Assembly (NCBI GenBank): GCA_964609895.1 | Contig: CAZSTG010000004.1 | Location: forward strand, 16,288 to 80,287 | Source of the DNA: an uncultured Gammaproteobacteria bacterium | GTDB lineage: Bacteria; Patescibacteriota; Microgenomatia; UBA10105; UBA927 | Length of the DNA stretch: 64,000 nt | Direction: 5' to 3' | Part shown: piece after piece, positions 1 through 64,000 of the stretch | Layout of the letters: each line of letters starts with the position of its first letter | Position numbering within the stretch: position 1 is the stretch's first letter | Notes under the pieces: generated by a model | Databases searched by the model: none | The model's input: the letters and a program-made list of their open reading frames with translations, nothing else | Told to the model about the DNA's origin: nothing | Program-made: the position numbers and the translations under genes

Positions 1-537
1 CCATTCCGACAAGCCCTCCAACCAGAAGTCCTAACGCGTGCCAAATATGGGATGCATGTTTTGTATGATGCTCCACTGTCTCGACAACCTGCTTTTTCTT
101 GTTAATAAGCAATAGATGAATTCCGTATACAGCAACAAGTATCCATCCCTCAAATTGTGTTAGTTTCCCGTCCCAGAGCGCCACAGCAGGAGTAAAGATA
201 ACAAACGAAGACATGCCAATATCAAATACCGACAACCCGTGATCAAGTTTAATTCGCTTTAACACAATTGCGCTGCCGCCCATAACAAACGACAACAAAA
301 GAATAGATCCTCCAAGGAGATTCCCAACAGACAACTGTGGCACGCCATCATGAATTGCTTGGTAGGCAACAAGCATTTCAGGGATGGTCGTCGCAAATCC
401 CAAAAGTAAAAAGCCAAGAAGAAAACTTCGAATATGTGCTTTCTTCGCGATAAATGTGGTCGCTTTCAAAACCCAATCAGCACTTTTGGCAAGCACAAAC
501 CCCAAAAAAAGAAACGCGATTGCGTATAAGAGAGCAT
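1..537 (-). CDS. Ca2+/cation antiporter (CaCA/YrbG family) membrane protein; N-terminal part only, the gene runs off the window start
   Basis: Minus-strand translation from ATG at 535-537 reads MNALLYAIAFLFLGFVLAKSADWVL...GNLLGGSILLLSFVMGG... It is multi-TM with the CaCA alpha-repeat motif GNxxGGS. It is open at the window edge, so it is absent from the ORF track. Confidence 0.5.
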
Positions 538-2259
538 TCATTGTATAGACTCCTGATTATGATACATCGTTTCTAGCTCGCTGACTGTTGTAATTTGTTG
601 TGCGCTTTTATCAGTTCGAATTCGAACAAGTCGAGGAAATCGTAAGGCAAACTGCGCCCCGTGTGACGGAGATTTCGTGATATCATCTGCAGCAATTTCA
701 ACAACTATTTTTGGTATTATCCACACATCCGGAATAAATGTCTTATCAACATTTGTATATTCTTTTGGTTGCTCTTTTGATGCATTCGCTTCAAAAAGCA
801 CCTTCATTTCTTTCCATAAATCATCTGTTACTCCGGTTCCAATTTTTGTCATCGTGACAAATGATTCGCCTTTTTTCACTCCCACCAAAAATGCGCCGAT
901 TCCAAAACCCGTTCGCTTCCCCTCCCCTTTGTAATACCCCATGACCACTGCATCCACCGTATCTGCCAATTTTCCCACTTTATTTTCTTCCTTAAATTTT
1001 ACCCACGTATACCCGCGTCGCCCAGGTTCATACACAGCTTCCCATTTCTTCACAACAACGCCTTCAAGACCTGAAGCAATTTGTTCTGCATGATACGTAC
1101 GGAGCGTTTGAATGTTGTCAGTCACGATATGGGGAGAAACAGATAAAATTGATCCTTTCGCAATAGTGTGCTCCAAAATATCCCGTCGTTTTGAAAGTGG
1201 AACACCCATAAGGTCTTCCCCGTCTTTTTCTAAAATATCAAACACAAAAAAACGCAAGGGCACGCTCTGTGTCGCACCGACAATATTATGCTTCCGTTTT
1301 CTCGTCATGGTTTCCTGAAACGGAATAATGCGGTGCATTTTTTCATCAAAACCGACTGCCTCACTGTCAAGAATCACGCTGTCGGCGTCAATTTGACCCG
1401 CAATTTTTTCAAGCTCCGGATACATTGCGGTCGTATTCTCCAGATTTCTTGAAAAACTCGAGACAAAGTGCATGCCGTTTTTCCTGAAAAAATGTATTTG
1501 CGTCCGGACGCCGTCATATTTTGGCTCAACATCCACTTCACCCATTTTTGTAATCATCTCTTCGGCGTTTTTCAGACGCTGACAAAGCGCCGCAAGAATC
1601 GGCGCGCCGACAACGGGTTTCACATGCGAAACCCCCTGTATCCCATGTTTTTTGATTTGTGTCGCAATATATCCGAGATCTGGTCGTACCTCATACGCCG
1701 CTTCAATTACCCCTTTGTGGGATTTGTCAGCCGTAAGCATCCATGACAATGCATCAATCATCGTCATATCTGAAAAACCCAAGCGAAGCTTATCAAGCGG
1801 GATTCTGACAAGATATCGAACGGAAAGCGAATCAGAATGGATAAACAAATCCGATAATGCCTCAATTTTTTGCTCTTGGGAACCTTCCCCTCCCATGAGT
1901 GCAATCGCCTTTAAGTGTTCAAACACCTCATGGATTGAATATCCTGCATCACGTTTTTTATCGCCCGCAATTTTTTCAGCTGCTGTTCCCAGATCCCCAT
2001 ATTTTTTAAAAAGCGCTGTCACATCCGCGTCCGTTATCTTATAGGTGTGCGCGATCGCACGAATCATCAACTTGTCGGCAATCCCGAATTCTATGGCTTC
2101 ATAGAGCGGTGCAACGCGCCCTTGCAGCAGGTAGCATAATTCACCGATTTCTTCAATTTCGGCATGGGAAAAAAGATCGGCAAGAATCTCCGTCATCGCG
2201 TTTCGAGAAGGAGTGTTTTCCAGTTTTTGAACGTAAACAGCAAGGGCTTGGAATCTCAT
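538..2259 (-). CDS. lig: ATP-dependent DNA ligase
   Basis: 573 aa. Adenylation motif I KYDGVR (EPKYDGVRTQIH). The length and domain order fit an ATP-dependent ligase. Confidence 0.8.
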   Translation of the reverse strand: MRFQALAVYVQKLENTPSRNAMTEILADLFSHAEIEEIGELCYLLQGRVAPLYEAIEFGIADKLMIRAIAHTYKITDADVTALFKKYGDLGTAAEKIAGDKKRDAGYSIHEVFEHLKAIALMGGEGSQEQKIEALSDLFIHSDSLSVRYLVRIPLDKLRLGFSDMTMIDALSWMLTADKSHKGVIEAAYEVRPDLGYIATQIKKHGIQGVSHVKPVVGAPILAALCQRLKNAEEMITKMGEVDVEPKYDGVRTQIHFFRKNGMHFVSSFSRNLENTTAMYPELEKIAGQIDADSVILDSEAVGFDEKMHRIIPFQETMTRKRKHNIVGATQSVPLRFFVFDILEKDGEDLMGVPLSKRRDILEHTIAKGSILSVSPHIVTDNIQTLRTYHAEQIASGLEGVVVKKWEAVYEPGRRGYTWVKFKEENKVGKLADTVDAVVMGYYKGEGKRTGFGIGAFLVGVKKGESFVTMTKIGTGVTDDLWKEMKVLFEANASKEQPKEYTNVDKTFIPDVWIIPKIVVEIAADDITKSPSHGAQFALRFPRLVRIRTDKSAQQITTVSELETMYHNQESIQ

Positions 2260-2271
2260 TGGTGTGCTGTG

Positions 2272-3315
2272 TTATCCTTTCAGGATATAACGAACGCCTT
2301 TTGTAGAACCTTGTTTTGAAAGTATGCCTTTTTTCATCAGATCTTTGATTTCCCGAAGTACCGTATCTTCGCTGATCATCGGAAATAATTCAAAAAACGC
2401 CTTGTTCTGCAAAAATCCATTCTCCTGAATAAACTCCACAATTTTTATCTGCCGTTCCGAAAGTGTCAGCTGTTGTCCGCCGAGTTGTTTCTTCATCTTC
2501 AAATCTGTTGACAATGTCTTAACCTTGTCCTTAATGCGTGAGAGCTCAATGGCTAGTCCTTCAGTAAAATATTCAAGCCAATGGGTGAGATTGCCATTTT
2601 CGACTGCAACGCTCTGAAGCGCCTGATAATAATTCAATGGTTCCCTGTCATAATATTCTTCCAGCGAAAAAAACCGCTTAATGTCGTATCCATCTCGAAA
2701 TAAGACAAGTGTTGCAATAGCCCGAGCTGCACGTCCGTTTCCGTCTAAGAAAGGGTGGATGCGGACAAGTTCATAATGGGTAATGCCGGCTTTGAGTGCC
2801 GCGTGCATTTCATCAGGCGCTGCATTCTTCAACCATAAAAGAAAATCGGAAACCAAAAAAGGAACTTCGACTGCCGGCGGAGGACGGAACGTAATTTCGC
2901 CCGTCTGGCTGTTTTTTACGACAACCTGCGATTTCCTGTATTCACCGACTACCGCTTCCGGCAATATGCGGTCAGCAATAAGCGAATGCACATGTTTCAC
3001 CGTCTCATCACTGATGGCGCCACCGTCATAGGATTCAATAAATTTTAAGACATTCCGATAATTTAATACTTCCTGAATATCACGATCCCTGCCGACTACT
3101 TTTGCACCCGCCAACACTTTTTCCGCTTCCGTAAAGTTCAATTCATTTCCCTCGATGTGTGTTCCGTGATGCACCGTCCGCACAATTGCCTCTTCCCTGA
3201 ATTTTGCTTCCCATGCGGGAACAAGCGGTGCATTTTCAATGACTTCTTTGGCGGCCTCAATGATGCCGATATTTTTCAGAATTTTATTGGTGATATTGAA
3301 GGTTGGCGTATACAT
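2272..3315 (-). CDS. Fic family protein (putative AMPylator/adenylyltransferase) with C-terminal winged-HTH
   Basis: Canonical Fic motif HPFLDGNGRAARA. An N-terminal THIEGN segment resembles the class II inhibitory helix. Start trimmed to the internal ATG at 3313-3315 to avoid overlap with the + strand ORF at 3343; the track ORF extends to 3393. Confidence 0.75.
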   Translation of the reverse strand: MYTPTFNITNKILKNIGIIEAAKEVIENAPLVPAWEAKFREEAIVRTVHHGTHIEGNELNFTEAEKVLAGAKVVGRDRDIQEVLNYRNVLKFIESYDGGAISDETVKHVHSLIADRILPEAVVGEYRKSQVVVKNSQTGEITFRPPPAVEVPFLVSDFLLWLKNAAPDEMHAALKAGITHYELVRIHPFLDGNGRAARAIATLVLFRDGYDIKRFFSLEEYYDREPLNYYQALQSVAVENGNLTHWLEYFTEGLAIELSRIKDKVKTLSTDLKMKKQLGGQQLTLSERQIKIVEFIQENGFLQNKAFFELFPMISEDTVLREIKDLMKKGILSKQGSTKGVRYILKG

Positions 3316-3342
3316 ATAGGGATATAGGTATATAATAAAGGT

Positions 3343-3603
3343 ATGGAAACCAAAAAACAATCCAAGGCAATGGCGCGGGCAATGTTGAAACAAATGATAG
3401 CATTGTCAACAGCTGCATTTGGACTTGTTGCAGCATTGGCATGGAATACGGTCATACAGGCGGCAATTGATACATACATCAAGCCATATATGCCAAAAGG
3501 AAGCGTTGTATTCTCCCAACTTGTGTATGCGGTGGTGGTTACCGCGCTGGCGCTTCTTGTGACGTATCTTCTGATGAAAATCAACGAAAAAATCGAAAAA
3601 TAA
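3343..3603 (+). CDS. small hypothetical membrane protein (two predicted TM helices)
   Basis: 86 aa with hydrophobic stretches AALAWNTVIQAAI and VYAVVVTALALLVTYLL. A TATAAT-like element at 3331-3336 lies just upstream. Confidence 0.45.
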   Translation: METKKQSKAMARAMLKQMIALSTAAFGLVAALAWNTVIQAAIDTYIKPYMPKGSVVFSQLVYAVVVTALALLVTYLLMKINEKIEK

Positions 3604-3618
3604 TGCGGTGCAATGTTG

Positions 3619-4410
3619 TTACAACAGCAGTGTTTTCATTGTTGTAGGAATCTGTAGAGCCAAATCGGTTGCATTAAAAAACGGCCCGACTGTTGTATAA
3701 AGATCATCACCTGCAGCCTTGTTGATAAAACTGCCGGCTACCGCTGCCAAAAAAGGATCATGTGTACATGCAAGTGCAGCAATAAGACCGGCAAGGACAT
3801 CTCCTGTTCCTCCTTTTGTCATTCCCGCGTTTCCGCCGGAAATTTTTTCTTCATGGATTCCATCCGTTATCACATCAATTTGCCCCTTTTCCACAACTAT
3901 ACAGGTATGTTGTTTGGCAAATGCAGTGGGGGTAATAGTGGGGTTTCCGTTTTGCAGCAGTGCAAATTCCTGATGATGTGGCGTCAAAATTGCATGCTGA
4001 GGAATATGCGCTGTATCCATCATCTGCAACGCGCCGGCATCAATCACCCATTGTTTATGTGGATAGGCTTGTAACAATCCGTCAGTTAATGTTTTGGTTT
4101 CCCGTGTCCGTTCCATTCCGGGACCAATCAGAATACAGTCATCCTCTTCAATATATGCAGGAAGCGCATTTCTCTGGATGACAATCCCATTTTTAAATGC
4201 TTCCTTTGCCGACTGGACTATCGCGTTGTTTTCAGGCGTTGATGCAAAATGTACCAAATCAACGATACGGGAAGCGACCGTGAGTGACCAAATGCTGGCC
4301 GCGTGGAACAAATCCGATCCGCCGATAATGAGAAGCTTTCCGTTCTGGCCTTTATGGGAATCGGGGTGGGGCAACCGCACATGCTCTTTGATGAATGTTT
4401 TATCAATCAT
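3619..4410 (-). CDS. nnrD: ADP-dependent NAD(P)H-hydrate dehydratase (YjeF C-terminal domain family)
   Basis: 263 aa. GGSDLF... and GGTGDVLAGLIAAL motifs of the carbohydrate-kinase-like YjeF_C domain. Confidence 0.75.
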   Translation of the reverse strand: MIDKTFIKEHVRLPHPDSHKGQNGKLLIIGGSDLFHAASIWSLTVASRIVDLVHFASTPENNAIVQSAKEAFKNGIVIQRNALPAYIEEDDCILIGPGMERTRETKTLTDGLLQAYPHKQWVIDAGALQMMDTAHIPQHAILTPHHQEFALLQNGNPTITPTAFAKQHTCIVVEKGQIDVITDGIHEEKISGGNAGMTKGGTGDVLAGLIAALACTHDPFLAAVAGSFINKAAGDDLYTTVGPFFNATDLALQIPTTMKTLLL

Positions 4411-4419
4411 ACGATACGC

Positions 4420-5505
4420 TTATTGTACTCTATGTACGACCGGCAATTGAATAATCTCGGCATTATGCAATTGTTTGAGCATGGGCAACAACTCTTCTTC
4501 TGCGGAGGTAATAATGGTTTGTTGGTGGTTAATGACGGAAAATACTATGCGCCGACTGTCTTCGTCAAGCTCGGAAAAAATATCATCAAGAAGTAACACG
4601 GGTCTGTCCCCTGATGACTTCTCAATAAAGGAAAGTTCCGCAAGTTTAAGCCATAATATAGCAAGCCGCTGTTCCCCCCGTGATCCGAATCTGGCAAGAT
4701 CAATGTATGCATGTTCACTCCCTATCTTTTCAAACCGGAAATCATCGCGTTGCGGACCAACGAGTGTAGACTTTGCCGCAATTTCTTCTTCTTTATATTG
4801 AAGCAGCCGAGAAGCTGAAATGACGCTTGGATCATACACAATGCGGTAAGAAAGGTCATCGAGTATATATGCATTGACCGCATCAATATATGCCTTTCTC
4901 TTCTCAGTAATATACGATCCTGTTTTGATAAGCAACTGATCCCAAAAGAACAACTGTGAACGTGTGGCATCACCTTCATGAATGCGGTCAAGCAGCGAAT
5001 TTCTCTGTCGCAATCCACGTTCATAGGATTGCAGATTTCGTCTGTATTCGCGGTCAATCTGCACCAACACGGTATTGAGATATTCCCGTCTGACACTGGG
5101 GCTTTCTGTAACTAACTTCAAATCAGTCGGCGAAAACAGCACCGCGCGGAGATTACCAATAAAATCAACCTGACGTCGTGGAATTCCGTTGACCAGATAT
5201 TTTTTTCCCTGTGTTTTTTGTCCCTGCACCATGCCTGTTGTCAGAATAATTTCCAACATTGTTTCAACGTTTTTTGCATCACACACCACATGTGTCACCC
5301 GCGCGAGTTCGTTTTCCCACAAAATCATGTCGCTGTCTTTGACGGCACGAAAACTTTTTCCAACCGCCGCCAGCGCTATTGCTTCAAGAATATTTGTTTT
5401 TCCTACTGCATTCTGCCCGACAAGCACTGTAACACCGGCTGAAAAAATAAATGTCTGTTTTGTATACAAGCGAAACTTCTGGAGAGTTGTTTGTACGATA
5501 CGCAT
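4420..5505 (-). CDS. recF: DNA replication and repair protein RecF
   Basis: 361 aa. N-terminal Walker [18 protein letters not shown]-like C-terminal signature and D-loop [11 protein letters not shown]. Confidence 0.85.
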
Positions 5506-5539
5506 GCTCTCATTGTATCATTTTCCGTTCTTTGGGTTA

Positions 5540-5569
5540 TTGCATCACCTGCGGTTTGTTGTGTATAAT
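5540..5569 (+). promoter_or_regulatory. sigma70-like promoter for rpmH operon (TTGCAT - 18 bp - TATAAT), nearly leaderless
   Basis: TTGCAT at 5540-5545 and TATAAT at 5564-5569. The predicted TSS is about 2-3 nt before the rpmH ATG at 5579, and there is no Shine-Dalgarno sequence. Confidence 0.4.
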
Positions 5570-5578
5570 AATGAGATT

Positions 5579-5719
5579 ATGGCAACGAAACGTGTTTATC
5601 ATCCAAGTAAAGCAAAACGTTCACGCACGCATGGATTTCGTACCCGCATGAAAACCAAAGGCGGACGAAGAGTGTTGAAACGACGTCGGGCAATAGGTCG
5701 AAAAACGCTTACCGTCTAA
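5579..5719 (+). CDS. rpmH: 50S ribosomal protein L34
   Basis: [46 protein letters not shown], 46 aa. The track fuses it to an antisense-of-recF shadow ORF (5189..5719). Confidence 0.9.
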
Positions 5720-5772
5720 GACTGGAATCCTTCAAACAAACCGAAACGGTTCGTTTCAGGTATAATACCCGT

Positions 5773-6102
5773 ATGCTTCCTTCTCGGTACAGATTATCAA
5801 AAAAAGATTTTATCCGAATCTTGCGTCGGGGCATTCGATCACAAAGCGGTGGTATACAGTTTATCTCAATGCAAACCGAAGCGTCATATGCACATCTGGG
5901 TATTCTTGTCACGAAGAAATACAGTAAGAAGGCGGTAGAACGAAATTGGATAAAAAAACGCATTGCTATGGCGTTTTTACCGTATCTGAAGGCAGAAACC
6001 ATCAGTACCGATATTGTCTGTAAAATTATGCAGCCGATGCGGGAAGACACAGTGAAAAACATACACACAACAATACAAAATTTCATCACTTCCCGGTTAT
6101 GA
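5773..6102 (+). CDS. rnpA: ribonuclease P protein component
   Basis: 109 aa, basic. Position directly after rpmH is the conserved rpmH-rnpA arrangement. Shows the RNR-like basic motif. Confidence 0.8.
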   Translation: MLPSRYRLSKKDFIRILRRGIRSQSGGIQFISMQTEASYAHLGILVTKKYSKKAVERNWIKKRIAMAFLPYLKAETISTDIVCKIMQPMREDTVKNIHTTIQNFITSRL

Positions 6103-6344
6103 AAAAAATATTGCTTGGTGCTATCCGGTTGTACCAACGCTATCTTTCACTCGACACAGGTTTGATACAACAGGTATGGAAAACCGGTAGTGTATGCCGG
6201 TTTACCCCCACCTGCAGTGAATACACATATCAGGCAATCGATCGCTATGGTATAATGATCGGATCGTGGTTAGGGTTCAAACGCATTATTCGTTGCCATC
6301 CATGGAATAAAGGCGGTTTTGACCCGATTCCCAAATCATTATGA
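6099..6344 (+). CDS. yidD: membrane protein insertion efficiency factor YidD
   Basis: 81 aa. Conserved cysteines C..PTCSEY. ATGA overlap with rnpA. Confidence 0.85.
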   Translation: MKKILLGAIRLYQRYLSLDTGLIQQVWKTGSVCRFTPTCSEYTYQAIDRYGIMIGSWLGFKRIIRCHPWNKGGFDPIPKSL

Positions 6345-7132
6345 CAAATCCCACCATCTGGAATCAGTTACTTGTCTGGCCAATCACCAATCTTCTCATG
6401 GTTTTTTATAAAATCTGTGAATGGCTGCATCTGCCTGGACCTTTGGGATTTGCTATTATTCTGCTCACTATTGCCGTTCGCCTTGTGCTCTATCCGTTAA
6501 TGCAGGCACAACTCAAAAGCGCAAAAAAGATGTCCGACATGAAACCGCACCTTGATGAACTGTCAAAAAAACATAAAGATGATAAACAGGCGCTGCAACA
6601 GGCGCAGCTTGCTCTCTATAAAGAACACGGTGTCAATCCCGCCGCAGGTTGCCTTCCAACACTAATTCAGTTTCCTATTCTTATTGCGCTCTATAATGTG
6701 TTTTATCAGGTGTTGGGAAACGGCAATGTGGGCAAAATGATGGAAGACATCAATGCTATCGTATATAACAAGTCGCTGCAGGTCACTGTATTGGATGTAA
6801 CATTCTTCGGTATGAATCTCGGCGTCAAACCAAGTGATTGGCAGCAATATGGCTGGTGGTTGTTGTTGGTACCTGTAATCACCGCGCTCCTGCAACTGTA
6901 TCAATCCAAACTTATGACACCTGCAACACCAAAAACAACAACTGCAATTGAGAAAACTGGAGAAGAGAAAAAACAAGATTCCATGGCGGACATGCAGAAA
7001 CAAATGATGTTCATCACGCCAATCATGTTTGGATTTTTCGCTTTCCAACTGCCTATTGGTCTAGCGTTGTACTGGAATATCTTCGGCCTTTTTGGTATCA
7101 TGCAGCAATTACAGGTAAATAAAGGAAAATAA
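6341..7132 (+). CDS. yidC: membrane protein insertase YidC (short, Gram-positive/CPR type)
   Basis: 263 aa, multi-TM. Position in the rnpA-yidD-yidC-jag operon. Conserved YidC core segments (LLTIAVRLVLYPL..., ALYWN). Confidence 0.8.
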   Translation: MTNPTIWNQLLVWPITNLLMVFYKICEWLHLPGPLGFAIILLTIAVRLVLYPLMQAQLKSAKKMSDMKPHLDELSKKHKDDKQALQQAQLALYKEHGVNPAAGCLPTLIQFPILIALYNVFYQVLGNGNVGKMMEDINAIVYNKSLQVTVLDVTFFGMNLGVKPSDWQQYGWWLLLVPVITALLQLYQSKLMTPATPKTTTAIEKTGEEKKQDSMADMQKQMMFITPIMFGFFAFQLPIGLALYWNIFGLFGIMQQLQVNKGK

Positions 7133-7133
7133 T

Positions 7134-7592
7134 ATGGAAGCAGCGGCAAAAATTAAAGAAGTCACAGAAGATCTTTTGCTTCGTCTCGGCATTACGGGTG
7201 AAGTCACAGTTGACATGGACGAATCCGGAGCGCATCGTGTCAACATAAACACGGAAGAAACAGGTCTCCTGATCGGATTTCATGGAAGGACACTGGAGAG
7301 TTTTCAAATGATTCTAGGGATGATTGTCGCAAAGACACTGGGAACATGGGAACGGGTGTATGTCAATGTCGGCGACTACCGCGAAAAACGGGAGGAAGCG
7401 CTGATGTATATGGCGCAGCGTGCTGCGGAACGGGCTATCACAGCAGGAAAACCCGTGGAATTATCTCACTTATCTGCAGCAGAACGGCGTGTTATTCATC
7501 TGACGCTTTCAGGAGATGAACGGGTAAGCACGGAGTCAGCGGGTGAAGGACGAGATCGAAAACTTATTATCACGCCGAAATCCACTGCATAA
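7134..7592 (+). CDS. khpB: RNA-binding protein Jag/KhpB (KH + R3H domains)
   Basis: 152 aa. R3H-like C-terminus ...ERRVIHLTLSGDERVSTESAGEGRDRKLIITP. Operon position after yidC. Confidence 0.8.
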   Translation: MEAAAKIKEVTEDLLLRLGITGEVTVDMDESGAHRVNINTEETGLLIGFHGRTLESFQMILGMIVAKTLGTWERVYVNVGDYREKREEALMYMAQRAAERAITAGKPVELSHLSAAERRVIHLTLSGDERVSTESAGEGRDRKLIITPKSTA

Positions 7593-7631
7593 TTTGCAAG
7601 GCACAGCATTCCCCTTCTATACTTGCTGTAG

Positions 7632-8891
7632 ATGCATATTTTTGAATGGTTTTTTTATCTGACTATTCTCCTGCTTCCAACTCAACTTGGACTCCACTTC
7701 TGGCCCGATTGGACACTGGTTTTGGGCAGACGTGTTGATTACCTGTCTCCCACAATTTTTCTAACTGACATCACAATTCTCATCACGCTGTGCATGTGGT
7801 TTCTACAAAAACAAGCCATAAAAAATCTCATCGAAAAAATGAAGCATACCACAGCAATTGTCATCATAATGACAATCGGCATTGTTCTCAACTGTATATA
7901 TTCATCAAGTCCGTTCCTAACACTGTATAAATGGGGAAAAGTATGTGAATATCTCCTCTTCTTTTATTATATATGTGTATCAAAACCTTCGATAAAAAAA
8001 ATTACGTATGTACTTGGCATCGGTATACTCTACTCCTCAATCATCGCCATTGCACAATTTTACATGCAACACACAATTGGCGGAATATTCTGGTTTTTCG
8101 GTGAACGAACATTTTCAGGCAGTACTCCGGGAATTGCAAAAGTAAACTGGTGCTGGAGAACAGTCAGCACCTGCAAGGAACTGCTCAGACCCTACGCAAC
8201 ATTTCCACATCCAAATGTTCTGGGAGGTTTTTTGGCAACCACCACGCCTTTGCTCGTCCTTGCTTTTCAAAAGGAAAAGAATACACTGGTACGACTTTTT
8301 TTACTTCTAAGCATCGCTATAGGAATATTTACAATGGGAATTACATTTAGTCGAAGCGCATGGATTATTGGTGTCAGTGCGCTTGTATTCACACTCCTCT
8401 ATTTGTATACCAAAAAAAAGTTACTGTGTTGGAGTATCGGCTTACTCTGTTTAGTGCTCCTGATAATTGCATGGCCGTATCTGCAAACTCTTACTGCGGA
8501 AAGCGAAAGTATTTTTATCCGACTTGATCTTGCAGAAGCGGCAATCAAAATATTTAAAGATCATCCGATTACAGGAACTGGACTTGGAACATTTTTGACG
8601 GAACTGCCGCATGTTCTAAATATTCGCGGTCTGTTTTTTCTGCAACCTGTCCACAATATATATCTCTTGTTTCTGAGTGAAACAGGAATTGTCGGAATTG
8701 TACTCGCTGCCACCATTCTTGGCGCAATACGTAAATCATTTATGATAACAAAACAAAAAAAGTTTATACTCATACCCATAGTGGCAATTGGACTTCTTGG
8801 GCTTATTGATCACTATCCTGTTACCGTTCAGCAGGGACAACTTCTGATGACATGTTTTCTTGCGCTCCCCTTTCTAAAAACTGATTCCTGA
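7632..8891 (+). CDS. O-antigen ligase/Wzy-like polytopic membrane protein
   Basis: 419 aa with about 10 TM segments. Wzy_C-like loop IFKDHPITGTGLGTF. Confidence 0.55.
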   Translation: MHIFEWFFYLTILLLPTQLGLHFWPDWTLVLGRRVDYLSPTIFLTDITILITLCMWFLQKQAIKNLIEKMKHTTAIVIIMTIGIVLNCIYSSSPFLTLYKWGKVCEYLLFFYYICVSKPSIKKITYVLGIGILYSSIIAIAQFYMQHTIGGIFWFFGERTFSGSTPGIAKVNWCWRTVSTCKELLRPYATFPHPNVLGGFLATTTPLLVLAFQKEKNTLVRLFLLLSIAIGIFTMGITFSRSAWIIGVSALVFTLLYLYTKKKLLCWSIGLLCLVLLIIAWPYLQTLTAESESIFIRLDLAEAAIKIFKDHPITGTGLGTFLTELPHVLNIRGLFFLQPVHNIYLLFLSETGIVGIVLAATILGAIRKSFMITKQKKFILIPIVAIGLLGLIDHYPVTVQQGQLLMTCFLALPFLKTDS

Positions 8892-8908
8892 TACAATAGA
8901 AGACGGGT

Positions 8909-10144
8909 ATGAAAAAAACAATTGCATTCAATACACTTGCACAAATTGTCGGAAAAATTATTTCCGGCGGAACTACATTTTTTGTCAGCATTCTTCTTGC
9001 ACGCGCGCTCGGCGTCGACGGATATGGAGATTTTACGAAAATTACAACCTATGTTGCCTTCTTTTATCTCTTTTGTGATTTCGGCCTGAATGCCGCGTAT
9101 CTGCAACTGAAAGAACAACATACAGCCACACAATGGAAAAATGCTTTGTTTACCTCCAGATTTATCTTCAGCATCATACTGATGTTTATCACCCTTGCAA
9201 TTATCTCGTTTCTTCCCGGATCATCTACACAGGGGTATTCAGCGATGGTTAAAATGGGTATCATTCTGTTTACGCCGACTATTCTGTTCCAAGCACTCAT
9301 TACAACAACAAATGCATTTTTTCAGGAACGACTGCGTTATGACTTCGCAGCATATGCGACAATTGCAGGATCTATCACAACGCTCTTCTGTATCCTTGCG
9401 CTGACAAAAATACTTCTTCCGGAAGCGATGGTGTTTGGAAGTTTATTTTCGTTTTTGCTCGGATCTATTGCCACAACTGTTGTTGCTCTTTTTTTTGTCA
9501 AAAAAACCGGCGCTTTGCCGTCGCTGACTGTTGATCTGCAGACAATAAAAACACTTATATCCACTGCTCTGCCATTAGGAATTACGCTGTTGTTTAATGT
9601 CGTCTATTTCAGAATAGACAGCGTTGTCCTTACCATAACTAGATCAACCGCAGAAGTCGGAACATATGGTCTTGCCTATAAGTTTTTTGAAATGACATTA
9701 ATTCTTCCGACGTTTTTTATGAATGCCGCGCTTCCGTCATTACTGCGTGCAAAAAAAGAGTCGGATATAAAAAAACTGCATGCACAAATCCGAGGATCTG
9801 GCATTACACTGTGTATTCTTTCCGTCTGTGCTGCGGTTGTAGGATGGATACTTTCCCCGCTGATTACCATGATTAAGCCAGAGTTTGCCGCAAGCATTCC
9901 TCCATTTAAAATACTACTTTTGGGTCTGCCGGTATTTTATCTGAGTTCACTTACTATGTGGGTGTTGGTCATTGAAAAAAGACGGATACAAATGTTGATA
10001 ATTTATGCACTTTCCATGACGCTCAACATCTTTGCCAACATCATACTTATTCCCTCCTATGGGTACATGGCGGCGGCAGTAATAACAATCCTTTCGGAAT
10101 TTTTCATATTGCTTACTTCATATGTTGCTATCAGACATGCTTGA
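8909..10144 (+). CDS. polysaccharide biosynthesis protein / Wzx-like oligosaccharide flippase (MOP superfamily)
   Basis: 411 aa with about 12 TM segments. Its N-terminal part reads like a MOP flippase N-terminus. Confidence 0.6.
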   Translation: MKKTIAFNTLAQIVGKIISGGTTFFVSILLARALGVDGYGDFTKITTYVAFFYLFCDFGLNAAYLQLKEQHTATQWKNALFTSRFIFSIILMFITLAIISFLPGSSTQGYSAMVKMGIILFTPTILFQALITTTNAFFQERLRYDFAAYATIAGSITTLFCILALTKILLPEAMVFGSLFSFLLGSIATTVVALFFVKKTGALPSLTVDLQTIKTLISTALPLGITLLFNVVYFRIDSVVLTITRSTAEVGTYGLAYKFFEMTLILPTFFMNAALPSLLRAKKESDIKKLHAQIRGSGITLCILSVCAAVVGWILSPLITMIKPEFAASIPPFKILLLGLPVFYLSSLTMWVLVIEKRRIQMLIIYALSMTLNIFANIILIPSYGYMAAAVITILSEFFILLTSYVAIRHA

Positions 10145-10175
10145 CAGAAACAAAGTGAAACGCGATACTTGTGCC

Positions 10176-10595
10176 ATGAACAACACGTATACTATACATA
10201 CAGACGGAGGAGCAAGAGGCAACCCAGGACCCGCTGCAATTGGCGTAGTTATTGAGAAAAACGGAACTTTGCTTGCCGAATTTGGCGAACCAATAGGGGA
10301 AACCACCAACAACGTTGCGGAATATACAGCTGTGCTCAAGGCCCTTCAGTATCTTCACGAGAAAAAGGAAACTACCGGAAACATTACATTTATTCTGGAT
10401 TCTCTTCTTGTCGTCAATCAGCTCATGGGCAAATTTAAAATCAAGGATGTAAAACTGCAAACGCTTGCATCACAGGTCGCATCTCTTGAACAACATTTTT
10501 GTGGAAAAGTTATCTACACAGCAGTCAGACGAGAACTGAACCGAAGGGCGGATTTTTTTGTAAATCAGGCACTTGACGCTTCAAGCAAACCATAA
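10176..10595 (+). CDS. rnhA: ribonuclease HI (RNase H-like)
   Basis: Start trimmed to MNNTYTIHTDGGARGNPGPAAIG. DEDD catalytic residues are present (TDGG, AEYTA, LDS, RRADF). Confidence 0.7.
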   Translation: MNNTYTIHTDGGARGNPGPAAIGVVIEKNGTLLAEFGEPIGETTNNVAEYTAVLKALQYLHEKKETTGNITFILDSLLVVNQLMGKFKIKDVKLQTLASQVASLEQHFCGKVIYTAVRRELNRRADFFVNQALDASSKP

Positions 10596-10753
10596 GTTTA
10601 TATCGCCAACTCACATCAAAACATCCAAAAAAATCGAACCTTCTCGTCACTCATGTCGAAGTACAAAAAAACGACACTGAGCGCACCATATAATCAGGTT
10701 GTTTTCGTATTTCCTTTTTGTCATAATACATCTGCTCCAACGCGCGAACTTCT

Positions 10754-13267
10754 ATGAAAACAGACAACAAAACAGAAATCCATAACGAAACAATCGCTTC
10801 ACCTGTGGTACGTATAGACGCGCTTGACGAAAACTTTATAGAACCGCTACGGGAATTTTTTGCGTTAAATGGTTGCGAGGTGTTTGTAAATTCATCCCCC
10901 AGTTCATACGCAACATATCACCTGATTGTCGGAGATCTCCAATTCGTGAAATATATTCTCGATAACCATAAAATTACCGGCCAGAAATCCATGAACATCA
11001 TATGGGATACAAACGAAAATGCAGTATTGGAATTCCATAGTCACCATTCCAAATTTGCACTGATCGATCCCAAACAAATAACATCTGAGGTTCTTGCTAA
11101 ACTGTGCAATTTCTTTTTTACCAGTTCGCAAAAAATTCTTGATCTGCAACAGAGTCCGAAACAAGGACAAACAAGACTAGAAGAAAAAACACAAACAACA
11201 GAAAAAACACCTAAACTACGTGAGCAAGAAAAAACAGTCGCACCCAATATGGAGCGCGATACACAACGGATCGCACACACCATAGCACAGACGTTCTCAC
11301 CGCAGGGGAAAAAAGAAAAACCGATATCAAAAACTCCCGTCGCCCTGAAAGGGAAAAAACGGAAAGTCACCGGCATAGTACTAGGGACACTGGCATGCAC
11401 ATGTATGCTTCCTCTATGTCTCTATGCACTTTCTGTTATCGCAATGCTCATCATCATATACCGGCAATCCGTGTGTATCACCAAACCAAACCTTCCGTGT
11501 ATCAGGGAACCAAGTCGCTCTATTCAATCATGGTCCACACATGCACGAAGGATGCTTCCGTATGCAAGAATACCGTTTCATCTGATCCATCAGGATACTA
11601 TCATCAATGATGACAGCATAACCACACTGGAAAAAATATCGGCGACTCTTGCTTCAGCAGGAGACATTGAAGTGTTGGCGACAGATTTCAGCAGGTCGTT
11701 CTTCACCACTGATCTCTCAAAAGCAGACGCAACAACAACAGTCGTGCAGGTCGAAAAATTAAAGACGCAGTTTTTTTCTCTTCATACCAACTTGGATATG
11801 TCCTACCGTCTGATGGAACATAGTATGGAAAATCCAACTTTTCCATTATCAATTCCGTACGTGAAACACAAAATAGAAAAGGGGATAGAGATGCTTCAGG
11901 TTATCCGAACAAGACTGCAGACTGCCGAACGGCTCCTCTTACTGTACCCGTACATCGCAGGTTTTAAAGAGCCCCTGCACCTACTGGTTCTTTTTCAAAA
12001 CAGTACGGAACTTCGGCCAACAGGAGGATTTATTGGATCGCTTATGGAGGTGTCCATAGAAGACGGCGTTGTCAGTTCTATGGAAGTTCAGGACGTCTAC
12101 ACCGTCGACGGACAGCTGCGCGGACATGTCGATCCGCCAACGCCTATCCGTGACCTTCTGTCTCAGGAGCATTGGTATCTGCGCGACAGCAATTGGGATC
12201 CGAATTTTGAGGAATCTGCAAAACGAGCCATGTGGTTTTATGAAAAGGAATCAGGAAAAACCGTACAGGGAGTCATTGCAATCAATTCATCGCTGATTAT
12301 TCAAATTCTTCACATGCTTGGATCAATTCAAATGCCTGACACAAATGACGTCATTACAGCGGACAACTTCTACGAAAAATCCATTTCCTATACACAAACA
12401 GATTTCTTTCCGGGATCAACACAAAAAAAGGATTTTCTCGGCAGCCTCGTCAAAACCGTTATGGCTTCTTTCTTGGGAAACAAAAAAATATCAGGCATGC
12501 AAGCATTTGGCATTATTGATGAAGCGTTGCGAAACCGCACTATTCAGATGTATTTTGTTCATCCGGAAGCGCAGCAACTGTCCAAACAGTTTGCTTGGGC
12601 GGGCAGTATCCCCAGCAAGACATACTGCAAAGACGAAACCATCCGGTGCATATTTGACTACAACACCATTATTGAATCCAATCTTGGCGTAAACAAGGCA
12701 AACTACTACATCCGGCGTGAAGACACACGAGATATTACCGTTGATGCCGAAGGAAAACTGACGGAAACCATAACAAGAACAATACACAACACATCAGATA
12801 ATCAGGCGGGGAGCGGGATATACAAAAACTATATGCGCTTCTATGTTCCTGTTCAGGCTCATATCACAAGTTTTACGATTGACAACGTCTCTGTGCCCGC
12901 AAAACCAACAGGGAAAAAAGCGCTCATCCTCCCGTATGGCGAACTAGATACGACACCTACTGGTTTCTCTGTCGTTGCGGTTGCATCTGCTCTTGCTCCA
13001 TCTCACAGTACAACAGTGTCCATGCAATACGAATATACAACAAAGGAAACGGATGTCTCAAAACAACTTAACCTATATATCTATGGACAAAAACAATCAG
13101 GAATTGATCTGGTGCCGACAATTGTCCGTGTGCGGTATCCCGCCGTCTGGAAACTGCAGAATATGGGTGAATCTGCAGGCGTCACTCTTGCAAACGAAGG
13201 GTATCTCGAGTACAATAGCACGATGTCGGCAGACTCCGACATACACATACGTTTTATAAAGGAATAA
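10754..13267 (+). CDS. large membrane-anchored hypothetical protein (DUF4012-like extracytoplasmic domain)
   Basis: 837 aa: an N-terminal cytosolic region of about 230 aa, one TM (GIVLGTLACTCMLPLCLYALSVIAMLIII), then a large domain carrying the motif ELRPTGGFIGS that I recall from DUF4012. Confidence 0.5.
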   Translation: MKTDNKTEIHNETIASPVVRIDALDENFIEPLREFFALNGCEVFVNSSPSSYATYHLIVGDLQFVKYILDNHKITGQKSMNIIWDTNENAVLEFHSHHSKFALIDPKQITSEVLAKLCNFFFTSSQKILDLQQSPKQGQTRLEEKTQTTEKTPKLREQEKTVAPNMERDTQRIAHTIAQTFSPQGKKEKPISKTPVALKGKKRKVTGIVLGTLACTCMLPLCLYALSVIAMLIIIYRQSVCITKPNLPCIREPSRSIQSWSTHARRMLPYARIPFHLIHQDTIINDDSITTLEKISATLASAGDIEVLATDFSRSFFTTDLSKADATTTVVQVEKLKTQFFSLHTNLDMSYRLMEHSMENPTFPLSIPYVKHKIEKGIEMLQVIRTRLQTAERLLLLYPYIAGFKEPLHLLVLFQNSTELRPTGGFIGSLMEVSIEDGVVSSMEVQDVYTVDGQLRGHVDPPTPIRDLLSQEHWYLRDSNWDPNFEESAKRAMWFYEKESGKTVQGVIAINSSLIIQILHMLGSIQMPDTNDVITADNFYEKSISYTQTDFFPGSTQKKDFLGSLVKTVMASFLGNKKISGMQAFGIIDEALRNRTIQMYFVHPEAQQLSKQFAWAGSIPSKTYCKDETIRCIFDYNTIIESNLGVNKANYYIRREDTRDITVDAEGKLTETITRTIHNTSDNQAGSGIYKNYMRFYVPVQAHITSFTIDNVSVPAKPTGKKALILPYGELDTTPTGFSVVAVASALAPSHSTTVSMQYEYTTKETDVSKQLNLYIYGQKQSGIDLVPTIVRVRYPAVWKLQNMGESAGVTLANEGYLEYNSTMSADSDIHIRFIKE

Positions 13268-13271
13268 CACT

Positions 13272-13940
13272 ATGAGTTCACATAAACTCCAAGGAGAAAT
13301 CAGAACAATAACAGGAAAAAAGGTTAGGACAGTCCGTGCTGACGGGTATACGCCTGCGACTGTATATGGAAAAGGTGTTGAGGCACAAACAATCAGCATT
13401 CTCACAGGTGAATTAAAAAAAGTATATCGTGAAGCAGGGGAAACAGGGCTTATTGAACTGGAGATCAGCGGGAAAAAACATCCTGTCTTAATCCACACCG
13501 TACAAATACATCCCATCACAGGTGTCATGCTGCATGTTGAATTCCATGAAGTGAATTTGAAGGAAAAAGTGCATGCGGAAGTCCCAATTGAGCTTATTGG
13601 AGAACCTACGGCAATCAAGGAAAAAGTCGGAGTACTAATGCCGCTCATGGATCACGTGGAGGTAGAAGCACTTCCAGCCGAACTGCCTGAAAAAATCGAA
13701 ATAGATATTACAGCTCTTGCTGCGGTCAATGATCAGATTATGGTCGGAGAATTGACTGTTCCTGCAGGTGTTGCGGTATTGACAGATCCAACGCTTATCG
13801 TGGTAAAAATCGGAGCATTCGTGGTCGAAAAAGAACCGGAACCGGTAGCAGCCGAAACGCCTGCAGAAGGGGAAGCTGTGCCGGTGGAAGAAGGGGAAAA
13901 CAACGGAGAAAAACCAATGGAAGAGACCAAGGAAGAATAA
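13272..13940 (+). CDS. rplY: 50S ribosomal protein L25 / general stress protein Ctc
   Basis: 222 aa. N-terminal L25 fold sequence with an acidic C-terminal tail. Confidence 0.8.
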   Translation: MSSHKLQGEIRTITGKKVRTVRADGYTPATVYGKGVEAQTISILTGELKKVYREAGETGLIELEISGKKHPVLIHTVQIHPITGVMLHVEFHEVNLKEKVHAEVPIELIGEPTAIKEKVGVLMPLMDHVEVEALPAELPEKIEIDITALAAVNDQIMVGELTVPAGVAVLTDPTLIVVKIGAFVVEKEPEPVAAETPAEGEAVPVEEGENNGEKPMEETKEE

Positions 13941-13943
13941 CTC

Positions 13944-14546
13944 CTACAGTAACACTCCGAGTTGTGCCGCAAACTCCTTGACCGCTGCGTTGTTTGGATC
14001 CAGAGCATACGCCGCATTGATGTACGTCATTGCCGCGTCCTGTTTGTCCAAACGAAAACAAATGGCTGCAAGTGTCATATATGCATCCCGATAATCCGGA
14101 TGCTGTTCCACAACCGTCTTCCAAAACGCATAGGAACGGAGAATATAAGTCCGATCTTGTTCCCATCGGTTCAACATATCCTTTGGCTCTGACTGCACGC
14201 CAAGCACGCGTGGAACGAGTAGGGAAAAGGGCAAAGGAAATGTCCCAACCTGATCAGCCAACTGCAATTCTTTTGTGGCATCCGAAGTGTTTCCCAGTGT
14301 ATACAACCGCTGCCCGAATCGCATATGGTTGGCACTCGAAAAAGGGGAAATAATGAGATCCAGACGCTCTGTAATCAATGGATTGGGATGTACATGGATC
14401 ATCCAGACATTGAGCGCTATAAACGCCAGAAATGAGGCTAACGCGACGAAGCGGAATTGAGACAATTCAGGCAATGCGGAGAATATTCGGGAAATATGCG
14501 GTAATAACTGCTTTTGCACCCATGGTAAAATACGTATACGCAACAT
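13944..14546 (-). CDS. tetratricopeptide-repeat-like hypothetical protein
   Basis: 200 aa. The C-terminal half shows TPR-like A/L/Y periodicity (AAMTYINAAYALDPNNAAVKEF). Confidence 0.4.
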   Translation of the reverse strand: MLRIRILPWVQKQLLPHISRIFSALPELSQFRFVALASFLAFIALNVWMIHVHPNPLITERLDLIISPFSSANHMRFGQRLYTLGNTSDATKELQLADQVGTFPLPFSLLVPRVLGVQSEPKDMLNRWEQDRTYILRSYAFWKTVVEQHPDYRDAYMTLAAICFRLDKQDAAMTYINAAYALDPNNAAVKEFAAQLGVLL

Positions 14547-14584
14547 TAATGTTTATTGTATTGATGAGAGCGTTATAACGCAAT

Positions 14585-15289
14585 ATGACAGATTCTTTAC
14601 GCAGACAAACTGTTATAACACTTCTTGAAAAAACGTATCCAGACGCACACATCATGCTGTCATATCACTCTTCATGGGAGCTTCTTGTTGCTGTTATGCT
14701 CTCGGCGCAATGCACTGACAAAATGGTAAATACAGTCACTCCCACGTTATTTTCCATATATCCAACTGTACAAGCTATGGCATCTGCACCGATACAACAC
14801 GTAGAAATGCTCATCAAAAAAACAGGATTTTACAAAAACAAAGCAAAAAATATTGTCGAAACAGCAAAGCGCATCACGTCTGTATATAACGGAGAAGTGC
14901 CACACACAATGGATGAACTACTTACACTCAAAGGGGTAGCAAGAAAAACAGCAAATGTAGTGCTTACAAATGCCTTTGGCGTAGCAGAGGGCATCGCTGT
15001 TGACACACACGTCATCCGCTTAAGCCAACGACTTCGCCTCGTATCGCTACCCGCAATCGGAGGCAAAACATATACATATGTAGATTCAGATCATAAAACA
15101 ATTGATTTTATGAAGGATGCCGTACCAGAAAAAATTGAAAAAGAATTACAACAAGTACTGCCAAAAGAAAAATGGAATACAATCACGTATGAGCTTATCG
15201 ATCATGGCAGAGGAGTGTGTAAAGCGATCCGACCGCTGTGTCATTCCTGTGTGCTTGCACCATATTGTCCTTCAAAACGAACGATATAA
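14585..15289 (+). CDS. nth: endonuclease III (DNA glycosylase/AP lyase)
   Basis: 234 aa. HhH-GPD motif LTLKGVARKTANVVL. C-terminal 4Fe-4S cysteines C-x6-C-x2-C-x5-C. Confidence 0.85.
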   Translation: MTDSLRRQTVITLLEKTYPDAHIMLSYHSSWELLVAVMLSAQCTDKMVNTVTPTLFSIYPTVQAMASAPIQHVEMLIKKTGFYKNKAKNIVETAKRITSVYNGEVPHTMDELLTLKGVARKTANVVLTNAFGVAEGIAVDTHVIRLSQRLRLVSLPAIGGKTYTYVDSDHKTIDFMKDAVPEKIEKELQQVLPKEKWNTITYELIDHGRGVCKAIRPLCHSCVLAPYCPSKRTI

Positions 15290-15361
15290 CTTCTCCATTT
15301 TCTTGTTTCACCAAACCAAACATGATAGGATAATAGGCGTACCAAGCACATTCTGTCCAAT

Positions 15362-16072
15362 ATGTATAAAAAGGAGCACGTTATGGCAACAAAAAAAGCG
15401 AAAACAGCAAAAAAATCTGCAGCAAAAAGTGAAAAACTAGTTGTGTCTATACCGAAGGAATTATCTTCCACAACTCCGTATTCAAATTGGAGACCTGCTG
15501 GAATCTCCAAAACCGGAACTATTGCCATTTTTCTTGGCATCATTATTTTGGGACTTCTTGCAGTAAACCGCGGGCTTGTGATTGCTGCTGTAGTCAACAA
15601 TAAGCCAATTTTTCGGACGTCAGTAAATAATGCGCTCATGGCTCGATATGGCACGCAGACACTAGAAAACATGATTACGGAACAACTCATTAGTGACGAA
15701 GCAGCCAAACAAAAAGTGACTGTCACAAAAGAGGAAATTGAAGCAAAAGAACAAGAAATCCTCGCAAGTTTTGGTGGAAATGTCACGCTTGAAGAGGTAT
15801 TAAGTTATCAAGGAATGACAAAAGAAGATTTTGATCAACAAATCAAACTGCAGATGCAGCTTACCAAAATTATCGGCAAAGACATCACCATCACAGACGA
15901 AGAAGTCACAACGTATATTGCAGATAACCCGTCAACCTTAGTTGCCACAGATTCTGACGGCATGAGAAAAGAAGCGCGGGAAGCAATTCTCACACAAAAA
16001 GTGAGCGAACAGCTACAAACATGGTACCAATCGGTAAAAGAGAAGGCAAAAATATACCGACTGATGAAATAA
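15362..16072 (+). CDS. membrane-anchored SurA-N-terminal-domain-like chaperone-type hypothetical protein
   Basis: 236 aa. Lys-rich N-terminus, one TM, then a helical domain without a PPIase domain. An alternative ATG lies at 15383. Confidence 0.4.
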   Translation: MYKKEHVMATKKAKTAKKSAAKSEKLVVSIPKELSSTTPYSNWRPAGISKTGTIAIFLGIIILGLLAVNRGLVIAAVVNNKPIFRTSVNNALMARYGTQTLENMITEQLISDEAAKQKVTVTKEEIEAKEQEILASFGGNVTLEEVLSYQGMTKEDFDQQIKLQMQLTKIIGKDITITDEEVTTYIADNPSTLVATDSDGMRKEAREAILTQKVSEQLQTWYQSVKEKAKIYRLMK

Positions 16073-16081
16073 GGAGGAACT

Positions 16082-16351
16082 ATGCATTGGTTCAATGGAG
16101 ATACAGTACAGATGCTTCCGTGGATGAGTATCGGATTCATTCCTACCATGCTTTGGAGTCTTGGATGGAAAGGACTCGCGTTGTGGCACGCGGCAAAACG
16201 AAATGAAAAATGGTGGTTTATCGGAATGTTGGTTATAAACACAGTAGGAATTCTGGAAATCTGCTATCTTTTGTTTGCCGTAAAACTGTTTGCGGGGACA
16301 GATACAAAGACGGTGATGAAAAAACCAACGCAAAAAAAGCGTTCTTCATGA
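16082..16351 (+). CDS. small hypothetical membrane protein
   Basis: 89 aa with two hydrophobic helices. ATGA overlap with epmA. Confidence 0.4.
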   Translation: MHWFNGDTVQMLPWMSIGFIPTMLWSLGWKGLALWHAAKRNEKWWFIGMLVINTVGILEICYLLFAVKLFAGTDTKTVMKKPTQKKRSS

Positions 16352-17385
16352 AAACGTGGCAGGCCTTACGGCAACATCCGGAGCTTTGGAATCGCTATTT
16401 CGTTCGGGAACATGTTATCCGCGCGGTGCGGGCATTCTTTCAGACAGAACAATTTCATGAGGTGGAAACCCCGTTGCTTCTGAATGCTCCTGCTGCAGAA
16501 AGCTACTTGGACGTTTTTGAGACAACGCTTCTTGATCGAGATAGAAAAAAAACAACGGCATATTTATCAACCTCTCCCGAACTTGCACTCAAAAAACTGA
16601 TTGTTGCAGGTATCGGAAACTGTTACAGCATCACCAAAAGTTTCCGGAATATGGAGACAGACAGTCACACACATAATCCGGAATTCACCATCCTCGAATG
16701 GTACAGAATTGGAGCAACATATACATCGATCATGGATGACTGTCAAAAATTGCTCCTTGCAATCAATACGTCCCTTGGAAGGGGAAACACCATTACCTAT
16801 CAAGGAATCACGTTTCATATAAGAGAACCGTGGGAAAAAATAACAGTCAAAGAGGCATTTGCTAAATGGGCAGCTGTCAATTTTGACGAGTTCTTGGATG
16901 ATAAAACGGCGAGGCTAATCGCACAAAAAAAGGGGTACACCGTAGAGGACAGAAATACATGGGAAGAACTCTATGATCAGATATTTTTAAATGAAGTGGA
17001 ACCGCATCTTGGGAAAGAAAGACCGACGATCATATATGAATTTCCGGGAAATCTTGCGGCGCTGTCGAAGAAAAAACAGGATGACCCGCGGTATGCCCAA
17101 CGGTTTGAACTGTATATTGGAGGCTTGGAACTGGGAGACTGCTACACAGAGCTGACTAATTGGAAAGAACAACAGGATCGGTTTGAGTTCGAACTTACAG
17201 AAATTGAGAGACTCGGAAAAACCAAATATGACTATGACCATGATTTCATCGAGGCACTCAAAATGGGCATGCCGGACACAAGCGGCATTGCCGTCGGCCT
17301 TGACCGACTGGTCATGTTGTACGCAGACACCACACATATTGCCGATACACTCTTTTTCCCGAGTGTTGAATTGTTTGAAAAATAA
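16348..17385 (+). CDS. epmA: elongation factor P--(R)-beta-lysine ligase (LysRS paralog lacking anticodon-binding domain)
   Basis: Class II aaRS motif 2 FRNMETDSHTHNPEFTILEWY and motif 3 GIAVGLDRLVML. About 345 aa with no OB-fold N-domain. Sits directly upstream of efp. Start taken at the internal ATG at 16348; the track ORF starts at 16210. Confidence 0.7.
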   Translation: MKTWQALRQHPELWNRYFVREHVIRAVRAFFQTEQFHEVETPLLLNAPAAESYLDVFETTLLDRDRKKTTAYLSTSPELALKKLIVAGIGNCYSITKSFRNMETDSHTHNPEFTILEWYRIGATYTSIMDDCQKLLLAINTSLGRGNTITYQGITFHIREPWEKITVKEAFAKWAAVNFDEFLDDKTARLIAQKKGYTVEDRNTWEELYDQIFLNEVEPHLGKERPTIIYEFPGNLAALSKKKQDDPRYAQRFELYIGGLELGDCYTELTNWKEQQDRFEFELTEIERLGKTKYDYDHDFIEALKMGMPDTSGIAVGLDRLVMLYADTTHIADTLFFPSVELFEK

Positions 17386-17410
17386 GCCTATTCGTGGGAT
17401 AATAGCTTCC

Positions 17411-17974
17411 ATGTCATCCATAACCACATCTGATTTCAAAAATGGAATTTTCATTACCTTTAAGGATCAGCCGCACCAAATTGTGGAATTCCAGCGCGTC
17501 AATCCAGGCAAAGGTTCAGCATTTGTCAGAACCAAACTGAAATCACTTACCACAGGAAAAGTGCAGGAGTTCACCTATAAGTCAGGAGAATCTGTAGAAG
17601 AACTTCCAGTCGAGACGCAGGAGATGCAATATTTATATCCCGAAGGGGACGACTACGTATTCATGAATAACCAGACATTTGATCAGGTAACAGTCAAAGG
17701 AACACTTATCGGTGATTTCATCAAATTCCTGAAACCAAACGACACATATCAGATTCTTGTTCATGAAGAAGAGGCTGTTGGCATCCGACTTCCGAAAAAA
17801 GTCAGACTGATCGTCACTGAGGCAACTGAAGGAGCAAAAGGAAATACCATGTCAGGGGCAACCAAAACAGTGACTGTCGAAACGGGCGCCATTGTTACAG
17901 TTCCTCTTTTTATCAAAGAAGGCGAACTCATTGCTATCGATCCTGAAACAGGAAGCTACGTCGAACGGGCATAA
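17411..17974 (+). CDS. efp: elongation factor P
   Basis: 188 aa, MSSITTSDFKNGIFITFKDQPHQIVEFQRVNPGKGSAFVRTKLK. Conserved PGKG loop lysine. The track ORF starts upstream at 17183. Confidence 0.85.
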   Translation: MSSITTSDFKNGIFITFKDQPHQIVEFQRVNPGKGSAFVRTKLKSLTTGKVQEFTYKSGESVEELPVETQEMQYLYPEGDDYVFMNNQTFDQVTVKGTLIGDFIKFLKPNDTYQILVHEEEAVGIRLPKKVRLIVTEATEGAKGNTMSGATKTVTVETGAIVTVPLFIKEGELIAIDPETGSYVERA

Positions 17975-18031
17975 ATGACTCTCTTCTTATAATTGACACT
18001 GTTTCCAACTCGTGAAACAATAACAAATACT

Positions 18032-18928
18032 ATGGATGACGAATCAACTTCTTTTGATCCAAAAACCCCGCAGCCGAATATCCAGTATGAAGAAACGCCG
18101 GTCATTACTCCTGTCGAAGAACAGACTCTGCAACCTGAAACGGCTGCTCCTCCTGTTGAAGAGCCAGCATTTCAAGAACAACAGACGGAAATGCCGGCTG
18201 CGCCCCCGAAAAAACGTTCGCCTAAAGCTGTTATCAAGGGTATTTTCATTTTTCTTATTCTGTTTATCGTAGGGTACGCGTTAAGCGGCGTTATACGGAC
18301 CATCATCACGCAAACGGGCACATCAGTTGCCACAAAAACAGCCCCAGAACCAACAAGCGCTCCGGTTGAAGTATTACCCACAACAACGGCTGCCACAGAA
18401 AGTGGTTTGACAGTCCTTCCTATACCAAAAATTTCCACGACGCCGACGTTGACTGCTTCCTCAAGTGCTTGGAAGCAATACAACCCGGTTCACGGGGCAT
18501 CACGCTCTCCCATTACATCTATCCGGTTCAGTCTTCCGACAACAATCCTCGCACCTGTCTGTGACGGATCATCCTGTGGATCTCAAGGAACATATTTGCC
18601 AGGCGGCACCCGACTTACTATAGCACCGCGGGGGGTAGGGGAAGTGCTTGCTGATTATCGAGGAAAAATCATCAGTGATGCCTCAGGGAAAGCTCTTATT
18701 ACCAAAGAAACAACCATTGGCGGCAAGAAAGCAACGGAATACACAACAGATACCACAGGGTCGACAGTCGGAGGATATGGGTTTACTATGATGCATGGGT
18801 ATATGGTGGAGGTCACAGACACACTTTCATTTGAAATTAATCATTTTTCACCAAACGGCATAACCACAGATTTTGCAGCAGACGACGTGCTTTTCAAATC
18901 GATTATAGGAACGATTCAATTCAACTAA
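18032..18928 (+). CDS. hypothetical single-pass membrane protein with Pro/Thr-rich linker and extracytoplasmic domain
   Basis: TM segment IFIFLILFIVGYAL, followed by a low-complexity T/P/A stretch. Confidence 0.45.
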   Translation: MDDESTSFDPKTPQPNIQYEETPVITPVEEQTLQPETAAPPVEEPAFQEQQTEMPAAPPKKRSPKAVIKGIFIFLILFIVGYALSGVIRTIITQTGTSVATKTAPEPTSAPVEVLPTTTAATESGLTVLPIPKISTTPTLTASSSAWKQYNPVHGASRSPITSIRFSLPTTILAPVCDGSSCGSQGTYLPGGTRLTIAPRGVGEVLADYRGKIISDASGKALITKETTIGGKKATEYTTDTTGSTVGGYGFTMMHGYMVEVTDTLSFEINHFSPNGITTDFAADDVLFKSIIGTIQFN

Positions 18929-18934
18929 CCAAAG

Positions 18935-21079
18935 TTATACTGCTGGCCATGCAGAAATAATCAGCTTGTTGTCATGTTGCCGCGGCAGTTGTCCCCAAAT
19001 ACTTTCAGTCACAAATGGCATAAACGGATGCAACAGTTTCAGTACGGTCAGAAGAATATGACGGTACACGGCAAGAGCTTGTGTGTCTCCTTGTTTGAAC
19101 CGCTCTTTATTCTGTTCCAAATAGTCATCAGCTAGTGTGTGCCATGTAAAATCATAGAGCATCTGCGCCGCATCAGAATATCTGTACGTATCCATATATT
19201 TTGTTGTCGTCTTCACAGTCACTTCAAGTTTTTTTAACATTGCCAGATCACTCTTGTCTACATCTTTATCCATTGTCTTGTCATAAAAGGGAAGGTCTTT
19301 GATGTTCTCGGTATTCATTAAAAAAAGACGCGAAATATTCCAAAGTTTATTGGCAAAATTTCGCATACCTCGAATTTTATCCTCAGAAAGGGATATATCA
19401 TTACCTGCTGCTGCTCCAAACACAAGCGCCATACGCAAGGCATCTGCTCCGTACAAATCTACCATCTTAATGGGATTGACCACATTGCCTTTGCTCTTAC
19501 TCATCTTTTGTCCTTTACTGTCCCGAACCAATCCATGAAGATACACTTTTTTAAACGGCACCTGACCGGTCACATACAACCCTACCATCAGCATACGACA
19601 CACCCACCACGGTAAAATATCGTAGCCCGTTTCCATCACGGAAGTAGGGTAGAAGGTGTCAAAATCAGTGTTATCACTGTTGGCCTTCAGTGTGGCAAAC
19701 GGCCACTGTGCACTGGAAAACCACGTATCAAAAACATCCTCGTCTTGTGTGAGAACTGTGCCTCCACATGTCGGACATTTTTCTGGAACGCTTCCATCTG
19801 TAATAATCCATTCTTTCCCAACATTCGTTTTCGCACATGCCTCACATCGCCACGCAGGAATTCTGATTCCCCATACGATTTGACGGCTGATATTCCAGTC
19901 ATGAAAATCATTCAACCATTGAGTTGCGGTTTTTTCAAACCGTTTCGGCACAAATGACACTTCCTTTTTGGCAATTGCAGTGATTGCCCGATCTGCAAGC
20001 GGTTTAATTTTCACAAACCACTGGGACATGGGGAGCGGCTCGAGTGTCGTTCCGCATTTATAGCAGGTGCCGACGGTATGTACATACCCTTCATCCACAT
20101 GGTCAATAAGTCCTTTTACCTTCAGATCTTCAACAACCTTTGCCCGCGCCGCTTTTATGCGAAGCCCTGCATACGAACCGGTCACGGCAGTCAGTTTTCC
20201 GTCAAATCCGATTACCTGTACAAGCGGAAGATTGTGGCGCTTGCCGATTTCGAAGTCTGTCACATCATGGCTAGGCGTCACTTTCACAACGCCTGTACCA
20301 AATGCGGGATCAACCGCCTCATCGGCAACAACTTTGAGCTTCACTTTACCGATAAGCCCATCAAATTCAATTTCTTTTCCAACATAGTCTTTGTAGCGTT
20401 TATCTGTCGGATGAACGGCAACTGCCGTATCGCCGAATTTCGTTTCAGGACGCACGGTTGCCAGCACAAACGGGCCGTATTTGAGATAGTAGAGTGGGTC
20501 AATCTGCTCCACGTGCTTCACTTCCAAATCAGAAAAACTTGTACCGCATTTGGTGCAGTAATTCACCAACCGTTCTCCGCGATAGATAAGCCCGTCATCA
20601 TGCATTTTCTTAAATGTCTTATACACAATAGCAATGATTGCAGGATCAAGTGGAAATTTAAGTCGCGGCCAATCCAAAGAAAAACCCATCCGACGAAGCT
20701 GTGACTCCATACTGCCACGGTTATTTTGCGCAAAATCCCAAATCGCTTTATAGAGTTCATCCCGCGAATAGTCAAAACGGCTTTTCCCTTGTTTAGCCAA
20801 AAATTTCTCAAAGACATACTGTGTCTCGAATCCCGCGTGATCAAATCCGGGTTGCCATAATGTAACATCACCCTTCATCCGGTGATACCGGATCATAATA
20901 TCCTCAATAGTAAACATCGCGTGTCCCAAATGAAGATCACCGTTGGCATTTGGAAGAGGAAGGATAACACAGAATGGGTCTTTTCCTGTTTTTTTGACCG
21001 GAGCAAAACAATGCTCTTGTTCCCATGAGGAATAGATTGTCTCTTCAAACGATTTTGGAGCGTAGGCTGTATCCATCAC
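18935..21079 (-). CDS. valS: valine--tRNA ligase (compact form)
   Basis: 714 aa. HIGH region PNANGDLHLGHA. KMSKS is present as KMSKSKGN. WNISRQ class-Ia motif. ValRS-type TVRPETKFGDTAVAVHP segment. Confidence 0.65.
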   Translation of the reverse strand: MMDTAYAPKSFEETIYSSWEQEHCFAPVKKTGKDPFCVILPLPNANGDLHLGHAMFTIEDIMIRYHRMKGDVTLWQPGFDHAGFETQYVFEKFLAKQGKSRFDYSRDELYKAIWDFAQNNRGSMESQLRRMGFSLDWPRLKFPLDPAIIAIVYKTFKKMHDDGLIYRGERLVNYCTKCGTSFSDLEVKHVEQIDPLYYLKYGPFVLATVRPETKFGDTAVAVHPTDKRYKDYVGKEIEFDGLIGKVKLKVVADEAVDPAFGTGVVKVTPSHDVTDFEIGKRHNLPLVQVIGFDGKLTAVTGSYAGLRIKAARAKVVEDLKVKGLIDHVDEGYVHTVGTCYKCGTTLEPLPMSQWFVKIKPLADRAITAIAKKEVSFVPKRFEKTATQWLNDFHDWNISRQIVWGIRIPAWRCEACAKTNVGKEWIITDGSVPEKCPTCGGTVLTQDEDVFDTWFSSAQWPFATLKANSDNTDFDTFYPTSVMETGYDILPWWVCRMLMVGLYVTGQVPFKKVYLHGLVRDSKGQKMSKSKGNVVNPIKMVDLYGADALRMALVFGAAAGNDISLSEDKIRGMRNFANKLWNISRLFLMNTENIKDLPFYDKTMDKDVDKSDLAMLKKLEVTVKTTTKYMDTYRYSDAAQMLYDFTWHTLADDYLEQNKERFKQGDTQALAVYRHILLTVLKLLHPFMPFVTESIWGQLPRQHDNKLIISAWPAV

Positions 21080-21101
21080 TCACATATTGTAGCGCGTGGG
21101 G

Positions 21102-21962
21102 TTATAACTCTTCAAGCTTCACGTTCTCGGACTGTTGTCCTTTGATAAGCTCCAGATATTTTTCCGTTGTTGACAACCGTTTATGTCCAACCAGCTTGGA
21201 AAGCGTCATAATCGGAGTACCTGCCATCAGATGATGGGCGATAAACGTGTGACGGAGATCATTGACTTTCGCACCCTCGATACCTGCAATCCTGAAGTAC
21301 CGGTCAATCGCGGTACGGATGTTCCGAATAAGGAGCGGTCTTCCTGTTTTTGTAATAAAGAGCGCATTGCTTTTTGCTTCGCTGTTTCTGATTGCCATAT
21401 ATTTACGAAGCGCTTCAAGAGCTGCTTTATTTAATGGCACCATTCGTTCCTCATGACCTTCCTGACTTGCAATGTGCAGTTCCGTTGCTTTGACATCACT
21501 GAGTGTAAGTGAAGCAAGCTCTCCTATACGAACACCGGTCTGCAAAAACAACTCAACGATTGCATACATCCGGATATCACCCCGACACGCGTCACGAAGA
21601 GCTCGGTATTCCAGCTTAGACAAAATCCGTGGCGGTTTTACATCATATTTCGGGTGTTCCACCTCAAGTGCAGGATCCGAGGCAATCAAATTGGAAATTT
21701 TCAGGAACCGAAAATAGGTTTTAATGGAATTGATTTTTCTCGACACTGACTTTGGGGTATAGCTGTCACTGGTAAGTTTCTTCAGAAATGCATCAATTTC
21801 GTCTTTTGTAATGTCTCCTACGGACTTTTTTTCTGCCGTCTGAAAAAACGTCAACATTTGGTCAATGTCTTTTTTATATGCTACGATGGTAGCACGTGCC
21901 CGCTTTCGGGACAGCAGATATTCAACAAACTGTTCATTTGTAGCCTTAAGATCAACACTCAT
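21102..21962 (-). CDS. tyrosine site-specific recombinase (XerC/XerD-like)
   Basis: 286 aa. Catalytic region with R...HxxR...Y (RHTFIAHHLMAG...TTEKYL). Confidence 0.75.
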   Translation of the reverse strand: MSVDLKATNEQFVEYLLSRKRARATIVAYKKDIDQMLTFFQTAEKKSVGDITKDEIDAFLKKLTSDSYTPKSVSRKINSIKTYFRFLKISNLIASDPALEVEHPKYDVKPPRILSKLEYRALRDACRGDIRMYAIVELFLQTGVRIGELASLTLSDVKATELHIASQEGHEERMVPLNKAALEALRKYMAIRNSEAKSNALFITKTGRPLLIRNIRTAIDRYFRIAGIEGAKVNDLRHTFIAHHLMAGTPIMTLSKLVGHKRLSTTEKYLELIKGQQSENVKLEEL

Positions 21963-22074
21963 ATACTGTATATTTTTGAAGCAGGACTAATAATGAGGCA
22001 ATCGCCTCAGGCAAGATAAAGCCTATAATATCACATATAAACGACAATAACAAGGCATAAAAAATAAATACGCT

Positions 22075-22425
22075 ATGAAGCAAAAACCCATAGTTCGATT
22101 ATTCCCATTTCTGCTGCTCATTAGCCTCATTTTTGGGTGTATTAGCCTCATTTCCTCCATCTCATCCACGATGAAACGACAAAATGCGAGAGAGGAACGG
22201 GAAAAAATCCTATTTTCTTTACAAAAACGAGAGGCTGAGCTTCAAAAAACGCTCGAATTTGCTAAATCTCCAGAATTTATTGAATCTGAGGCACGAACAA
22301 AGCTCAATATGGCTCGTCCAGGGGAAACAATTATCCTTATGGATCAGAGTCGGGGAAACACGGAGATACTGGAAAAAACCGATGCAAAGACCAATTGGAA
22401 AATCTGGTGGGAGTTATTTAACTAA
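22075..22425 (+). CDS. septum formation initiator family protein (FtsB/DivIC-like)
   Basis: 116 aa. N-terminal TM, then a coiled-coil (QKREAELQKTLEFAKSPEFIESEARTKLNMARPGE) typical of FtsB/DivIC. Confidence 0.55.
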   Translation: MKQKPIVRLFPFLLLISLIFGCISLISSISSTMKRQNAREEREKILFSLQKREAELQKTLEFAKSPEFIESEARTKLNMARPGETIILMDQSRGNTEILEKTDAKTNWKIWWELFN

Positions 22426-22430
22426 ACTTG

Positions 22431-22502
22431 TGTCAGCGGCGGGGATCGGACCTGCGACACACGCCTTATGAAGGCGCTGCTCTACCACTGAGCTACGCTG
22501 AC
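22431..22502 (-). tRNA. tRNA-Met (anticodon CAT; elongator vs initiator vs Ile2-lysidine identity not resolvable by eye)
   Basis: Minus-strand read GTCAGCG-TA-GCTC-AGTGGTA-GAGC-A-GCGCC-TTCATAA-GGCGT-GTGTC-GCAGG-TCCGATC-CCCGC-CGCTGAC-A. Perfect 7-bp acceptor stem, U8/A9, 4-bp D-stem, U33 and A37 flanking CAT. One A-C mismatch in the T-stem and a non-canonical T-loop. Confidence 0.7.
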
Positions 22503-22512
22503 AATTGAAGCT

Positions 22513-22541
22513 ATTGTACGGGATTTACCCAGCAAAAACAA
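22513..22541 (-). promoter_or_regulatory. candidate promoter for tRNA-Met (TTGTTT - 17 bp - TACAAT on minus strand)
   Basis: Reverse complement of 22513-22541 gives TTGTTT-ttgctgggtaaatcccg-TACAAT, ending 10 nt upstream of the tRNA 5' end. Confidence 0.35.
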
Positions 22542-22743
22542 CCATTAATACAGAAGAATGTGTGGTCGTGCCGGCAAAAGATTGGTTGCCACACTCTACC
22601 CAGTCGGTTGTAGTGTTTACACCAGTTCCGAAAGGAATGTAGGTTTCTTTCAAAAAAGATGTGGCAGTGTGCCCAACACATTCACCGCCTCGCTATACAA
22701 AATGGTCAAAATCAGGTATACTCAGCTTTGTTCTTTAACGAAC

Positions 22744-22813
22744 CGCGGGGTAGTGTAAAGTTGCACAGAAGGCTCATAATCTTCTAGACCAGGTGCGATT
22801 CCTGGCTCCGCAA
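22744..22813 (+). tRNA. candidate second tRNA with CAT anticodon (non-canonical features)
   Basis: CGCGGGG-TA-GTGT-AAAGTT-GCAC-A-GAAGG-CTCATAA-TCTTC-TAGA-CCAGG-TGCGATT-CCTGG-CTCCGCA-A. Cloverleaf folds with U33/A37, a 4-nt variable loop and a 6-nt D-loop. C1 is opposite A72 (mismatch) and the T-loop TGCGATT lacks the usual TTC. A TATACT -10 element sits about 25 nt upstream. Confidence 0.4.
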
Positions 22814-22829
22814 CAAAGTTGACGACGTA

Positions 22830-22838
22830 TGCTATACT
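22830..22838 (+). promoter_or_regulatory. extended -10 promoter element (TGcTATACT)
   Basis: TG at 22830-22831 and TATACT at 22833-22838. No well-spaced -35. Would drive a short transcript toward tRNA-Trp. Confidence 0.4.
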
Positions 22839-23017
22839 AGTTGCCAAGTGAATAAATGTCACAGGAAGATTGATTGGGATCTTCCTATCGATGAAAATCG
22901 AGACTGAGAAGGCTACCTGCGCATTGAGCGAGGATGTCTGATCCAGAAGCTTACCTGTAAAAATAAAGCGCCATGTGTCGCGTTCCTGCGGAGCATGTAA
23001 TAAGATTTCTTACATGT

Positions 23018-23041
23018 CCCTCGCATAGGCGGGGGATTTTT
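23018..23041 (+). terminator. intrinsic-terminator-like hairpin (CCCTCGC-atag-GCGGGGG followed by ATTTTTGT)
   Basis: 7-bp GC-rich stem with one U-G pair, 4-nt loop and a T-rich tail. Confidence 0.45.
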
Positions 23042-23080
23042 GTAAGCGATGAAACAAGGTGGAACAGCCTTTTTATGTAG

Positions 23081-23129
23081 GCCCTTGTAAGTTACCAAAA
23101 CTATTTTGGTGATTTACAAGGGCTTTTTT
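23081..23129 (+). terminator. strong rho-independent terminator (GCCCTTGTAA ... TTACAAGGGC + TTTTTT)
   Basis: 10-bp perfect stem (23081-23090 / 23114-23123) with internal sub-hairpin, then a T6 run at 23124-23129, ending 8 nt before tRNA-Trp. Confidence 0.6.
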
Positions 23130-23136
23130 CGTTTGT

Positions 23137-23207
23137 AGGGGTGTAGTGAAACGGTATCACGGCAGTCTCCAAAACTGCTATTTCAGGTTCAAATCCTGAC
23201 ACCCCTG
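23137..23207 (+). tRNA. tRNA-Trp (anticodon CCA)
   Basis: AGGGGTG-TA-GTGA-AACGGTA-TCAC-G-GCAGT-CTCCAAA-ACTGC-TATT-TCAGG-TTCAAAT-CCTGA-CACCCCT-G. All stems perfect. Canonical TTCAAAT T-loop. U33 and A37 flank CCA. Confidence 0.85.
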
Positions 23208-23297
23208 CCTATGAATCACTATACACAAACATCGTGGAGGACATACTGGCGAAGCAATTCGTTTGTATTAACCCGTAAAAATTTTGGAAAAGGAACT

Positions 23298-24599
23298 ATG
23301 AAAAAACAAAATAATGAAATACTAGCAAAAACATATTTGAACTTACCGCACTTTTTAAAAAAGTATGGGGTAGGTTTGCCGGATCCGTATTTGCACCCAA
23401 AAACAAAAAAGGTGCTGCAACCTGAAGATCTAGCGCCAATTTTTCCGCGTGAACTCATACGACAGGAAACAACATTGAAAAAATCAGTAGTGATACCGGA
23501 TGAGGTGTATGAGCTGTATAAAACTTACAGACCATCCCCATTATTGCGGCTGCGGCGGCTTGAAAAACGGCTAGGGACGCCTGCGCATATCTATGCAAAA
23601 TATGAAGGCGTCTCGCCTGTGGGAAGCCACAAATTTAATACTGCCTTGGCACAGGCCTATTACAACAAAAAGGAGGGGATAACGACGCTCACAACGGAAA
23701 CGGGTGCAGGACAGTGGGGGTCAGCACTAACACTCGCAACAAGAATGTTTGGGATGAAGTGCATTGTCTTCATGGTGCAGAGTTCGTATGACCAAAAACC
23801 GTACAGAAAAACGGTCATGCATCTCTATGGAGGAGTGGTACATGCAAGTCCGTCGACCAACACCACTTCAGGAAGACAATTTCTTAAAGACTATCCGCAT
23901 ACGAATGGCAGTTTGGGGATGGCGATATCTGAAGCGATTGAAACTGCAGTTTGTGGTAAGAACACAAGATACGCGCTGGGCAGTGCGCTCAATCACGTGA
24001 TGCTGCATCAAACCATCATCGGTCAGGAAGCGAAAAAACAGTTAGAACAGACAGATACATGTCCTGACATAATCATCGGCTGTTGCGGAGGAGGAAGTAA
24101 TTTCGCAGGAATCGCATTTCCTTTTCTTGCGGACAAATTAGCGGGTAAAACGAAAAACACTCGCTTTATCGCAGTTGAACCAACGGCATGTCCGTCGCTC
24201 ACTAAGGGCGAGTACCGCTATGATTATGGTGATACTGCAGGGATGACACCCCTCATGAAAATGTATACCGTCGGCAGCGGATATATACCGTCGCCGATTC
24301 ATGCAGGAGGACTTCGATACCACGGAGTGGCACCACTCGTAAGTTTTTTATATCATAAAAAACTCATCGAAGCTGCCGCATATGGACAGAAAGAAGTATT
24401 TGATGCAGCAAAGCTCTTTATTGAAACCGAAGGCATTATTCCTGCACCGGAATCAGCACACGCGATTAAACATGTGTTAGTTGAAGCGCTACGGGCGAAA
24501 AAAGAAGAGAAAAAGAAAACAATTCTGTTTAATTTGTCGGGACATGGACTGTTGGATCTCGGCGCGTATGAAACATATTTGGAAGGAAAAATGAAATAA
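23298..24599 (+). CDS. trpB2: TrpB2-type tryptophan synthase beta-like PLP enzyme (stand-alone; putative indole + serine -> tryptophan)
   Basis: Start at MKKQNNEIL (RBS aaaaggaact). PLP-lysine motif GSHKFN. Gly-rich loop GCCGGGSNFAGIAF. About 433 aa, the long TrpB2 form. No trpA is adjacent. Confidence 0.65.
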   Translation: MKKQNNEILAKTYLNLPHFLKKYGVGLPDPYLHPKTKKVLQPEDLAPIFPRELIRQETTLKKSVVIPDEVYELYKTYRPSPLLRLRRLEKRLGTPAHIYAKYEGVSPVGSHKFNTALAQAYYNKKEGITTLTTETGAGQWGSALTLATRMFGMKCIVFMVQSSYDQKPYRKTVMHLYGGVVHASPSTNTTSGRQFLKDYPHTNGSLGMAISEAIETAVCGKNTRYALGSALNHVMLHQTIIGQEAKKQLEQTDTCPDIIIGCCGGGSNFAGIAFPFLADKLAGKTKNTRFIAVEPTACPSLTKGEYRYDYGDTAGMTPLMKMYTVGSGYIPSPIHAGGLRYHGVAPLVSFLYHKKLIEAAAYGQKEVFDAAKLFIETEGIIPAPESAHAIKHVLVEALRAKKEEKKKTILFNLSGHGLLDLGAYETYLEGKMK

Positions 24600-24607
24600 G
24601 AAAGAAA

Positions 24608-24632
24608 GCGGGCGGGAACATACCCCGCCCGC
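24608..24632 (+). terminator. GC-rich hairpin (GCGGGCGGG-aacatac-CCCGCCCGC) between trpB2 and trpS; weak U-tract
   Basis: Perfect 9-bp stem. The downstream ATGTATAAATAC is only partly U-rich. Could be an attenuating or processing structure rather than a full terminator. Confidence 0.4.
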
Positions 24633-24674
24633 ATGTATAAATACAAATGATACAATGAAGGAAAGGAACATTAT

Positions 24675-26045
24675 ATGAAACGAATATTGTCAGGCATCAC
24701 ACCAAGCGGGGATGGGACACTCCACATAGGAAACTATCTCGGCGCGGTAAAACAGTTTATTGACATGGCTCGCACTAATGAGTGCTTTCTTTTTGTGGCT
24801 GATTTACACGCACTCACCACTATCCAAAATAAAAATCAGTTACAAAAAAATGTAGAGTCACTCATTCTTAATGAGCTAGCTTTACTGAAAGGATTCTTAA
24901 CACCAGAAGAATTTGAAAGGCTTGTTTTTTACAGACAATCTGACCTTGCAGGAATGCATCCGGAACTGCAAACAATTCTGAACAACATAACACCGCTTGG
25001 CCTGTTAAAACGAGCGCATGCGTACAAAGACAAACTACAAAAAGACATCATGGAAGATGACATCAATGTCGGGTTATTTTGCTACCCGATTCTCATGGCA
25101 TCAGACATTCTGCTCTACAAGCCAGATCTTGTACCAGTTGGGAAAGACCAAAAACAGCATGTGGAAATTGCCAGAGATGTCGCAGAGCGGTTTAACCGCG
25201 TCTACAAAAAACAAATATTCAAACTTCCGGAACCGTTTATTCCGGAATCAGTCGCCACCATTCTTGGCACCGACGGAAAAAGGAAAATGAGCAAGTCCTT
25301 AGGAAATATCATTTCTATTTTTGAGTCCGAAGACACAATCAAAAAACAGGTAATGGCAACATACACCGATCCGACACGGGCTCACGCTACAGACGCTGGA
25401 CATATCGAAGGAAACATGGTGTTTACATACCTCGACTTTTTTGGGAAAAAGGAAAAAGTAGATGAAATGAAAAATGCGTACACGAAGGGGCAAATAGCAG
25501 ATGTTGAAGTCAAACACTATTTATATGATTCTTTGCTGAAATACTTTCAAAACGCACGCGCTGCATATGAAGAGCTTAAAAATAATCAGGGAATGGTCAA
25601 GGAAATTTTGTCAAAAGGAAAAGAAAAAGCTATAGCCGTTGCAGAACAGACAATAAAAGAGGTCAGAGAGACAATCGGACTGCAAAACATCTATTCTCTT
25701 GGGGAAAGCAAAAAAACAGTCATTTCCATCGATGATTTTGCCGCCGTAGATATCAGAGTGGGGAAGGTAGAATCCGCTGAACATGTGGAAAAAAGTGAAA
25801 AACTGATCCGTCTCCACATAAACTTTGGCAATTTAGGAAAGCGGATTATTTTCACTGGCGTCAGACAATATGGATATACGGCCGACAGCTTTATCGGAAA
25901 ACAGTTTTTCTTTATCGTGAATCTTGCCCCACGAAAGATGATGGGTGAAGAATCACAGGGAATGATCATGGCCGCTGATGCGGAGGATGGAAAACCAATA
26001 TTTTTATCAGGCGACAATCTTCCTCTTGGATCAAAAATACGGTAA
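24675..26045 (+). CDS. trpS: tryptophan--tRNA ligase fused to C-terminal Trbp111/EMAP-II-like tRNA-binding (OB-fold) domain
   Basis: HIGH-region equivalent GITPSGDGTLHIGNYLGA and KMSKSLGN. About 330-aa catalytic core. An extra C-terminal tail of about 110 aa (DIRVGKVESAEHVEKSEKLIRLHINFGN...GEESQGMIMAA) resembles the MetRS-C/Trbp111 tRNA-binding fold. Confidence 0.75.
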   Translation: MKRILSGITPSGDGTLHIGNYLGAVKQFIDMARTNECFLFVADLHALTTIQNKNQLQKNVESLILNELALLKGFLTPEEFERLVFYRQSDLAGMHPELQTILNNITPLGLLKRAHAYKDKLQKDIMEDDINVGLFCYPILMASDILLYKPDLVPVGKDQKQHVEIARDVAERFNRVYKKQIFKLPEPFIPESVATILGTDGKRKMSKSLGNIISIFESEDTIKKQVMATYTDPTRAHATDAGHIEGNMVFTYLDFFGKKEKVDEMKNAYTKGQIADVEVKHYLYDSLLKYFQNARAAYEELKNNQGMVKEILSKGKEKAIAVAEQTIKEVRETIGLQNIYSLGESKKTVISIDDFAAVDIRVGKVESAEHVEKSEKLIRLHINFGNLGKRIIFTGVRQYGYTADSFIGKQFFFIVNLAPRKMMGEESQGMIMAADAEDGKPIFLSGDNLPLGSKIR

Positions 26046-26070
26046 ACAGAGGTGAAATAAGAAGATTATT

Positions 26071-27123
26071 CTATATCCTCAACTTCTTTGTCGGATGCGC
26101 GATTGCATGATACAACACACTTACGCAAAGCGTTGCAACAAAAGACAGGAGTAAACGAATGCCATATCCCAGATGAAAAGAAACGCCCACATGCTCCAAA
26201 AAAAACCGTATTATTGGCAGCTGAAACATAATAAATTCAAAACTAATGGCGCCAAGAAACAGAAAAATGTTTTTAGATAACAGCCAAGAAACTGAACCTC
26301 TGGCATAGGCAAAAAGCAACAGACATATACTCACGCTTGGCAGAAAAAACATGCTAAAACGGTATGCATCGGGAACATATTCCGCCAGAAAAATACTCAT
26401 TCCTAGAATACTTATGCTCTCCAGTTCTAGCACGGTTGCTATCCGGCGGGTAAAATGTTTCGTCATTGGATGAGATACAAAAAAAACGTATAACAGCATC
26501 CCTGTTACAAACTCGAATATTTTCGAAAATGGCGATATATATAAAAAATACGCCGCGTGACGCACACCAAAAAAATAGATGATGAAAAATTCTATCATCC
26601 AAAGCAATAAAATTGTTGACCATGAATGAAATCGATAGATGACCCGCAAGAGAAAGGGGAACGCTATCCAGCAAAAAATTAACGAGGATAAACTCCAAGC
26701 AACAGAATTAAAGGAATAGGCATATTGCAGTGAAGGAATATACGATTGCAGTAACAGCAGATTCGCTATCAACATGCTCCAAAATCGTTCTCCATATTCA
26801 TGAACAACAAAAGGAATGGTTATTCCCAACGTTAACAGGTGCAGGGGAAGAATTCGTTTCAGACGTTTGAGGCCATATGTTCCCCAATCAAACGTATGTG
26901 TTTGCAAACGCCACTGATAATTTGCCGTCAGTAAAAAACCGGAAAGAATAAAAAACGCGGTCGTCCCCGCATACCCATATGCAAGAAGCGGCATTTCTAG
27001 CAGATTAATAAAGGGGATCGCGCGAAATAACAGTGTATGATTTAAAAAAATAGCGATAGCTGCAAAAAAACGAATGGAAGTAAGCGGCAGTATACGATGA
27101 AAACTTTTTTCCAACACGCGCAT
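26071..27123 (-). CDS. acyltransferase family 3 (OafA/YrhL-like) integral membrane O-acyltransferase
   Basis: 350 aa with about 10 TM segments. N-terminal LTSIRFFAAIAIFLNH signature. Confidence 0.6.
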   Translation of the reverse strand: MRVLEKSFHRILPLTSIRFFAAIAIFLNHTLLFRAIPFINLLEMPLLAYGYAGTTAFFILSGFLLTANYQWRLQTHTFDWGTYGLKRLKRILPLHLLTLGITIPFVVHEYGERFWSMLIANLLLLQSYIPSLQYAYSFNSVAWSLSSLIFCWIAFPFLLRVIYRFHSWSTILLLWMIEFFIIYFFGVRHAAYFLYISPFSKIFEFVTGMLLYVFFVSHPMTKHFTRRIATVLELESISILGMSIFLAEYVPDAYRFSMFFLPSVSICLLLFAYARGSVSWLLSKNIFLFLGAISFEFIMFQLPIIRFFLEHVGVSFHLGYGIRLLLSFVATLCVSVLYHAIAHPTKKLRI

Positions 27124-27142
27124 AGTTCTTCTTAATCATTTG

Positions 27143-27844
27143 TTAAGACACATGTTTCTCTTTCGATTCCGACACAACTTTTCCCTTCTCCAAATGAATG
27201 ATACGTTGAAATAAATATTTAAACTTTTCTATAGTGTGCGAGCTGGCAACCACTGTTATATCCTTTTGACGAATTAAGCGCTGCAATGTCCTTTTTGTTT
27301 TTCGTCTATAATTAGCATCACCCACGTTAATCATTTCATCAAGTATCAGAATATCGGGCTCTGAATGAATGGCTATTGCAAAACCTAGCCGTAACATCAT
27401 TCCGCTTGAATACGTAAACAACGGCACATCAATAAACCTTCCTATGTCGGCATATGTAATAATTGCTGCGAGTTTCTGATCTATCTCCTTCTTCGACATA
27501 CCAAGCAACATACCGTTAATATAGATATTTTGTAGGCCGGTTAGATCACTGTGAAATCCTGCTTCAAGTCCAATAAGCGATATTATTTTCCCTTCGGTGT
27601 AAACCCGACCACGGGTCGGTGTACAGATACCGGAAAGAATTTTTAAAAGGGTCGTTTTCCCTGATCCGTTGGGACCAACGAAACCGACGCTTTCACCCTT
27701 ATGAATAGTTAAATTAATGGTGTCGAGAGCGAGAAACCGTTCGTCTTTGCCATTAATAAGTTTTTCAACAAGAGTAGGTTTTTCATGATGGATAATATAC
27801 TCTTTGGATATATGATCCAGTTTAATAGCAACAGTATTTTTCAT
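27143..27844 (-). CDS. ABC transporter ATP-binding protein (Wzt/TagH/KpsT-like glycan exporter)
   Basis: Walker A GPNGSGKTTLLKILSG. ABC signature and Walker B ILILDE. Start trimmed to MKNTVAIKLDHISKEY at 27842-27844. Confidence 0.8.
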   Translation of the reverse strand: MKNTVAIKLDHISKEYIIHHEKPTLVEKLINGKDERFLALDTINLTIHKGESVGFVGPNGSGKTTLLKILSGICTPTRGRVYTEGKIISLIGLEAGFHSDLTGLQNIYINGMLLGMSKKEIDQKLAAIITYADIGRFIDVPLFTYSSGMMLRLGFAIAIHSEPDILILDEMINVGDANYRRKTKRTLQRLIRQKDITVVASSHTIEKFKYLFQRIIHLEKGKVVSESKEKHVS

Positions 27845-27848
27845 AGTA

Positions 27849-28616
27849 TTAAATCCAATCATCAAAATTTTTACTCTCTCTCCGAAAGATAAGAATGCCA
27901 AGTGCCGCTATCAAAACAATCAGAGCACTATTTATCTGAAGCATCCGAGAACTCGGAAAAGGCAGGTTTAAAAAACTGTGCTGCAATATAAGAACAATAG
28001 ACGTCATGGGATTAAAATTCCATAAAAAAAGTAATCGTTCTGGAATAACAGACAGGGTATACACAATGGGTGTCGCGTAGAACCACACGGTAAGGAGTGC
28101 TTGAGTAAAAAATGCGACATCACGATATTTTACATGAAGGGCACTTGTCAGAAGACTTAAGCCGGTAGTAAAAACCAACAATAGTATGAGTGCAAAAAAC
28201 AGACTCGGCAGCCTTGCAATAACCTCAAATCCGCCTACTGTTGCGATAATTCCCAATATAAAAAGCGCTAATAAAAAATTAAAAAAATCTGCTAAAATGA
28301 TGGACATCGGAATTACTTCTCTAGGAAAAGCTGCTTTTTTTACCAAAGACCGTTCGTGGACAATGCATTGAGTCGTCTTAGAAAGGGAAATATTAAAAAA
28401 CCCCCATGCCAATAATCCCGTAAACAAATAATAATACTGATTTTGTATTTGCTGCTTAAAAATAAACTGGAAAATAAACCCGATGACAAGCATCTGCAGC
28501 ACTGGATTAATCACCATCCATAAAAAACCAAAAGCTGTATGTTTATAACGTACACGCAATTCTTTATCCGTTAAAGTAAATAACAGTGATATAAAATACC
28601 GTAAGCGCTTCATCAT
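27849..28616 (-). CDS. ABC-2 type transporter permease (Wzm/TagG-like)
   Basis: 6 TM segments. Sits immediately upstream of the ATPase. Start trimmed to MMKRLRYF (track ORF extends to 28676). Confidence 0.7.
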   Translation of the reverse strand: MMKRLRYFISLLFTLTDKELRVRYKHTAFGFLWMVINPVLQMLVIGFIFQFIFKQQIQNQYYYLFTGLLAWGFFNISLSKTTQCIVHERSLVKKAAFPREVIPMSIILADFFNFLLALFILGIIATVGGFEVIARLPSLFFALILLLVFTTGLSLLTSALHVKYRDVAFFTQALLTVWFYATPIVYTLSVIPERLLFLWNFNPMTSIVLILQHSFLNLPFPSSRMLQINSALIVLIAALGILIFRRESKNFDDWI

Positions 28617-28658
28617 CAAGGGGATTATACTACATACTGTTCCTTTTTTGTCTATGGT

Positions 28659-29267
28659 ATGATAAGAAAAACGCATTCCAACAATGAATATATGACTGCT
28701 GTATCACCACACATTTCAGTCTATAAAAGACCTCCCAAACAGATACATGAACAAATTAAACAACTCGGTTATATTTGTTTTGCTAACAAAAAACTAAGTG
28801 AAGTAGAACAGAAAATAAATCAAGACCAGATAACGGCAGATAAACCAGAAAAAGTTATAGTTGCAGTGGAAAATGGCGCGCTTCTTGGAAGAATAAAAAT
28901 ATTCAAAAGAGCTTCAGTATTTGATAACACCCGTATCACTATTGGAGGAATAGGTGGAGTCTGTGTGGAACCACATGTGAGAAATCAGGGAATCGGTTCT
29001 CGTTTACTCCGCGCCGCTTTGGTGGAAATCAAAAAAAGTAATGTTGATATTGCTCTCCTTCTTGTTGATTCTAAGAACAAAAAGGCAATTTCACTGTATC
29101 AAAAATTTGGCTTCACCCTCTTACAAAATAACGTTCTCTACACGGGTAAATCAGGAACACTATATACACAAAAAGGTGCGATGATAGCACCAATACGATC
29201 CAATAACATATACTCCAAGATATGCACCGTAAAAATCCCTGTACATATCGGTTGTGGTAATTTTTAA
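28659..29267 (+). CDS. GNAT family N-acetyltransferase
   Basis: 202 aa. Acetyl-CoA-binding motif GGVCVEPHVRNQGIGSRLLRAAL. Confidence 0.7.
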   Translation: MIRKTHSNNEYMTAVSPHISVYKRPPKQIHEQIKQLGYICFANKKLSEVEQKINQDQITADKPEKVIVAVENGALLGRIKIFKRASVFDNTRITIGGIGGVCVEPHVRNQGIGSRLLRAALVEIKKSNVDIALLLVDSKNKKAISLYQKFGFTLLQNNVLYTGKSGTLYTQKGAMIAPIRSNNIYSKICTVKIPVHIGCGNF

Positions 29268-29317
29268 TTACTTGCTATACTACTAGCACTCTGCCACCAA
29301 CAAATACGCTGCTCCTT

Positions 29318-30289
29318 GTGCGATATAATACATTGCTTATGTATCAGCTCCAATTACTAAAAACCACGATTGCAAATGGCTTTCTTCATGTTGTCATACG
29401 GCTTACTCCACCAATATATGCAAAAAAATATTCCAAAACCACTGGCATAATAACAAAAATTGGGCATAAGTATATAACAATGTATATATTGATGATGAAG
29501 ACGTTTGTGTTCTTTTCTAAACTCTCGCTTGCCACCTGTGTCATTGATGATGGAACATTGACAAAACACGACAAACAAGTTCTTGCAAAACACGTCAGAA
29601 ATATTCGCATCATCAGTGCTTCTGCCGGTCTGAAAGCGGTAAAAAAAATAAAAACAAGATACCCATATATATATAGATACCGCATGGAGACTCATCCAGA
29701 TCTATTTACCCACAACACATGTCTATATGATCTTACGCAGTTGTCAGGATTTAAAAAATTTATTATTCTTGACGCGGATATAGTTTTTTTTAAAAAACCG
29801 ACAACCATTATTAATTGGGTGAATTCAAAAAATGAGCGCACGTATTATATGGCGTTTCCATCCAGCTATCTGTACGCAACAAGTGGATGGGGGAGAATAA
29901 TCCTACAGATTTTTTCCACACTTTGGAAATCAGATATTCCTGTGTTATTTAATGACGGTATTATTTGTGGATATAAGCACTGGTTTACATTAGACGTGCT
30001 CGAGCGACATACGAAAATGGTCTATGCGTATGGATTGCAACATTCTTGGATCAGTCTTATTCTTATCTGGTCAGGCATCTTTTTGCATTTTTCTAAAAAC
30101 CCAAAAACTCCAATCTCACCGCTTCCGGCAGTACACTATGGCATTTTAACTGTAAAAACGCTCCAGTCTCGTCTTAGAAACGCCGTGTTCTCCTATACGT
30201 GTCTACATTATATCGGCCCATTTAAAAACCTGTATCTACCATTGGACGCATATAAGCTATTTATTTCTTACTGCACACATAATCTATGA
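29318..30289 (+). CDS. hypothetical protein, tandem paralog A of uncharacterised DxD family (putative nucleotide-sugar transferase)
   Basis: 323 aa. Shares motifs with the next gene: DDGTLTKHDK / DDGTLTTKDK, ILDADIVFFKKPTTIINW / LLDSDVLFFSRPTAIIDW, and CLHY / IHYH near the C-terminus. Confidence 0.45.
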   Translation: MRYNTLLMYQLQLLKTTIANGFLHVVIRLTPPIYAKKYSKTTGIITKIGHKYITMYILMMKTFVFFSKLSLATCVIDDGTLTKHDKQVLAKHVRNIRIISASAGLKAVKKIKTRYPYIYRYRMETHPDLFTHNTCLYDLTQLSGFKKFIILDADIVFFKKPTTIINWVNSKNERTYYMAFPSSYLYATSGWGRIILQIFSTLWKSDIPVLFNDGIICGYKHWFTLDVLERHTKMVYAYGLQHSWISLILIWSGIFLHFSKNPKTPISPLPAVHYGILTVKTLQSRLRNAVFSYTCLHYIGPFKNLYLPLDAYKLFISYCTHNL

Positions 30290-31227
30290 ACATGGTACTC
30301 AAAAACACAAGGCAAAAACTGATAAAAACGCTTGTGTATCTTCTGTTGCAATGTACAAAACCGGTTGTACTTAATCAAACACAATATAATGTGTCATTTT
30401 GCTCCATGGTGTCTCATAATCATCTCCTCCTCTATATAGTCGCTATCAAATCGTTCATCTATTGGTCACATCTCCATCTGCCAGCAATGATTGTTGATGA
30501 TGGAACACTGACAACAAAAGATAAAGCACTGCTTACTTATCACCTGAAACATTGCCTTGTTATATCAAAAAAAACAGCGGATAAAAAAGCAAAACGGGAG
30601 CTTCGGGCTTATCCTCATTGTCTCACATACAGATTAGATACAACTCACGACATCGAAACACATAATCAAAAATTATTTGACCCTTTTTTATTGTGTCGAA
30701 CGGACTATTTCATTCTTTTGGATTCTGATGTCCTATTCTTTTCCCGCCCCACTGCAATCATTGATTGGATCAAAAGCGACAAAAAACATTTTGTGTATAT
30801 GCAATATAACCCCTTGTATATACAGACATGCAACACATGGGGAATGCTAACAATGAAAATTTTTGCAAAGCTCGTTGGAAATCCAAGTGCAGTTAAACTC
30901 AATTCCGGACTCGTATGCGGCAAAACGTCATTATTTTCACTTGCGAAAGCTGAGCAACTTTGCGCTGCCTATTTTACCTACAGATTAAACCGTACTTGGT
31001 TGGGAGATCAGCCGGTTCTTGCACAGATATTCCTGTCTGAAAAAAAATCAGTCACTAAAAAATCCGGCTTACCAAGCGATACGTTTTGCATACTCACAGA
31101 TGCCAATATGAGAAAAAACTTGTGGAAAAAGGCGTGTATCCACTATCATACAGGCATAAATAAACATCTTTGTTTTATAGACAGTATTCGCTTATTGCTG
31201 AAAACTCAGCTTTTTACAAAATCATAG
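30286..31227 (+). CDS. hypothetical protein, tandem paralog B of the same DxD family
   Basis: 313 aa. ATGA overlap with paralog A. Roughly 30 percent identity to it by eye over the full length. Confidence 0.45.
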   Translation: MNMVLKNTRQKLIKTLVYLLLQCTKPVVLNQTQYNVSFCSMVSHNHLLLYIVAIKSFIYWSHLHLPAMIVDDGTLTTKDKALLTYHLKHCLVISKKTADKKAKRELRAYPHCLTYRLDTTHDIETHNQKLFDPFLLCRTDYFILLDSDVLFFSRPTAIIDWIKSDKKHFVYMQYNPLYIQTCNTWGMLTMKIFAKLVGNPSAVKLNSGLVCGKTSLFSLAKAEQLCAAYFTYRLNRTWLGDQPVLAQIFLSEKKSVTKKSGLPSDTFCILTDANMRKNLWKKACIHYHTGINKHLCFIDSIRLLLKTQLFTKS

Positions 31228-31232
31228 AGTAA

Positions 31233-31979
31233 TTGACAGTATTACATATGAAACACCAATATAGTAATTTTGTCATTCTTACGACACAAAGAACAGGTTC
31301 TACCTATATTGCGCATCTGTTGGATTCCCATCCGTCCGTCGTATCTTATGGCGAAATATTCCACCGGTTCGGCGTTGGTTGGGGAAGCAGGACACAGCGC
31401 ACAAACACGAGGTGGTTATTCTATATGCGCAACATCTTTCCCATCGTGTTTCTCAACACGCAGGTGTTTCATGCATATCCGTCAAACATTCGTGCTGTCG
31501 GTTTTAAACTGATGTACGGTCAAGCTACCCGTTTTCCGTCAGTTCTGCGGTACCTTGCAAATCAGCAAAGTACTATTATTTTTCTCAACCGCAAAAACCT
31601 ACTCGAGTCACTCGTATCACTCAAACGCGCGCAGTATTCCCGTATTTGGACTCTCAAATCAGCATCGGAAAAACCAGCAATCCACATATATATAGATGAA
31701 CAGGAGTGTCTCAATTATTTTATGGAGACGGATTGTCTTCATCGGCAATTCTGTGCGTATTTCAAAAAAAACCCTTCCATGCAGATATATTATGAGGACG
31801 TGTGTCAGAAAGGGACGCATGGACTTGATGCGGTGCAGCGTTTTTTGGCAATCCCCAGAAAACCGCTCTCTTCTCCAATTACAAAACTGAGAGGAGCTCC
31901 GCTAGAGGAAACGGTAGTAAATTACTTCGAGTTGAAAAAAAAGTTTTCCAAAACGAAATGGGCATCATTTTTTCCATGA
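31233..31979 (+). CDS. putative sulfotransferase (Stf0/Sulfotransfer_3-like PAPS-binding N-terminus)
   Basis: N-terminal motif NFVILTTQRTGSTYIAHLL resembles the 5'-PSB loop (x-R-[ST]-G-S-T) of Stf0-type carbohydrate sulfotransferases. About 245 aa. Confidence 0.45.
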   Translation: MTVLHMKHQYSNFVILTTQRTGSTYIAHLLDSHPSVVSYGEIFHRFGVGWGSRTQRTNTRWLFYMRNIFPIVFLNTQVFHAYPSNIRAVGFKLMYGQATRFPSVLRYLANQQSTIIFLNRKNLLESLVSLKRAQYSRIWTLKSASEKPAIHIYIDEQECLNYFMETDCLHRQFCAYFKKNPSMQIYYEDVCQKGTHGLDAVQRFLAIPRKPLSSPITKLRGAPLEETVVNYFELKKKFSKTKWASFFP

Positions 31980-33022
31980 AACGCATTTTATATATATCAT
32001 CGACAGACGAATCAGCTTCCATCCAAAATACGGAAAGAAGAAAGGCTTTGTTGCAGGAGCTCGGTTTTTCCGTCACTCTGTATACGTCAAAACAACAGGG
32101 TCTTTCGGAACTGCTGCAGTTGATTCCACACATACACACCTATACCATGCTCTATATACGTATTGACGGATCCTGTCGCCTTGACAAATTCAGCTTTCTC
32201 AAACTTATTCGTCCTTCACTCAGAATCGTTTGGGAAATTCATGGATTTCCGGAAGAAAATGATAGAAACAGCCACAGTGCACGTACTCATGGGCTCAGTG
32301 CGATCAAGAGACTGGTATATTCCGCATGTGCAAACGGGTATGTTTTTGTCTCTGAAGAGTTGCAGCAATATGCAAAGAAAAAAATACTTCGGCGTCCTCA
32401 AACCGTCATTCCAAATTTTATTCCGTCCGGTTTCAAACAATCCTTTAAACATACGCCGTCCAAAACCCTTAGGTCAAAAGGCACATCGCTTCGATATGTT
32501 TTATGGACCGGCAATGGAGCGTATCCGTGGCATGCGCTCGATATACTCGAACAGGTGGCAAAACTGTCTTACCGGCGCAATAAACATATTCGGTTTATAG
32601 TAATTTCCCCATATCTTTGGCATACGTTTTCCTGGTATCGGAATATCCTGTTTATCGCAGGGGCTCCCAATACCGTGGTACAGAAGTATATTGGGCAAAG
32701 TGATGTGTGTCTTGCGCTGTATCACAAACCGCCCGCATGCCCGTTTTATTTTTCTCCGTTGAAAATTCTCGACTATATGATCAACAAAAAACCTGTTATT
32801 GCAACAGGGTTAGGGCAAATAAACACAGTAATAGCCGATGGGATTAACGGGTATGTCACGGATAATGAGCCTGAAGACATCGTGGAAAAAATTCAGTATC
32901 TCATAACTCACCCTAAGGAAAGAACCGCGATGGGGGATAAGGGGTATGATACCATCACTTGCCAAAGGTCATATGCTAAGGCAAAAAAAGCGTATCAGGC
33001 ATTTTTTAATAAAATATGGTAA
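31958..33022 (+). CDS. glycosyltransferase family 4 (GT-B fold)
   Basis: C-terminal GT4 signature KKPVIATGLGQINTVIADGINGYV. Confidence 0.65.
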   Translation: MGIIFSMKRILYISSTDESASIQNTERRKALLQELGFSVTLYTSKQQGLSELLQLIPHIHTYTMLYIRIDGSCRLDKFSFLKLIRPSLRIVWEIHGFPEENDRNSHSARTHGLSAIKRLVYSACANGYVFVSEELQQYAKKKILRRPQTVIPNFIPSGFKQSFKHTPSKTLRSKGTSLRYVLWTGNGAYPWHALDILEQVAKLSYRRNKHIRFIVISPYLWHTFSWYRNILFIAGAPNTVVQKYIGQSDVCLALYHKPPACPFYFSPLKILDYMINKKPVIATGLGQINTVIADGINGYVTDNEPEDIVEKIQYLITHPKERTAMGDKGYDTITCQRSYAKAKKAYQAFFNKIW

Positions 33023-34236
33023 TAAACCAACAAAAAAAGGCCGTTGTTATCGTACTAGATGAATTTTTCACAAGCGGTATCACCACATTTATTTATTCCT
33101 ATTCCCAGTATCTTCTCTCAGCTGGGTTTGATGTGATTTTGATAGGCAAATCAAAAAATGAATCATGGATCACCCAAAAATTTCATGGGTGTACCCTGTA
33201 CACATTCTCCGAAACCAAACCAGCAAAATTACTCGGAGAAAAGCTGATAACCTATATTCAAAACGTTTTCTGGTACGCCAAGTTGTTTCGAAAAGTACGC
33301 CATAAACATTCCATTCTTGCAGTTCATTTTAATCAGGTGCTCTCAGCTTTTGGCATTCTGCTGTTTTCCCCTTCGGTCTATAGATATCAAAGAATATATA
33401 CGTTTCATGGAGACAGAGCGCAGGAACTCCAAAGTGAACAAGTGGAGCATCCTGTCCGCATACTACATATTGCCGTCATGCAACAGTTGCAGCGTTTTGT
33501 TTTACATCACTGCTCAGCTGTTGTTGCAGTAAGTCTGTATGGACTCAAAAGATTACGCGAGTTACGAACGCCAAATAGTAGATATATTCCTAATGGTATA
33601 TTTATGGATACAACTGGCGCGCGGGGAATAAAAAAAGAAAAAAAACTACAGCGTATGCAATACCATTGCATCAACATATCTCGATTCGAACCGCGAAAAG
33701 GACATATTCTCTTGCTACATGCTATGCGTCAGTTACTCCAAAAAAATATACCCATACAAACGACAATTGCCGGACCTGTTTCAAGTGAGTTATTACCGAT
33801 TCTATACGAATATGGACGGTTAAAATTAACCTCGCATATACGATTCTGTTATCAACCAGACACCGAGACGCAAGCGGCTCTCCTCCGGACGGCTGATCTC
33901 TTTATCATGCCGTCTGTCGCACTAGAAAACTGCCCCTTTACCATTATCGAGGCGCTTGCACACGGAATACCTGTTATCGGAACTCCTGTCGGAGGCATAC
34001 CGGAAATGCTTGAAAAAATCGACTCCCGCCTGATAGCCAAACAGGCTCGTCCGGAGGATCTGGCAAAAACAATTTTATGGTATCTGCGCCTGCCCGCATC
34101 ACAAAAACAGACCATACGGGCAACATGCCGAATCACGGCACAAACCTATTACAATGCTGCGATCAACTATAAAAAATATGTGCGGCTCTATCAGAAGGCA
34201 AAGCGCTCGAACTCCGCTGATAAAAATGTGCAATAA
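33016..34236 (+). CDS. glycosyltransferase family 4
   Basis: EALAHGIPVIGTPVGGIPEML (E-x7-E-like GT4 motif). Confidence 0.7.
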   Translation: MVINQQKKAVVIVLDEFFTSGITTFIYSYSQYLLSAGFDVILIGKSKNESWITQKFHGCTLYTFSETKPAKLLGEKLITYIQNVFWYAKLFRKVRHKHSILAVHFNQVLSAFGILLFSPSVYRYQRIYTFHGDRAQELQSEQVEHPVRILHIAVMQQLQRFVLHHCSAVVAVSLYGLKRLRELRTPNSRYIPNGIFMDTTGARGIKKEKKLQRMQYHCINISRFEPRKGHILLLHAMRQLLQKNIPIQTTIAGPVSSELLPILYEYGRLKLTSHIRFCYQPDTETQAALLRTADLFIMPSVALENCPFTIIEALAHGIPVIGTPVGGIPEMLEKIDSRLIAKQARPEDLAKTILWYLRLPASQKQTIRATCRITAQTYYNAAINYKKYVRLYQKAKRSNSADKNVQ

Positions 34237-34314
34237 AACTGTCACAGGGAGAGCTTCCATGATATACTATACTATTGAATTTGAGCGTATATACAATCTT
34301 TGTTGTAACACACT

Positions 34315-36174
34315 ATGAAAAAAAGGCCGAAGAAAACAGCAGATAACCAAAAGCCGATGAAAATGGCTGAATTCAGGATCAATTTTAACCTTAAAAACAT
34401 CGTCATCGGTTTGCTTATTCTGTTCGTTATTTTTTCTATGTTTGAAAACATGTCCGGTGCCGGAGCTTCAATCACTGAACAACCGTTCACGTCCGTCATC
34501 TCAGATATTAAAGAAAACAAAATCAAAAAAATTGAAGTTGAAGATTCCAAGCTTTCCGTTGTATATACGGACGGAAAAAAAGTGCTGTCGTACAAAGAAC
34601 CGCAGGATTCATTATATTCAATCCTTGAAAAATCCGGTATTGATCCGAAAACAGTGGAAATAAAGGTAAAAGACTTTAACGCGGGACAGCTGTGGATGGG
34701 GATACTTTCAAATGTTTTACCATTGATCCTCACTGTTGTATTTTTTCTGTTTCTGTTTAGACAGGCAAGGGGAGCACAGGATAATGTTTTTTCATTTGGA
34801 CAAAGCAAGGCAAAATTATGGAACAAAGATTTGCCGAAAATCACATTTGCAGACGTTGCGGGAGTGGATGAGGCAAAAAATGAAGTGATGGAGATTGTAG
34901 ATTTTCTCAAAAACCCAGCAAAATACAAAGCCCTCGGCGCCAGAACACCCAAAGGTGTTATTCTTGTCGGCCCATCAGGAACAGGAAAAACGCTCCTTGC
35001 CAAAGCTATGGCCGGAGAAGCAAAAGTACCGTTCTATTCCATCGCGGGAAGTGAATTTATGGAAATGCTTGTCGGTGTGGGAGCTGCCCGTGTCAGAGAC
35101 CTGTTTGCGACGGCTAAAAAAACAGCTCCGGCAATTATCTTCATTGATGAAATAGATGCAATCGGTAGAATGCGCTCTGTTGGCGCCATGGGCGGACATG
35201 ATGAACGGGAACAGACGTTAAACCAGATACTGGTGGAAATGGACGGATTTGAACCGAATACAGCAGTCCTCGTGGTCGCGGCAACAAACCGTGGAGATCT
35301 TCTTGATCCTGCGCTTACCCGTCCGGGAAGGTTTGACAGACGGGTAACACTGGATCTGCCGGACATGGAAGGCCGAAAATCAATCCTTAAAATTCATGCC
35401 AAAGGAAAGCCATTAGCACCGACGGTTGACTGGGATAAAGTCGCAAAGCGTACCGTCGGATTTTCCGGTGCCGATCTTGAAAACATGCTCAATGAGTCAG
35501 CTATTCATGCGGCGCGTCAGGATAAGAAAGTTATTTCCTATGGCGACATAGAAGAATCCGCAACAAAAGTAAAACTCGGACCGGAAAAGAAACGGCTACA
35601 AAGCGACACAGACCGAAAAATGACCGCCTGCCATGAAGCTGGACATGCAGTGGTGAATTACCATCTAATGGATATGGACAAAGTCCACAGAATTTCCATC
35701 ATATCCCGTGGTATGGCACTCGGTTATACGCTCACTCCACCTGAAAAAGACCGGCTGCATGAAACAAAATCACATCTTATCAACCAGATTGCAACAATGA
35801 TGGGAGGACGGGCTGCTGAGGCACTCATCTACAAAGACGTGACGAGCGGCGCTGCCAGTGACATCGATCAGGCAACCAGAATTGCACGATATATGGTGAT
35901 GGAATTCGGTATGAGCCCGCTTGGTCCCATTAATTTCGGACCGAATATGGACGTCACAGAATGGGGCAAGTCACTCATGGAAAATCAGCAAATCTCTCCG
36001 GAAATGCTCGGGAAAATTGACGCGGAAATTCAAAAATTTGTGTTTGAAGGATACCAGACAGCGGAAAATATTCTGAAGAAATACAAAAAACAGCTGGAAC
36101 TAGTTACCAAAGCACTGGTTGAGAAAGAGACGCTAGAAGGGGACGAGTTTGAAGAACTCATGAAAAATTCATAA
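34315..36174 (+). CDS. ftsH: ATP-dependent zinc metalloprotease FtsH
   Basis: 619 aa. Two N-terminal TM segments. AAA Walker A GPSGTGKTLLAKA. SRH and zinc motif HEAGHAV. Confidence 0.9.
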   Translation: MKKRPKKTADNQKPMKMAEFRINFNLKNIVIGLLILFVIFSMFENMSGAGASITEQPFTSVISDIKENKIKKIEVEDSKLSVVYTDGKKVLSYKEPQDSLYSILEKSGIDPKTVEIKVKDFNAGQLWMGILSNVLPLILTVVFFLFLFRQARGAQDNVFSFGQSKAKLWNKDLPKITFADVAGVDEAKNEVMEIVDFLKNPAKYKALGARTPKGVILVGPSGTGKTLLAKAMAGEAKVPFYSIAGSEFMEMLVGVGAARVRDLFATAKKTAPAIIFIDEIDAIGRMRSVGAMGGHDEREQTLNQILVEMDGFEPNTAVLVVAATNRGDLLDPALTRPGRFDRRVTLDLPDMEGRKSILKIHAKGKPLAPTVDWDKVAKRTVGFSGADLENMLNESAIHAARQDKKVISYGDIEESATKVKLGPEKKRLQSDTDRKMTACHEAGHAVVNYHLMDMDKVHRISIISRGMALGYTLTPPEKDRLHETKSHLINQIATMMGGRAAEALIYKDVTSGAASDIDQATRIARYMVMEFGMSPLGPINFGPNMDVTEWGKSLMENQQISPEMLGKIDAEIQKFVFEGYQTAENILKKYKKQLELVTKALVEKETLEGDEFEELMKNS

Positions 36175-36189
36175 AAACAGCACATACCT

Positions 36190-37131
36190 GTGAATCGCCT
36201 CATTATCATTGACGGAAACGCAATTTTACACCGTGCCTTTCACGCACTTCCTCCGCTTACCGCGCCAAACGGCACAACAGTAAATGCGGTGTATGGCTTC
36301 ACTTCTATGCTTCTCAGACTTGTCAATGATCTTTCGCCGACACATCTTGCGGTCGCCTTCGACCGTCCGGCGCCGACGTTCAGAAAAAACCTGTATGAGG
36401 GGTACCAGATCAAGCGGCCAAAAATGGATGAGGGGCTTGCGACGCAGATACCACTAGTGCATGACGTTATTCACGCAATGGAAATTCCCGTATTTGAAAT
36501 GGACGGCTTTGAGGCGGATGATGTCATTGGAACGTTGTGCAGCCATCACACCAAAACCATGGATCAGATCATCATTGTGACGGGAGACAGAGATCTCTTG
36601 CAACTAGTTACAGAAAAGATCAAACTGTATATGCCGACCAAAGGACTCTCTGAAGCAAAACTCTACGGCATTCAGGAAACCATTGAACGGTTAGGTGTTC
36701 CCCCGAAACAGATACCGGATTATAAAGCACTCGCAGGTGACAGCTCGGACAACTATCCGGGAGTACCGGGAATCGGTCCAAAAACCGCATCAGAACTGCT
36801 CCGCATCTATCCATCTATCGACGAAATCTATAAACATATACACAACGCGACCATCAAACCGCTTCTGCAACACAAACTGCAGACCGGTAAAGAGCTTGCG
36901 TTCCTCTCTAAAAAACTTGCCACTATACACCGTGATGTTCCTATACAAAGACAGGTCAAACCTATTGTGACATCCCAACTATCAACAGACCGTGTACGTG
37001 CCCTGCTGCAGCAATTTGGGTTCAATTCACTCATAAAACGGATGGAGCAGCCCAAGGAAGTACCCACGAAGGCAGACAGAAAAAAAGAGGAAAGAAAAAA
37101 AGTTATCGATGAACAAATGTCACTGATATAA
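36190..37131 (+). CDS. 5'-3' exonuclease / flap endonuclease (Pol I N-terminal-domain homolog)
   Basis: 313 aa. MNRLIIIDGNAILHRAFHALP... FEN acidic clusters and a helix-hairpin-helix region. Confidence 0.8.
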   Translation: MNRLIIIDGNAILHRAFHALPPLTAPNGTTVNAVYGFTSMLLRLVNDLSPTHLAVAFDRPAPTFRKNLYEGYQIKRPKMDEGLATQIPLVHDVIHAMEIPVFEMDGFEADDVIGTLCSHHTKTMDQIIIVTGDRDLLQLVTEKIKLYMPTKGLSEAKLYGIQETIERLGVPPKQIPDYKALAGDSSDNYPGVPGIGPKTASELLRIYPSIDEIYKHIHNATIKPLLQHKLQTGKELAFLSKKLATIHRDVPIQRQVKPIVTSQLSTDRVRALLQQFGFNSLIKRMEQPKEVPTKADRKKEERKKVIDEQMSLI

Positions 37132-37146
37132 TCAAGAGAGAGATAT

Positions 37147-38268
37147 ATGCGTGTTGCATTGGTACATGACTATATAAAGGAGTATGGGGGAGCAGAACGG
37201 GTGCTTGAAACACTCCATGAGCTATTTCCTCAAGCTCCGGTGTTTACCAGTGTGTATTGTCCATCCTGTTTAGGGCCGCACAAAGATAGGTTTAGCAATT
37301 GGGATATTCGGCCATCATGGTTACAGCGTATTCCATGGAAAGAAAAACTCATCAGCCCCTTGCGGCTCATTGCTCCATCTGTCTTTGCACATATGGATTT
37401 CTCTCAGTTTGATGTTGTTGTGGTTTCAGCAACGGGCGCATATGCGCCCAATATGATTCATAAAGGAACCTCTCTGCAAATATGTTATTGTCATACACCC
37501 CCACGGTATCTGTATGGATATGCGACGGCAAGAAACTGGAAAAAAAATCCGTTCATCCGCTGGATCGGGGAGTGTGCAAACAGGACACTCCGTGCTGTCG
37601 ACAAGCGGGCAAGTGGCAACGTTGACTTTTTTGTCGCTAATTCCAATGAGGTTGCCACAAGAATCAAAAAATTCTATCAACGCACTGCCACCGTAATTTA
37701 TCCGCCCGTTGATACCCCTCCCATGAATACACCGAAGGAAAAAAAGGGTTTTTTTATTACAGGTGGAAGACTTGCGGCAGCCAAACATATTGATATTGCC
37801 ATTCAAGCCTGTTCATCGCTCAATATACCGCTCAAAGTGTTTGGAAAAAGCTTTGCCGGATATGGAAACACACTCAGGCGGCTTGCGGGGTCATCTGTTG
37901 ATTTTGTAGGAGAAGTCTCTGATGAAGAAAAATGGAGACTGCTTACGGCAGCAAAATGTTTTATATTTCCCTCAGAAGACGAAGACTTCGGCATACTACC
38001 TGTGGAATCCATGGCATCAGGAACCCCAGTGATCGCTTTTCGGTCGGGAGGGGTCAAAGAAACGGTTGTAGAGGGCCAAACGGGATTGTTTTTTGATGAA
38101 TTATCCACACAATCACTTATACAGACCATACGGAAATTTCAACGCACACCCTATCACTGGAGCAACGCGTGCAAAAAACAGGCGAAAAAATTTTCTCGCG
38201 AACGATTTAATACTGAAATGCAGACATATATAAACAACGCCATCATAGAACAAAGCACGAACAAATGA
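37147..38268 (+). CDS. glycosyltransferase family 4
   Basis: 373 aa. N-terminal MRVALVHDYIKEYGGAERV and C-terminal GT-B nucleotide-binding half FPSEDEDFGILPVESMASGTPVIAF. Confidence 0.7.
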   Translation: MRVALVHDYIKEYGGAERVLETLHELFPQAPVFTSVYCPSCLGPHKDRFSNWDIRPSWLQRIPWKEKLISPLRLIAPSVFAHMDFSQFDVVVVSATGAYAPNMIHKGTSLQICYCHTPPRYLYGYATARNWKKNPFIRWIGECANRTLRAVDKRASGNVDFFVANSNEVATRIKKFYQRTATVIYPPVDTPPMNTPKEKKGFFITGGRLAAAKHIDIAIQACSSLNIPLKVFGKSFAGYGNTLRRLAGSSVDFVGEVSDEEKWRLLTAAKCFIFPSEDEDFGILPVESMASGTPVIAFRSGGVKETVVEGQTGLFFDELSTQSLIQTIRKFQRTPYHWSNACKKQAKKFSRERFNTEMQTYINNAIIEQSTNK

Positions 38269-38355
38269 GGTTTGACAAATACCCTGCTTCTCTTTATCAT
38301 AAGCATACGCTGTGCGGGTGATATCGCACACTTTTTTTATAACGTATTATCACGT

Positions 38356-39057
38356 ATGAGCTATAATGATGAAACATTTATTCTTTCACTCGGTGGATCC
38401 CTCGTGGTGCCGAAAACTGGTATTGATACCCAGTTTTTAAAAGAATTTAATACATTCATCAGAAAACAAGTCTCCGAAAAAAAGCGGAGATTTTTTATAG
38501 TTGTAGGCGGGGGAGAAACGGCGGGCAAATTCATCAACGCCGGCAAAGAAACGCTCGGACATGAACTGACCAATGAGGATCTTGACTGGTTGGGTATTCA
38601 TTCAACACGACTGAATGCGCAGCTTGTACGCACAATCTTTCACGATATTGCAGATCCCCGTGTGATTAAACACTATGAAATAATCCTAAAAATTGACCAA
38701 CCTGTTGCAATAGCAGCAGGATGGAAGCCGGGGTGGAGCACGGATTTCTGTGCTGTCACACTCAGTGAAGATTACAATATCAAAGAGGTTGTCAATCTGA
38801 GCAACATCGACAAAGTCTATGATAAAGATCCAAAAACTGATCCTAACGCCAAACCCATAGATACCATTACATGGAAGGACTATCGAAAAATGGTGGGAGA
38901 CATGTGGACACCACGTATGAATGTCCCGTTTGATCCGATTGCATCCAAGCTTGCAGAAAACCTCAACGTTCGGGTAAAAGTGTTGAACGGAAGAAATCTG
39001 GATAATCTGGCACTTGCGCTGGACAACAAGCCGTTTGTCGGCACCACAATCGGCTAA
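38356..39057 (+). CDS. pyrH: amino-acid-kinase-fold protein, archaeal-type UMP kinase-like
   Basis: Pattern ILSLGGSLVVPKTG...FLKEF...RRFFIVVGGGETAGKFI matches the archaeal PyrH layout (GGSVL...VVGGG..AR.YI). Start taken at MSYNDETF (38356). Confidence 0.55.
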   Translation: MSYNDETFILSLGGSLVVPKTGIDTQFLKEFNTFIRKQVSEKKRRFFIVVGGGETAGKFINAGKETLGHELTNEDLDWLGIHSTRLNAQLVRTIFHDIADPRVIKHYEIILKIDQPVAIAAGWKPGWSTDFCAVTLSEDYNIKEVVNLSNIDKVYDKDPKTDPNAKPIDTITWKDYRKMVGDMWTPRMNVPFDPIASKLAENLNVRVKVLNGRNLDNLALALDNKPFVGTTIG

Positions 39058-39648
39058 TTATACCTTCTTGAAGATTTCCCTCATAACAAGTGTTGCCATA
39101 AACACACAAGATCGGAAAAACAGACGAGTATCGTAAAAAAAATTTTTCCTTTGAACATATAAACAGTCATCTCTCATCCATTCATCAAATGTTCGCTGAT
39201 GATAGCCGTTGAATATCCACGGTGACACTATTCCAGGTTTGATCTTTTGCCGTTCTTTTTGCCATGGAAGCAGGTGTTTTGCTTCCGAAAGGGGAAGCGG
39301 TCGCGGTCCAAACAGTGCCATATCTCCGACCAACACATTCCATAGTTGTGGAAGTTCATCAAGACCCGTGTGACTTAAAAACCTCCCGAATGAAGTAAAT
39401 CTGGGATCATTATGAATTTTAAACACCGGCCCTCTGGCTTCATTCTGTAGCCGGTATTTTTTTTGATCCTGTTCTGCATGTAGATACATGGTTCTGAATT
39501 TATACATAATAAACGGCACGCCATCCTTGCCGACGCGTCGTTGACGAAAAAAAACCGGTCTTCCCGAAAAGCAGAAAACACCAATGCTGATCACCGCAAA
39601 AACGGGGGAAAGTACCAATAACAGGAAAAAAACAAAAACCGTGTACAT
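39058..39648 (-). CDS. PglC/WbaP-type small phosphoglycosyl transferase (initiating sugar-1-phosphate transferase)
   Basis: 196 aa. One N-terminal re-entrant helix, then GRPVFFRQRRVGKDGVPFIMYKFRTM and DELPQLWNVLVGDMALFGPRP signature. Confidence 0.8.
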   Translation of the reverse strand: MYTVFVFFLLLVLSPVFAVISIGVFCFSGRPVFFRQRRVGKDGVPFIMYKFRTMYLHAEQDQKKYRLQNEARGPVFKIHNDPRFTSFGRFLSHTGLDELPQLWNVLVGDMALFGPRPLPLSEAKHLLPWQKERQKIKPGIVSPWIFNGYHQRTFDEWMRDDCLYVQRKNFFYDTRLFFRSCVFMATLVMREIFKKV

Positions 39649-39761
39649 AACGAAAAAGCCTAATAATGATCATACTATAGCGTATTGGGGATGACTTGGA
39701 CAATATGACGTGCCCTTTTATCGGAAAAGCCGTACAATGAATCAATCTGTGACCCATAGAC

Positions 39762-40694
39762 ATGTGCACATATATGATTTCGATTCTTATTGCCACATAC
39801 CAAAGACCGCTACAGTTAAAAAGATGTTTGCTATCCATCAAAGCAACCGGATATACCACGTATGAGGTGCTCATTATAGATCAGAGCAAGGACGGTAGGA
39901 CAAAAAGTCTGATAACGCTGCTTAATGATCCGCGCTTGATCTATATACACGAACCGACAATAAACAAATCCGTCGCACTGAATACGGGAATACGGAAAGC
40001 TAAGGGAGATATCCTCGCATTTACTGATGACGATTGTATCGTCTCCAAACGCTGGCTTGCAACCATACAAAGAGATATGGATTCCCGTCAGCACATCGGC
40101 GGGGTCTTCGGTTCAACGCTTCCATATCATACATCCGCACATCACGGTTTATATTGTGTCAGCACATACACACACAAAAAAAACACCATTGTGTCCAAAC
40201 CGTGCAAGCATTCGGAACACATCGGATATGGAAACAATATGGCGTGGAGGAAAAACATGTGCGCCGCCATCAGATTTGAACCTTGGCTCGGTCCGAACAG
40301 TGTGGGACAAAATGCGGAAGATGCTGATTTCACCCTCCGTCAGCTTATTGCCGGAAACAAAATTTTTTGTGATCCTACCATGGTGGTTTGGCACGATCAT
40401 TGGGTAAACAGAAAACTCTATGAACTGCAAAGCGGCATCTATATCCATGGAGAAATGGCATGTTACGGAAATCTTGCTTTACAGGGATGGACATTTGCCA
40501 AAAAAGTTGTGTGTCAAAATGGTATGTCTTCCCTGCGGGAATTCAAGCGGTGCGTAAGGTATACGATAAGACAAAAAAAGACAACGGCAGATCTGTGGAG
40601 TGCTGCTGTACGCTTTTTCTTGGCTCGAGTGACGGGAATTACTGTTGGGACGATATATTTTTTGAAAAACAAATTCAGGCTATTTGATGTGTAA
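39762..40694 (+). CDS. glycosyltransferase family 2
   Basis: ISILIATYQRP...LIIDQSKDG... and DxD as FTDDDCIV. Confidence 0.7.
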   Translation: MCTYMISILIATYQRPLQLKRCLLSIKATGYTTYEVLIIDQSKDGRTKSLITLLNDPRLIYIHEPTINKSVALNTGIRKAKGDILAFTDDDCIVSKRWLATIQRDMDSRQHIGGVFGSTLPYHTSAHHGLYCVSTYTHKKNTIVSKPCKHSEHIGYGNNMAWRKNMCAAIRFEPWLGPNSVGQNAEDADFTLRQLIAGNKIFCDPTMVVWHDHWVNRKLYELQSGIYIHGEMACYGNLALQGWTFAKKVVCQNGMSSLREFKRCVRYTIRQKKTTADLWSAAVRFFLARVTGITVGTIYFLKNKFRLFDV

Positions 40695-41835
40695 GACGGG
40701 AAATTTTCCTTTCCCAGCTGTTTGCGATTGCTATATCCCTTTGTGCCCGCCTGTAAGAGGCGGGCCAAGGCTTTGACAGGATGTTCCGGATAAGAGATTC
40801 CCAGTCCTCCGGTTTTTTGCCGATCCGGATAAATTTGGAATACCGCCGCAATTCCTCAATCGGCGTCGCAAGAACAGGTTTGCCCATATAAAAATATTCC
40901 ATTACTTTCATGGGGAAACAATATAGATTAAACACGTCGGATACAGCATAGGGGATGATGCAGAGGTCAAAAGACGCAATCACAGAAGGTAACTTTTGTT
41001 TGGAGACAAAACCTTTCCAACACACATTGGCAAGAGAAAAAAATGTGTGTATGTCGTCGTCAAGTTCCCCATTGGTATCAAGCACATCTGATCGGCAAGA
41101 CCCATACAGTTGAAACGTGATGTCCGGCATGCGTTTGGCAACGGCTGTCAGCAGGCGGTAGTCAATCCTGCGGGTAATACCGCCAACAAACCCGACAATA
41201 TGACCCGCGTGGGATTTTTCCCGCGCCGGTGTAACCCGTTGAAACACCTCCTTGGCAAAACCCAACGGAACAAAACGTATATCTGGGCGATATTGACGAA
41301 ATTTCCGCACCAGCGTTCTTGAATTGGCAAACACGTATGTGACTGTCCGCAATAATGACTGGTCCTGCATGTTCAATTGTTTGGACACGCCCTGATAGTA
41401 ATCCACACAGTCGTACACAGACGTGAAATGTGAGAAGTATCCGATAATAGACGAAATATACAGGGGATCAAAAAACCAAAATATTTTTTTTCTGTACTTG
41501 TATTTTTTTTGCAGGAACCAGTGAAGAAACCAGGCATTAAGCCGGTAATTAAGCAGCTTTATGTTTCCAAATCGCTGACCAGGAATACAAAAAAACGGGT
41601 GAAACAACAACGCGTTTTGCTTTTTTTCGAAAAAACGGATGGGGGAGTTCGTATGGAAAATATCTTTCCACGAAATGGTATCTTCCGAACAAAAAACTAC
41701 AACAGTGTTGTGTCTGGATAGCACCCGCATGGTTTGTACCGCGTAATCACACCAGTACGCAAGCTTGTCGTTGAGTACCATCAGAATGAGGGCGTTTTGC
41801 AGCGTAGCCATAAGAAAACCAAACATATTATACAT
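40675..41835 (-). CDS. glycosyltransferase (GT-B, family 1/4-like)
   Basis: 386 aa. C-terminal nucleotide-sugar-binding half MEYFYMGKPVLATPIEEL. Confidence 0.55.
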   Translation of the reverse strand: MYNMFGFLMATLQNALILMVLNDKLAYWCDYAVQTMRVLSRHNTVVVFCSEDTISWKDIFHTNSPIRFFEKKQNALLFHPFFCIPGQRFGNIKLLNYRLNAWFLHWFLQKKYKYRKKIFWFFDPLYISSIIGYFSHFTSVYDCVDYYQGVSKQLNMQDQSLLRTVTYVFANSRTLVRKFRQYRPDIRFVPLGFAKEVFQRVTPAREKSHAGHIVGFVGGITRRIDYRLLTAVAKRMPDITFQLYGSCRSDVLDTNGELDDDIHTFFSLANVCWKGFVSKQKLPSVIASFDLCIIPYAVSDVFNLYCFPMKVMEYFYMGKPVLATPIEELRRYSKFIRIGKKPEDWESLIRNILSKPWPASYRRAQRDIAIANSWERKISRLTHQIA

Positions 41836-41896
41836 TTTTGTTGTTATAAAAAGAAAACATTGTTACAATAAAGGCCAACTTGTCCCGAAAATCACT

Positions 41897-42904
41897 ATGA
41901 ACAAAAAACTGCGGGTCGTCATCATTGGCTGCGGCTATTTCGGACAAAAACGCCTGCAGGCTTGTCTACACCTCAAAAATAAACTGCAGATTGTAGGTGT
42001 TGTTGACGCAGATAAAAAACGAGCCGCGGACACGGGTAAAGCATACCGCCTTCCGTTTGCCTTTTCCCTGTCTGAATTTTTCGGGTTCGCCACCGCCGAC
42101 ATTGCCATCATTGCAGTGCCAAACAATCAACATGCCGCGTTGGTTGTGGAGGCGCTCAAACACGGACTGCATGTGTTGTGTGAAAAACCGCTTGCTGTTT
42201 CCTCAAGCGAAGCGGGAAAAATTGTTGCTGCGGCAAAAACATATGGTCGGTTTGTAAAAACCGGATCAAACCACCGCTTCTTTCCAACAGTCAGAAAGGC
42301 ACACGACATTGTACAACAAGGAACTATCGGACGCGTGCTTTGTATAAAGGGGAATATCGGCACAAATGGATCCCACACAAAACAATCATGGTTCTGGAAT
42401 AAAAATCTGTCAGGAGGAGGAACATATATAGACAACGCGTGCCACCTGTTGGATATCACCAGATGGTTTATGGGTAATTTTTCTTCCTGCACAGGCATGA
42501 TTGGCAACGTCTACTGGAAAAAAGCGTCGGTCGAAGACTGTGCGGGCGGACTATATAAAACCAAAGATGGACGGCTGGCAATAATAACTTCTTCATGGAC
42601 ACAATGGACCGGCTATATGTCTCTGGAAATCTGGGGAGATAAAGGCTACATTCTTATTGATTCCAAACAGGGAGATTTTATTATCGTCGGAGACAAACTA
42701 TCACAGAAGAAAAGAGTGTTTGATTTTTCCAACAAGCCCCTTTCGTCCTACGAGGACGAACTGTCTTATTTCATATCCTGTGTCCGGAATAACGAAGAAC
42801 CGAGACCAAATGCAGAAGATGGAGCAGCGGTGATCCGCATGATTGAAGGTGTCTATGCTGCGGCAAAACAGAAAAAACAAATTCTATTGCTCAAACGATC
42901 ATGA
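41897..42904 (+). CDS. Gfo/Idh/MocA family NAD(P)-dependent sugar oxidoreductase (WbpB-like)
   Basis: Start at MNKKLRVVIIGCGYFGQKR (Rossmann GxGxxG). EKP motif LCEKPLAV. Confidence 0.75.
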   Translation: MNKKLRVVIIGCGYFGQKRLQACLHLKNKLQIVGVVDADKKRAADTGKAYRLPFAFSLSEFFGFATADIAIIAVPNNQHAALVVEALKHGLHVLCEKPLAVSSSEAGKIVAAAKTYGRFVKTGSNHRFFPTVRKAHDIVQQGTIGRVLCIKGNIGTNGSHTKQSWFWNKNLSGGGTYIDNACHLLDITRWFMGNFSSCTGMIGNVYWKKASVEDCAGGLYKTKDGRLAIITSSWTQWTGYMSLEIWGDKGYILIDSKQGDFIIVGDKLSQKKRVFDFSNKPLSSYEDELSYFISCVRNNEEPRPNAEDGAAVIRMIEGVYAAAKQKKQILLLKRS

Positions 42905-44007
42905 TTCCCGTCAATAAACCAAGAATGTATCCGGAAATGTATACCCTGACAAAAACGGCATTGGATTCAGGTTGGCTCAGCGCCGAGGGGCCAATGGTAA
43001 AAACATTTGAAAAAAACTTTTCCCGATATATCACTATGCGATTTGGCGCGGCAACAAATTCAGGTACGGCCGCATTGCATCTTGCATGTGCTGCACTTGG
43101 CATAGGAAAAGGCGATGAGGTGCTTGTGCCATCATTAACCATTGCCTCGTGTTATTTTGCTGTGTGGTACGTGGGGGCAACCGCTGTTCCCGTTGATGTA
43201 ACTCCCGATACATATACCATGGACCCCCGCCTTATTGAAAAAAACATCACAAAAAAAACGAAGGCAATTATGCCGGTGCATCTGTATGGCCATCCCGCTG
43301 ACATGGATCCGATTATGGAGGTAGCAAAAAAACATAATCTTTTTGTGATTGAAGATGCGGCGGAAGCGCACGGGGCCGAATATAAAGGAAAAAAAGTCGG
43401 TTCATTTGGCGATATTTCTATTTTCAGTTTTTATGCAAACAAATTGGTGACCTGTGGAGAAGGAGGGATGGTTCTGACAAATAATACAAGGATATATGAA
43501 CGTGTCGTGCGTTTAAAAAGTCTGTTTCATTCCAAAGAAACGCGGTTTGTCCATGATGCAATCGGCTATAACTACCATATGTCCAATCTGCAGGCCGCCG
43601 TCGGTCTTGCCAGTCTTTCCCACATTCAGGAATCCATCAAACAAAAACAGACAATGGCAAAATTGTACAACACTGGGCTTGAAAAAATTGCGGGGGTACT
43701 GACACCGGAAGAAAAACCATGGGCAAAAAATGTCTATTGGATGTATGCCATACGCATTCAAGGAAAAAAGTTCGGTATGTCCAGAAACGCGGTTGCTAAA
43801 AAACTGCTGCAACAGGGTATCCAAACGAGAACCTTTTTCTTTTCACCCCGCACCGCATTTAAAAAACTCGGCATGTACCAAACCAAACACTTTCCTGTCG
43901 CCGAACTGGTGGAGCGGGAGGGAATATATTTACCCTCGGGATTAGGTAATACAAAAAAAGACTTTTTGGAAACAATCGGGCAGATGCAGCGGTTACACAC
44001 GCAGTAA
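42901..44007 (+). CDS. DegT/DnrJ/EryC1/StrS family PLP-dependent sugar aminotransferase (WbpE-like)
   Basis: 368 aa. PLP-lysine segment SIFSFYANKLVTCGEGGMV. ATGA overlap with the oxidoreductase. Confidence 0.8.
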   Translation: MIPVNKPRMYPEMYTLTKTALDSGWLSAEGPMVKTFEKNFSRYITMRFGAATNSGTAALHLACAALGIGKGDEVLVPSLTIASCYFAVWYVGATAVPVDVTPDTYTMDPRLIEKNITKKTKAIMPVHLYGHPADMDPIMEVAKKHNLFVIEDAAEAHGAEYKGKKVGSFGDISIFSFYANKLVTCGEGGMVLTNNTRIYERVVRLKSLFHSKETRFVHDAIGYNYHMSNLQAAVGLASLSHIQESIKQKQTMAKLYNTGLEKIAGVLTPEEKPWAKNVYWMYAIRIQGKKFGMSRNAVAKKLLQQGIQTRTFFFSPRTAFKKLGMYQTKHFPVAELVEREGIYLPSGLGNTKKDFLETIGQMQRLHTQ

Positions 44008-44751
44008 CGAGCACACCTTCCGGACGGCTGATCGAACAATAAACCATAGTGTATATACTGCTATAACCACATACCGTTTGCCAAGACGTTGTGGCTCTTG
44101 CATAAAACGAAAAAACCACTCCAAACCGGATGCCCTCATCCATGCGGGCGCCTGTTTTTTTATACCGGAAATAAAATCAAAGGCAGCGCCGACACCAATA
44201 GATACATTGGCGTAAATATGTTGTTTTGCGAAAAACATCCACTGTTCTTGTTTTGGCGTGCTTAAACCGACAAACACAATCTGCGCTTTCGATGTATTCA
44301 CTAAGGTATATATTTTCTGAAGTTCCGCCTTGGAAAATGGGGCAAGGGGAGGAGCATAGACACCCGCGATAATAAGCTTCGGAAAAATTTTTTTCAGCTG
44401 AAATGAAAGGTGGGTAAGTGTTGCCTGAGTGGTGCCAAAGAGAAAGATTCTCATGTTGTTTTGTTCCGCCATTGCACACACTCGCAACATAAAATCGGGT
44501 CCGTATATTCGGGTAACATGCGGCCGCCCCATCAACTTCCCCATCCACACAAGCGGCATGCCGTCGCAAACGGTTGCGCTTGCCGTGTTCAGTATCCGTT
44601 GAAATGCGCTGTTGCGCTGAGCTTCAACCACGCCGTGCAGACTTGTAAGACATATATAGGTATGTCTATTGTGTTGCACCATTTTCCGTATCCGCTCGAC
44701 CAGCTTCCCGGACGGAGAATCAAAAAAACGGATACCAAGTGTAGTAAACAT
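43993..44751 (-). CDS. WecB/TagA/CpsF family glycosyltransferase (GT26; ManNAc/ManNAcA-type transferase acting on lipid-linked acceptor)
   Basis: 252 aa. MRIFLFGTT...VFVGLSTPKQEQWM signature. Confidence 0.75.
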   Translation of the reverse strand: MFTTLGIRFFDSPSGKLVERIRKMVQHNRHTYICLTSLHGVVEAQRNSAFQRILNTASATVCDGMPLVWMGKLMGRPHVTRIYGPDFMLRVCAMAEQNNMRIFLFGTTQATLTHLSFQLKKIFPKLIIAGVYAPPLAPFSKAELQKIYTLVNTSKAQIVFVGLSTPKQEQWMFFAKQHIYANVSIGVGAAFDFISGIKKQAPAWMRASGLEWFFRFMQEPQRLGKRYVVIAVYTLWFIVRSAVRKVCSLLRV

Positions 44752-44754
44752 ACA

Positions 44755-45705
44755 TCAGATAAAATATTGATATGGTTTCGTATATAATGGCCACCTTGCT
44801 TGAATAGAAATTCTTTTCCGTTTTATTACGCTCCACAAACGGATAACTTCTCTATATGCATGAAAAGAACTTCTCTCAAACACAATCGTATAGAGAAAAA
44901 TACCAATATCATAAAATATGATAGCCGGCGCATCCCGTAAAAAAAACGGTACCGCGTCGTTTTTTAATAACAACAGATATCTGTTGCGGAGACCAAGCAG
45001 TCTCAGCTGTGGGGAAACGTTCTTTCTTTGACCAGAACGGAAGGTTCGTATGTGCCACGCAACAGCACGCGGAACAAACAGGGAAATCCAACCCGCGCGC
45101 TGTGCCCTCCATGCAACATCCACATCCTCTTTGTGCATAAAAAAATCCTCATCAAATATTTCTTTCTCGATGGCGATATCTTCCAGCATTATTCTCCGAT
45201 AAAACGCGGCCGCTCCGTCGGGACCAAAAATACGACCACCTGCCAACGGGTGTATTTTTTCGCCTTCGTGACACAATCCCTGCCTTCTGTTTTTTCTCAT
45301 AAACAGCCCCGCTCCATCTATGGCAAACGGTTTTATGTCCATCCCATCTGTTCTTAGAAGCAACCCCGCCGCAGAACCGGCCTGCGGATTTTGATCAAGT
45401 GCCACCACCATGGTTTTCAAAAAATCCGGCTTCAGAAAAACATCAGGGTTCAAGGTAAGAACGTATGTGCTTTTTGTTAAACGCAGTGCTTGATTGTGAG
45501 CAGCCGCGTAACCGACGTTATGCTTGTTATGATGCACCACAACAAATGGAAATGATTTACAGATGGAAACAGTCTTGTCCGACGATGCGTTGTCAACAAT
45601 ATGAACAGAAAAATCCGTATATGTCTGTTGCGATAAACACAGAAGACACTTCTGTATGAGTTTTTCACTGTTATATGTGACAATATGAACAGAAACAGTT
45701 TTCAT
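44755..45705 (-). CDS. glycosyltransferase family 2
   Basis: VSVHIVTYNSEKLIQKCLLCLSQQTYTDFSVHIVDNASSD. Start trimmed to MKTVSV at 45703-45705. Confidence 0.7.
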   Translation of the reverse strand: MKTVSVHIVTYNSEKLIQKCLLCLSQQTYTDFSVHIVDNASSDKTVSICKSFPFVVVHHNKHNVGYAAAHNQALRLTKSTYVLTLNPDVFLKPDFLKTMVVALDQNPQAGSAAGLLLRTDGMDIKPFAIDGAGLFMRKNRRQGLCHEGEKIHPLAGGRIFGPDGAAAFYRRIMLEDIAIEKEIFDEDFFMHKEDVDVAWRAQRAGWISLFVPRAVAWHIRTFRSGQRKNVSPQLRLLGLRNRYLLLLKNDAVPFFLRDAPAIIFYDIGIFLYTIVFERSSFHAYREVIRLWSVIKRKRISIQARWPLYTKPYQYFI

Positions 45706-45721
45706 ATAAAAACATCTCCTG

Positions 45722-46744
45722 TTACTCCATGGCCGCAAGTATCGGCTTCATCCACCGAATATTGTAGTAAATAGGAGACGAATATCTCCTATACCGCGCG
45801 TTTCCCTGAATGGACGCTACCAGTGGCGATATTGCCTGCAAAAAACTGATGCGTGGTTTAAAATGCAGGACTTTTGCGGCTTTTTTAGTTGATACTTTAT
45901 AGGATCGGTCTGGTGTTGTGCACTGCATATATTGTTGTTTTACGGAAAAAGAAAGCTTTTTTCTAAAGAAGGAAACCACTCCGGCCGCCACTTCTTTTAC
46001 CTGATAATTGTTTTCCGCAATATTAAAAATTTCCCCCTGTATGGAAGAGGGAGGAGAACGTAATACCCGATAATACGCCTCCGCGACATCCTCAACTGCA
46101 ACAAGTGGACGCCATTGTAGCCCTCCATTATACACAACGATCTGCTTTTTTCGAAGCGCATCACTCACCATCGTATTAATAATAAGATCATACCTCATGC
46201 GGGGAGAGAAACCGTAGATTGTTCCCTTCCGCAGGATTGTCACAAAAAAACGGTTCGTGCACATTTTTAACAGCTCTTGTTCAGCTAAAAATTTGGATAG
46301 CGAATATGGATTTTTGGGAAAGACGGCGGCACTCTCGGATTGCGTCTTGTTATATTGTGGTTCCCTGTTATAGATGGAACAGCTGGAAGCAAAAATGAAG
46401 CGCCTGACTCCGGCGTGTTGTGCCATGCGTGCAACCGCGATTGTACCTTCTTTGTTTATCTGCATATTGGCAGTGGGATTAAACTCCGCTGTGGGATCGT
46501 TGGACAACGCAGCCAGATGAATAACTGCATGGACGTCGTCAAACAATCCACAAGGGGGGTTCCGGACGTCACCTTTCACAACCCGGATTTGTTTCAAAAC
46601 ACCCCGAAGAGACGCGCCGCCGAAATAAAACGAATCAAAAACTGTTATGTTATACCCACGCTGAAGGAGATAGGGAACTAAAACGGAACCGACATATCCC
46701 GCTCCTCCTGTAACAAGCACGTGCTGTTTTGTTGTTTTTTTCAT
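45722..46744 (-). CDS. NAD-dependent epimerase/dehydratase family protein (SDR, nucleotide-sugar modifying)
   Basis: VLVTGGAGYVGSVLVPYLL Rossmann motif. YxxxK catalytic dyad region. Confidence 0.7.
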   Translation of the reverse strand: MKKTTKQHVLVTGGAGYVGSVLVPYLLQRGYNITVFDSFYFGGASLRGVLKQIRVVKGDVRNPPCGLFDDVHAVIHLAALSNDPTAEFNPTANMQINKEGTIAVARMAQHAGVRRFIFASSCSIYNREPQYNKTQSESAAVFPKNPYSLSKFLAEQELLKMCTNRFFVTILRKGTIYGFSPRMRYDLIINTMVSDALRKKQIVVYNGGLQWRPLVAVEDVAEAYYRVLRSPPSSIQGEIFNIAENNYQVKEVAAGVVSFFRKKLSFSVKQQYMQCTTPDRSYKVSTKKAAKVLHFKPRISFLQAISPLVASIQGNARYRRYSSPIYYNIRWMKPILAAME

Positions 46745-46770
46745 AGAGAATTGTGCAGTGCAAGTATAAC

Positions 46771-47331
46771 TTATTCAAAAGCTGGATGCTCCAGATATGT
46801 CTTTAATGTCATTCCGTGTGTATCACGGGAAGACAAAAGCGGAGGAGTTGTTATTGGCCAGCGGACAGCAACCGCTGAATCATTCCAAAGGAGTGTGCCT
46901 TCCGCTGAAGGCGTATAATATCCCGTCTGTTTATATTGCATCTCGGCAAACGGCGAAAGCGTCAAAAAACCCAGCGCAAACCCAACAGGAACATACAGCA
47001 TTTTTTTGTTCCTTGCCGAAAGAACCGTCGCATACCATTTTCCAAATGTGGCAGATGAAACACGCAAATCCACCGCAACCTCAAATACTGAACCGAGTGT
47101 ACAGCGGACGAGTTTACCCATCGGGGCAGACATATCTTGATAATGTAAACCGCGAAGCACGCCTTTTTTAGATCTAGAATGACCCTCCTGAACAAACTCC
47201 TCGCAAAACCCAGCCTCCTGAAAAACTCTTTTATTCCACGGCTCAATAAAAAACCCGCGGGCGTCCTGAAAATATTCTATTTGAAAATTCAACAACCCTT
47301 GAAAATCGGTTGGTAAGATGGTTGTTTTCAT
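46771..47331 (-). CDS. rfbC: dTDP-4-dehydrorhamnose 3,5-epimerase
   Basis: 186 aa cupin. ...FQDARGFFIEPWN...GLHYQD... RmlC signature. Confidence 0.75.
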   Translation of the reverse strand: MKTTILPTDFQGLLNFQIEYFQDARGFFIEPWNKRVFQEAGFCEEFVQEGHSRSKKGVLRGLHYQDMSAPMGKLVRCTLGSVFEVAVDLRVSSATFGKWYATVLSARNKKMLYVPVGFALGFLTLSPFAEMQYKQTGYYTPSAEGTLLWNDSAVAVRWPITTPPLLSSRDTHGMTLKTYLEHPAFE

Positions 47332-47355
47332 TGTTGGATACTCCTAGTATATAAT

Positions 47356-48342
47356 TTGTCTAGAAGTTTTTACACATATATGATCGTTACCTGTATTATA
47401 TCAAGCGCCGGATATCCGAAAAATCTGCCCGTTCTTTCCAAATGCATCAGATCGCTTATTGTCGCAAAGACGAACAAAACAAAACTGCGGATTATTGTCA
47501 CCACAAACAATCATAAACATCTCATCGAAAAAAACAGACACATAGATCACATATGCGTCTCCCCAAAAAGCTCCGGGTTTGTGGGGATCAACAATGCTGC
47601 CGTCATAAACACGATGCGCAAAAAAAGCGATTATTATCTCATCATCAACGATGATGCGTGGGTTGACAGAAACTTTTTCCACAATTTAAACAAGACTGTT
47701 CAGATTCATCCTGAACACAAAGATATTGTTATTCCGTTCATATTTGATGGTTCCAGTACGGCTGTTGATTCCTTCGGCGTTGAATATTTTCGCACAGGCT
47801 ATCCAAAAAACGCCTCTATGGAAACCGTTCAAACCTCTCTAGCCTCTATGTCCTGTTTGTTACTAAAAACAGAATTCCTAAAAAAAATGATTTCCTCCTA
47901 TGGATATTTTCTGAATCCATTACTCACGTGGTATCTGGACGACGTTGAGTTTTCCGTTCGCGCGCTTGCACTAGGAGGAAATCTGTATAGGGACAAAACC
48001 ATCGTCGCACACCATCTTCGCACTTACACATGGGGGAGAAAAAGTTATGCTGTTATATACTACAGCTTTCGTAACCTTATTTGGGTAATACTGTTAACTT
48101 GGCCAAAACGGGTGATAATAAACAACTTGCCTCGTATTATCTGTTGGCAAATACTTACCTGTGTGTACTGTCTTCTCAAATATTCCCCGCTATTATACCC
48201 GAAAATAATTTGGGACACCTGTGTACATTGGCGCATGCTGATGAAGGAAAGAAAAAACATTCTCTCTAAATATAAAAAGATAAATGCGTTCAATGCTATG
48301 TTTTCTTCTCTTGAAATCCGTCATGATAGAGTCACGTTTTGA
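47356..48342 (+). CDS. glycosyltransferase family 2-like protein
   Basis: 328 aa. DxD-like YYLIINDDAWVD. Assignment is weaker than for the other GT2 genes. Confidence 0.45.
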   Translation: MSRSFYTYMIVTCIISSAGYPKNLPVLSKCIRSLIVAKTNKTKLRIIVTTNNHKHLIEKNRHIDHICVSPKSSGFVGINNAAVINTMRKKSDYYLIINDDAWVDRNFFHNLNKTVQIHPEHKDIVIPFIFDGSSTAVDSFGVEYFRTGYPKNASMETVQTSLASMSCLLLKTEFLKKMISSYGYFLNPLLTWYLDDVEFSVRALALGGNLYRDKTIVAHHLRTYTWGRKSYAVIYYSFRNLIWVILLTWPKRVIINNLPRIICWQILTCVYCLLKYSPLLYPKIIWDTCVHWRMLMKERKNILSKYKKINAFNAMFSSLEIRHDRVTF

Positions 48343-48452
48343 AGTGCTGTTCTGTTAATGACAGGTGAGGAAATATGCAAAAAACTGATCGGCCGGCGCC
48401 GACAGGTCTGTTCACAAATTTATAAATTGTTCAATCAATAAAACGGTGGTTC

Positions 48453-49904
48453 TTACAACCATGTAGTTATTGCCGCATAAAGAAAATAAACAAAAATAAA
48501 ATTATTTGGAGCGGTATTTTCAAACAGCCCAATAAGATAAAACATGACTAACGAGGTATAAAATGTCAACGAATAAATGATTTGTCGCTCACTCTTTTTT
48601 TTAATAGACTCACATAAAGCCGCCCTGACCCGTTTTAGTACTAAAAAATTAATGGTTATATATATAAAAATACCCAAAACACCGGTTTCAGCAAGCACGG
48701 TTAATAGATCGTTGTGAGATGAAACGGCTTCACGATCTATTTCCCTAACCTCGTTTTCTCCGAATTCGCCCGTCTTATCATAAAAATGAAGTCGAACGGG
48801 TCGCTCTACTTCATATTGATAATTCCCTGCTCCAATCCCGACAAGGGGAGAGGCTAAAAACGCCGATATTGCTTGTCCATATAAAAACGTTCTGCCGAGA
48901 GTATAAGATACATCCCTCTCTTTCTCCTTCAGCAAAAAACGGTCAATGAGGCTATATCGAAATACAAGAGAGGCAAGAATAAGAGCTCCCGCTGCAGCCA
49001 CGCCAATCGGTATTAAAATTTTTCTCAAGGTGTTAACAGAGAGCAGTTTTGTGTGTAGCAAAACGCCTGTGTAGAAAATCGAGCCAAGCAAGAAACATAA
49101 TGTTAACCAACGAAAATTTGAGATAATAAAGGAAAAGGGAATTAAAAATATTCCTGACAGAACATATATAAGATGCAGGAGTTTATGACTTTTTTTTAAA
49201 AACACTGCGGAGCCGATAAAAAATGCGTAGCTGACAACGATATCTCCCCACTGCGGGCCTCTTCCTCTGCTCAAATCCTGAGCAATACTATATGCGGCGT
49301 CCCCAAACAAAAACTTCTTCGCAAAAAGAATGGCTTGGTCTCGAAACGCCACCTGAAACAGACTAATGGCGGAAATTCCAAGAGTTGTTAAACCAATCAC
49401 ATATATGGCTCTTTTCTGTTCCTTGTCAGAAAACCTCATCAGACGGATTATAAAAAAGTGCACCGTCGCAACCAATAATAATCGGAAGCTGGTTAAGTCA
49501 AAAATGTAAGGATTTTTTAGTAAAGAAAGCGCATTGACAATAATATATCCCACCACAAGCCAATCAATTAGGCGTATCTTTTTTTGCATATGAAGCTGTT
49601 TTTTTGCCGCAAGAAAAATAAAAAGTATCAGCTCGCACACCGCGACACCCGTTGAGAGTCCAATGCTGGTTTTTGGACGAAGGGGAAGCGGAGACGAAAA
49701 AACAACAACAATTCCCAAAATGTTTTGCACAGAGATAAAAAAAAGTAAATATTCTCTTTGAATTACTGTGTCCCAAATCCGCTGAATTGTTTTAAATAGC
49801 ACCATATGACACCACCGGCGTCTGTTAGTATACCCGAACACATCCTTTTTCAAAAGCTGTTGGTCTGTGATATAAATAACAGGACACATGACAACAAAAG
49901 GCAA
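48453..49904 (-). CDS. O-antigen ligase/Wzy-like polytopic membrane protein (second copy)
   Basis: 483 aa with about 11 TM segments. Wzy_C signature ...VGIGAGNYQYE... and SHNDLLTVLAETGVLG. Start uncertain (an alternative internal ATG exists). Confidence 0.6.
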   Translation of the reverse strand: MPFVVMCPVIYITDQQLLKKDVFGYTNRRRWCHMVLFKTIQRIWDTVIQREYLLFFISVQNILGIVVVFSSPLPLRPKTSIGLSTGVAVCELILFIFLAAKKQLHMQKKIRLIDWLVVGYIIVNALSLLKNPYIFDLTSFRLLLVATVHFFIIRLMRFSDKEQKRAIYVIGLTTLGISAISLFQVAFRDQAILFAKKFLFGDAAYSIAQDLSRGRGPQWGDIVVSYAFFIGSAVFLKKSHKLLHLIYVLSGIFLIPFSFIISNFRWLTLCFLLGSIFYTGVLLHTKLLSVNTLRKILIPIGVAAAGALILASLVFRYSLIDRFLLKEKERDVSYTLGRTFLYGQAISAFLASPLVGIGAGNYQYEVERPVRLHFYDKTGEFGENEVREIDREAVSSHNDLLTVLAETGVLGIFIYITINFLVLKRVRAALCESIKKKSERQIIYSLTFYTSLVMFYLIGLFENTAPNNFIFVYFLYAAITTWL

Positions 49905-51093
49905 AACAACAACCGAAAGACTTCTTGTGTTTCACACGGAGTGTGTTTACCTGCGCGGCGGAGAAAAATATATTTATGAACACATAAAATATGCTTCCAA
50001 GCGGCGCCCCGTTATATTGTTTGTAGAAAAAATTTCTCCTTATTGGGAAAAAATTTATTTTGACCTGCGCGTTCCAGTCTTCCTTCTTTGGAAACCAAAA
50101 AAATTCTACTGGGCACTTTTGCCAATAACATTGTTTGTTAATTTTCTTAGGCTCCGGAATACTATACAAAAAGGGGACGTCATTTTTGCGTCAATTTTTC
50201 CTTTGACGTTTTTGTCTGTCTTGCTCTCTAAAAGAACGATCGTATTTTGCTTTGAACCATTAAACATTTTTTATGACAAAGTTTTTATTCGAAATCTACC
50301 GACGCGGTCACAACACATAGTGCGTTTGCTGAAGTTTCTCTACCGTCCTCTGGACTCATATGCCATTTATAACGGGGGCGCGCTAGCCACATTAAACTTG
50401 GATGTTAAAAGGGCGGTAAAAAATCAATATGGAAAATTAGCGCGTTTTTTAATTCCAAACGGAGTTGACACTTCCTTTTTTACTCCAAAAGCGACGCCTC
50501 TCTTTTCTTTTAAACGGCGGGGGAGAACCGTTATTGGACATAGCACAGACTATACGCCTCTTAAGGGAACCGAATATTTACTTCGTGCTCTTCCCAGCGT
50601 GATACGAAATAACAAATCGGTTATTGTTTTAATCTCTGAAACCATTTCCAATCCGCAAAAAAAGAAGGAATATCAACAGTTAATTAAATCACTGCGCATA
50701 CAACAGCATGTGTTCTTTGTCGGGACAATTGAACAGAAGGATCTTCCGGGCTTCTACACCTCTTGCCACATTTTTTGTTTTTGCGGGTCTTCTTTTTGCG
50801 TTGGTGCATTTACCGCAAGTCTGTCTGTTATAGAAGCGCAATCATGTGGTTTGCCTGTGTTACGCACGGCAGGAAACAGGGGAGAAATAAAAATTAACAA
50901 AACTGGTTATTTTATATATCCGGAACAAACTTTTTCCTTCTCAAAAAAAATTCTTTTAGTAACAAGGTTTTCTAAGTCAAAATTGCGGGCGATGCAAAAA
51001 CATTGCCGTCAACATGCCAAAAGCTTCGACTGGGGTCTCTCGGCGGGTGCATTACACAAAGCAATACAGTTTATTTCTCGTCAGAAAAAATAG
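49888..51093 (+). CDS. glycosyltransferase family 4
   Basis: C-terminal FFVGTIEQKDL...SVIEAQSCGLPVL GT4 motif. Confidence 0.65.
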   Translation: MTTKGKTTTERLLVFHTECVYLRGGEKYIYEHIKYASKRRPVILFVEKISPYWEKIYFDLRVPVFLLWKPKKFYWALLPITLFVNFLRLRNTIQKGDVIFASIFPLTFLSVLLSKRTIVFCFEPLNIFYDKVFIRNLPTRSQHIVRLLKFLYRPLDSYAIYNGGALATLNLDVKRAVKNQYGKLARFLIPNGVDTSFFTPKATPLFSFKRRGRTVIGHSTDYTPLKGTEYLLRALPSVIRNNKSVIVLISETISNPQKKKEYQQLIKSLRIQQHVFFVGTIEQKDLPGFYTSCHIFCFCGSSFCVGAFTASLSVIEAQSCGLPVLRTAGNRGEIKINKTGYFIYPEQTFSFSKKILLVTRFSKSKLRAMQKHCRQHAKSFDWGLSAGALHKAIQFISRQKK

Positions 51094-51922
51094 AAATAAT
51101 CTGGGGGTTAATATTAATGTTGGAAAGCGATATGTAGAGAGGTTCTCCGATTTTGACTGTCTGAGTATAACCAAAGTACATTTCTTTCCCGACTTTTCTC
51201 GTAAGAATATCCATTATCAAAGTGACGTCTCTTCTTGATGGATCAGCGTTTAATAACACAAGTCTACCCAGATCTTTATATGAACCTCCATAAATAGCCT
51301 GCGGGTTTTCCGTAACCACCGTCTTTTCCGAGATGGATTCCTCCTTCTGTAAAACCCGCGCAACCTCTCGACCGGAATTATCACTCATCGTATCTCCAAC
51401 CAGAATTGCATCTGCCTGCCAAGGGAAAATATTATACCAGCGAACAGTCACTCTTTGAACTTGCGGCTGATCAATTTCCTGCACCCCTTCCAGCCCAATA
51501 ACATTCGCGTACATTTGTACATTTCCGGGGGAAATCTCGATCGTGGCGCCTATTTCAAGAGGGTTTTGACGAAAGCGATATTTTTTGGTTCTCAAATTTT
51601 TTGTTACAAGCAGTCGAGCGTGAAGAATCATTGTCTCTCTGTCTAAATAATCAAACTTCTGAACACCAAGAATCTCAACAATTTTTTTTCCTGTCATGTC
51701 ATATTCAACTGCGCCTCTCTGAACGGGTTCACCAAGCCAATAAGGGGGAGATGCCGTACCCCACCACCACTCTCCTCCTGTAACATACAGGTCGGCCGTA
51801 AGATAAGTTTTTTTTTGAAAAAAGCTCAAGGAAAAAACCACACCACTAAGAATAATTGCCACAAGAATAAGAAGGGCAAATAATGTTCTTTTTTTTGTTC
51901 GTTGGAGATTGCGCTTTTTCAT
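51071..51922 (-). CDS. hypothetical membrane-anchored extracytoplasmic protein
   Basis: 283 aa. N-terminal TM LFALLILVAIILSGVVFSLSFF. No recognisable catalytic motif. Confidence 0.4.
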   Translation of the reverse strand: MKKRNLQRTKKRTLFALLILVAIILSGVVFSLSFFQKKTYLTADLYVTGGEWWWGTASPPYWLGEPVQRGAVEYDMTGKKIVEILGVQKFDYLDRETMILHARLLVTKNLRTKKYRFRQNPLEIGATIEISPGNVQMYANVIGLEGVQEIDQPQVQRVTVRWYNIFPWQADAILVGDTMSDNSGREVARVLQKEESISEKTVVTENPQAIYGGSYKDLGRLVLLNADPSRRDVTLIMDILTRKVGKEMYFGYTQTVKIGEPLYISLSNININPQIISIFSDEK

Positions 51923-52030
51923 TTTCTAAACACTCATTCTCTTCACGGATACTGTACTACACTTTTAAAAGCAAAACAACCGCCCTTGTTTTTTGTGCAT
52001 TATTGACAAATTGAAATGGCAAGTTTATAT

Positions 52031-52049
52031 TGTGGATAAGTTGTCCACA
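52031..52049 (+). promoter_or_regulatory. two adjacent DnaA boxes upstream of dnaA (TGTGGATAA = perfect box on minus; TTGTCCACA one mismatch)
   Basis: 52031-52039 and 52041-52049, within 20-40 nt of the dnaA ATG at 52069. Suggests autoregulation or part of the origin. Confidence 0.6.
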
Positions 52050-52068
52050 TCTCTTGCCCTCATATATT

Positions 52069-53442
52069 ATGGAACCTCAACGGCTTTGGAAATCTGTGCT
52101 TACGGAGCTTGAGTTGTCTGTCTCAAAGGCAACGTTTCAAACGCATTTTTCTCAAAGTGACCTTCTTTCTCTCCATGATGGCGTCGCCACCATTGGACTT
52201 GCCAATCCTATGGTAAGAACCATGGTGGAAACTCGATATTATTCGCTTGTAAAAAGCATCATCGACCACAATACAAACGCCAATGTAAGCCTTGTGTTTG
52301 TCGTGGTTCCCAAAAAACAACAGCTTTCGGAAAAAGACGCGGGCCCCTTGTTCTCCCAAACAATTGATGTGCCTCGCGTGGACGCAATAAGTGCCGCCAA
52401 AAGACTGCACATTCAGCCAGAGTACACTTTTGAAACCTTTGCTGTGTCTACGACAAATCAAATCGCATATGCCGCCGCGTCTGCCGTTGCAAAAAGTCCG
52501 GGGTCCGCATACAACCCACTGTTTTTATATGGAGGCGTTGGAGTGGGGAAGACACATCTGATGCATGCGGTTGCAAACAGTATGCTTTCCAAAAAACCAG
52601 CCACGAAGGTGGTATATTGTATGGGAGAAGAGTTTTTGAATGAAATTATCGAATCAATTCAGACCAAATCTGTCAGACAATTCAAACAAAAATACAGGTC
52701 TGCAGAACTATTGTTGGTGGACGACGTACAATTTATTGCGGGAAAACAGACCGCACAGGAGGAATTTTTTCACACATTCAACGCGGTACACAGAGAGGGA
52801 GGACAGATTATTCTGACAAGCGACAGGTCGCCGGGGGAAATTTCCAGACTGGAAGACAGGCTCAGATCTCGGTTTGAAGGAGGACTTTTGGTTGACATCT
52901 CTCCGCCAGACTTTGAGCTCCGTGCGGCCATTGTCAACATCAAGGCTCGGGCGATGGGGTTACAGCTTAATACGGACGGCGCCCGCGTTGTCGCCGCAAA
53001 CTTTACAGACACAAGAGCCATTGAGGGTTTTTTAAAACGGCTCACCACGGAAGTAAGCGCGCACAAAACCGAACTTACTCCCGACTCCATAACGGCGCTT
53101 TTATCTTCGCGAGGCCAGACAAGCGGAGCGGTGCCCGCCACCAAAAGAAGGGTAACGCCGCAGGAGGTTCTAGACGCTGTTGCCAATTATTACAACATCA
53201 AGCCCTCAACCATTAAGGGGCCAAAGAGAGACAGACCCGTAGCAAGACCAAGACAGCTTATTATGTATCTGTGTAAAGTCGAGCTTGGCCTCACTCTCGA
53301 TGACATCGGCGGAATTCTTGGTGGAAGAGATCATACAACAATTATGCACGGAGTGGACCTGATTGCACACGAATTACCCACAAACGAACACTTGCGTGAG
53401 GCGGTGGGGGGGATAAAACAACAATTATGGGCCTCTTCATAA
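52069..53442 (+). CDS. dnaA: chromosomal replication initiator protein DnaA
   Basis: Start at MEPQRLWKSVLTELE. AAA+ Walker A GGVGVGKTHLMHAV. C-terminal DNA-binding domain with LTLDDIGGILGGRDHTTIMHGV. Confidence 0.9.
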   Translation: MEPQRLWKSVLTELELSVSKATFQTHFSQSDLLSLHDGVATIGLANPMVRTMVETRYYSLVKSIIDHNTNANVSLVFVVVPKKQQLSEKDAGPLFSQTIDVPRVDAISAAKRLHIQPEYTFETFAVSTTNQIAYAAASAVAKSPGSAYNPLFLYGGVGVGKTHLMHAVANSMLSKKPATKVVYCMGEEFLNEIIESIQTKSVRQFKQKYRSAELLLVDDVQFIAGKQTAQEEFFHTFNAVHREGGQIILTSDRSPGEISRLEDRLRSRFEGGLLVDISPPDFELRAAIVNIKARAMGLQLNTDGARVVAANFTDTRAIEGFLKRLTTEVSAHKTELTPDSITALLSSRGQTSGAVPATKRRVTPQEVLDAVANYYNIKPSTIKGPKRDRPVARPRQLIMYLCKVELGLTLDDIGGILGGRDHTTIMHGVDLIAHELPTNEHLREAVGGIKQQLWASS

Positions 53443-53625
53443 AGAGTTTTCCACTTATCCACAAAACGGATTTTTTTATCAACAGAGTTATCCACACTCT
53501 TTTGTCCGTCTTTTGCTCTCGCGACCTTGCTTGTTTAGAAGATTACCGCCGTTCGTTGACAAGACACCAGAAAAATCATACACTTTTCCACGCGCATTAC
53601 TATTACTACTACTTATAGAAATAAT
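53443..53625 (+). promoter_or_regulatory. probable oriC: dnaA-dnaN intergenic region with two perfect same-orientation DnaA boxes and an AT-rich unwinding element
   Basis: TTATCCACA at 53455-53463 and 53488-53496. A weaker TTGTCCGTC at 53502-53510. AT-rich tattactactacttatagaaataat at about 53590-53623. Confidence 0.65.
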
Positions 53626-54732
53626 ATGAAGTTTACGCTGTTACAAACAAATCTAATGAGCGCTCTTACAAAGACGTCTCGTATTATCTCCTCCAAGGCT
53701 CAGATTCCTGTATTACAAACCGTGCTTTTGGAAACCAAAGAGGAATTTTTATATATTGTGGGAACAAATACGGAAACAACAATAGTGACAAAAATAAACG
53801 CAAAGGTTACCCGTCAAGGAGGACTTTGTGTACCTGCGAAGATATTCCTTGAATTTATATCTACTCTTCCTGATGCACCCGTGGTTTGTGAGGAAAAAGA
53901 AGGGTCGCTTCATGTTGTGTGTGAGGGGTATGAAGCAACAATTCCAGGGGTATCAAAAAAAGAATTTCCTGAGATACCGGACGCACAAAAAGGGAAAGAA
54001 ACGGAGATTAAAAAAGATAAGTTTTTAAGAGCAATGGAGCAAGTCATCTTTTCTGCGGCAACAGATGAAGGGAGACCTATTTTAGCAGGGGTCAAAGTAA
54101 AAAAAACAGACAAAGGGGTGCTTCTGGTTACAACAGACGGATACCGACTGTCTTTAAAAAGGGAAGATGTCTCTTTTGGTGGAGAGACAGATGTTATAAT
54201 ACCTGCCAAAACGCTTACAGAGGTCATACGCATAGGAGCAGAAGAAAAAGAGAGTGAAAAGATTCTATTTAAACAGATAGCAGGGGCGCAACTGGTATTC
54301 TTTGTGGGAAACACAGAAATATACACGAGGGTAATTGACGGAGAATATCCAAACTTTGAAAAAATTCTTCCGAAGAGCCACACAACAAAAGTGGTTTTTG
54401 AAAAAGAGACGTTTTTAAGAGCGGTTAAGTCCTCCGCTTTGTTTGCAAGAGATAATGCAAATATTATAAAAATGCGCATCGAAGAAGAAAAAGTGAGTAT
54501 CTCCGCGAACGCACCGACAATCGGACAAAATAATGTTGAAATTTTTACCAACACAGAAGGGGAGGTTGGAGAAATTGCCTTTAACAGCAGATTTTTGCTG
54601 GAATTTTTAGGGAACTTTGAAGGAGAAAAAATAGCGTTTGAAATGACGGGATCATTGAATCCTGGAGTGTTTACGTCTGCGGACGGCGACGACTACCTTC
54701 ACATCATCATGCCTGTAAGAACCACAGCATAA
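53626..54732 (+). CDS. dnaN: DNA polymerase III subunit beta (sliding clamp)
   Basis: 368 aa. MKFTLLQTNLMSALTKTSRIISSK... three-domain clamp length. Directly follows dnaA. Confidence 0.85.
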   Translation: MKFTLLQTNLMSALTKTSRIISSKAQIPVLQTVLLETKEEFLYIVGTNTETTIVTKINAKVTRQGGLCVPAKIFLEFISTLPDAPVVCEEKEGSLHVVCEGYEATIPGVSKKEFPEIPDAQKGKETEIKKDKFLRAMEQVIFSAATDEGRPILAGVKVKKTDKGVLLVTTDGYRLSLKREDVSFGGETDVIIPAKTLTEVIRIGAEEKESEKILFKQIAGAQLVFFVGNTEIYTRVIDGEYPNFEKILPKSHTTKVVFEKETFLRAVKSSALFARDNANIIKMRIEEEKVSISANAPTIGQNNVEIFTNTEGEVGEIAFNSRFLLEFLGNFEGEKIAFEMTGSLNPGVFTSADGDDYLHIIMPVRTTA

Positions 54733-54735
54733 AGG

Positions 54736-55737
54736 TTATTTTGTGGCAGAAATAACAGTTGTTGTTGAGAGCGTGTTGCCTGAAGAGTCGCTCCCTCTTC
54801 CTGAAAAAAGAAACACGGGGGCAAGAAAATCCTCTAAAGGGGAAAAAAGGTATCCCAGTTGTATATCATAAATAGTGCTCCTCGCGGGGGGAGAGCTCGG
54901 TTGAAGAATGATGTTTTTTTTTGTTTTTTCACCTGTGTAGGAAAATTCGACAAGCGTGGCCTTACCGGAAAAAAGCGCATTTTTTGCCTCCGCGTAGGAT
55001 AGAATGGGAGATTGCTCCGTGTTCGCCGCAAATGAGGGGAACACATATGTTCGGAAAGACAAAATTTTTTTGTTGGCATCAAGTCCGACGGAAATGCTTT
55101 CCATATTGAAAGATCGGGAAACCAGAGGGCGGTTATTGAGAGAGAGTCGATAATTTGCCAAAAAAACACTCGCCTCAGACGGGTTGTTAACCGGAACGAA
55201 ATCCTTTCCCGACACAGAGAGAAAAGCCGTTGATGTGAGTTCGGGTGATGCTCCGCCAAAAAGAGTTGTGAGGTCGGAGAGAAAAGAAAAAGCGGCAATT
55301 TCATATTGAGAGACGGAAGAAGATAGGATGCCTGTTGAGCTGGCGTCGACAGAATAAGAAATTTCAAGAGGGGAACCGCCGACAATTAAGGTTTTTCCCG
55401 ACTCATTCCAGATGGAATATGTTCCCTTTGACCCCATAATGGTTTTTGGCTCAGAAGAAAAAGAGAAAAAGCGCGTCAGGAAAGAAGAGATTGTCTCCAT
55501 CTGAACAGGCGTAGAAAAGCTGTATGTCGTTATAAAAGAGGGAAAGTCGCGTTGTTGGTCGATGATATAGGTCGGTTGTATGGCAGAAACTCCCGTTATG
55601 GGAATAGACTCTTTTGTTTTTGATGAGGGCGGAGAGATTTTTGATTGTGAAGAAGGCGAAGATTTTTTTTGGGAAAAAAAGAGACCCAGTAGTAACCCGA
55701 GCGTGACAATGGCTGTAAAGATAATAAGCTTTTTCAT
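54736..55737 (-). CDS. hypothetical secreted/membrane-anchored Ser/Thr-rich protein (last gene of the T4SS-like operon)
   Basis: Start at MKKLIIFTAIVTLGLLLGLFF (signal/TM). Stop codon lies 3 bp from the dnaN stop (convergent). Confidence 0.4.
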   Translation of the reverse strand: MKKLIIFTAIVTLGLLLGLFFSQKKSSPSSQSKISPPSSKTKESIPITGVSAIQPTYIIDQQRDFPSFITTYSFSTPVQMETISSFLTRFFSFSSEPKTIMGSKGTYSIWNESGKTLIVGGSPLEISYSVDASSTGILSSSVSQYEIAAFSFLSDLTTLFGGASPELTSTAFLSVSGKDFVPVNNPSEASVFLANYRLSLNNRPLVSRSFNMESISVGLDANKKILSFRTYVFPSFAANTEQSPILSYAEAKNALFSGKATLVEFSYTGEKTKKNIILQPSSPPARSTIYDIQLGYLFSPLEDFLAPVFLFSGRGSDSSGNTLSTTTVISATK

Positions 55738-55738
55738 A

Positions 55739-57919
55739 TTATGGACACCCCGACGGTAATGATAGTGTACCAGATCCTTTGTATCCAAAATGCAAATGAG
55801 GACCCTTTCCAAGCCCCCCTGATCCAAATGTATACCCTGTGGTGTCTGAATATCCGATTACTTCTCCTGCATGGATAATTGTTTTGTTTTGGTAGGCACT
55901 GATTATTGCGGGCGTTACATCAAGAAAATGAGCATAAATTGTACAGAATGTCTTGCCGGAAGCATCTGTTCCGACAAGGACGACGTTGTTGCCAAAGCTG
56001 GCATATTTATATTCATTTGGTTGAAACGTAGTCACCAACGAAGTTACATAGCCGTCATGTGATGCGTGTATTGGTGTTCCATTTCCACATCCGAAATCAT
56101 ACGCCTGTGATTGATAGTGAGATGTTCCTTGTGGGGTGTTTGGCCCTTGAGTGATGGGGGCATGGACAGGACAATAAGAAATGGATGTTGATGGTGGCGC
56201 AGGACCAGACCACGCACACGAAAAACCAGCGCCTGTGTTTATACCTGGTTGACCAGTTGGAAACACGCCCCCCACGCCATTGATATATGCATTATCCTGA
56301 CTTGTTTGTTGAAAAAACACATTTCCGACAATGGTGAGTGGGGTAAAAGAAAGAGCAAACAACGCCGCCACCAATCCAACAAGCACGATGCTAATGATAA
56401 ACACAGGATCTTTGTAGAGTGGGGTGCTGTTATAGTTCCCCGAAATAAGCCGACTAAGCCAGTCGAATGTTATAAAACCAAAACCCTTTTTTATTCCCTT
56501 CCATAGACCCCCAATAATTTTATCAAACAAAACAGCCCCAACAAATGATCCAACGGGGCCCCCCTCGCTCCCGAGAACTCCTCCGACTATTTTCCCAATG
56601 GTTGTTCCTGCGGCTTTTTCCGCGACTTTTGTCCCAACAACCCTCGCCCCCTTTTTGGCGGCCACAGATACTCCTTGTTGCGCCAACAACCCCGCATAGT
56701 GTGTGGCAATCGACGGGTTTTGCGGCACATAACCCACTCCTGCCAATTGCAGATATACCTCGGAAACCTGTGGATGAAACACTGTAACAAAAATATCGGA
56801 AAAAAAGGACTGTGTTTTGGTAAAAACAGCGGCTTTTCCTGCTGATTGAAAAAGCGAGTTGCCTTTAGCAATAGCTCGTTGTACAGGTGGAGAATCAAGA
56901 AGTGGGCCAAGTGTTTGCTGCATCCACGTGTTGTTGGACACCTCTTTGTTCCATGATGAGGCCATTACTCTCAAGACTATCGCCTCTTGTGTTTTTTGTG
57001 GAAACAAAGAAAACACAGTGTCTGCAAGGGGAGCAAGCACTTTTTCTACGGCGGATCCGTTTTTGCTGACAAGTGAAAAAAACCCCGCATAATCCAATGG
57101 AGCCTGTATTTCTGCCGTTTGTATTGCCGCGTGTGTTTTTGCGAGTATTTCTGCTTTTTTTGTCAGTTCTGGCATATCTGTCGCGCGAGGACCTGTTTCC
57201 GTTCCATAGGTTTGAATTGCTTCAACCGCGACTGTTGGATTGTCTGACCTCAAAACAGCCTGAATAATTTGTTGTTCGATGACAGACGTGCTATTTGCTT
57301 GGGAAGAACGAATTGCATCTTTCACAGGTTTTTGTTTTTGAAGTTCACGCACCGACTCTTGTGAAGTTTGGTGGACGGTTTTTGCTGCAGTCTGGATGAT
57401 TTCCTGCGAAGATGTTTCCGGATACGATTCCGCCGCGGCAATTACCGCGTTTGAGAAAGCGGCCGCCTCATCAGGAGTAAGTTTTGAATAGTTTTTAACC
57501 AGTCGTTCAATAAATTCCCGATTTTGTTTTCGCTTGGCGTTATACACAACTTCAGCGGTTTTATGTGTTTTTTCAAGAGCCTGTTTTACATTGTTAACGC
57601 GCCGCGACAATTCTTCGTCCGTTGGTTGTGTCGCCTGCATTTTTTGCTTTGTGTTGAGCTGGATCTGATATGGTTGTTCAGACAACCCCTTTAAAAAATC
57701 AGATTGCGCCTTTTGTAGAATACCCGCAAGTGTGTTGATATCCTTGGCTTGAATTGCTCTAGTTATTTCTGTGGCATGAAGCTGAAGAAGCGCTTGGAGC
57801 TCCGGATATGAAGTCATCTGATAATACACCGAGAGCGCCCGATCTTCGGTTGTGCCAACCGTTTGACCTAAAGAAACAACAAAGTCTCGTGTTGTTTCCG
57901 AGCTTTTAACATCTGTCAT
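55739..57919 (-). CDS. M23 family metallopeptidase with large N-terminal cytosolic Q/A-rich domain and TM segment (putative T4SS-associated cell-wall hydrolase)
   Basis: 726 aa. C-terminal M23 motifs HASHDGYV... and PHLHFGYK. One or two TM helices around residues 480-560. Confidence 0.65.
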   Translation of the reverse strand: MTDVKSSETTRDFVVSLGQTVGTTEDRALSVYYQMTSYPELQALLQLHATEITRAIQAKDINTLAGILQKAQSDFLKGLSEQPYQIQLNTKQKMQATQPTDEELSRRVNNVKQALEKTHKTAEVVYNAKRKQNREFIERLVKNYSKLTPDEAAAFSNAVIAAAESYPETSSQEIIQTAAKTVHQTSQESVRELQKQKPVKDAIRSSQANSTSVIEQQIIQAVLRSDNPTVAVEAIQTYGTETGPRATDMPELTKKAEILAKTHAAIQTAEIQAPLDYAGFFSLVSKNGSAVEKVLAPLADTVFSLFPQKTQEAIVLRVMASSWNKEVSNNTWMQQTLGPLLDSPPVQRAIAKGNSLFQSAGKAAVFTKTQSFFSDIFVTVFHPQVSEVYLQLAGVGYVPQNPSIATHYAGLLAQQGVSVAAKKGARVVGTKVAEKAAGTTIGKIVGGVLGSEGGPVGSFVGAVLFDKIIGGLWKGIKKGFGFITFDWLSRLISGNYNSTPLYKDPVFIISIVLVGLVAALFALSFTPLTIVGNVFFQQTSQDNAYINGVGGVFPTGQPGINTGAGFSCAWSGPAPPSTSISYCPVHAPITQGPNTPQGTSHYQSQAYDFGCGNGTPIHASHDGYVTSLVTTFQPNEYKYASFGNNVVLVGTDASGKTFCTIYAHFLDVTPAIISAYQNKTIIHAGEVIGYSDTTGYTFGSGGLGKGPHLHFGYKGSGTLSLPSGCP

Positions 57920-57940
57920 AATCCATATTATATCAAGGTG

Positions 57941-59809
57941 TTATGTCTTTGGTTGTGAGGGAATTGTCTCTACAGTAAAAAGGGGCCGATTGTCTATTGT
58001 CGGTTGGACGTTGGTGTTTTGAGAAAGCTCTTTTTTCTTCTGCACATCCTGCGGTTTTGTTGTGGCAAGTGCATGTTCTTCCGGACTGGCAATAATCCGT
58101 ATTGCCGCATGAGCGGGGCCGGCAAACAAAAGCCCCTCGCCGATTTCAGAAGAAAGAAGCAGGTGTTTTTCTCCTTCGGAAAGGTAGAAAATTTCCGCCA
58201 CCCTGTCTATTGCCGCAGTGGACTGCTTGAGGAGTATCTGCATACTGCTGTTCTGAATAATAGTTTTGCCGAGGTCTCCGGCAAGAAAATCCTCCACATC
58301 TTGGGTGATGGTGGTGAGTCCAAGGTAATATTTTCTGCTTCGTTTTGCGATAGAATTTAGAAATTGCGCAGAGTCGGGGTATTTCATAAGATACCACGCT
58401 TCATCAACTACAAGAATTCTTCTTTTGATTGACCGTCTGATTTTTGTCCAGATAAAATCGAGAATGAGATACATTGCGGTTGGTCGAAGTTCATCTTCTA
58501 GATCGCGGATCGAGAAAACCGTAAGAGGATTGGTGATTTCCATATTTGATTGTTCGTCAAAGATGCCCACCAGACTTCCTTTGACAAACTTTTCTATTCT
58601 GTCCGCAAGTGTTTTTGCCGTTTGATCCTCCATGCCCACGAGAGTTTTATACAGGTCTTCCATAAGTGGAGGCTCTTTTGATTGTGTTGCAGGATCTGGG
58701 GTAATGCCCTTTTGTTTATATGTGAGTACAAGCGCCCGGTCAAGGGTTGCGTCTTCTGTCGGCGTGAGTTTTCCCATGACAACGCGGAAAAACCCATGCA
58801 GAGAAAGAATCTTCTGATTTAAGTCGTTTTCTTCCGATCCGCCGTCTTTTAAAGCCGCAAGATCGAATGGATTGATTTTTGTTTTTCCACGGAATTCAAA
58901 CCTGATGTATTCGCCTCCGAGGGTTTCGGTCAGCGCCTCATATTCATTTTCAGGATCAATAATGATAACCTCAGAGCCAAACATCATGCTTCTGATCACT
59001 TCAAGCTTCACCATGTAGGATTTTCCTGATCCGGACTTCCCAAACACAACAGTGTTTGCGTTTTCCAAAGTGAAACGGTCGAACACCACAAGACTTTCGT
59101 TGCCCTCGTTAATGCCATAAAGTATACCTTCGTTTGCGGTAAGCTCCGATGTGGTAAACGGAAAAGTGGTGGCAAGTGAGGTCGTGTCCATGTTTCTGGT
59201 TATCATAAGCCGATCTTGCCCCATAGGAAGCGTTGTTTTAAACCCCTCTTCCATCTGTAGAATTGCTTTTTTAGTGACGATCATTAAAGATGCAAGAGTC
59301 GCCTCAACCTGTTTGGTTGTTTTATCCAGATCTTCTTTTGTTTTGGATGGAATGGTGACATACAGCCCAAACTGAAAAAACCGCTGCGCGCCCTTTGCAA
59401 GTTCCTGTTGTAGTCCTAAGGCGTCTTCTAGTGCAACTTGCACAGAAGGTTCAATGACGCGTCCGCGTTTTAGATCTGACTGAATGGTTGCTTCCATCTC
59501 TCCGACTTTACGCTTCAGGTTTTCGAGAATTTCTTCGGATTTGGACGGATACACATACATGGAAACGTCCAGTGTGTGGTTGAATGAAATAAGTGGCTCA
59601 AGCCAGTTTGCGCTGACATATCTCGGGTATCCTGCAACAAACAGCGTTCTCACCATCTGTTCACCGATGGTGAGAAAGTCAAAATCTACCTCTACTGCCG
59701 GCGGCGCGACGATATCTTTTGTTGTGAGTGGACCTGTCGGCGTCGGACCGCTGAGTAGGCTGGGCGGCTGCATGGTAATAAATGTCTTGATGGTGTTTTT
59801 GATATTCAT
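57941..59809 (-). CDS. VirB4/TrbE/CagE-family T4SS ATPase (ATPase part)
   Basis: 622 aa. Walker A VVFGKSGSGKSYMVK. Walker B region RILVVDEAWYLMK. C-terminal RSRKYYLGLTTITQ motif. Confidence 0.8.
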   Translation of the reverse strand: MNIKNTIKTFITMQPPSLLSGPTPTGPLTTKDIVAPPAVEVDFDFLTIGEQMVRTLFVAGYPRYVSANWLEPLISFNHTLDVSMYVYPSKSEEILENLKRKVGEMEATIQSDLKRGRVIEPSVQVALEDALGLQQELAKGAQRFFQFGLYVTIPSKTKEDLDKTTKQVEATLASLMIVTKKAILQMEEGFKTTLPMGQDRLMITRNMDTTSLATTFPFTTSELTANEGILYGINEGNESLVVFDRFTLENANTVVFGKSGSGKSYMVKLEVIRSMMFGSEVIIIDPENEYEALTETLGGEYIRFEFRGKTKINPFDLAALKDGGSEENDLNQKILSLHGFFRVVMGKLTPTEDATLDRALVLTYKQKGITPDPATQSKEPPLMEDLYKTLVGMEDQTAKTLADRIEKFVKGSLVGIFDEQSNMEITNPLTVFSIRDLEDELRPTAMYLILDFIWTKIRRSIKRRILVVDEAWYLMKYPDSAQFLNSIAKRSRKYYLGLTTITQDVEDFLAGDLGKTIIQNSSMQILLKQSTAAIDRVAEIFYLSEGEKHLLLSSEIGEGLLFAGPAHAAIRIIASPEEHALATTKPQDVQKKKELSQNTNVQPTIDNRPLFTVETIPSQPKT

Positions 59810-60462
59810 GGGTTTTTTTGTATTGGGTCTGTCTTTGTTGTTGGTACGACAACTCCTGGATTATACAAGGAAAAAAACAACTGTATGATTTGGTCATTTG
59901 TTAATTGTTGCGCTTTCAAACCTATTTTGGATAAGAGGCGGATAAGATGGTCTCTTTTTGGAGAAAGTGCAATAAGCGCCCGTTCAAAGATATACGCTTT
60001 GGGATACGGAAGCCCGCTTGTTTTTGTCCCAAGAAGCACTTTTGACGAAACGCCAAGTTCCAGATTGGAAAATGGTACGACAATATAAAATTTTTTATCG
60101 AGAACCTCTTTTTCCTTGACTGTCTGTTCAATAAAGGCTCTGTATCCATGGATGCTTTTGGCAAGTTTTGGATTGGTTTGTTCCCGCTCCTTTTCTTCCA
60201 AAAGCCGAAGATACGCGCTCACGTCTTTGTGTTTGGATCTGATAAGAATTTGAATTGGAAAAGACAGGGAGTTGAGTAGGTTGGCATAGGAATAGATAAT
60301 AACTTCCTGCTCCTTTTCAGACAACAGGCTGAAGTTGACCGCGGACACGCTGATAATGAGCGCACAGGATCCATTGGAGAACAGAATGATATTCTGCGCA
60401 ACATCCTCAATCTCGGTAAACTGTTGAGTGGATGCTCTGATTGGTACCACAGAATTTGCCAT
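59806..60462 (-). CDS. hypothetical protein resembling the N-terminal domain of VirB4/TrbE (possible split VirB4)
   Basis: 218 aa, no TM. Pattern EDVAQNIILFSNGSCALIISVSAVNFSLLSEKEQEVIIYSYANLLNSLSFPIQIL resembles the VirB4 N-terminal domain. ATGA overlap with the ATPase ORF. Confidence 0.45.
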   Translation of the reverse strand: MANSVVPIRASTQQFTEIEDVAQNIILFSNGSCALIISVSAVNFSLLSEKEQEVIIYSYANLLNSLSFPIQILIRSKHKDVSAYLRLLEEKEREQTNPKLAKSIHGYRAFIEQTVKEKEVLDKKFYIVVPFSNLELGVSSKVLLGTKTSGLPYPKAYIFERALIALSPKRDHLIRLLSKIGLKAQQLTNDQIIQLFFSLYNPGVVVPTTKTDPIQKNP

Positions 60463-60463
60463 A

Positions 60464-61741
60464 TTATGTATTGGTTGTTTGTCCGAAAATTTGTTTTACC
60501 AGCACTTCGCGGTCAATATCCCGTTTGCTTTTTGCCACAATCTCAATTGCGGGAAGCACGGATCCATTCAGGGTGATTTGTGCGCGGTCAAATATATATC
60601 GTCCTCGGGGATCTTCAACCTCAATAAAAAATATGCCGTTTGGCAGTTGTGTTGAGGCGGCAAACTGCCCGATTTTGTTGGTTTTGAGCGCGCGGAGCGG
60701 TACCCCCTCTTTGTCGCGGACGGTTACGAGCACCCCTGGAAGGAGACCTCCTTGGTTGTCTTTGATAATGCCTGTGACCACGTTTGCAAACGTTGTGAGT
60801 CTGGGAAGCCCTGCGCGGGTTGCCGCATCGGGTGATATGATTTTTACCGTCGGCCCCGCGGGGGGTGGAGTTACTACTCCTGCGGGTTTTGCGGGCGCAA
60901 CCGGTTCTTTTAGTGTTGTTTTGGTTTTCATAGATATAATCCGCTCTTCCATTTCCTGTTTTTGTTTTTTGATTTCGCTGATTTCCTTTTGTAATTCTAA
61001 CACCCTGTCTTCAACATTGGTTTTTCCACTTAACTCGGTTTGTAGTTTAGATATCTGCTCCTGCAGTTTTTCAAGTTCAGGATTTTTTTCCGTTGCAATA
61101 ATAGGAGGCCGCATTCCCTGCGCCGTGGGAGGTGGTGTTGTCTGTGCAGCCGGCGGATTCATGCGCACGGCGTCAGCAACACGAGCTGTGTTTATAACGG
61201 TTGCAGAAGGTTGAGGGTGTGGAGGTGGAAACAGCGTATCCACCCATGAAAACAGCGAATCAATCAACGATTTTTTGCGGGGCGCTGCGGATTGTGTATA
61301 AAATCCCTGCAGTGCCGCGGCTATCGGTTTTGCTGCACCCTGTTGAGTAGGGGTGGACGGTGTCGGTTGCGCAGCGTGTGGAACAACTGGGGCAGTAGCT
61401 ACCCCTGCAGATGTTGGAACAGGTGGGGGTGTTATGGGTTTTTGGGGGGTGGGTTGGGTTCTGTGCCAGACAAACTGTGTCGGCGCATACACGCTTTTTA
61501 AGAAAGACAGCACCCACACATCCATCGGGCGCTCTTCTATGGGGATAAAGGCAAACCCGATGCCGAGGAACGCAAAAATAACCGTAAGTGGCCATGTAAA
61601 AAAGAACGGAAGTGGAAGAATATAGGAAATGTAGGCAAGTATAGCTCCGCCCGCAAGGTATCCGAACTGTTTAATCGTCATGTCTCCGATTAAACGGAAC
61701 TGAAAAGTCGTGACATTTTGCGGGACAGGATGTTGTTCCAT
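60464..61741 (-). CDS. PrgI/VirB3-like two-TM protein fused to Pro-rich linker, coiled-coil and C-terminal beta-sandwich-like domain
   Basis: Start at MEQHPVPQNVTTFQFRLIGDMTIKQFGYLAGGAILAYISYILPLPFFF (PrgI-family N-terminus). Long P/T/A-rich segment. Coiled-coil LEKLQEQISKLQTELSGK. The track ORF starts at TTG at 61837. Confidence 0.5.
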   Translation of the reverse strand: MEQHPVPQNVTTFQFRLIGDMTIKQFGYLAGGAILAYISYILPLPFFFTWPLTVIFAFLGIGFAFIPIEERPMDVWVLSFLKSVYAPTQFVWHRTQPTPQKPITPPPVPTSAGVATAPVVPHAAQPTPSTPTQQGAAKPIAAALQGFYTQSAAPRKKSLIDSLFSWVDTLFPPPHPQPSATVINTARVADAVRMNPPAAQTTPPPTAQGMRPPIIATEKNPELEKLQEQISKLQTELSGKTNVEDRVLELQKEISEIKKQKQEMEERIISMKTKTTLKEPVAPAKPAGVVTPPPAGPTVKIISPDAATRAGLPRLTTFANVVTGIIKDNQGGLLPGVLVTVRDKEGVPLRALKTNKIGQFAASTQLPNGIFFIEVEDPRGRYIFDRAQITLNGSVLPAIEIVAKSKRDIDREVLVKQIFGQTTNT

Positions 61742-61871
61742 AGAACTCTCTTTATTGTAAAGAACAATAAGCGGTCTTTCAAGGGGAAAAAGCGCGTTAG
61801 AATCGTGAAAACTTATTATTTTCATTTCACGAAACAAATCAAAACACTTTTTATTATGATATGATTACTTC

Positions 61872-64000
61872 ATGGACGCAGATTGCGTTGTTGTAGAGGT
61901 CAAAAACACGAGAGACAGCGAAGAAACTCCACTTGTCATGGAGCAGGTATTTGCTGCGATGGGCATGGGGAGTCGAACCAGTTTTTTAGACAAGCTATTC
62001 GGCGGCAAGACAAAAAAAACATGGCTGAGTTTTGAGATTGTTGCATACAAAAGCGCAATTCATTTTTATCTGGTGACTAAAAAACAGACACTTGCATATA
62101 TTGAAAGTCAGCTGACAGCGCAATATCCCAAGCTTGCGATTACTCCTGTAACGGACATGTTGCCGCATTTGTTTGAAACGACCCACGCAACAACACAGTT
62201 GGTGTTATCTAGTCCACAGTATTATCCATTAAAAACATATAAGGATGTCCGAGATATTGATTTACTTGCAAGCGTGCTTGGGTGTCTGGCAAAACTGACT
62301 GGGGATCAATCCGCGGCAATTCAGATTCGTGTCTCGCCTGCGGGTTCTGCATGGCAACAACAGGCATTTTCCATCGTTGCGCGAGGCATTCCGGATCCAA
62401 CGTCTACAATTCCGGGTAAAACGAAGAACCATCCGCACGCGAAGCTTATTGAAACTAAAACAAATCAGGTTGGATTTCAAACGGCAATCCGTATTGTTGC
62501 AACCGGAATTTCAGAAGAACAGGCAAACACAACACTTGCAACAATTGCGGGTACGTATGGCGTATTTAGTCTTGGCGAGGGAAACGCGCTTATTGTTGCC
62601 AAACCAACATTTTGGCAGAAGAAGAAACTAGAAACCGCAATTGTTGAACGCACCGGTGATGGTGCGCCGAAGAGTCATGTGTTCGGAGCGTCGGAATTGG
62701 CAACCCTGTGGCATCCGCCAGGGATTCTTCTTTCCGCAATCAGAAATATTTCTTGGGGAACAAAATTGACGGGAGAGGCGCCGGAAAATCTGCCGATTGC
62801 GACAGAAAATGAAGAAGAAAAAAAGAAAATCAACTTCTTTGCTAGAACAGAATTTAAAAATAAACCGACAACATTCGGGATAAAAAGCGACGACAGGAGA
62901 AAACATCTGTATGTGGTGGGAAAAACCGGCACGGGAAAATCAACCATGATTGCCAATATGGCAATCAACGATATGCGGAACGGCGAAGGTATGGCAGTGA
63001 TTGACCCCCACGGGGATTTGACGGATGCACTGTTGGATTTTATTCCCTCATTCAGGCTCAATGATGTGGCGTATCTTGATCCTGCAGACATAGTCCATCC
63101 GTTTCATCTGAATCCGTTAGAGCTTAACAATGTGGCACACAGGGAGCTGGTTGCTTCGGGCATTGTATCCATTTTTTATAAACTGTATCACTACTCATGG
63201 GGTCCGCGTCTGGAATATATTTTACGGAACTGTATTTTGACGCTTTTACATGTTCCAAACTCGACATTGTTGCAGGTTCCCGAGATACTGACAAATGACA
63301 GGTATCGGGAAAAGATTGTGTCGGGTCTTTCCGATCATGTGCTGAAAAACTTCTGGCTTAACGAGTTTAATAAAATGTCTCCGCAGATGCGAAGCGAATC
63401 CATTATGCCGATTTTAAACAAGGTGGGGCAGTTTTTATCTTCCCAAACTATCAGAAACATTGTCGGCAACCCGAAATCCACTATTGATCTTGAGGAGATG
63501 ATGAATAAAGGAAAAATAATTCTTGTTAATTTGTCACAGGGCAAACTTGGAGAGGACAACAGTGCACTTTTGGGCGCCATGATTATCACAAAAATTCAGC
63601 TAGCCGCGATGAATAGGGTGTATGAGCAGGAACAGACACGAAAAGATTTTTATTTGTATGTGGATGAGTTTCAGAATTTTGCAACGAATTCATTTATCAA
63701 GATTCTTTCCGAAGCGCGGAAATACCGTCTTAACTTGACGCTTGCCAATCAGTATATCGGGCAAATTGACGAAGATGTACAGAATGCAATTTTTGGGAAC
63801 GCAGGATCCATTATTTCGTTTTGTGTCGGTGCCACAGATGCGCGACCCCTAGCAAGGGAGTTCGGGCTCAAATACAAAGAAGAGGAATTGGTGCAACTTG
63901 GCAATTATCAAATCGTCTTAAAGCTTTCTATTGATAATCATACATCAAGCCCGTTTTCGGCAACCACCCTCCCACTTCCGAGAAGCCACAATCAAAGCAG
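61872..64000 (+). CDS. VirD4/TraG-family type IV coupling protein-like ATPase (partial, runs off window end)
   Basis: Read by eye from the sequence, not in the ORF track because there is no stop in the window. MDADCVVVEVKN... Walker A YVVGKTGTGKSTMIAN. T4CP-type Walker B YLYVDEFQNFAT. RKYRLNLTLANQYIGQI motif. Confidence 0.65.
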   Translation, partial: MDADCVVVEVKNTRDSEETPLVMEQVFAAMGMGSRTSFLDKLFGGKTKKTWLSFEIVAYKSAIHFYLVTKKQTLAYIESQLTAQYPKLAITPVTDMLPHLFETTHATTQLVLSSPQYYPLKTYKDVRDIDLLASVLGCLAKLTGDQSAAIQIRVSPAGSAWQQQAFSIVARGIPDPTSTIPGKTKNHPHAKLIETKTNQVGFQTAIRIVATGISEEQANTTLATIAGTYGVFSLGEGNALIVAKPTFWQKKKLETAIVERTGDGAPKSHVFGASELATLWHPPGILLSAIRNISWGTKLTGEAPENLPIATENEEEKKKINFFARTEFKNKPTTFGIKSDDRRKHLYVVGKTGTGKSTMIANMAINDMRNGEGMAVIDPHGDLTDALLDFIPSFRLNDVAYLDPADIVHPFHLNPLELNNVAHRELVASGIVSIFYKLYHYSWGPRLEYILRNCILTLLHVPNSTLLQVPEILTNDRYREKIVSGLSDHVLKNFWLNEFNKMSPQMRSESIMPILNKVGQFLSSQTIRNIVGNPKSTIDLEEMMNKGKIILVNLSQGKLGEDNSALLGAMIITKIQLAAMNRVYEQEQTRKDFYLYVDEFQNFATNSFIKILSEARKYRLNLTLANQYIGQIDEDVQNAIFGNAGSIISFCVGATDARPLAREFGLKYKEEELVQLGNYQIVLKLSIDNHTSSPFSATTLPLPRSHNQS

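Follow-up and report, generated by a model that had tools for sequence, protein, structure and literature searches.

The textbook gene order at a replication origin, that of Bacillus subtilis and many other bacteria, sets rpmH-rnpA(-yidC-jag) opposite to dnaA-dnaN-recF-gyrB. The stretch of 64,000 nucleotides analysed here, the window, departs from it: recF is divergent from rpmH-rnpA-yidD-yidC-jag, and dnaA-dnaN with their DnaA boxes lie 46.6 kb from recF/rpmH. A preliminary description rightly recognised this departure and offered two histories, either a transposition of dnaA-dnaN and the origin out of an ancestral rpmH/dnaA-dnaN-recF locus or an insertion of about 45 kb of envelope/glycan genes. 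Which rearrangement produced the layout, and where does the origin lie now?

We find that a rearrangement did part rpmH from dnaA but was neither of those two. A single inversion of the segment from rpmH to aak (5579-39057) very probably accounts for the layout. The inversion is old, ordinary and clade-wide, and the origin has not moved.

Genes and junctions of the window

The features to the left of dnaA are these.

538..2259, minus: ATP-dependent DNA ligase (TIGR00574, 376 bits), the far end, inside the window, of the conserved recF-nnrD-Fic-ligase block
2272..3393, minus: Fic-domain protein
3343..3603, plus: small DUF5654 gene (PF18898, 5e-19) between Fic and nnrD, its position matched in relatives
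3619..4410, minus: nnrD, NAD(P)H-hydrate dehydratase, YjeF C-terminal type
4420..5505, minus: recF (TIGR00611, 261 bits, cut-off 172)
5506..5578: recF/rpmH spacer, 73 bp between the divergent genes, putative inversion junction 1
5579..39057, plus: putative inverted segment, 33,479 bp, rpmH to aak
5579-5719, plus: rpmH (46-residue translation)
5773-6102, plus: rnpA
6099-6344, plus: yidD
6341-7132, plus: yidC
7134-7592, plus: jag
26071..34236: low-GC (0.36-0.39) island between tyrS and ftsH
34315-36174, plus: ftsH
36190-37131, plus: 5'-3' exonuclease
37147-38268, plus: GT4
38272-39057, plus: aak, amino-acid-kinase-family gene, probably UMP kinase
39057..39058: putative inversion junction 2, where the stops of the convergent aak and Bac_transf abut (0 bp between)
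39058..51922: glycan-biosynthesis block on the dnaA side of the breakpoint, not inverted

The window belongs to a small-genome Patescibacteria (CPR) bacterium of the Microgenomates, near Gottesmanbacteria. The nearest homologues of RecF are from Gottesmanbacteria and other Microgenomates, in which nnrD is the usual partner downstream of recF. The block is collinear at its ligase end in 30+ loci of the locus scan. The true Fic start probably lies inside the listed reading frame, because relatives suggest a 347-aa product.

The 73-bp spacer carries a sigma-70-like rpmH promoter (TTGCAT ... TGTGTATAAT). No DnaA-box cluster was found in this spacer, in agreement with the preliminary description; its sole DnaA-box-like match has one mismatch and overlaps the -10 element. 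Although the source contig was assembled from a metagenome and fragmentation is common in CPR bins, the recF/rpmH adjacency is almost certainly no mis-assembly or chimera. The same adjacency is present in at least 15 independent contigs that differ in sample and assembler, in NCBI, JGI, ENA and Logan assemblies with RecF identities of 54-100%. The carriers are L001 (RecF 85% identical), L083 (79%), L086 (68%), L090 and L091 (61-62%), L174 and 14 metagenome loci.

The segment begins with the rpmH operon, a Wzy-like gene, a flippase, RNase H, DUF4012, L25, TPR (minus), HhH-GPD and a SurA-like gene. A class II aaRS, EF-P, a hypothetical, a class I aaRS (minus), a Xer-type recombinase (minus), DivIC and three tRNAs follow, and then a PALP enzyme, tyrS, the low-GC glycan/ABC island, ftsH, the 5'-3' exonuclease, GT4 and the amino-acid kinase. 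On the plus strand are 80% of its coding bases, head-on to a fork from 53.5 kb.

The island holds an acyltransferase, an ABC-2 exporter pair, a GNAT gene, three hypotheticals and two glycosyltransferases. It is probably a later insertion inside the segment; tyrS lies within ~2.5 kb of ftsH in most relatives and directly beside it in two (L004, L093). The 39058..51922 block runs Bac_transf (minus), GT2, GT1, Gfo/Idh/MocA, DegT, WecG, GT2, epimerase, RmlC, hypothetical, Wzy-like, GT4 and hypothetical. L084 and L087 have orthologous blocks upstream of dnaA, and L084 also has the convergent aak/Bac_transf junction.

Only ~13 kb (39.06-51.9 kb) and ~8 kb (26.1-34.2 kb) of the interval resemble glycan insertions. 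Described earlier as envelope/glycan genes, the interval is so in part; it also holds L25, EF-P, three aminoacyl-tRNA synthetases, the Xer-type recombinase, DivIC, FtsH, the 5'-3' exonuclease, aak and three tRNAs, and most of it is housekeeping DNA.

Gene order in relatives

In at least 22 Microgenomates loci, recF belongs to a co-directional block, tyrS-ftsH-5'3'exo-GT4-(aak)-recF-(nnrD)-Fic-ligase. These loci include Gottesman-, Woese-, Levy-, Ames-, Collier- and Chisholmbacteria and a 1.22-Mb contig. Directly behind dnaN, recF was found in none of ~50 Microgenomates (Patescibacteria) loci, and within 10 kb of dnaA only in L052, there on the rpmH side. With recF in a conserved block of its own, the split of recF from dnaN is thus ancient and lineage-wide. 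Chloroflexota loci in the same scan have the textbook order, jag< yidC< yidD< rpmH< / dnaA> dnaN> recF> (arrowheads for direction, slashes for junctions).

The relatives keep dnaA divergent from rpmH. Four of them (L103, L132, L152, L157) have (T4SS>) dnaN< dnaA< / rpmH> directly, and three (L138, L139, L170) have 4-9 kb inserts between dnaA and rpmH. The inserts at this place vary among glycan genes, murL-murD and surface-protein genes. In L111, GT2> Bac_transf> rpmH> are directly adjacent, which is the ancestral junction.

If the segment was inverted, un-inverted genomes should have rpmH and aak> recF> collinear and co-directional. This order is found in GCA_040960215.1, where rpmH (~86.3 kb) and recF (56.85 kb) are on one strand and the order between them equals that at 5.6-39 kb of the window. 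The window segment is collinear with this genome but in the opposite orientation relative to recF. Upstream of its rpmH are murL-murD, not glycan genes. Between dnaA and recF, two relatives have 36.2 kb and 47.2 kb, and the window has 46.6 kb.

Compared with the textbook order, the window keeps dnaA next to dnaN, has DnaA boxes on either side of dnaA, and keeps the rpmH-rnpA-yidD-yidC-jag operon intact. Two departures are to be told apart: recF is never behind dnaN in the Microgenomates loci scanned, and rpmH of the window clade lies 46 kb from dnaA through the probable inversion and now faces recF. The synteny comparison thus bears out a rearrangement, but as the split order is common to the whole clade it was inherited and is not a recent event of this genome.

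A probable single old inversion

The order before the inversion is a composite from several relatives, each showing a part. It would have read T4SS> dnaN< dnaA< / (inserted glycan genes ... Bac_transf>) rpmH> rnpA> yidD> yidC> jag> ... L25> ... tyrS> ftsH> exo> GT4> aak> recF> nnrD> Fic> ligase>. In such an ancestor, dnaA would be divergent from rpmH as in most bacteria, and recF ~30 kb downstream on the rpmH side.

One inversion in the ancestor of a Gottesmanbacteria subclade would then have flipped rpmH to aak, now 33.5 kb, with breakpoints at Bac_transf/rpmH and aak/recF. It would have made the junctions recF< / >rpmH at 5.5 kb and aak> / <Bac_transf at 39.06 kb, leaving rpmH 46.6 kb from dnaA while the origin, dnaA-dnaN and their T4SS neighbour stayed put. 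We infer a single event, and its direction is suggested by outgroup reasoning. A search of the breakpoints found neither inverted repeats nor remnants of mobile elements, as one expects of an old event.

The leftward fork now meets the transcription of about 28 genes head-on, among them rpmH, rnpA, yidC, L25, EF-P, tyrS and ftsH. The reversal of a contiguous segment between conserved flanks, the switch of its genes from leading to lagging strand and the later drift of GC skew are features shared with one-sided (asymmetric) chromosomal inversions near the origin and with replication-driven re-equilibration of skew (on inversion landscapes, PMC5850607; on gene-strand bias, PMC11040001). In contrast, translation and essential genes are put head-on here and yet fixed across the clade, and no repeat or IS element is found at the ends. 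The inversion does not span the origin and so is not of the symmetric type usually favoured.

Base composition

The flipped genes have a reversed coding-strand GC skew, and the flanking genes do not. For orthologues from the rpmH operon to EF-P, the coding-strand GC skew is +0.064 (GC3 +0.134) in un-inverted loci (n=10) and -0.066 (GC3 -0.087) in inverted ones (n=17). The Mann-Whitney p values of 2e-5 and 1e-4 overstate the independence, because some contigs in the samples are duplicates or near-duplicates and some genomes are phylogenetically related.

In the recF-ligase block the skew is positive whichever the layout (+0.12 and +0.22). The tyrS-aak genes of the window have +0.02 against +0.21 in un-inverted relatives, and the window's own segment is weakly negative (-0.03). 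After the inversion, the flipped genes would have drifted toward the lagging-strand skew.

Replication origin

The features around dnaA are these.

52031..52049: inverted DnaA-box pair, TGTGGATAA g TTGTCCACA, between the dnaA promoter and ATG
52069-53442, plus: dnaA (TIGR00362, 441 bits)
53443..53625, plus: candidate oriC, the dnaA-dnaN spacer with DnaA boxes, GC cluster, DnaA-trio-like triplets and AT-rich tail
53626-54732, plus: dnaN (TIGR00663, 294 bits)

The likely dnaA start is the ATG at 52069, the reading frame itself opening at TTG 52030 and overlapping the DnaA boxes. Perfect boxes are at 52031(-), 53455 and 53488, one-mismatch boxes at 52041 and 53476, and weaker ones at 53449 and 53585. 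The whole 64-kb window has 40 matches with up to one mismatch, where 18 are expected.

In the candidate oriC, the boxes at 53449, 53455, 53476 and 53488 precede a TTGACA promoter element and the box TTTTCCACG (53585). The CGC GC cluster, six DnaA-trio-like triplets (TTA CTA TTA CTA CTA CTT) and the AT-rich tail follow. This architecture of boxes, GC cluster and trios is kept in nine relatives of both layouts. The inverted pair 5' of dnaA is kept in seven; being only a pair, it is probably an autoregulation site of dnaA rather than a second origin half.

The DnaA-trio has been defined with the C. difficile oriC2 as an example, 5'-CACCTACTACTATTACTACTATGA-3' (PMC7561715). The window resembles the dnaA-dnaN-type oriC with DnaA boxes, GC cluster, DnaA-trios and a DUE, as in B. 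subtilis incC and this oriC2. It has 3-5 DnaA boxes in the dnaA-dnaN spacer and two upstream of dnaA, and a final box, then CGC, then six [C/T]T[A/T] triplets and the AT-rich tail. This likeness is one of motifs, and the tail is very short, with ~13 nt up to the ATG of dnaN.

Within the 64-kb window, the cumulative G-C is lowest at 52,519, near dnaA-dnaN as the preliminary description anticipated, and not at 5.5 kb. The boxes, the trio-like element and this minimum argue that the origin stays with dnaA-dnaN. By its motifs, it would be of a Firmicutes-like type in their spacer (~53.45-53.62 kb).

A functional origin that moved to, or a second one at, the divergent recF/rpmH junction would make the rightward plus-strand genes co-directional with replication. 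The orientation does switch at 5.5 kb, from minus-strand genes on the left to 80% plus-strand coding bases on the right. However, the short spacer has no DnaA-box cluster, the cumulative G-C still descends through 5.5 kb, and the motif-rich dnaA-dnaN spacer is conserved. Moreover, the genes right of the junction have a lagging-strand-type coding skew in the clade, and their un-inverted orthologues a leading-strand one. An origin at this junction is extremely improbable.

T4SS-like cluster beyond dnaN

54736..64000, mixed strands: chromosomal T4SS-like cluster
54736-55827, minus: hypothetical
55739-57919, minus: M23 peptidase
57941-59809, minus: VirB4-like ATPase, CD1110 family (394 bits)
59806-60462, minus: TraC/TrsD-like gene
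60464-61837, minus: PrgI-family gene
61872 to beyond 64000, plus: VirD4-like coupling protein

T4SS-like genes do follow dnaN, but not as the operon first described: they are not co-directional, and the minus-strand ones converge on dnaN. No relaxase was seen beside them in the window. Nor is their presence unusual, since a chromosomal T4SS next to dnaN/dnaA/rpmH/rnpA is typical of Patescibacteria and the adjacency to dnaN in the lineage is already published (Microb Genom 2025, PMC12102498).

The window shares the VirB4-, TrsD/TraC-, PrgI- and VirD4-like genes beside dnaN with that layout, but its clade has rpmH and rnpA outside the virB4 neighbourhood because of the probable inversion. Such a cluster also flanks dnaN in L084, L087, L089, L152 and L157, which cover rearranged and un-rearranged layouts. 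With the same neighbour in both, dnaA-dnaN did not move.

Alternative histories

A transposition would have excised dnaA-dnaN and oriC from an ancestral recF< dnaN< dnaA< / rpmH> and re-inserted them ~46 kb away. The canonical order, once flipped and stripped of dnaN-dnaA, would give precisely recF< / >rpmH, and Chloroflexota do have dnaA> dnaN> recF>. This history is nonetheless highly improbable: recF directly after dnaN occurs in 0 of the ~50 Patescibacteria loci, where apart from L052 it follows ftsH-exo-GT4-aak, and relatives carry T4SS> dnaN< dnaA< / rpmH> without recF. The constant T4SS neighbour speaks against it as well, and it would not cause the changed orientation and base skew of rpmH to aak. 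An insertion of ~45 kb of envelope/glycan genes between the rpmH side and dnaA-dnaN fits the two glycan stretches with their variable content and low GC, the varied inserts in relatives and the dnaA-recF distances of 36 to 47 kb among close relatives. Yet conserved housekeeping DNA makes up ~25 kb of the interval, and its genes (5.6-26 kb and 34.3-39 kb) are present in this region of un-rearranged relatives, collinear in the opposite orientation. After an insertion between dnaA and rpmH, moreover, recF would still follow aak and would not adjoin rpmH. Insertion accounts for ~13 kb of the distance between dnaA and rpmH and for the 8-kb island but not for the recF/rpmH junction, and as the whole history it is very unlikely.

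Two or more rearrangements, or an inversion repeated or reversed in some lineages, are unlikely, and repeated breakage upstream of rpmH would favour them. A different inversion in L096, L097 and L130 (aaRS1> h311< efp< aaRS2< surA< HhH-GPD< TPR> / rpmH>) shares this breakpoint, and several different inserts occur at the dnaA/rpmH boundary. In the RecF-only neighbour-joining tree, L129, which is inverted, branches outside the nearest four un-inverted genomes; L128 and L129 are on a long branch, however, and single-gene neighbour-joining trees are weak evidence. Against multiple events, one inversion covers all four junctions, and all recF/rpmH loci form one clade in the YidC+Jag neighbour-joining tree with no other state inside.

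Gene order in the window

Two changes account for the rpmH-dnaA split in this genome, namely a glycan-gene insertion of ~13 kb and an old inversion, shared by a whole clade, of the 33.5-kb segment from rpmH to aak, an amino-acid-kinase-family gene (5579-39057, the inverted segment). As genome rearrangements go, the inversion is of an ordinary kind, and it is the only real event in the origin region. The genes concerned are listed below, and the key proteins all have clear family matches. Among the matches listed in homologue searches, the closest RecF, DnaA and YidC homologues belong to metagenome genomes of Microgenomates and Gottesmanbacteria, which marks the window as part of a Patescibacteria (CPR) chromosome.

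Main features of the window (coordinates, strand, identity)
538-2259, minus: ATP-dependent DNA ligase
2272-3393, minus: Fic protein
3343-3603, plus: small DUF5654 gene between Fic and nnrD
3619-4410, minus: nnrD, NAD(P)H-hydrate dehydratase
4420-5505, minus: recF (TIGR00611, 261 bits)
5506-5578: 73-bp recF/rpmH spacer with a sigma-70-like promoter inside
5579-5719, plus: rpmH
after rpmH to 7592, plus: rnpA, yidD, yidC, jag
22430-23209: tRNA-Met (minus), tRNA-Met (plus) and tRNA-Trp (plus) in a stretch with few ORFs that separates divIC from the PALP enzyme gene
52069-53442, plus: dnaA, from ATG 52069
53626-54732, plus: dnaN
from 54736, minus: hypothetical protein, M23 peptidase, VirB4-like ATPase (CD1110 family), TraC/TrsD-like and PrgI-family genes
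running past the window end (64000), plus: VirD4-like gene

Besides glycan genes, the 46-kb interval between dnaA and recF holds L25, EF-P, three aminoacyl-tRNA synthetases, a Xer-type recombinase, DivIC, FtsH, a 5'-3' exonuclease, the amino-acid-kinase-family gene and the three tRNAs. These tRNAs, at 22.4-23.2 kb, are the only RNA genes found in the window by Rfam and tRNA scans.

Compared with the canonical order of rpmH divergent from dnaA-dnaN-recF, dnaN likewise follows dnaA directly. However, rpmH (5579) and dnaA (52069) are both on the plus strand and not immediately divergent, the genes after dnaN are T4SS-like and convergent with it rather than recF or gyrB, and recF lies at 4420-5505 on the minus strand. 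The preliminary description had recF divergent from rpmH-rnpA-yidD-yidC-jag with dnaA-dnaN far off, and this order holds with all the genes present and 46.6 kb between dnaA and recF.

Replication origin

Perfect DnaA boxes occur at 52031 (minus), 53455 and 53488, near-perfect ones (at most one mismatch) at 52041 and 53476, and weaker ones at 53449 and 53585. The dnaA-dnaN spacer thus has at least three boxes with at most one mismatch (53455, 53476 and 53488), which are conserved in 9 relatives. The architecture of this 183-bp spacer is kept in nine relatives of both layouts, as follows.

Layout of the dnaA-dnaN spacer
dnaA end: two to four DnaA boxes, then a TTGACA promoter element
next: CATACAC-TTTTCCAC(A/G), then a short GC cluster
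dnaN end: TTA CTA TTA CTA CTA CTT, then an AT-rich tail

In the window the trio-like stretch is TTTTCCACG-CGC-A-TTA CTA TTA CTA CTA CTT, matched by sequence reading alone, and only the short AT-rich tail ATAGAAATAAT stands before the dnaN ATG. By the published definition, DnaA-trios are more than three copies of 3'-[G/A]A[T/A]-5' that follow a GC cluster (PMC7561715). The spacer fits this definition and resembles the C. difficile oriC2 (PMC7561715), and it is a candidate replication origin. A conserved inverted DnaA-box pair, apparently an autoregulation site, immediately precedes the ATG of dnaA.

Starting at the left edge of the 64-kb window, the cumulative G-C drops until 52,519, where it is lowest, and climbs after that. 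This minimum coincides with the dnaA-dnaN locus, and the skew of orthologues in relatives agrees with it. The putative origin therefore stays with dnaA-dnaN, as had been proposed before, on the grounds of the DnaA boxes, the skew minimum and the orthologue skew.

An origin at the recF/rpmH junction, where the gene orientation switches, was also considered and is rejected by the skew and the DnaA boxes. The sole DnaA-box-like match in the recF/rpmH spacer is a one-mismatch match inside the -10 element, so the earlier statement that this spacer lacks DnaA boxes is right in that there is no cluster.

The dnaA-dnaN and recF loci in relatives

The layouts upstream of rpmH were read from a YidC-centred scan of metagenome contigs and sorted into four states. 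The L-numbers denote loci of relatives, on genome or metagenome contigs, and arrowheads give gene direction.

States upstream of rpmH
State A: (prgI> traC> virB4> M23>) dnaN< dnaA< rpmH> directly; L103, L132, L152, L157
State A with inserts between dnaA and rpmH (murL-murD, a large surface protein or others): L139, L170, L138
State B: upstream of rpmH>, glycan or ABC genes with Bac_transf> as the last; L111, L112, L114, L148, abutting in L111
State C (window layout): ligase< Fic< nnrD< recF< rpmH>; 14 loci and L001, L083, L086, L090, L091, L174
State D: another inversion that brought TPR/HhH-GPD to rpmH; L096, L097, L130

The preliminary description regarded the neighbourhood as rearranged, and it is, as rpmH is not divergent from dnaA in the window while it still is in L103, L132, L152 and L157. 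One explanation offered there was that dnaA-dnaN had been transposed out of an ancestral rpmH/dnaA-dnaN-recF locus. The convergent T4SS-like cluster flanks dnaN in the State C relatives, in an un-inverted 1.22-Mb genome and in the State A loci. The same neighbour in the inverted and un-inverted layouts means that dnaA-dnaN did not move.

The position of recF leads to the same answer. We searched species-representative genomes using an alignment of RecF and mapped 58 window proteins by tblastn onto the resulting 80 loci. None of the Patescibacteria loci in this map has recF directly behind dnaN. Among them, dnaA is within 10 kb of recF in L052 only, where recF is on the rpmH side, and L054 has a partial dnaN-like match ~2.8 kb upstream. 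The Chloroflexota loci in the same scan have the textbook order jag< yidC< yidD< rpmH< dnaA> dnaN> recF>. Hence the split between recF and dnaA-dnaN is ancient and lineage-wide rather than specific to the window genome, and with the unchanged T4SS neighbour it leaves no place for the transposition. Two State C relatives have dnaA 36.2 and 47.2 kb away from recF, while the distance is 46.6 kb in the window and 93.7 kb in the un-inverted 1.22-Mb genome.

The T4SS-like genes beyond dnaN, taken before as an oddity, are present and converge on dnaN but are normal for the lineage. An occurrence of virB4 near dnaN, dnaA, rpmH and rnpA in Microgenomatia and Paceibacteria was reported in 2025 (PMC12102498). 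A recently integrated conjugative element is rejected by the position conserved down to 66-71% DnaA identity and by this publication. The window shares VirB4, TrsD/TraC-like, PrgI/VirB3-like, coupling and cell-wall hydrolase proteins near dnaA/dnaN with the Patescibacteria chromosomal T4SS (MPF-FATA-like). As in that system, no relaxase match was found among the window ORFs scanned. The cluster itself (54736-64000 in the window; also L084, L087, L089, L152 and L157) is kept at dnaN over the same range of DnaA identity.

Inversion of the rpmH-aak segment

A conserved codirectional block emerged from the 80 mapped loci, (xer<) (divIC) (PALP) tyrS> ftsH> 5'3'-exo> GT4> (aak)> recF> (nnrD)> Fic> ligase>. 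Its part from ftsH, exo and GT4 to recF is found in at least 22 loci including those of Gottesman-, Woese-, Levy-, Ames-, Collier- and Chisholmbacteria. In the window, xer, divIC, PALP, tyrS to ftsH, exo, GT4 and aak are on the plus strand and end at 39057, and recF-nnrD-Fic-ligase runs inverted from 5505 down to 538. The break in the block falls precisely between aak and recF, and from this we propose an inversion of the rpmH-aak segment.

We predicted beforehand that un-inverted genomes would have rpmH to aak and recF collinear on one strand, and this is the arrangement in GCA_040960215.1. There, rpmH (~86.3 kb) and recF (56.85 kb) are ~29.5 kb apart on the same strand of one contig. Its order of rpmH> to L25>, then to divIC> tyrS> ftsH> exo> GT4> aak> recF>, matches the window at 5.6-39 kb.

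A State B ancestor would need only one inversion, with breaks at Bac_transf/rpmH and aak/recF, to give the junctions recF< rpmH> and aak> Bac_transf<. Both predicted junctions are present in the window, at 5506-5578 and 39057/39058, respectively. In relatives, the former is found in L083 and the latter in the 177-kb L084. Of the ancestral junctions, aak> recF> occurs in at least 22 loci, and L111 has Bac_transf> rpmH>. A repeat search at the breakpoints found no inverted repeat linking 5.5 kb and 39.06 kb, and the breakpoints have no mobile element and, by Rfam and tRNA scans, no tRNA or other RNA gene.

The other explanation offered before was an insertion of about 45 kb of envelope/glycan genes. 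It fails as the mechanism because the interval has housekeeping genes and these are flipped, and what survives of it is the ~13-kb glycan insertion. The synteny comparison proposed with it places the recF-dnaN split across the lineage and the recF/rpmH junction in the State C loci alone.

In a neighbour-joining tree of YidC and Jag, all State C loci make one clade with no other state inside. They also cluster in the RecF tree except for L129, which falls outside on a long branch. A single old inversion event is the simplest reading. It is not recent, as YidC identity goes down to ~65% inside the State C clade.

Strand composition

With replication from dnaA-dnaN, the flipped genes are expected to have gone from the leading to the lagging strand. 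In the inverted segment, 80% of the coding bases are on the plus strand, head-on to the fork from 53.5 kb. About 28 genes were turned head-on, including rpmH, rnpA, yidC, L25, EF-P, tyrS and ftsH. We compared the coding-strand GC skew between un-inverted (States A and B and aak> recF> loci) and inverted (State C) loci.

Coding-strand GC skew, un-inverted versus inverted; the samples include duplicate or closely related contigs and the p-values are hence optimistic, but the sign change is nonetheless consistent
rpmH operon to EF-P, all sites: +0.064 (n=10) versus -0.066 (n=17), p=2e-5
rpmH operon to EF-P, third codon positions (GC3): +0.134 versus -0.087, p=1e-4
tyrS to aak: +0.21 versus +0.02 (inverted value from the window alone)
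recF-ligase block (control): +0.22 versus +0.12

The T4SS genes, head-on in every layout, have an average skew of -0.06, which is of the lagging-strand type. The reversal in the flipped genes argues against an origin at the recF/rpmH junction and shows that enough time has passed since the inversion for the skew to drift.

The boundary upstream of rpmH

This boundary has had at least three outcomes, namely the recF-side inversion, the TPR/HhH-GPD inversion and varied inserts of glycan, murLD or surface-protein genes. The gap between dnaA and rpmH appears to be an insertion hotspot. We give a rather low chance to the broader view that, in Microgenomates, the boundary upstream of rpmH is a hotspot where breaks and insertions recur. 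The one-sided inversion with its ~28 head-on genes has been kept clade-wide.

In State D (e.g. L130, 800-9400) the order is aaRS1> h311< efp< aaRS2< surA< HhH-GPD< TPR> rpmH> and onward to L25>. The genes normally after L25 are flipped and set before rpmH, with the breakpoint just upstream of rpmH as in the window. A murL-murD pair lies directly upstream of and codirectional with rpmH in L139 (6442-9113), L142, L150, L108 and L092, and in L139 it sits between dnaA and rpmH. Its place is taken in L170, L135 and L168 by a large secreted protein ending in WQEVAP.

The apparent anomaly is thus cleared up in that the origin region is not exotic, and its T4SS neighbour and recF position are normal for the lineage. 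Only three aspects seem mildly interesting, namely the one-sidedness of the inversion, the many translation and essential genes turned head-on and the apparent reuse of the boundary by other rearrangements and insertions. In annotating CPR genomes, recF is not to be expected behind dnaN. The strings ftsH-exo-GT4-aak-recF-nnrD-Fic-ligase and T4SS-dnaN-dnaA/rpmH are good synteny anchors for curating and orienting these genomes. The recF/rpmH junction, as a rare genomic change, gives a cheap marker of one Gottesmanbacteria subclade. Sister lineages with and without the inversion provide a small test case for the speed of skew re-equilibration and the CPR tolerance of head-on essential genes.

Other observations

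The recF-(nnrD)-(DUF5654)-Fic-ligase string (538-5505 in the window; L003-L035, L088 and L093) is conserved over many Microgenomates orders and usually preceded by ftsH, 5'-3' exonuclease, GT4 and amino-acid kinase genes. RecF, the FEN-like exonuclease, the archaeal-type ligase, Fic and the metabolite-repair enzyme may form a functional module.

A low-GC (0.36-0.39) island at 26071-34236 parts tyrS from ftsH in the window. These two genes are within ~2.5 kb in most relatives and directly adjacent in L004 and L093. The island encodes an acyltransferase, an ABC-2 exporter pair, a GNAT protein, three proteins without Pfam match and two glycosyltransferases. In State B relatives, homologues of its ABC pair (50-59% identical) lie ahead of Bac_transf and rpmH, so the glycan-export genes seem mobile in position.

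The longest dnaA ORF opens at TTG 52030 and overlaps the conserved inverted DnaA-box pair. Probably the true start is ATG 52069, from which the product has 457 aa, as it does in relatives. This 457-aa DnaA has no identical entry in the database searched, where the best match is 94% identical.

RnpA (5773-6102) is much more divergent between close relatives than RpmH, YidC and Jag, with identities of 62%, 52% and 34% to L001, L083 and L086, respectively, against 78-96% for these neighbours. In distant members of the inverted clade (L090, L091, L134, L137 and L144-L146), an extra gene splits the normally tight rpmH-rnpA pair and encodes a hypothetical protein of 291 aa or an MFS-like one of 393 aa (L090, 8873-9748; L091, 8408-9589).

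Follow-up and report, generated by a model that had tools for sequence, protein, structure and literature searches.

The tryptophan genes in the 64,000-nucleotide stretch of DNA analysed here (the window) very likely form a T-box-governed tryptophan homeostasis operon of Candidatus Gottesmanbacteria (Microgenomates, CPR), a bacterium with a small genome. The locus is organised around a Trp T-box riboswitch, which the initial annotation had not recognised as such. The four objects named in the initial annotation, a structured leader, tRNA-Trp(CCA), a TrpB2 and a TrpRS with a C-terminal domain, are real and lie where it had placed them. The order leader, tRNA-Trp, trpB2, trpS is shared with independent Gottesmanbacteria contigs (L001, L082, L162, L164, L105 and L094). 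Because it recurs there, the clustering of the Trp genes is not a matter of chance. The features of the locus are:

22819–22838, + strand: promoter-like element of the leader; TTGACG (22819–22824), an 8-nt gap and the extended −10 box TGCTATACT (22830–22838)
22839–23131, + strand: leader assigned as Trp-specific T-box riboswitch, transcriptional type, short Stem I
22863–22886, + strand: Stem I hairpin; 8-bp stem AGGAAGAU/AUCUUCCU, 8-nt terminal loop UGAUUGGG
22944–22969, + strand: Stem IIA/B-like pseudoknot; hairpin CAG (22944–22946)/CUG (22955–22957)
22972–22997, + strand: conserved hairpin CAUGUGUCGC/GCGGAGCAUG with an invariant UGU/GAG internal loop
23017–23036, + strand: Stem III-like hairpin, UCCCUCGC-AUAG-GCGGGGGA
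23054–23088, + strand: T-box sequence and antiterminator; helix A1 is 23055–23059 with 23083–23087
23079–23129, + strand: intrinsic terminator; 20–22-bp stem, then U6
23137–23209 (alternative end 23207), + strand: tRNA-Trp, anticodon CCA
23211–23297, + strand: Trp-codon uORF MNHYTQTSWRTYWRSNS...; UGG codons at 23235–23237 and 23247–23249, hairpin at 23248–23263
23298–24599, + strand: trpB2, stand-alone TrpB2-type PLP enzyme, 433 aa
24608–24632, no strand assigned: GC-rich hairpin behind the trpB2 stop codon, lacking a U-run on the + strand
24648–24656, + strand: extended −10-like motif TGATACAAT, 27 nt upstream of the trpS start
24675–25682, + strand: trpS catalytic body, aa 1–336; HIGN and KMSKS motifs read in the translation
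25710–26045, + strand: C-terminal Trbp111/MetRS-C-type tRNA-binding OB-fold, aa ~346–456 and stop

The leader region (22815–23136, about 320 nt) is strongly structured, with a minimum free energy of −115 kcal/mol (z = −6.1); none of 100 shuffled sequences was as stable. A tRNA-Met gene lies upstream of it in the window. The element TTGAC-N8/9-TGnTATACT is conserved in this position in L001, L007, L008, L082, L162, L163, L164 and L002. The TTGACG/TGCTATACT element is a putative promoter of the leader, and transcription would probably start directly 3′ of its −10 box (22833–22838).

The T-box core of the window leader is GGUGGAACAGCC. In 17 related loci, trpS or another trp gene is preceded by the core GGUGGNAC and a terminator. 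RNAalifold predicted 53 pairs for 10 homologous leaders, 17 of them with compensatory changes. The covariance model R1 matched the window once, at the T-box leader (92.4 bits). It also detected the non-seed members L002, L094, L083 and L088 and had no match in the trpS loci of other phyla, 702 kb in all. The Rfam T-box search of the window leader gave no match even at E ≤ 10, and no Rfam family reached its threshold on it. RF00230 aligns end to end with the leader of L007, at a sub-threshold 17.3 bits (threshold 93). Sequence and covariation identify the leader as a Trp-specific T-box riboswitch, one missed by Rfam.

The 3′ part of the leader is predicted to fold either as an antiterminator, with a bulge 5′-UGGA-3′ facing the tRNA 3′ end, or as a terminator with U6. 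In the antiterminator, a 7-nt bulge UGGAACA (23060–23066) separates helix A1 from helix A2 (23067–23069 with 23080–23082). Its 3′ arm is the 5′ arm of the terminator, and the helices are mutually exclusive. Across 13 loci, 98.3% of the antiterminator cells are paired, four of nine pairs show compensatory changes and none of 500 shuffles matches the score. The terminator has 21 pairs in these 13 loci, 95.6% paired and 11 with compensatory changes. The strand common to both structures covaries with both partners. Base 4 of the bulge is an A opposite G73 of tRNA-Trp in the clade, so that the usual discriminator pairing is a G·A mismatch here, which counts against the T-box reading.

At the other end, the nascent leader is predicted to display a UGG specifier (22875–22877), followed by the purine G22878, in the terminal loop of the short Stem I. 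UGG and a purine occupy this loop in 14/14 leaders, and the stems covary. A textbook K-turn (GC-GAU/GUU-GA...GA-GC) is present in leaders of relatives; none was recognised at the Stem I base of the window's own variant, a further point against a T-box. In the pseudoknot, the loop GCUU (22949–22952) pairs with AAGC (22966–22969); 91% of cells are paired, three of the four pseudoknot pairs have compensatory changes and the score is matched by 0/500 shuffles. All nine pairs of the hairpin at 22972–22997 are 100% paired in 10 sequences, four of them with compensatory changes; this candidate could be an analogue of the Stem II/S-turn. A hairpin is present at the Stem III position in all aligned leaders.

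The leader might be no riboswitch: it could encode a small RNA, or it could be just the tRNA-Met terminator from upstream plus a spacer. This is extremely improbable. The absence of an Rfam family above threshold would agree with it, as would the hairpin 23079–23125, which taken alone is an ordinary terminator. It conflicts with the conserved promoter motif that the leader has of its own downstream of tRNA-Met, and with the joint presence of T-box core, covarying alternative antiterminator, UGG specifier and pseudoknot. The leader is also always upstream of Trp genes, even where no tRNA-Met is near (L002, L003 and L085).

The T-box leader resembles the class I transcriptional T-boxes of Firmicutes (B. 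subtilis trpS and tyrS leaders, RF00230) in the 7-nt UGGN-AC(C/A) bulge, the antiterminator opposed to an intrinsic terminator with U-run, the specifier codon followed by a purine, the IIA/B pseudoknot, Stem III and the position upstream of an aminoacyl-tRNA synthetase or amino-acid supply operon. It differs in Stem I, which is a 20–28-nt hairpin, presents the specifier in its terminal loop and lacks AG bulge, distal loop and elbow platform. Other differences are an additional conserved hairpin that separates the pseudoknot from Stem III, a score well short of the Rfam threshold, the occurrence in a CPR phylum, and a cognate tRNA as the first gene behind the leader. Transcriptional T-boxes were reported to require a long elbow-binding Stem I (PMC7583486); its absence from the window leader counts against the T-box reading. 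The class II translational ileS T-boxes of Actinobacteria have an 'ultrashort' Stem I (structures 6UFG/6UFM; Sherwood et al. 2015, in PMC7583486). As summarised there, they share a truncated Stem I (K-turn, short helix, specifier loop) without elbow-binding platform, and they likewise depend on elements downstream of it, in the Stem II region, and on the IIA/B pseudoknot. Compared with that summary, the locus has a transcription terminator instead of a Shine-Dalgarno sequestrator as platform and Trp instead of Ile specificity; the middle-domain layout and the phylum also differ. As a transcriptional T-box whose Stem I is 'ultrashort', the window leader shows a pairing of features described as atypical.

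The first gene behind the terminator had been claimed as tRNA-Trp(CCA) at 23137–23207, and both ARAGORN and the Rfam tRNA model (66 bits) agree. It has the ordinary bacterial A1-U72/G73/CCA features: A1-U72, G73 and CC are encoded, the final A is not. The tRNA starts 7 nt past the terminator U-run in the window and 4–15 nt past the terminator in 10/17 related T-box loci. Because it starts so close behind, the riboswitch probably governs the gene of its own ligand. The tRNA would be made by read-through, a promoter of its own having no room. Alternatively, the T-box is real and regulates only protein genes; a separate tRNA promoter would overlap the terminator, and the adjacency would be inherited synteny. 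We consider this unlikely. The sole gene of an essential tRNA looks at risk behind a strong terminator, seven of the 17 loci have a T-box without a following tRNA, CPR promoters are poorly known, and the U-run after the terminator hairpin is interrupted in L105 and L094. Against these points, the gap from U-run to tRNA 5′ end is only 0–12 nt in seven loci (window, L162, L163, L164, L082, L102 and L083), the terminator lacks the lineage's conserved promoter motif TGnTATACT/TGATACAAT, and T-box and tRNA stay adjacent at TrpRS identities down to about 60–70%.

The Trp-codon uORF starts 3 nt past the tRNA 3′ end without a Shine-Dalgarno sequence. A uORF with a ..YWR.. motif is found upstream of trpB2 in 12/12 loci, its conserved codons vary synonymously, and every locus folded is predicted to form the hairpin. 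It is probably a translation-level check on Trp-tRNA supply ahead of trpB2. The uORF of L083, where the key UGG is a UGA, counts against this role. Folds of the uORF region revealed no terminator or Shine-Dalgarno-sequestering alternative, which counts against attenuation. Trp attenuation leader peptides (E. coli trpL; candidates are described in Actinobacteria, PMC1262725) are likewise short ORFs directly upstream of a Trp-biosynthesis gene, rich in UGG codons followed by an Arg codon, with a hairpin beginning at UGG-CGN. Unlike them, the uORF has neither of these alternative structures, its peptide motif G-R-E-Y-W-R is itself conserved, it directly follows a tRNA, and it shares an operon with a T-box.

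In the window, the uORF runs in frame into trpB2 with no stop codon between. ATG 23211 could be the true TrpB2 start, as annotated by the automatic gene caller (462 aa), and the uORF an N-terminal extension. This is very unlikely. In 10 of 11 other loci, the small ORF stops 19–53 nt before the trpB2 ATG or overlaps it, the overlaps (L162 and L007) being in another reading frame; in L083, it ends at the UGA in the key UGG position. The ribosome binding site AAAGGAA and the start MKKQ at 23298 are conserved in relatives, alignments to the TrpB2 family models begin at residue 28 of the 433-aa form, and for L162 the caller itself gave 433 aa.

The 433-aa product groups with TrpB2, as had been claimed, and not with cysteine or threonine synthase (<55 bits). 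It exceeds the equivalog cut-offs of NF009057 (NCBIfam; 664.7 bits, cut-off 366) and TIGR01415 (602.9, cut-off 518.85) and stays below that of TrpB1 (TIGR00263; 157 bits, cut-off 392). The best solved relatives are the archaeal TrpB2 6hul_B (447 bits) and 4qys_B (390); TrpB1 reached ~130 bits. TrpB2 makes Trp from indole and O-phosphoserine or serine. Like the known enzymes (S. solfataricus TrpB2i/TrpB2a and T. maritima TrpB2; Hettwer & Sterner 2002 and Busch et al. 2014, via PMC11917138), it is encoded apart from trpA. In L007, L008, L082 and L083 a SerK/SbnI-like putative serine kinase adjoins trpB2, which fits the O-phosphoserine dependence as relayed in PMC11917138. Different from known TrpB2 is its place in a T-box/tRNA/trpS operon behind a Trp leader peptide; its substrate is predicted.

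The initial annotation combined TrpB2, tRNA-Trp and TrpRS into an indole-salvage-to-charging unit of an auxotroph. On such a reading, the three would be co-located for channelling, the leader would be only a generic structured 5′ region, and the Trbp111 domain would offset poor tRNA recognition. Its gene identities stand; the unit itself is doubtful. In its favour, the order tRNA-trpB2-trpS recurs in several relatives, and the SerK/SbnI-like neighbour fits a self-contained Trp-making cassette. As had been stated, the 64 kb window holds no further trp gene: a Pfam scan of 42 further ORFs and the neighbour annotation revealed no trpA/C/D/E/F/G. Against the unit, trpB2 is absent between T-box/tRNA and trpS in L161 (TrpRS 91% identical) and L163 (82%), and the slot is occupied in further relatives by trpB-trpA, a racemase or a SerK-like gene. 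Because it is missing from the slot in L161 and L163, trpB2 is, on the gene content compared, an optional cassette. The leader is specifically a T-box, the tRNA-Trp identity elements are standard, and trpS has a promoter-like motif of its own.

This motif, TGATACAAT, lies at the same distance from trpS in the window, L001, L082, L161, L162, L094 and L081 and nearby in L007, L083, L164, L096 and L088. It is probably the trpS promoter; trpS would seem to have its own constitutive promoter besides T-box read-through. The GC-rich hairpin after trpB2, found at the same place in L162, L164, L082, L007, L008 and L094, may end the T-box transcript before trpS.

The ORF 24675–26045 encodes TrpRS (TIGR00233, 277 bits, cut-off 176.75; PF00579, 192.9 bits). 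The claimed Trbp111-like C-terminal domain was confirmed by OB-fold models: aa 360–444 match PF01588 tRNA_bind (65.9 bits, cut-off 27), the domain matches TIGR00399 metG_C_term (102.9 bits), and the C-terminal 117 aa match MetRS-beta (8vtz, 1.4e-21) and Trbp111 (1pyb, 1.6e-21) in the PDB. The domain is the same tRNA-binding OB-fold (PF01588) as in Trbp111, the MetRS C-domain and the EMAPII-like TyrRS domain, attached to the C-terminus of a class I synthetase; the host enzyme here is a bacterial TrpRS. The related EMAPII-like domain of eukaryotic TyrRS, the sister enzyme, also matches the TrpRS C-terminus (1ntg, E 3.6e-6). The fusion had been called uncommon. This holds globally, where among the 150 best representatives of 50%-identity clusters only ~6 span both domains, but not within the lineage, where 120/120 of the best 90%-identity clusters carry it. 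By these counts, it is the rule in the lineage and rare elsewhere. No description of a TrpRS with a Trbp111-type fusion was found in the searchable literature. In some relatives, the N-terminus also carries a YbaK-type editing domain.

Following the established T-box mechanism, the CCA anticodon of uncharged tRNA-Trp would pair with UGG, and the free NCCA end of this tRNA would pair with the antiterminator bulge. This would stabilise the antiterminator and let RNA polymerase read through. Charged tRNA-Trp is unable to pair so, and transcription would therefore end at 23129. Read-through would yield, in this order, tRNA-Trp, the Trp-codon leader ORF, trpB2 and probably trpS. The trpB2 product would then make Trp from indole and O-phosphoserine or serine, and the Trbp111-type domain should raise the affinity of TrpRS for tRNA, by analogy with MetRS.

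In the tryptophan locus, an initiator-like tRNA-Met and tRNA-Trp are separated by 322 nt that fold with a z-score of -6.1. The initial annotation had described a structured leader, a tRNA-Trp, a TrpB2 and a TrpRS, and all four were found in the places it had named by ARAGORN and Infernal, family models and the fold score. The features of the locus are:

22744-22814 (+), tRNA(CAU), initiator-like
22819-22838, promoter-like motif of the lineage
22839-23131 (+), leader with the T-box candidate
23137-23207/9, tRNA-Trp(CCA), by ARAGORN and Infernal
23298-24599 (+), trpB2, 433 aa
24648-24656, promoter-like motif of the lineage
24675-26045 (+), trpS, TrpRS with a C-terminal tRNA-binding domain

Rfam returned only tRNAs and chance matches, both at the gathering threshold for the whole window and at E ≤ 10 for 22500-23320, where no T-box was reported. 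The T-box was therefore identified by eye and by comparison with related loci (L001 to L164, trpS neighbourhoods of Gottesmanbacteria and other relatives). By eye, the 3' part of the leader reads AACAAGG-UGGAACA-GCC...GGC-CCUUG. The T-box sequence AACAAGG-UGGAACA-GCC (23053-23069) has a 7-nt bulge between helices A1 and A2; the bulge is UGGCACC, UGGCACA or UGGUACA in relatives. The 3' strand of the antiterminator doubles as the 5' arm of a terminator of 20-22 bp, which is followed by U6 in the window, and the two helices are mutually exclusive. Scanning for the motif, together with look-ups among closer relatives, revealed 13 further loci with this element in front of trpS or other trp genes. 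In an alignment of 13 discriminator regions, pairing in the antiterminator reaches 98.3% and 4 of its 9 pairs show compensatory changes; for the terminator, the figures are 95.6% and 11 of 21 pairs. In none of 500 shuffles of these regions did the covariation score or the paired percentage come up to the real value, and the slid controls collapsed. The strand common to antiterminator and terminator covaries with both partners, the pattern expected of a switch.

A covariance model, R1, was built from these T-box discriminator regions. It has exactly one match in the window, at 92.4 bits, and recovered four members outside its seed (L002, L094, L083 and L088). A second T-box sought in the window with R1, for example at valS or a class II synthetase gene, was not present, and 702 kb surrounding trpS genes from other phyla gave no R1 match. 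The Rfam T-box model RF00230 aligns end to end with the leader of L007, at 17.3 bits against a threshold of 93, so the gathering score was not reached. As judged from sequence and comparison, the leader is a Trp T-box riboswitch, and read-through into the genes behind it would depend on uncharged tRNA.

T-boxes are textbook regulators of Gram-positive bacteria. All 14 leaders have a short hairpin with UGG and a purine (G or A) in the terminal loop, and its stems covary. In the window, this Stem I hairpin spans 24 nt (22863-22886) and shows UGG at 22875-77 in the terminal loop, a specifier that suits the genes downstream of the leaders: tRNA-Trp, trpB2, trpBA and trpS. These Stem I observations come from a hairpin search, which replaced the MAFFT alignment because the latter misaligned the 5' third of the two Stem I variants. 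A long Stem I with the distal platform of AG bulge and distal loop is absent from the window leader, and the failure of Rfam fits this absence. A textbook K-turn, GC-GAU/GUU-GA...GA-GC, lies under the Stem I hairpin in one variant of the leader (L001, L161, L008, L085, L105 and L094). None could be placed at the base of Stem I in the window's variant, where a 3-bp helix (22858-60/22902-04) closes a three-way junction. The middle domain holds a Stem IIA/B-like pseudoknot, in which loop 22949-52 pairs with 22966-69 and three of the four pairs show compensatory changes, and a further conserved, covarying hairpin with an invariant UGU/GAG internal loop. The window Stem I resembles the 'ultrashort' class of actinobacterial T-boxes, which are translational; transcriptional T-boxes generally require a long Stem I with a platform stacking on the tRNA elbow (PMC7583486). 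In the present element, an ultrashort Stem I is joined to a transcription terminator.

The fourth bulge base is A in the window, L162, L163 and L164, U in two loci and C in the remaining loci. All tRNA-Trp genes adjoining these T-boxes have G73, and UGGA of the window clade thus faces G73 in a G.A mismatch instead of the usual pairing of bulge and discriminator. Trp T-boxes in the TBDB have C or U at this base, U (a G.U wobble) in 46%, and A is not noted (PMC7778990).

The window tRNA-Trp starts 7 nt past the terminator U-run. This adjacency of T-box and tRNA-Trp occurs in 10 of 17 T-box loci (the window, L162, L163, L164, L082, L083, L102, L105 and L094, and disrupted in L001), with a gap of 0-12 nt from the U-run or 4-15 nt from the end of the R1 match. 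The promoter motif of the lineage, TGnTATACT, is present upstream of the leader and absent between terminator and tRNA. In the simplest reading, read-through of the T-box would produce tRNA-Trp, and the riboswitch would regulate the gene that encodes its ligand. No precedent for a T-box upstream of a tRNA gene was found in the searchable literature. The junction ..CCUG-CC-U-AUG (window 23207-23213) is kept in six loci (the window, L162, L164, L105, L082 and L083), in which the first ORF begins 3 nt past G73 without a Shine-Dalgarno sequence. Processing of the tRNA 3' end would leave a nearly leaderless mRNA.

Several further features of these tRNAs and promoter-like motifs were observed. In L001 (2325-2567), about 185 nt interrupt the orthologue of the window tRNA-Trp near its anticodon loop. 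This stretch, which may represent an insertion, an intron or a replacement, holds a different, intact tRNA-Trp(CCA) at 2433-2504 between inverted repeats. The tRNA(CAU) that immediately precedes the window leader is initiator-like in its C1xA72 mismatch and is without the three G-C pairs of the anticodon stem. Its counterparts in L161 (3026-3233) and L164 (1422-1605; RF00028, 75.9 and 63.3 bits) and, by sequence, also in L163 have a group I intron in the anticodon loop; the window copy is intron-free. The promoter-like motifs of the lineage have an extended -10 box, TGnTATACT or TGATACAAT. At the leader, only 8-9 nt separate the -10 hexamer from a TTGAC box upstream, against the usual 17.

A second candidate tryptophan sensor precedes trpB2. 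All 12 trpB2 loci have a small ORF directly upstream with the motif ..(W)..G-R-E-Y-W-R.., and 11 of these uORFs carry one to three UGG within 14-53 codons. The peptides are MNHYTQTSWRTYWRSNS.. in the window, MKYIKHKPWKDYWRKYSLA followed by a stop in L164 and MYIYLFWKSLGREYWRHKAVFWVLY followed by a stop in L008. Conserved codons vary synonymously (GGA/GGC/GGG, AGG/CGG, GAA/GAG, UAC/UAU and CGA/CGC/CGG), an indication that selection acts on the peptide or, at the least, on its translation. A small covarying hairpin, with GG-CG of UGG-CGN as its 5' arm, was predicted in all folded loci. In L083 (1133-1174), UGA replaces the conserved UGG (MNKFVIKTKGREY-UGA-RSNS) with a compensating change in the 3' arm, so that the RNA hairpin is retained and the Trp codon lost. 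The locus shares with the classical ribosome-mediated trp attenuator a leader ORF that holds Trp codons in front of a trp gene, whereas the attenuator's alternative 1:2, 2:3 and 3:4 hairpins ending in a terminator are absent here: no terminator, antiterminator or Shine-Dalgarno-sequestering fold was found downstream of the uORF in eight folded loci (z -0.4 to -1.7). The uORF could act by stalling at UGG when Trp-tRNA is scarce or by a nascent-peptide effect. Its stop codon is lost in the window and L162. The window uORF continues in frame into trpB2, which explains gene calls of 462 aa. The uORF as the true N-terminus of TrpB2 was considered and rejected; a conserved ribosome binding site and the MKKQ start favour 23298.

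The family models identified the 23298 product as TrpB2. It scored 664.7 bits with NF009057 (cut-off 366) and 602.9 bits with TIGR01415 (cut-off 518.85), failed the TrpB1 model (157 bits, cut-off 392) and stayed below 55 bits on threonine and cysteine synthase models, so the assignment to TrpB2 rather than to these synthases in the initial annotation holds. The closest solved structures are the archaeal TrpB2 chains 6hul_B (447 bits) and 4qys_B (390 bits); TrpB1 reached about 130 bits. TrpB2 enzymes have a high indole affinity and use O-phospho-L-serine, according to the passage of PMC11917138 that cites Hettwer & Sterner (2002) and Busch et al. (2014). The window enzyme would accordingly form Trp from indole and O-phospho-L-serine or serine. 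The content of the slot in front of trpS differs among loci.

Genes between T-box/tRNA and trpS in the window and related loci
uORF-trpB2: window, L162, L164, L001, L105, L094
SerK-like ORF and uORF-trpB2: L082, L083, L007, L008
trpB-trpA: L002
Asp/Glu-type racemase: L102; also L004, where no T-box was detected
empty: L161, L163

This variation makes trpB2 an optional passenger and no fixed partner of trpS. Pfam scans of 42 other ORFs of the window found no further trp gene, in line with the initial annotation. The proposed unit from indole salvage to tRNA charging stands only in part: the gene identities support it, but trpB2 is absent from the slot in L161 and L163.

The SerK-like gene is a ParB-N-like ORF of 133 aa between T-box/tRNA and uORF-trpB2, with these positions:

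L007:2109-2507
L008:2101-2499
L082:1780-2118
L083:735-1130
L090:213-548

Its top NCBIfam matches are SerK (51-53 bits, E ~1e-14, far below the cut-off of 380) and SbnI, also far below its cut-off, and the match is confined to the N-terminal half. The ORF may supply O-phosphoserine to TrpB2. Such a neighbour fits, without proving, an O-phosphoserine-dependent, tryptophan-making cassette in the relatives; no SerK-like gene was found in the window.

The trpS gene is probably transcribed from a constitutive promoter besides any T-box read-through, as suggested by the extended -10-like motif TGATACAAT 27 nt ahead of the ATG, a motif conserved in at least 11 loci. Behind trpB2 lies a GC-rich hairpin that has no U-run. 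The product is a TrpRS (TIGR00233, 277.3 bits, cut-off 176.75) with TLHIGN and KMSKS in the translation. Its C-terminal extension is the tRNA-binding OB-fold that had been suspected: PF01588 tRNA_bind matches residues 360-444 (65.9 bits, cut-off 27), and the last 117 residues match the structures of MetRS-beta (8vtz, 1.4e-21) and Trbp111 (1pyb, 1.6e-21). The domain is present in 120 of the 120 best 90%-identity clusters. About a fifth of these also have PF04073, a YbaK-type editing domain. It is N-terminal in L002 (3509-5473) and L003 (3494-5356), where it forms a three-domain enzyme with the TrpRS body and the C-terminal tRNA_bind. Among the best 150 cluster representatives, one per 50%-identity cluster, only about six span both the TrpRS and the Trbp111-like domain; most are ordinary TrpRS of 320-340 aa, and several have an N-terminal extension of 160-170 aa. 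The fusion is thus rare overall, as anticipated, yet fixed in this lineage. The searchable literature yielded no description of it.

By analogy with Trbp111 and the MetRS C-domain, the TrpRS C-domain would raise tRNA affinity through elbow binding. A compensation for weak tRNA recognition, as initially proposed, is without direct support because the identity elements of the tRNA-Trp are the ordinary bacterial ones. In L004 and L102, an Asp/Glu-type racemase gene immediately precedes trpS. The racemase and the YbaK-TrpRS-tRNA_bind enzyme may be linked to quality control of D-amino acids or mischarging.

The nearest TrpRS proteins (65-91% identity) come from MAGs of 'Candidatus Gottesmanbacteria' and the 'Microgenomates group', which assigns the window to the Patescibacteria/CPR. 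Pfam scans of the window detected dnaA-dnaN, many glycosyltransferases and TraG/PrgI-like genes:

10122-10595 (+), stand-alone RNase H/RVT_3-type ORF of 157 aa, after polysaccharide-synthesis genes
52030-54732 (+), dnaA-dnaN, about 27 kb from the Trp locus
57941-61837 (-), TraG-like P-loop ATPase and PrgI-family genes (type IV secretion/conjugation-like), near the window 3' end, adjoining large ORFs without assigned function

Since dnaA-dnaN is present, the window probably includes the replication origin region.

Three elements had no name in the initial annotation: a divergent CPR T-box class, its position before its own tRNA and a second, peptide-based Trp element. All mechanistic steps are proposed here from sequence, covariation and knowledge of the families. 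No report of a T-box in CPR, Patescibacteria or Microgenomates was found in the searchable literature. It is plausible, though still short of probable, that these leaders form an unrecognised CPR class of transcriptional T-boxes with an ultrashort Stem I, the first target of which is the tRNA-Trp that is their own ligand, and that the leader peptide adds a second checkpoint in what would be, for a minimal genome, a self-contained homeostat of tRNA, synthetase and amino acid. If so, uncharged tRNA-Trp would induce its own synthesis, its charging enzyme and a tryptophan-making enzyme. There might be a link between the elbow-binding platform that the riboswitch lost and the elbow-binding Trbp111 domain that TrpRS gained.

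The standard Rfam model misses these CPR T-boxes. A transcriptional T-box working without the elbow platform would challenge the need of a long Stem I for fast co-transcriptional tRNA capture. Control by a riboswitch over the gene for its tRNA ligand would add a new topology of regulation. Among the other oddities of this system are the fusions TrpRS-Trbp111 and YbaK-TrpRS-Trbp111 and the conserved YWR leader peptide. Patescibacteria could gain a genetic tool from such a compact, natural switch that responds to tRNA. For the organisms themselves, a T-box over its own tRNA would be a handle on the balance of tRNA, synthetase and amino acid in ultra-small genomes poor in transcription factors.

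Follow-up and report, generated by a model that had tools for sequence, protein, structure and literature searches.

What kind of RNA occupies the short tract between two tRNA genes of a Microgenomates (CPR) bacterium? The tract, 22814-23136 of the 64,000-nt stretch of DNA that we analyzed (the window), is the spacer between tRNA-fMet and tRNA-Trp. The original prediction described it as a promoter- and terminator-delimited structured RNA, either a cis-acting leader or an independent small RNA, and set aside a T-box-like string because the architecture around it was not classical. We found that this string is a genuine T-box sequence, embedded in a covarying antiterminator. Judged from the sequence and its relatives, the RNA is very probably a T-box riboswitch that responds specifically to tRNA-Trp and attenuates transcription, of a reduced type with a short Stem I that is found in Microgenomates bacteria. 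The kind of element is a known one, the T-box; the variation comprises the short Stem I joined to transcription termination, a three-way junction, a terminator-like hairpin (T1), a mismatch between the bulge and the tRNA discriminator, and a tRNA gene as target.

The leader RNA and its flanking genes

The leader RNA spans about 22845-23129 of the plus strand (~285 nt; all features below are on this strand). Its fold, at -115.2 kcal/mol, has a z-score of -6.1 against dinucleotide shuffles, while the minus-strand fold has z = -4.0. This z-score, and conservation with compensatory changes in 20 loci, bear out the predicted delimited, structured RNA. The extended -10 promoter TGcTATACT is present at 22830-22838, where it had been predicted. 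The sequence TTGACG (22819-22824) is not a canonical -35 element, because it lies only 8 nt 5' of the -10 hexamer. The arrangement TTGAC-N8-TGnTATACT is kept in the closest relatives, and some other family members have canonical promoter spacing of 17-18 nt. Transcription would be expected to start near 22845, ~7 nt past the extended -10. The leader then contains the motif AAUAAAUGUC (22851-22860), which is conserved in the family and corresponds to the T-box leader 5' consensus auaAaagC. The same motif, AAUAAAAGCG, is carried by the Gribaldobacteria locus L016, where it aligns to positions 1-9 of the Rfam T-box model RF00230. The 5' neighbor of the leader is the tRNA-fMet gene (22744-22814), which the original prediction overlooked. 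Its end is 5 nt from the TTGACG box and 15 nt from the -10 element, and the terminator scan detected no terminator belonging to this gene.

The tRNA-Trp gene (23137-23209; ARAGORN and Rfam), with anticodon CCA and discriminator G73, lies closely 3' of the second terminator, as predicted, 7 nt past the U-run; the same arrangement is found in 14 of the 20 loci. No promoter-like site was found between this terminator and tRNA-Trp in the promoter scan. The regulated unit opens with the tRNA-Trp gene, whose product is the presumed ligand of the riboswitch. This gene is followed by protein genes that together span 23211-26045: a Trp-codon leader ORF (from ATG 23211) fused in frame to trpB2 (which has a start of its own at 23298 and ends at 24599; NCBIfam TrpB-like PLP enzyme, 664.7 bits), and trpS with a C-terminal tRNA-binding domain (24675-26045; NCBIfam TrpS plus a MetG C-terminal-type domain). 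In other Microgenomates, loci L002, L004 and L005 have a Trp-codon ORF followed by a terminator. Our literature search turned up no T-box reported to control a tRNA gene. With the gene for the ligand itself opening the regulated unit, the arrangement would form a feedback loop, for which basal leak or bistability is conceivable. For CPR cells with their reduced genomes, this suggests that Trp charging and indole salvage are tightly controlled.

Antiterminator, terminators and decoding module

The T-box sequence and antiterminator (23055-23087) comprise helix A1 (23055-23059 with 23083-23087), the 7-nt bulge UGGAACA (23060-23066) and helix A2 (23067-23069 with 23080-23082), and read CAAGG-UGGAACA-GCC...GGC-CCUUG in the window. 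The string noticed in the original prediction, AGGTGGAACAGCC, is present at 23057-23069, a correction of its coordinates. Against the conserved 14-nt T-box consensus AGGGUGGNACCGCG (PMC11297988), the window sequence AAGGUGGAACAGCC (23056-23069) matches at 11 of 14 positions, with N counted; the corresponding sequence in L001 is AGGGUGGCACCGCC. GGUGG-A is invariant in all 19 loci with a T-box sequence and is followed by C in 18 loci and by A in L110. The bulge is always 7 nt long and reads UGGNACN, or UGGCAAC in L110, a locus that is not part of the 17-sequence antiterminator alignment. In that alignment, the eight antiterminator pairs are paired in 100% of cells and show double-sided change in four, whereas slid controls are paired in 12-54%. 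The antiterminator is weak (about -5 to -8 kcal/mol for A1/A2), and its A2 foot pair in the window is G-C rather than the conserved G-U wobble. The tRNA-Trp discriminator is G73 in all 14 adjacent tRNA-Trp genes. Opposite G73, the variable base of the bulge is C in 11 loci (a pair), U in three (a wobble) and A in five (a mismatch), the last being the window, L083, L085, L087 and L093.

The second terminator-like hairpin that had been predicted, T2, was confirmed by the terminator scan at 23079-23125, followed by a U6 run to 23129. It is a hairpin of ~21 bp with a folding energy of -30.5 kcal/mol. The 5' arm of T2 (from 23079) contains the 3' strands of A2 and A1 (23080-23087), and T2 therefore excludes the antiterminator. 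T2 is paired in 96.6% of cells, with double-sided change in 11 of the 19 pairs that were counted on the alignment. The two structures share alignment columns 39-46, in which we observed three-way covariation (AAGG/CCUU/AAGG versus ACGG/CCGU/ACGG). Mutually exclusive pairing and covariation in relatives had both been suggested as points to check, and both were found, the former as A1/A2 versus T2 and the latter across 20 non-redundant loci. L106 differs in that T1 is kept, the T-box sequence is only a remnant and there is no T2.

The decoding module lies 5' of these elements and begins with helix P0 (22857-22860 with 22902-22905), which is supported by compensatory changes (GUC/GAC in the window, AGCG/CGCU in L101). 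Within it is the short Stem I hairpin (22863-22886; 24 nt), whose nine pairs are 100% paired, four with double-sided change. This is the perfect hairpin AGGAAGAT-8nt-ATCTTCCT of the original prediction, which exists as described and had been misplaced at 22886-22909. Its apical loop holds the specifier UGG (22875-22877), followed by the purine G22878. In all 20 loci, a covarying hairpin presents UGG plus a purine in its apical loop (placed correctly by the automatic scan in 17; L081, L098 and L106 were read by eye), and the nine long-form loci share an unchanged 16-nt apex, AGAUUGAUUGGGAUCU. The specifier context, GA(A/U)-UGG-R, matches the GAA-UGG-R context of canonical Trp T-boxes. The specifier also agrees with the downstream tRNA-Trp (CCA), trpB2 and trpS, and all adjacent tRNAs have the anticodon CCA. 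T-boxes with a short Stem I are known to carry the specifier in the apical loop (PMC7583486).

The hairpin P1a (CGAU-GAAA-AUCG, 22889-22900), with double-sided change in three of four pairs (RNAalifold and pair counts), completes a three-way junction together with P0 and Stem I; short-form relatives carry a K-turn at this site. The K-turn (GA motif) at the Stem I base is absent from the window and the other long-form loci. In short-form relatives, it reads AGC-GUU-GA-UCCGG...CCGGG-GA-GCU, a pattern identical to the T-box GA motif, with the consensus AGC-NNU-GA-...-GA-GCU and a compensatory CAC/GUG in L081; the L016 motif aligns to the GA motif of RF00230. A helix UUGAU/AUCAR considered for the short form was dropped, as it overlaps the K-turn reading, which matches RF00230. 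The K-turn has been described as essential for T-boxes with a short Stem I and Stem II (review, PMC7583486), and the window form appears without it. The window also lacks the distal double T-loop platform with which a long Stem I binds the tRNA elbow. Since this platform is likewise missing in accepted short-Stem-I T-boxes (PMC7583486), the lack of it points to a subclass and is compatible with membership among the T-boxes.

In the following Stem II-like helix (22906-22943), a 2x2 internal loop (UA/AU) is conserved, and the upper helix is variable but covaries; six of the ten pairs show double-sided change. The S-turn motif GAA/AGUA is not present in this helix in the window, while L016 has a GAA...GUAG pattern that aligns to the RF00230 model, and any correspondence of the helix to a T-box Stem II with its S-turn would be tentative. 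For the long form, pairing of the first GGC (GAGGCUGA) with GUCU was rejected: by RNAalifold and compensatory changes, the first GGC belongs to P0 and the second to Stem II. An H-pseudoknot of Stem IIA/B type (22944-22969) comes next, with IIA at 22944-22946 and 22955-22957 and IIB at 22949-22952 and 22966-22969. It contains the F-box-like sequence CCUGUAA (22954-22960), which is CCGUUA or CCGUAA in relatives; CCGUUA equals the F-box of RF00230, and T-box F-boxes read CCGUUA or CCGUCA. Both helices are backed by covariation in 19 sequences. IIB varies as GCUU/AAGC, GCCU/AGGC, GCCG/CGGC and GCUA/UAGC, and its cells are paired in 89.7% over these sequences, compared to 21-38% with the partner slid. 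Inside the last helix of the module, Px (CAUG/CAUG, 22972-22997), lie an internal loop, UGU/GAG, that is invariant and a hairpin of 3 bp. Px is supported by covariation, with the pair types CAUG/CAUG, GCGCA/UGCGU, GCGAG/CUCGU, ACGUG/CACGU and ACGAA/UUCGU, and it is a family-specific element with no named T-box counterpart. Overall, the 43 pairs of the long-form decoding module are paired in 96.3% of cells, and 17 of them show compensatory change.

The second perfect hairpin of the original prediction, here termed H, also exists, at corrected coordinates (22993-23017). It reads GCATGTAA...TTACATGT, beginning with G rather than A, and is made of seven Watson-Crick pairs and a single G-U. The 5' arm of H shares bases with the 3' strand of Px, and its 3' arm (23008-23013) is able to pair with 23041-23046 instead. 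Energies of -5.6 kcal/mol for H and -9.3 kcal/mol for Px were calculated, and the minimum free energy structure of the whole leader uses Px and a long stem around T1, not H. Because its CAUG is used by the better supported Px and its 3' arm pairs past T1, hairpin H is probably an alternative or transient pairing outside the stable fold. Cognate duplexes between the H 3' arm and the post-T1 sequence average -6.6 kcal/mol versus -4.4 kcal/mol for non-cognate ones, which is no more than suggestive.

T1 itself, the first predicted terminator-like hairpin, was recovered by the terminator scan at 23016-23037, followed by a U5 run to 23041. It is a GC-rich hairpin of 9 bp with A-U5 (-15.2 kcal/mol) and occupies the position of Stem III, before the T-box sequence. 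A hairpin of this type with a U-tract and covarying stems is present in 17 of the 20 loci. L089 and L092 have a small Stem III in place of T1, in the context AAAAG-[4-bp GNRA hairpin]-AGCG-A1. In T-boxes, Stem III is flanked by purines (5'-RRRxG - Stem III - AA-3') beside the antiterminator. The distance from T1 to A1 is about 13 to 18 nt, depending on how the post-T1 repeat is counted, and purine runs lie further out on the 5' side (AAUAAG) and the 3' side (GAUGAAAC). T1 looks like a competent intrinsic terminator. Nothing able to counteract it was found, and candidate anti-T1 pairings, such as those of GCGGAG or the Stem II GCGAGG with the T1 5' arm, were discarded because, judged by eye, the family does not conserve either of them. 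A T-box in which Stem III acts as a pause site has been described (PMC6197855, PMC13001445). We interpret T1 as a putative Stem III homolog that serves as a pause site or a leaky terminator.

Relatives, rival explanations and a proposed mechanism

Genome and metagenome scans for relatives, using TrpB2 and TrpS, combined with nhmmer, revealed the element in 20 non-redundant related loci, each time upstream of tRNA-Trp, trpB2 or trpS and on the coding strand. In L001, which has the best TrpB2 relative in GTDB genomes, tRNA-fMet is kept without the element next to it; the element lies 1.4 kb further on, where simple synteny would have missed it and nhmmer found it. The element is also carried by loci without an upstream tRNA-fMet (L090, L092 and L095), and L081 has a minimal form without Stem II or IIA/B. 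More distant TrpS relatives (<=68% identity: L097, L099, L100, L109, L114, L116 and L120) showed no T-box-like leader. GGUGGNA is absent upstream of most of these TrpS relatives; L097 and L100 have one such string each.

The Rfam covariance scan suggested with the original prediction was run on the window and its relatives. At gathering and permissive thresholds, it returned only tRNAs, group I introns and chance miRNA-like matches, the latter on the long terminator hairpin. RF00230 gave no match on the window at gathering, nor at E <= 10 over 22500-23300 (800 nt), and none on L001, six relatives or the short-form L090. The link to canonical T-boxes instead runs through L016 (3622-3825), with which RF00230 aligned end to end at 51.1 bits (E = 1.4e-10), skipping the 72 model positions of the upper Stem I; the gathering score is 93 bits, and positive controls score 101-110 bits. 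Conversely, a model built from the family antiterminator (R1) matches the L016 antiterminator at 33.7 bits and the RF00230-annotated antiterminators in four of four control loci, as the best match of the locus in three and as the best on the plus strand in L075. In Chloroflexota and Firmicutes, canonical Trp T-boxes are found upstream of trpB2 (PMC2494555). R1 is narrow and not usable to claim absence of the element, as it misses L101 and L110 (long A2 inserts) and the Staskawiczbacteria T-box L020 even with filters off. Our full-text searches turned up no paper that connects T-boxes with the Candidate Phyla Radiation or Patescibacteria, and T-boxes have been cataloged with RF00230 and an Actinobacteria-only model (TBDB, PMC7778990). 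The family described here indicates that reduced T-boxes exist in CPR genomes, invisible to standard annotation.

Could the tract instead encode a trans-acting small RNA of ~200 nt (to T1) or ~285 nt (to T2), for example a tRNA-Trp sponge or a base-pairing regulator, with the downstream genes expressed from elsewhere? A promoter and a terminator do bound the RNA, the hairpin T1, kept in 17 of 20 loci, looks much like a terminator, and L106 keeps the decoding module and T1 without a functional discriminator. However, every locus has the element directly 5' of Trp genes on the same strand, the conserved competition between antiterminator and terminator makes sense only in cis, the promoter scan gave no promoter-like site 3' of T2, and neither a second copy nor a target-like complement was found within the window. 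This alternative of the original prediction found no support, and we regard it, including a species terminated at T1, as very improbable. Its other reading, a cis leader gating read-through into tRNA-Trp, trpB2 and trpS, is the most likely one, given the fixed position and the conserved antiterminator/terminator competition. A ribosome-mediated attenuator, in which a leader peptide within 22814-23136 senses Trp-tRNA through Trp codons, has next to no probability. The predicted 35-codon ORF does exist (22973-23080), with one Trp codon (TGG), and spans T1, and genuine Trp-codon leader ORFs are found nearby (23211 onward) and in L002, L004 and L005. Yet no Shine-Dalgarno sequence precedes this ORF, its ATG belongs to the conserved RNA motif CCAUGUGUCGC and is missing from short-form relatives, and its single TGG is the T-box sequence's GGUGG. 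The variable length of the T1 U-run shifts the frame, so that in L087, for example, the ORF ends before TGG, and indels in the family are not multiples of three. The earlier view that the tract codes for no protein was upheld.

The element might also be a decayed, non-switching T-box relic that terminates the tRNA-fMet unit and constitutively damps the tRNA-Trp operon. The mismatch of the bulge A with G73, the absence of a K-turn in the window form, the two strong terminators in series and the close upstream tRNA-fMet without its own terminator would all fit, and L106 demonstrates that decay occurs. Against this, purifying selection acts on every module (compensatory changes in 17/43 decoding, 4/8 antiterminator and 11/19 T2 pairs), the 16-nt apex is unchanged in the nine long-form loci, and the element is present in loci without tRNA-fMet upstream, such as L090, L092 and L095. 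We consider a relic quite improbable.

As a functioning T-box, the leader would work as follows. Once transcription has begun ~7 nt past the extended -10, the decoding module would fold into P0, Stem I with UGG-G at its apex, P1a, the Stem II-like helix, the IIA/B pseudoknot and Px, and the anticodon CCA of tRNA-Trp would pair with UGG. RNA polymerase would then meet T1 as a strong pause or a leaky terminator, and the short-Stem-I module, which would bind slowly, could use this delay to capture tRNA. The NCCA 3' end of uncharged tRNA would pair with the bulge UGGA and stabilize A1/A2, so that T2 (-30 kcal/mol) is blocked and transcription reads through into tRNA-Trp, the leader ORF with trpB2, and trpS. 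With charged tRNA or none, T2 would form, and transcription would end at 23129. A more elaborate version, which we think unlikely, is a two-checkpoint T-box in an autoregulatory loop with tRNA-Trp as first product, where anticodon recognition governs T1 and the uncharged 3' end governs T2. Passage through T1 would then be set by competition among Px, hairpin H and the post-T1 repeat. If this were true, one RNA would jointly set the supply of tRNA-Trp, TrpS and the indole-salvage enzyme TrpB2, and a second sensor, acting after tRNA processing, would be the leader peptide with the motif G-x-E-[YF]-W-R.

Comparison with known T-boxes and attenuators

The window element shares with class I transcriptional T-boxes (RF00230) the 7-nt UGGNACN bulge, A1, A2 and a competing intrinsic terminator, as well as the IIA/B pseudoknot with its F-box and the 5' auaAaagC motif. 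With the Trp T-boxes of trpB-like genes in Dehalococcoidia/Chloroflexota, it has in common UGG plus a purine in the context GA(A/U)-UGG-R and the regulated gene, trpB2 (PMC2494555). In contrast to class I, a long Stem I is lacking, along with its AG bulge and the T-loop platform in the distal loop that contacts the tRNA elbow; the specifier sits at the apex and not in a side bulge, and neither a recognizable Stem II S-turn nor a K-turn is present. Px and hairpin H are extra, the position of Stem III is taken by a terminator-like hairpin with a U-tract, the A2 foot is G-C instead of G-U, and the RF00230 score is under the reporting level.

The short Stem I and apical specifier resemble the ileS T-boxes of actinobacteria (Mycobacterium tuberculosis and Nocardia farcinica; "class II" in TBDB), in which Stem II and the IIA/B pseudoknot replace the elbow contact (PMC7583486, PMC11297988), a likeness drawn from published descriptions. 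These T-boxes act on translation, with the ribosome-binding site sequestered or freed, and in the literature that we read a short Stem I goes with translational control (PMC11297988, PMC7778990), whereas the window has an intrinsic terminator. Its expression platform is the ~21 bp hairpin and U6 followed by a tRNA gene, with no Shine-Dalgarno sequestration and no ribosome-binding site. This makes the combination of transcription termination and a short Stem I in the window leader an unusual one.

Bacillus subtilis glyQS attenuates transcription, shows a Stem III-associated pause and binds tRNA in two steps (PMC6197855, PMC13001445), and we propose the same for the window. The glyQS leader has a long Stem I with an elbow platform and lacks Stem II and IIA/B. 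The relative L081 is similarly minimal in having no Stem II or IIA/B. Unlike in glyQS, the hairpin at the Stem III position carries a full U-tract in the window family. Loss of the elbow contact is usually reasoned to slow tRNA capture. A co-transcriptional switch may compensate for such slow capture by means of a U-tract hairpin ahead of the discriminator, and the idea of a kinetic checkpoint becomes testable in a natural variant that combines a short Stem I and apical specifier with an intrinsic terminator. Finally, the physiological signal, the supply of charged tRNA-Trp, is the same as in trp leader-peptide attenuators, whose type of read-out, a Trp-codon ORF and then a terminator, is shared by L002, L004 and L005. 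In the window, the leader ORF is a separate element 3' of tRNA-Trp. The element at 22814-23136, unlike these attenuators, appears to be untranslated and to read the tRNA directly.

Locus, promoter and conservation of the leader

The spacer at 22815-23136 (322 nt) separates two plus-strand tRNA genes, an initiator-type tRNA-Met with a C1:A72 mismatch (22744-22814) and tRNA-Trp (23137-23209). Downstream lie trpB2, encoding a TrpB-like PLP enzyme (own start 23298, end 24599), and trpS (24675-26045, + strand), which carries a fused C-terminal tRNA-binding domain of the Trbp111/MetG-C type. The best protein matches point to a host in the CPR group Microgenomates, near Gottesmanbacteria. The plus-strand fold is much more stable than those of shuffled sequences (z = -6.1). 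The original prediction had correctly located the promoter element and both terminator-like hairpins; two further hairpins had been misplaced and lie at 22863-22886 and 22993-23017. The Rfam scan that it proposed reported only tRNAs in the spacer region, even at E <= 10.

In a Gottesmanbacteria MAG, a single-sequence nhmmer query detected a homologue that precedes trpB2 by 0.5 kb. The genomic surroundings of close homologues of TrpS were then fetched and searched with a profile, yielding 20 non-redundant copies in relatives. All 20 copies lie upstream of Trp genes on the coding strand. tRNA-Trp starts within a few nt of the last terminator in 14 loci, and the next gene in the other 6 is trpS, trpB2 or a small ParB-like ORF. 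The family comprises two architectures and mosaics between them, a long form (~285-320 nt), to which the window element belongs, and a short form (~180-250 nt).

Several features of these loci were observed in passing. A TTGAC(A/G) box in the 22819-22838 region lies 8 nt 5' of the TATACT hexamer (TTGACA-GTGTGTGn-TATACT), against the canonical 17-nt spacing. The 8-nt spacing recurs in L083, L085, L087, L089-L093, L095 and L096, and TTGACA stands at 17-18 nt in family members L098, L101, L106 and L115. The conserved box is either a binding site or part of an odd promoter geometry leaning on the extended -10. Group I introns (RF00028) occur 5' of the T-box in L081 (3526-3733, 75.9 bits) and L091 (715-918, 65.4 bits). 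The former lies inside the tRNA-fMet gene, whose 3' half follows the intron, so that ARAGORN misses this tRNA; the window tRNA-fMet gene is intronless. Past its intact tRNA-Trp, L089 retains the 3' half of a second one (2505-2570, …TTTCAGGTTCAAATCCTGGTGCTCCTG), of the same type as the tRNA of sister loci, which suggests that the tRNA gene was replaced beside the T-box. TrpS has an additional YbaK-type editing domain (PF04073) in many relatives. ValS in the window (18935-21079, - strand) has only 714 aa and lacks the C-terminal coiled-coil region; its match to the NCBIfam valS profiles ends at about position 700 of 860.

Decoding module and antiterminator

The first perfect hairpin forms a short Stem I; its apical loop displays UGG (22875-22877) followed by a purine. 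Its stem covaries, and the loop UGG and purine are found in 20/20 loci (the hairpin was placed correctly by an automatic scan in 17, and by eye in L081, L098 and L106). A specifier in the apical loop is a trait of short Stem I T-boxes (PMC7583486). The specifier context is GAU-UGG-G in the window, GGA-UGG-A in relatives and GAA-UGG-R in canonical Trp T-boxes, and all adjacent tRNAs carry the anticodon CCA. Within the long form, helix P0, hairpin P1a and Stem I meet at a three-way junction, and a Stem II-like helix comes next; the decoding module as a whole has 43 pairs, 96.3% paired, with 17 changed on both sides. Further 3' is an H-type pseudoknot, which is the Stem IIA/B element with its F-box. 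Its second helix covaries (GCUU/AAGC, GCCU/AGGC, GCCG/CGGC, GCUA/UAGC), and the 3' strand reads CCUGUAA in the window and CCGUUA in relatives. The next helix, Px, shows strong covariation and an invariant UGU/GAG internal loop; no named T-box element corresponds to it. In the short form, Stem I has a textbook K-turn at its base (AGC-GUU-GA-UCCGG...CCGGG-GA-GCU), with a compensatory CAC/GUG variant in L081. This K-turn is absent from the window form, and no S-turn is recognisable in the window element.

The antiterminator at 23055-23087 reads CAAGG-UGGAACA-GCC-(10 nt)-GGC-CCUUG, that is, helix A1, a 7-nt bulge and helix A2, the arrangement that defines T-box antiterminators, with the 14-nt consensus AGGGUGGNACCGCG (PMC11297988, PMC7583486). 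In a 17-sequence alignment its pairing is 100%, with 4 of the 8 pairs changing on both sides, compared with 12-54% in slid controls; terminator T2, before tRNA-Trp, is 96.6% paired, with 11/19 pairs compensatory. Antiterminator and terminator share the strand 23080-23087 and are therefore mutually exclusive, the kind of alternative pairing that the original prediction had proposed to look for. The covariation is three-way: where A1 has ACGG for AAGG, the terminator 5' arm has CCGU and the 3' arm ACGG. The energies (about -5 to -8 kcal/mol for the antiterminator, -30.5 for the terminator) fit a switch stabilised by a ligand. The foot of A2 is G-C in the window, as against G-U. The variable base of the bulge is an A facing G73, a mismatch common to four close relatives; elsewhere it is C in 11 loci and U in 3.

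L081 (3780-3960) is a minimal member of the family, in which the K-turn and a short UGG-bearing Stem I are followed by a linker hairpin, the T-box and a terminator; Stem II, IIA/B and Px are absent, so that it is devoid of both an elbow-binding platform and a Stem II module. L106 (3150-3500) retains the promoter, the decoding module, the second hairpin (H) and the internal terminator-like hairpin (T1). Past T1 it has only a T-box sequence remnant (AUGGGUGGGGAG), and trpS starts without a second terminator in between; either the copy is decaying or this form is regulated solely at T1.

The internal hairpin and the operon

The most striking misfit to known T-boxes is T1 (23016-23041), in which A-U5 follows a GC-rich hairpin of 9 bp (-15.2 kcal/mol). 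T1 occupies the place expected of Stem III, its stem ending 18 nt 5' of A1 (13 nt counting the post-T1 repeat). A hairpin and U-tract are kept there with covarying stems in 17/20 loci; in L089 and L092 the position is taken by a small Stem III, capped by a GNRA loop and flanked by AAAAG and AG. The CAUG of hairpin H also belongs to the 3' strand of Px, and the 3' arm of H can alternatively pair with the post-T1 repeat (CUUACA, 23008-23013, with UGUAAG, 23041-23046). Folded at minimum free energy, the complete leader combines Px with this long stem, capped by T1. Cognate duplexes of the arm and repeat are somewhat more stable than non-cognate ones (-6.6 against -4.4 kcal/mol), a difference that is no more than suggestive. 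A search for an element able to anti-terminate T1 found none. T1 may be homologous to Stem III, in an exaggerated form that serves as a pause site or leaky terminator; in glyQS, Stem III has been proposed to be mainly a pause site, and pausing aids tRNA capture (PMC6197855, PMC13001445).

Between T2 and tRNA-Trp, a scan for promoter-like sites gave none. Production of tRNA-Trp, the presumed ligand, would then depend on read-through of the RNA that senses it, as would that of TrpB2 and TrpS. We found no literature report in which a T-box governs a tRNA gene. That the spacer encodes a trans-acting sRNA is unsupported; competition between antiterminator and terminator is meaningful only in cis. 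A leader peptide inside the spacer interval is ruled out. Every module shows compensatory changes, which makes a dead relic unlikely.

A separate conserved short ORF lies between tRNA-Trp and trpB2 (window 23211-23297; starting at L001 3870, L016 3884, L020 1609, L083 2478, L087 2545, L089 2569, L090 2508, L092 2564, L093 2532, L095 2032 and L118 1544), also in Gribaldobacteria and Staskawiczbacteria. Its ATG stands 1-2 nt past the tRNA 3' end in a conserved GCC-T-ATG-A, and its Trp codons fall within a conserved peptide, ...K-T-x-G-x-E-[YF]-W-R..., with synonymous variation (TAC/TAT, CGA/CGG/CGT/CGC, GAA/GAG). The ORF is followed by a small hairpin that covaries. In the window the stop codon of the ORF is gone and its reading frame continues into trpB2; in L096 (1133-1174) TGA replaces the otherwise invariant TGG (…K-G-R-E-Y-stop), ending the ORF exactly at the Trp position. 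This ORF is a candidate Trp-sensing leader or arrest peptide on top of the T-box, and its mRNA might become nearly leaderless through 3' processing of the tRNA. Three trpB2 loci of Roizmanbacteria and Levybacteria without the T-box (L002 ~3810-3960, L004 ~3825-3990, L005 ~3745-3860) have classical-looking attenuators, with Trp-codon leader ORFs (e.g. MKNKIFSNNWWIDSLW, MYKYSKLIKVWRQ...) followed by a GC hairpin and T-run. Thus, two different Trp-sensing leaders serve trpB2 within Microgenomates.

Relationship to accepted T-boxes

We found no literature linking T-boxes with CPR or Patescibacteria; the database TBDB was built from RF00230, the Rfam T-box model, and an Actinobacteria-only model (PMC7778990). 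Canonical T-boxes (101-110 bits with RF00230 in the fetched loci) lie 5' of trpB2 in Dehalococcoidia, Thermoflexaceae and Thermoanaerobacterium, and one before a trpB-like gene has been described in Dehalococcoides (PMC2494555). R1, a covariance model trained only on antiterminators of the window element's family, matched the RF00230 antiterminator in 4/4 control loci with filters off; this was the top match in three and the best on the + strand in L075. R1 also matched one further CPR locus, in Gribaldobacteria (L016). RF00230 aligned that element end to end (51.1 bits); the alignment deletes the 72 upper-Stem-I positions and keeps the K-turn, Stem II, IIA/B with F-box, Stem III and the T-box sequence in register. 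Staskawiczbacteria L020 has an intermediate Stem I and a canonical GGUGGUACCGCG. Because of this chain of homology to canonical T-boxes, together with its anatomy, the window element is, as far as sequence can tell, a T-box despite failing the curated model. Taken together, this indicates a real, conserved cis-regulatory RNA, a new structural variant of the tRNA-Trp T-box with a presumed regulatory function.
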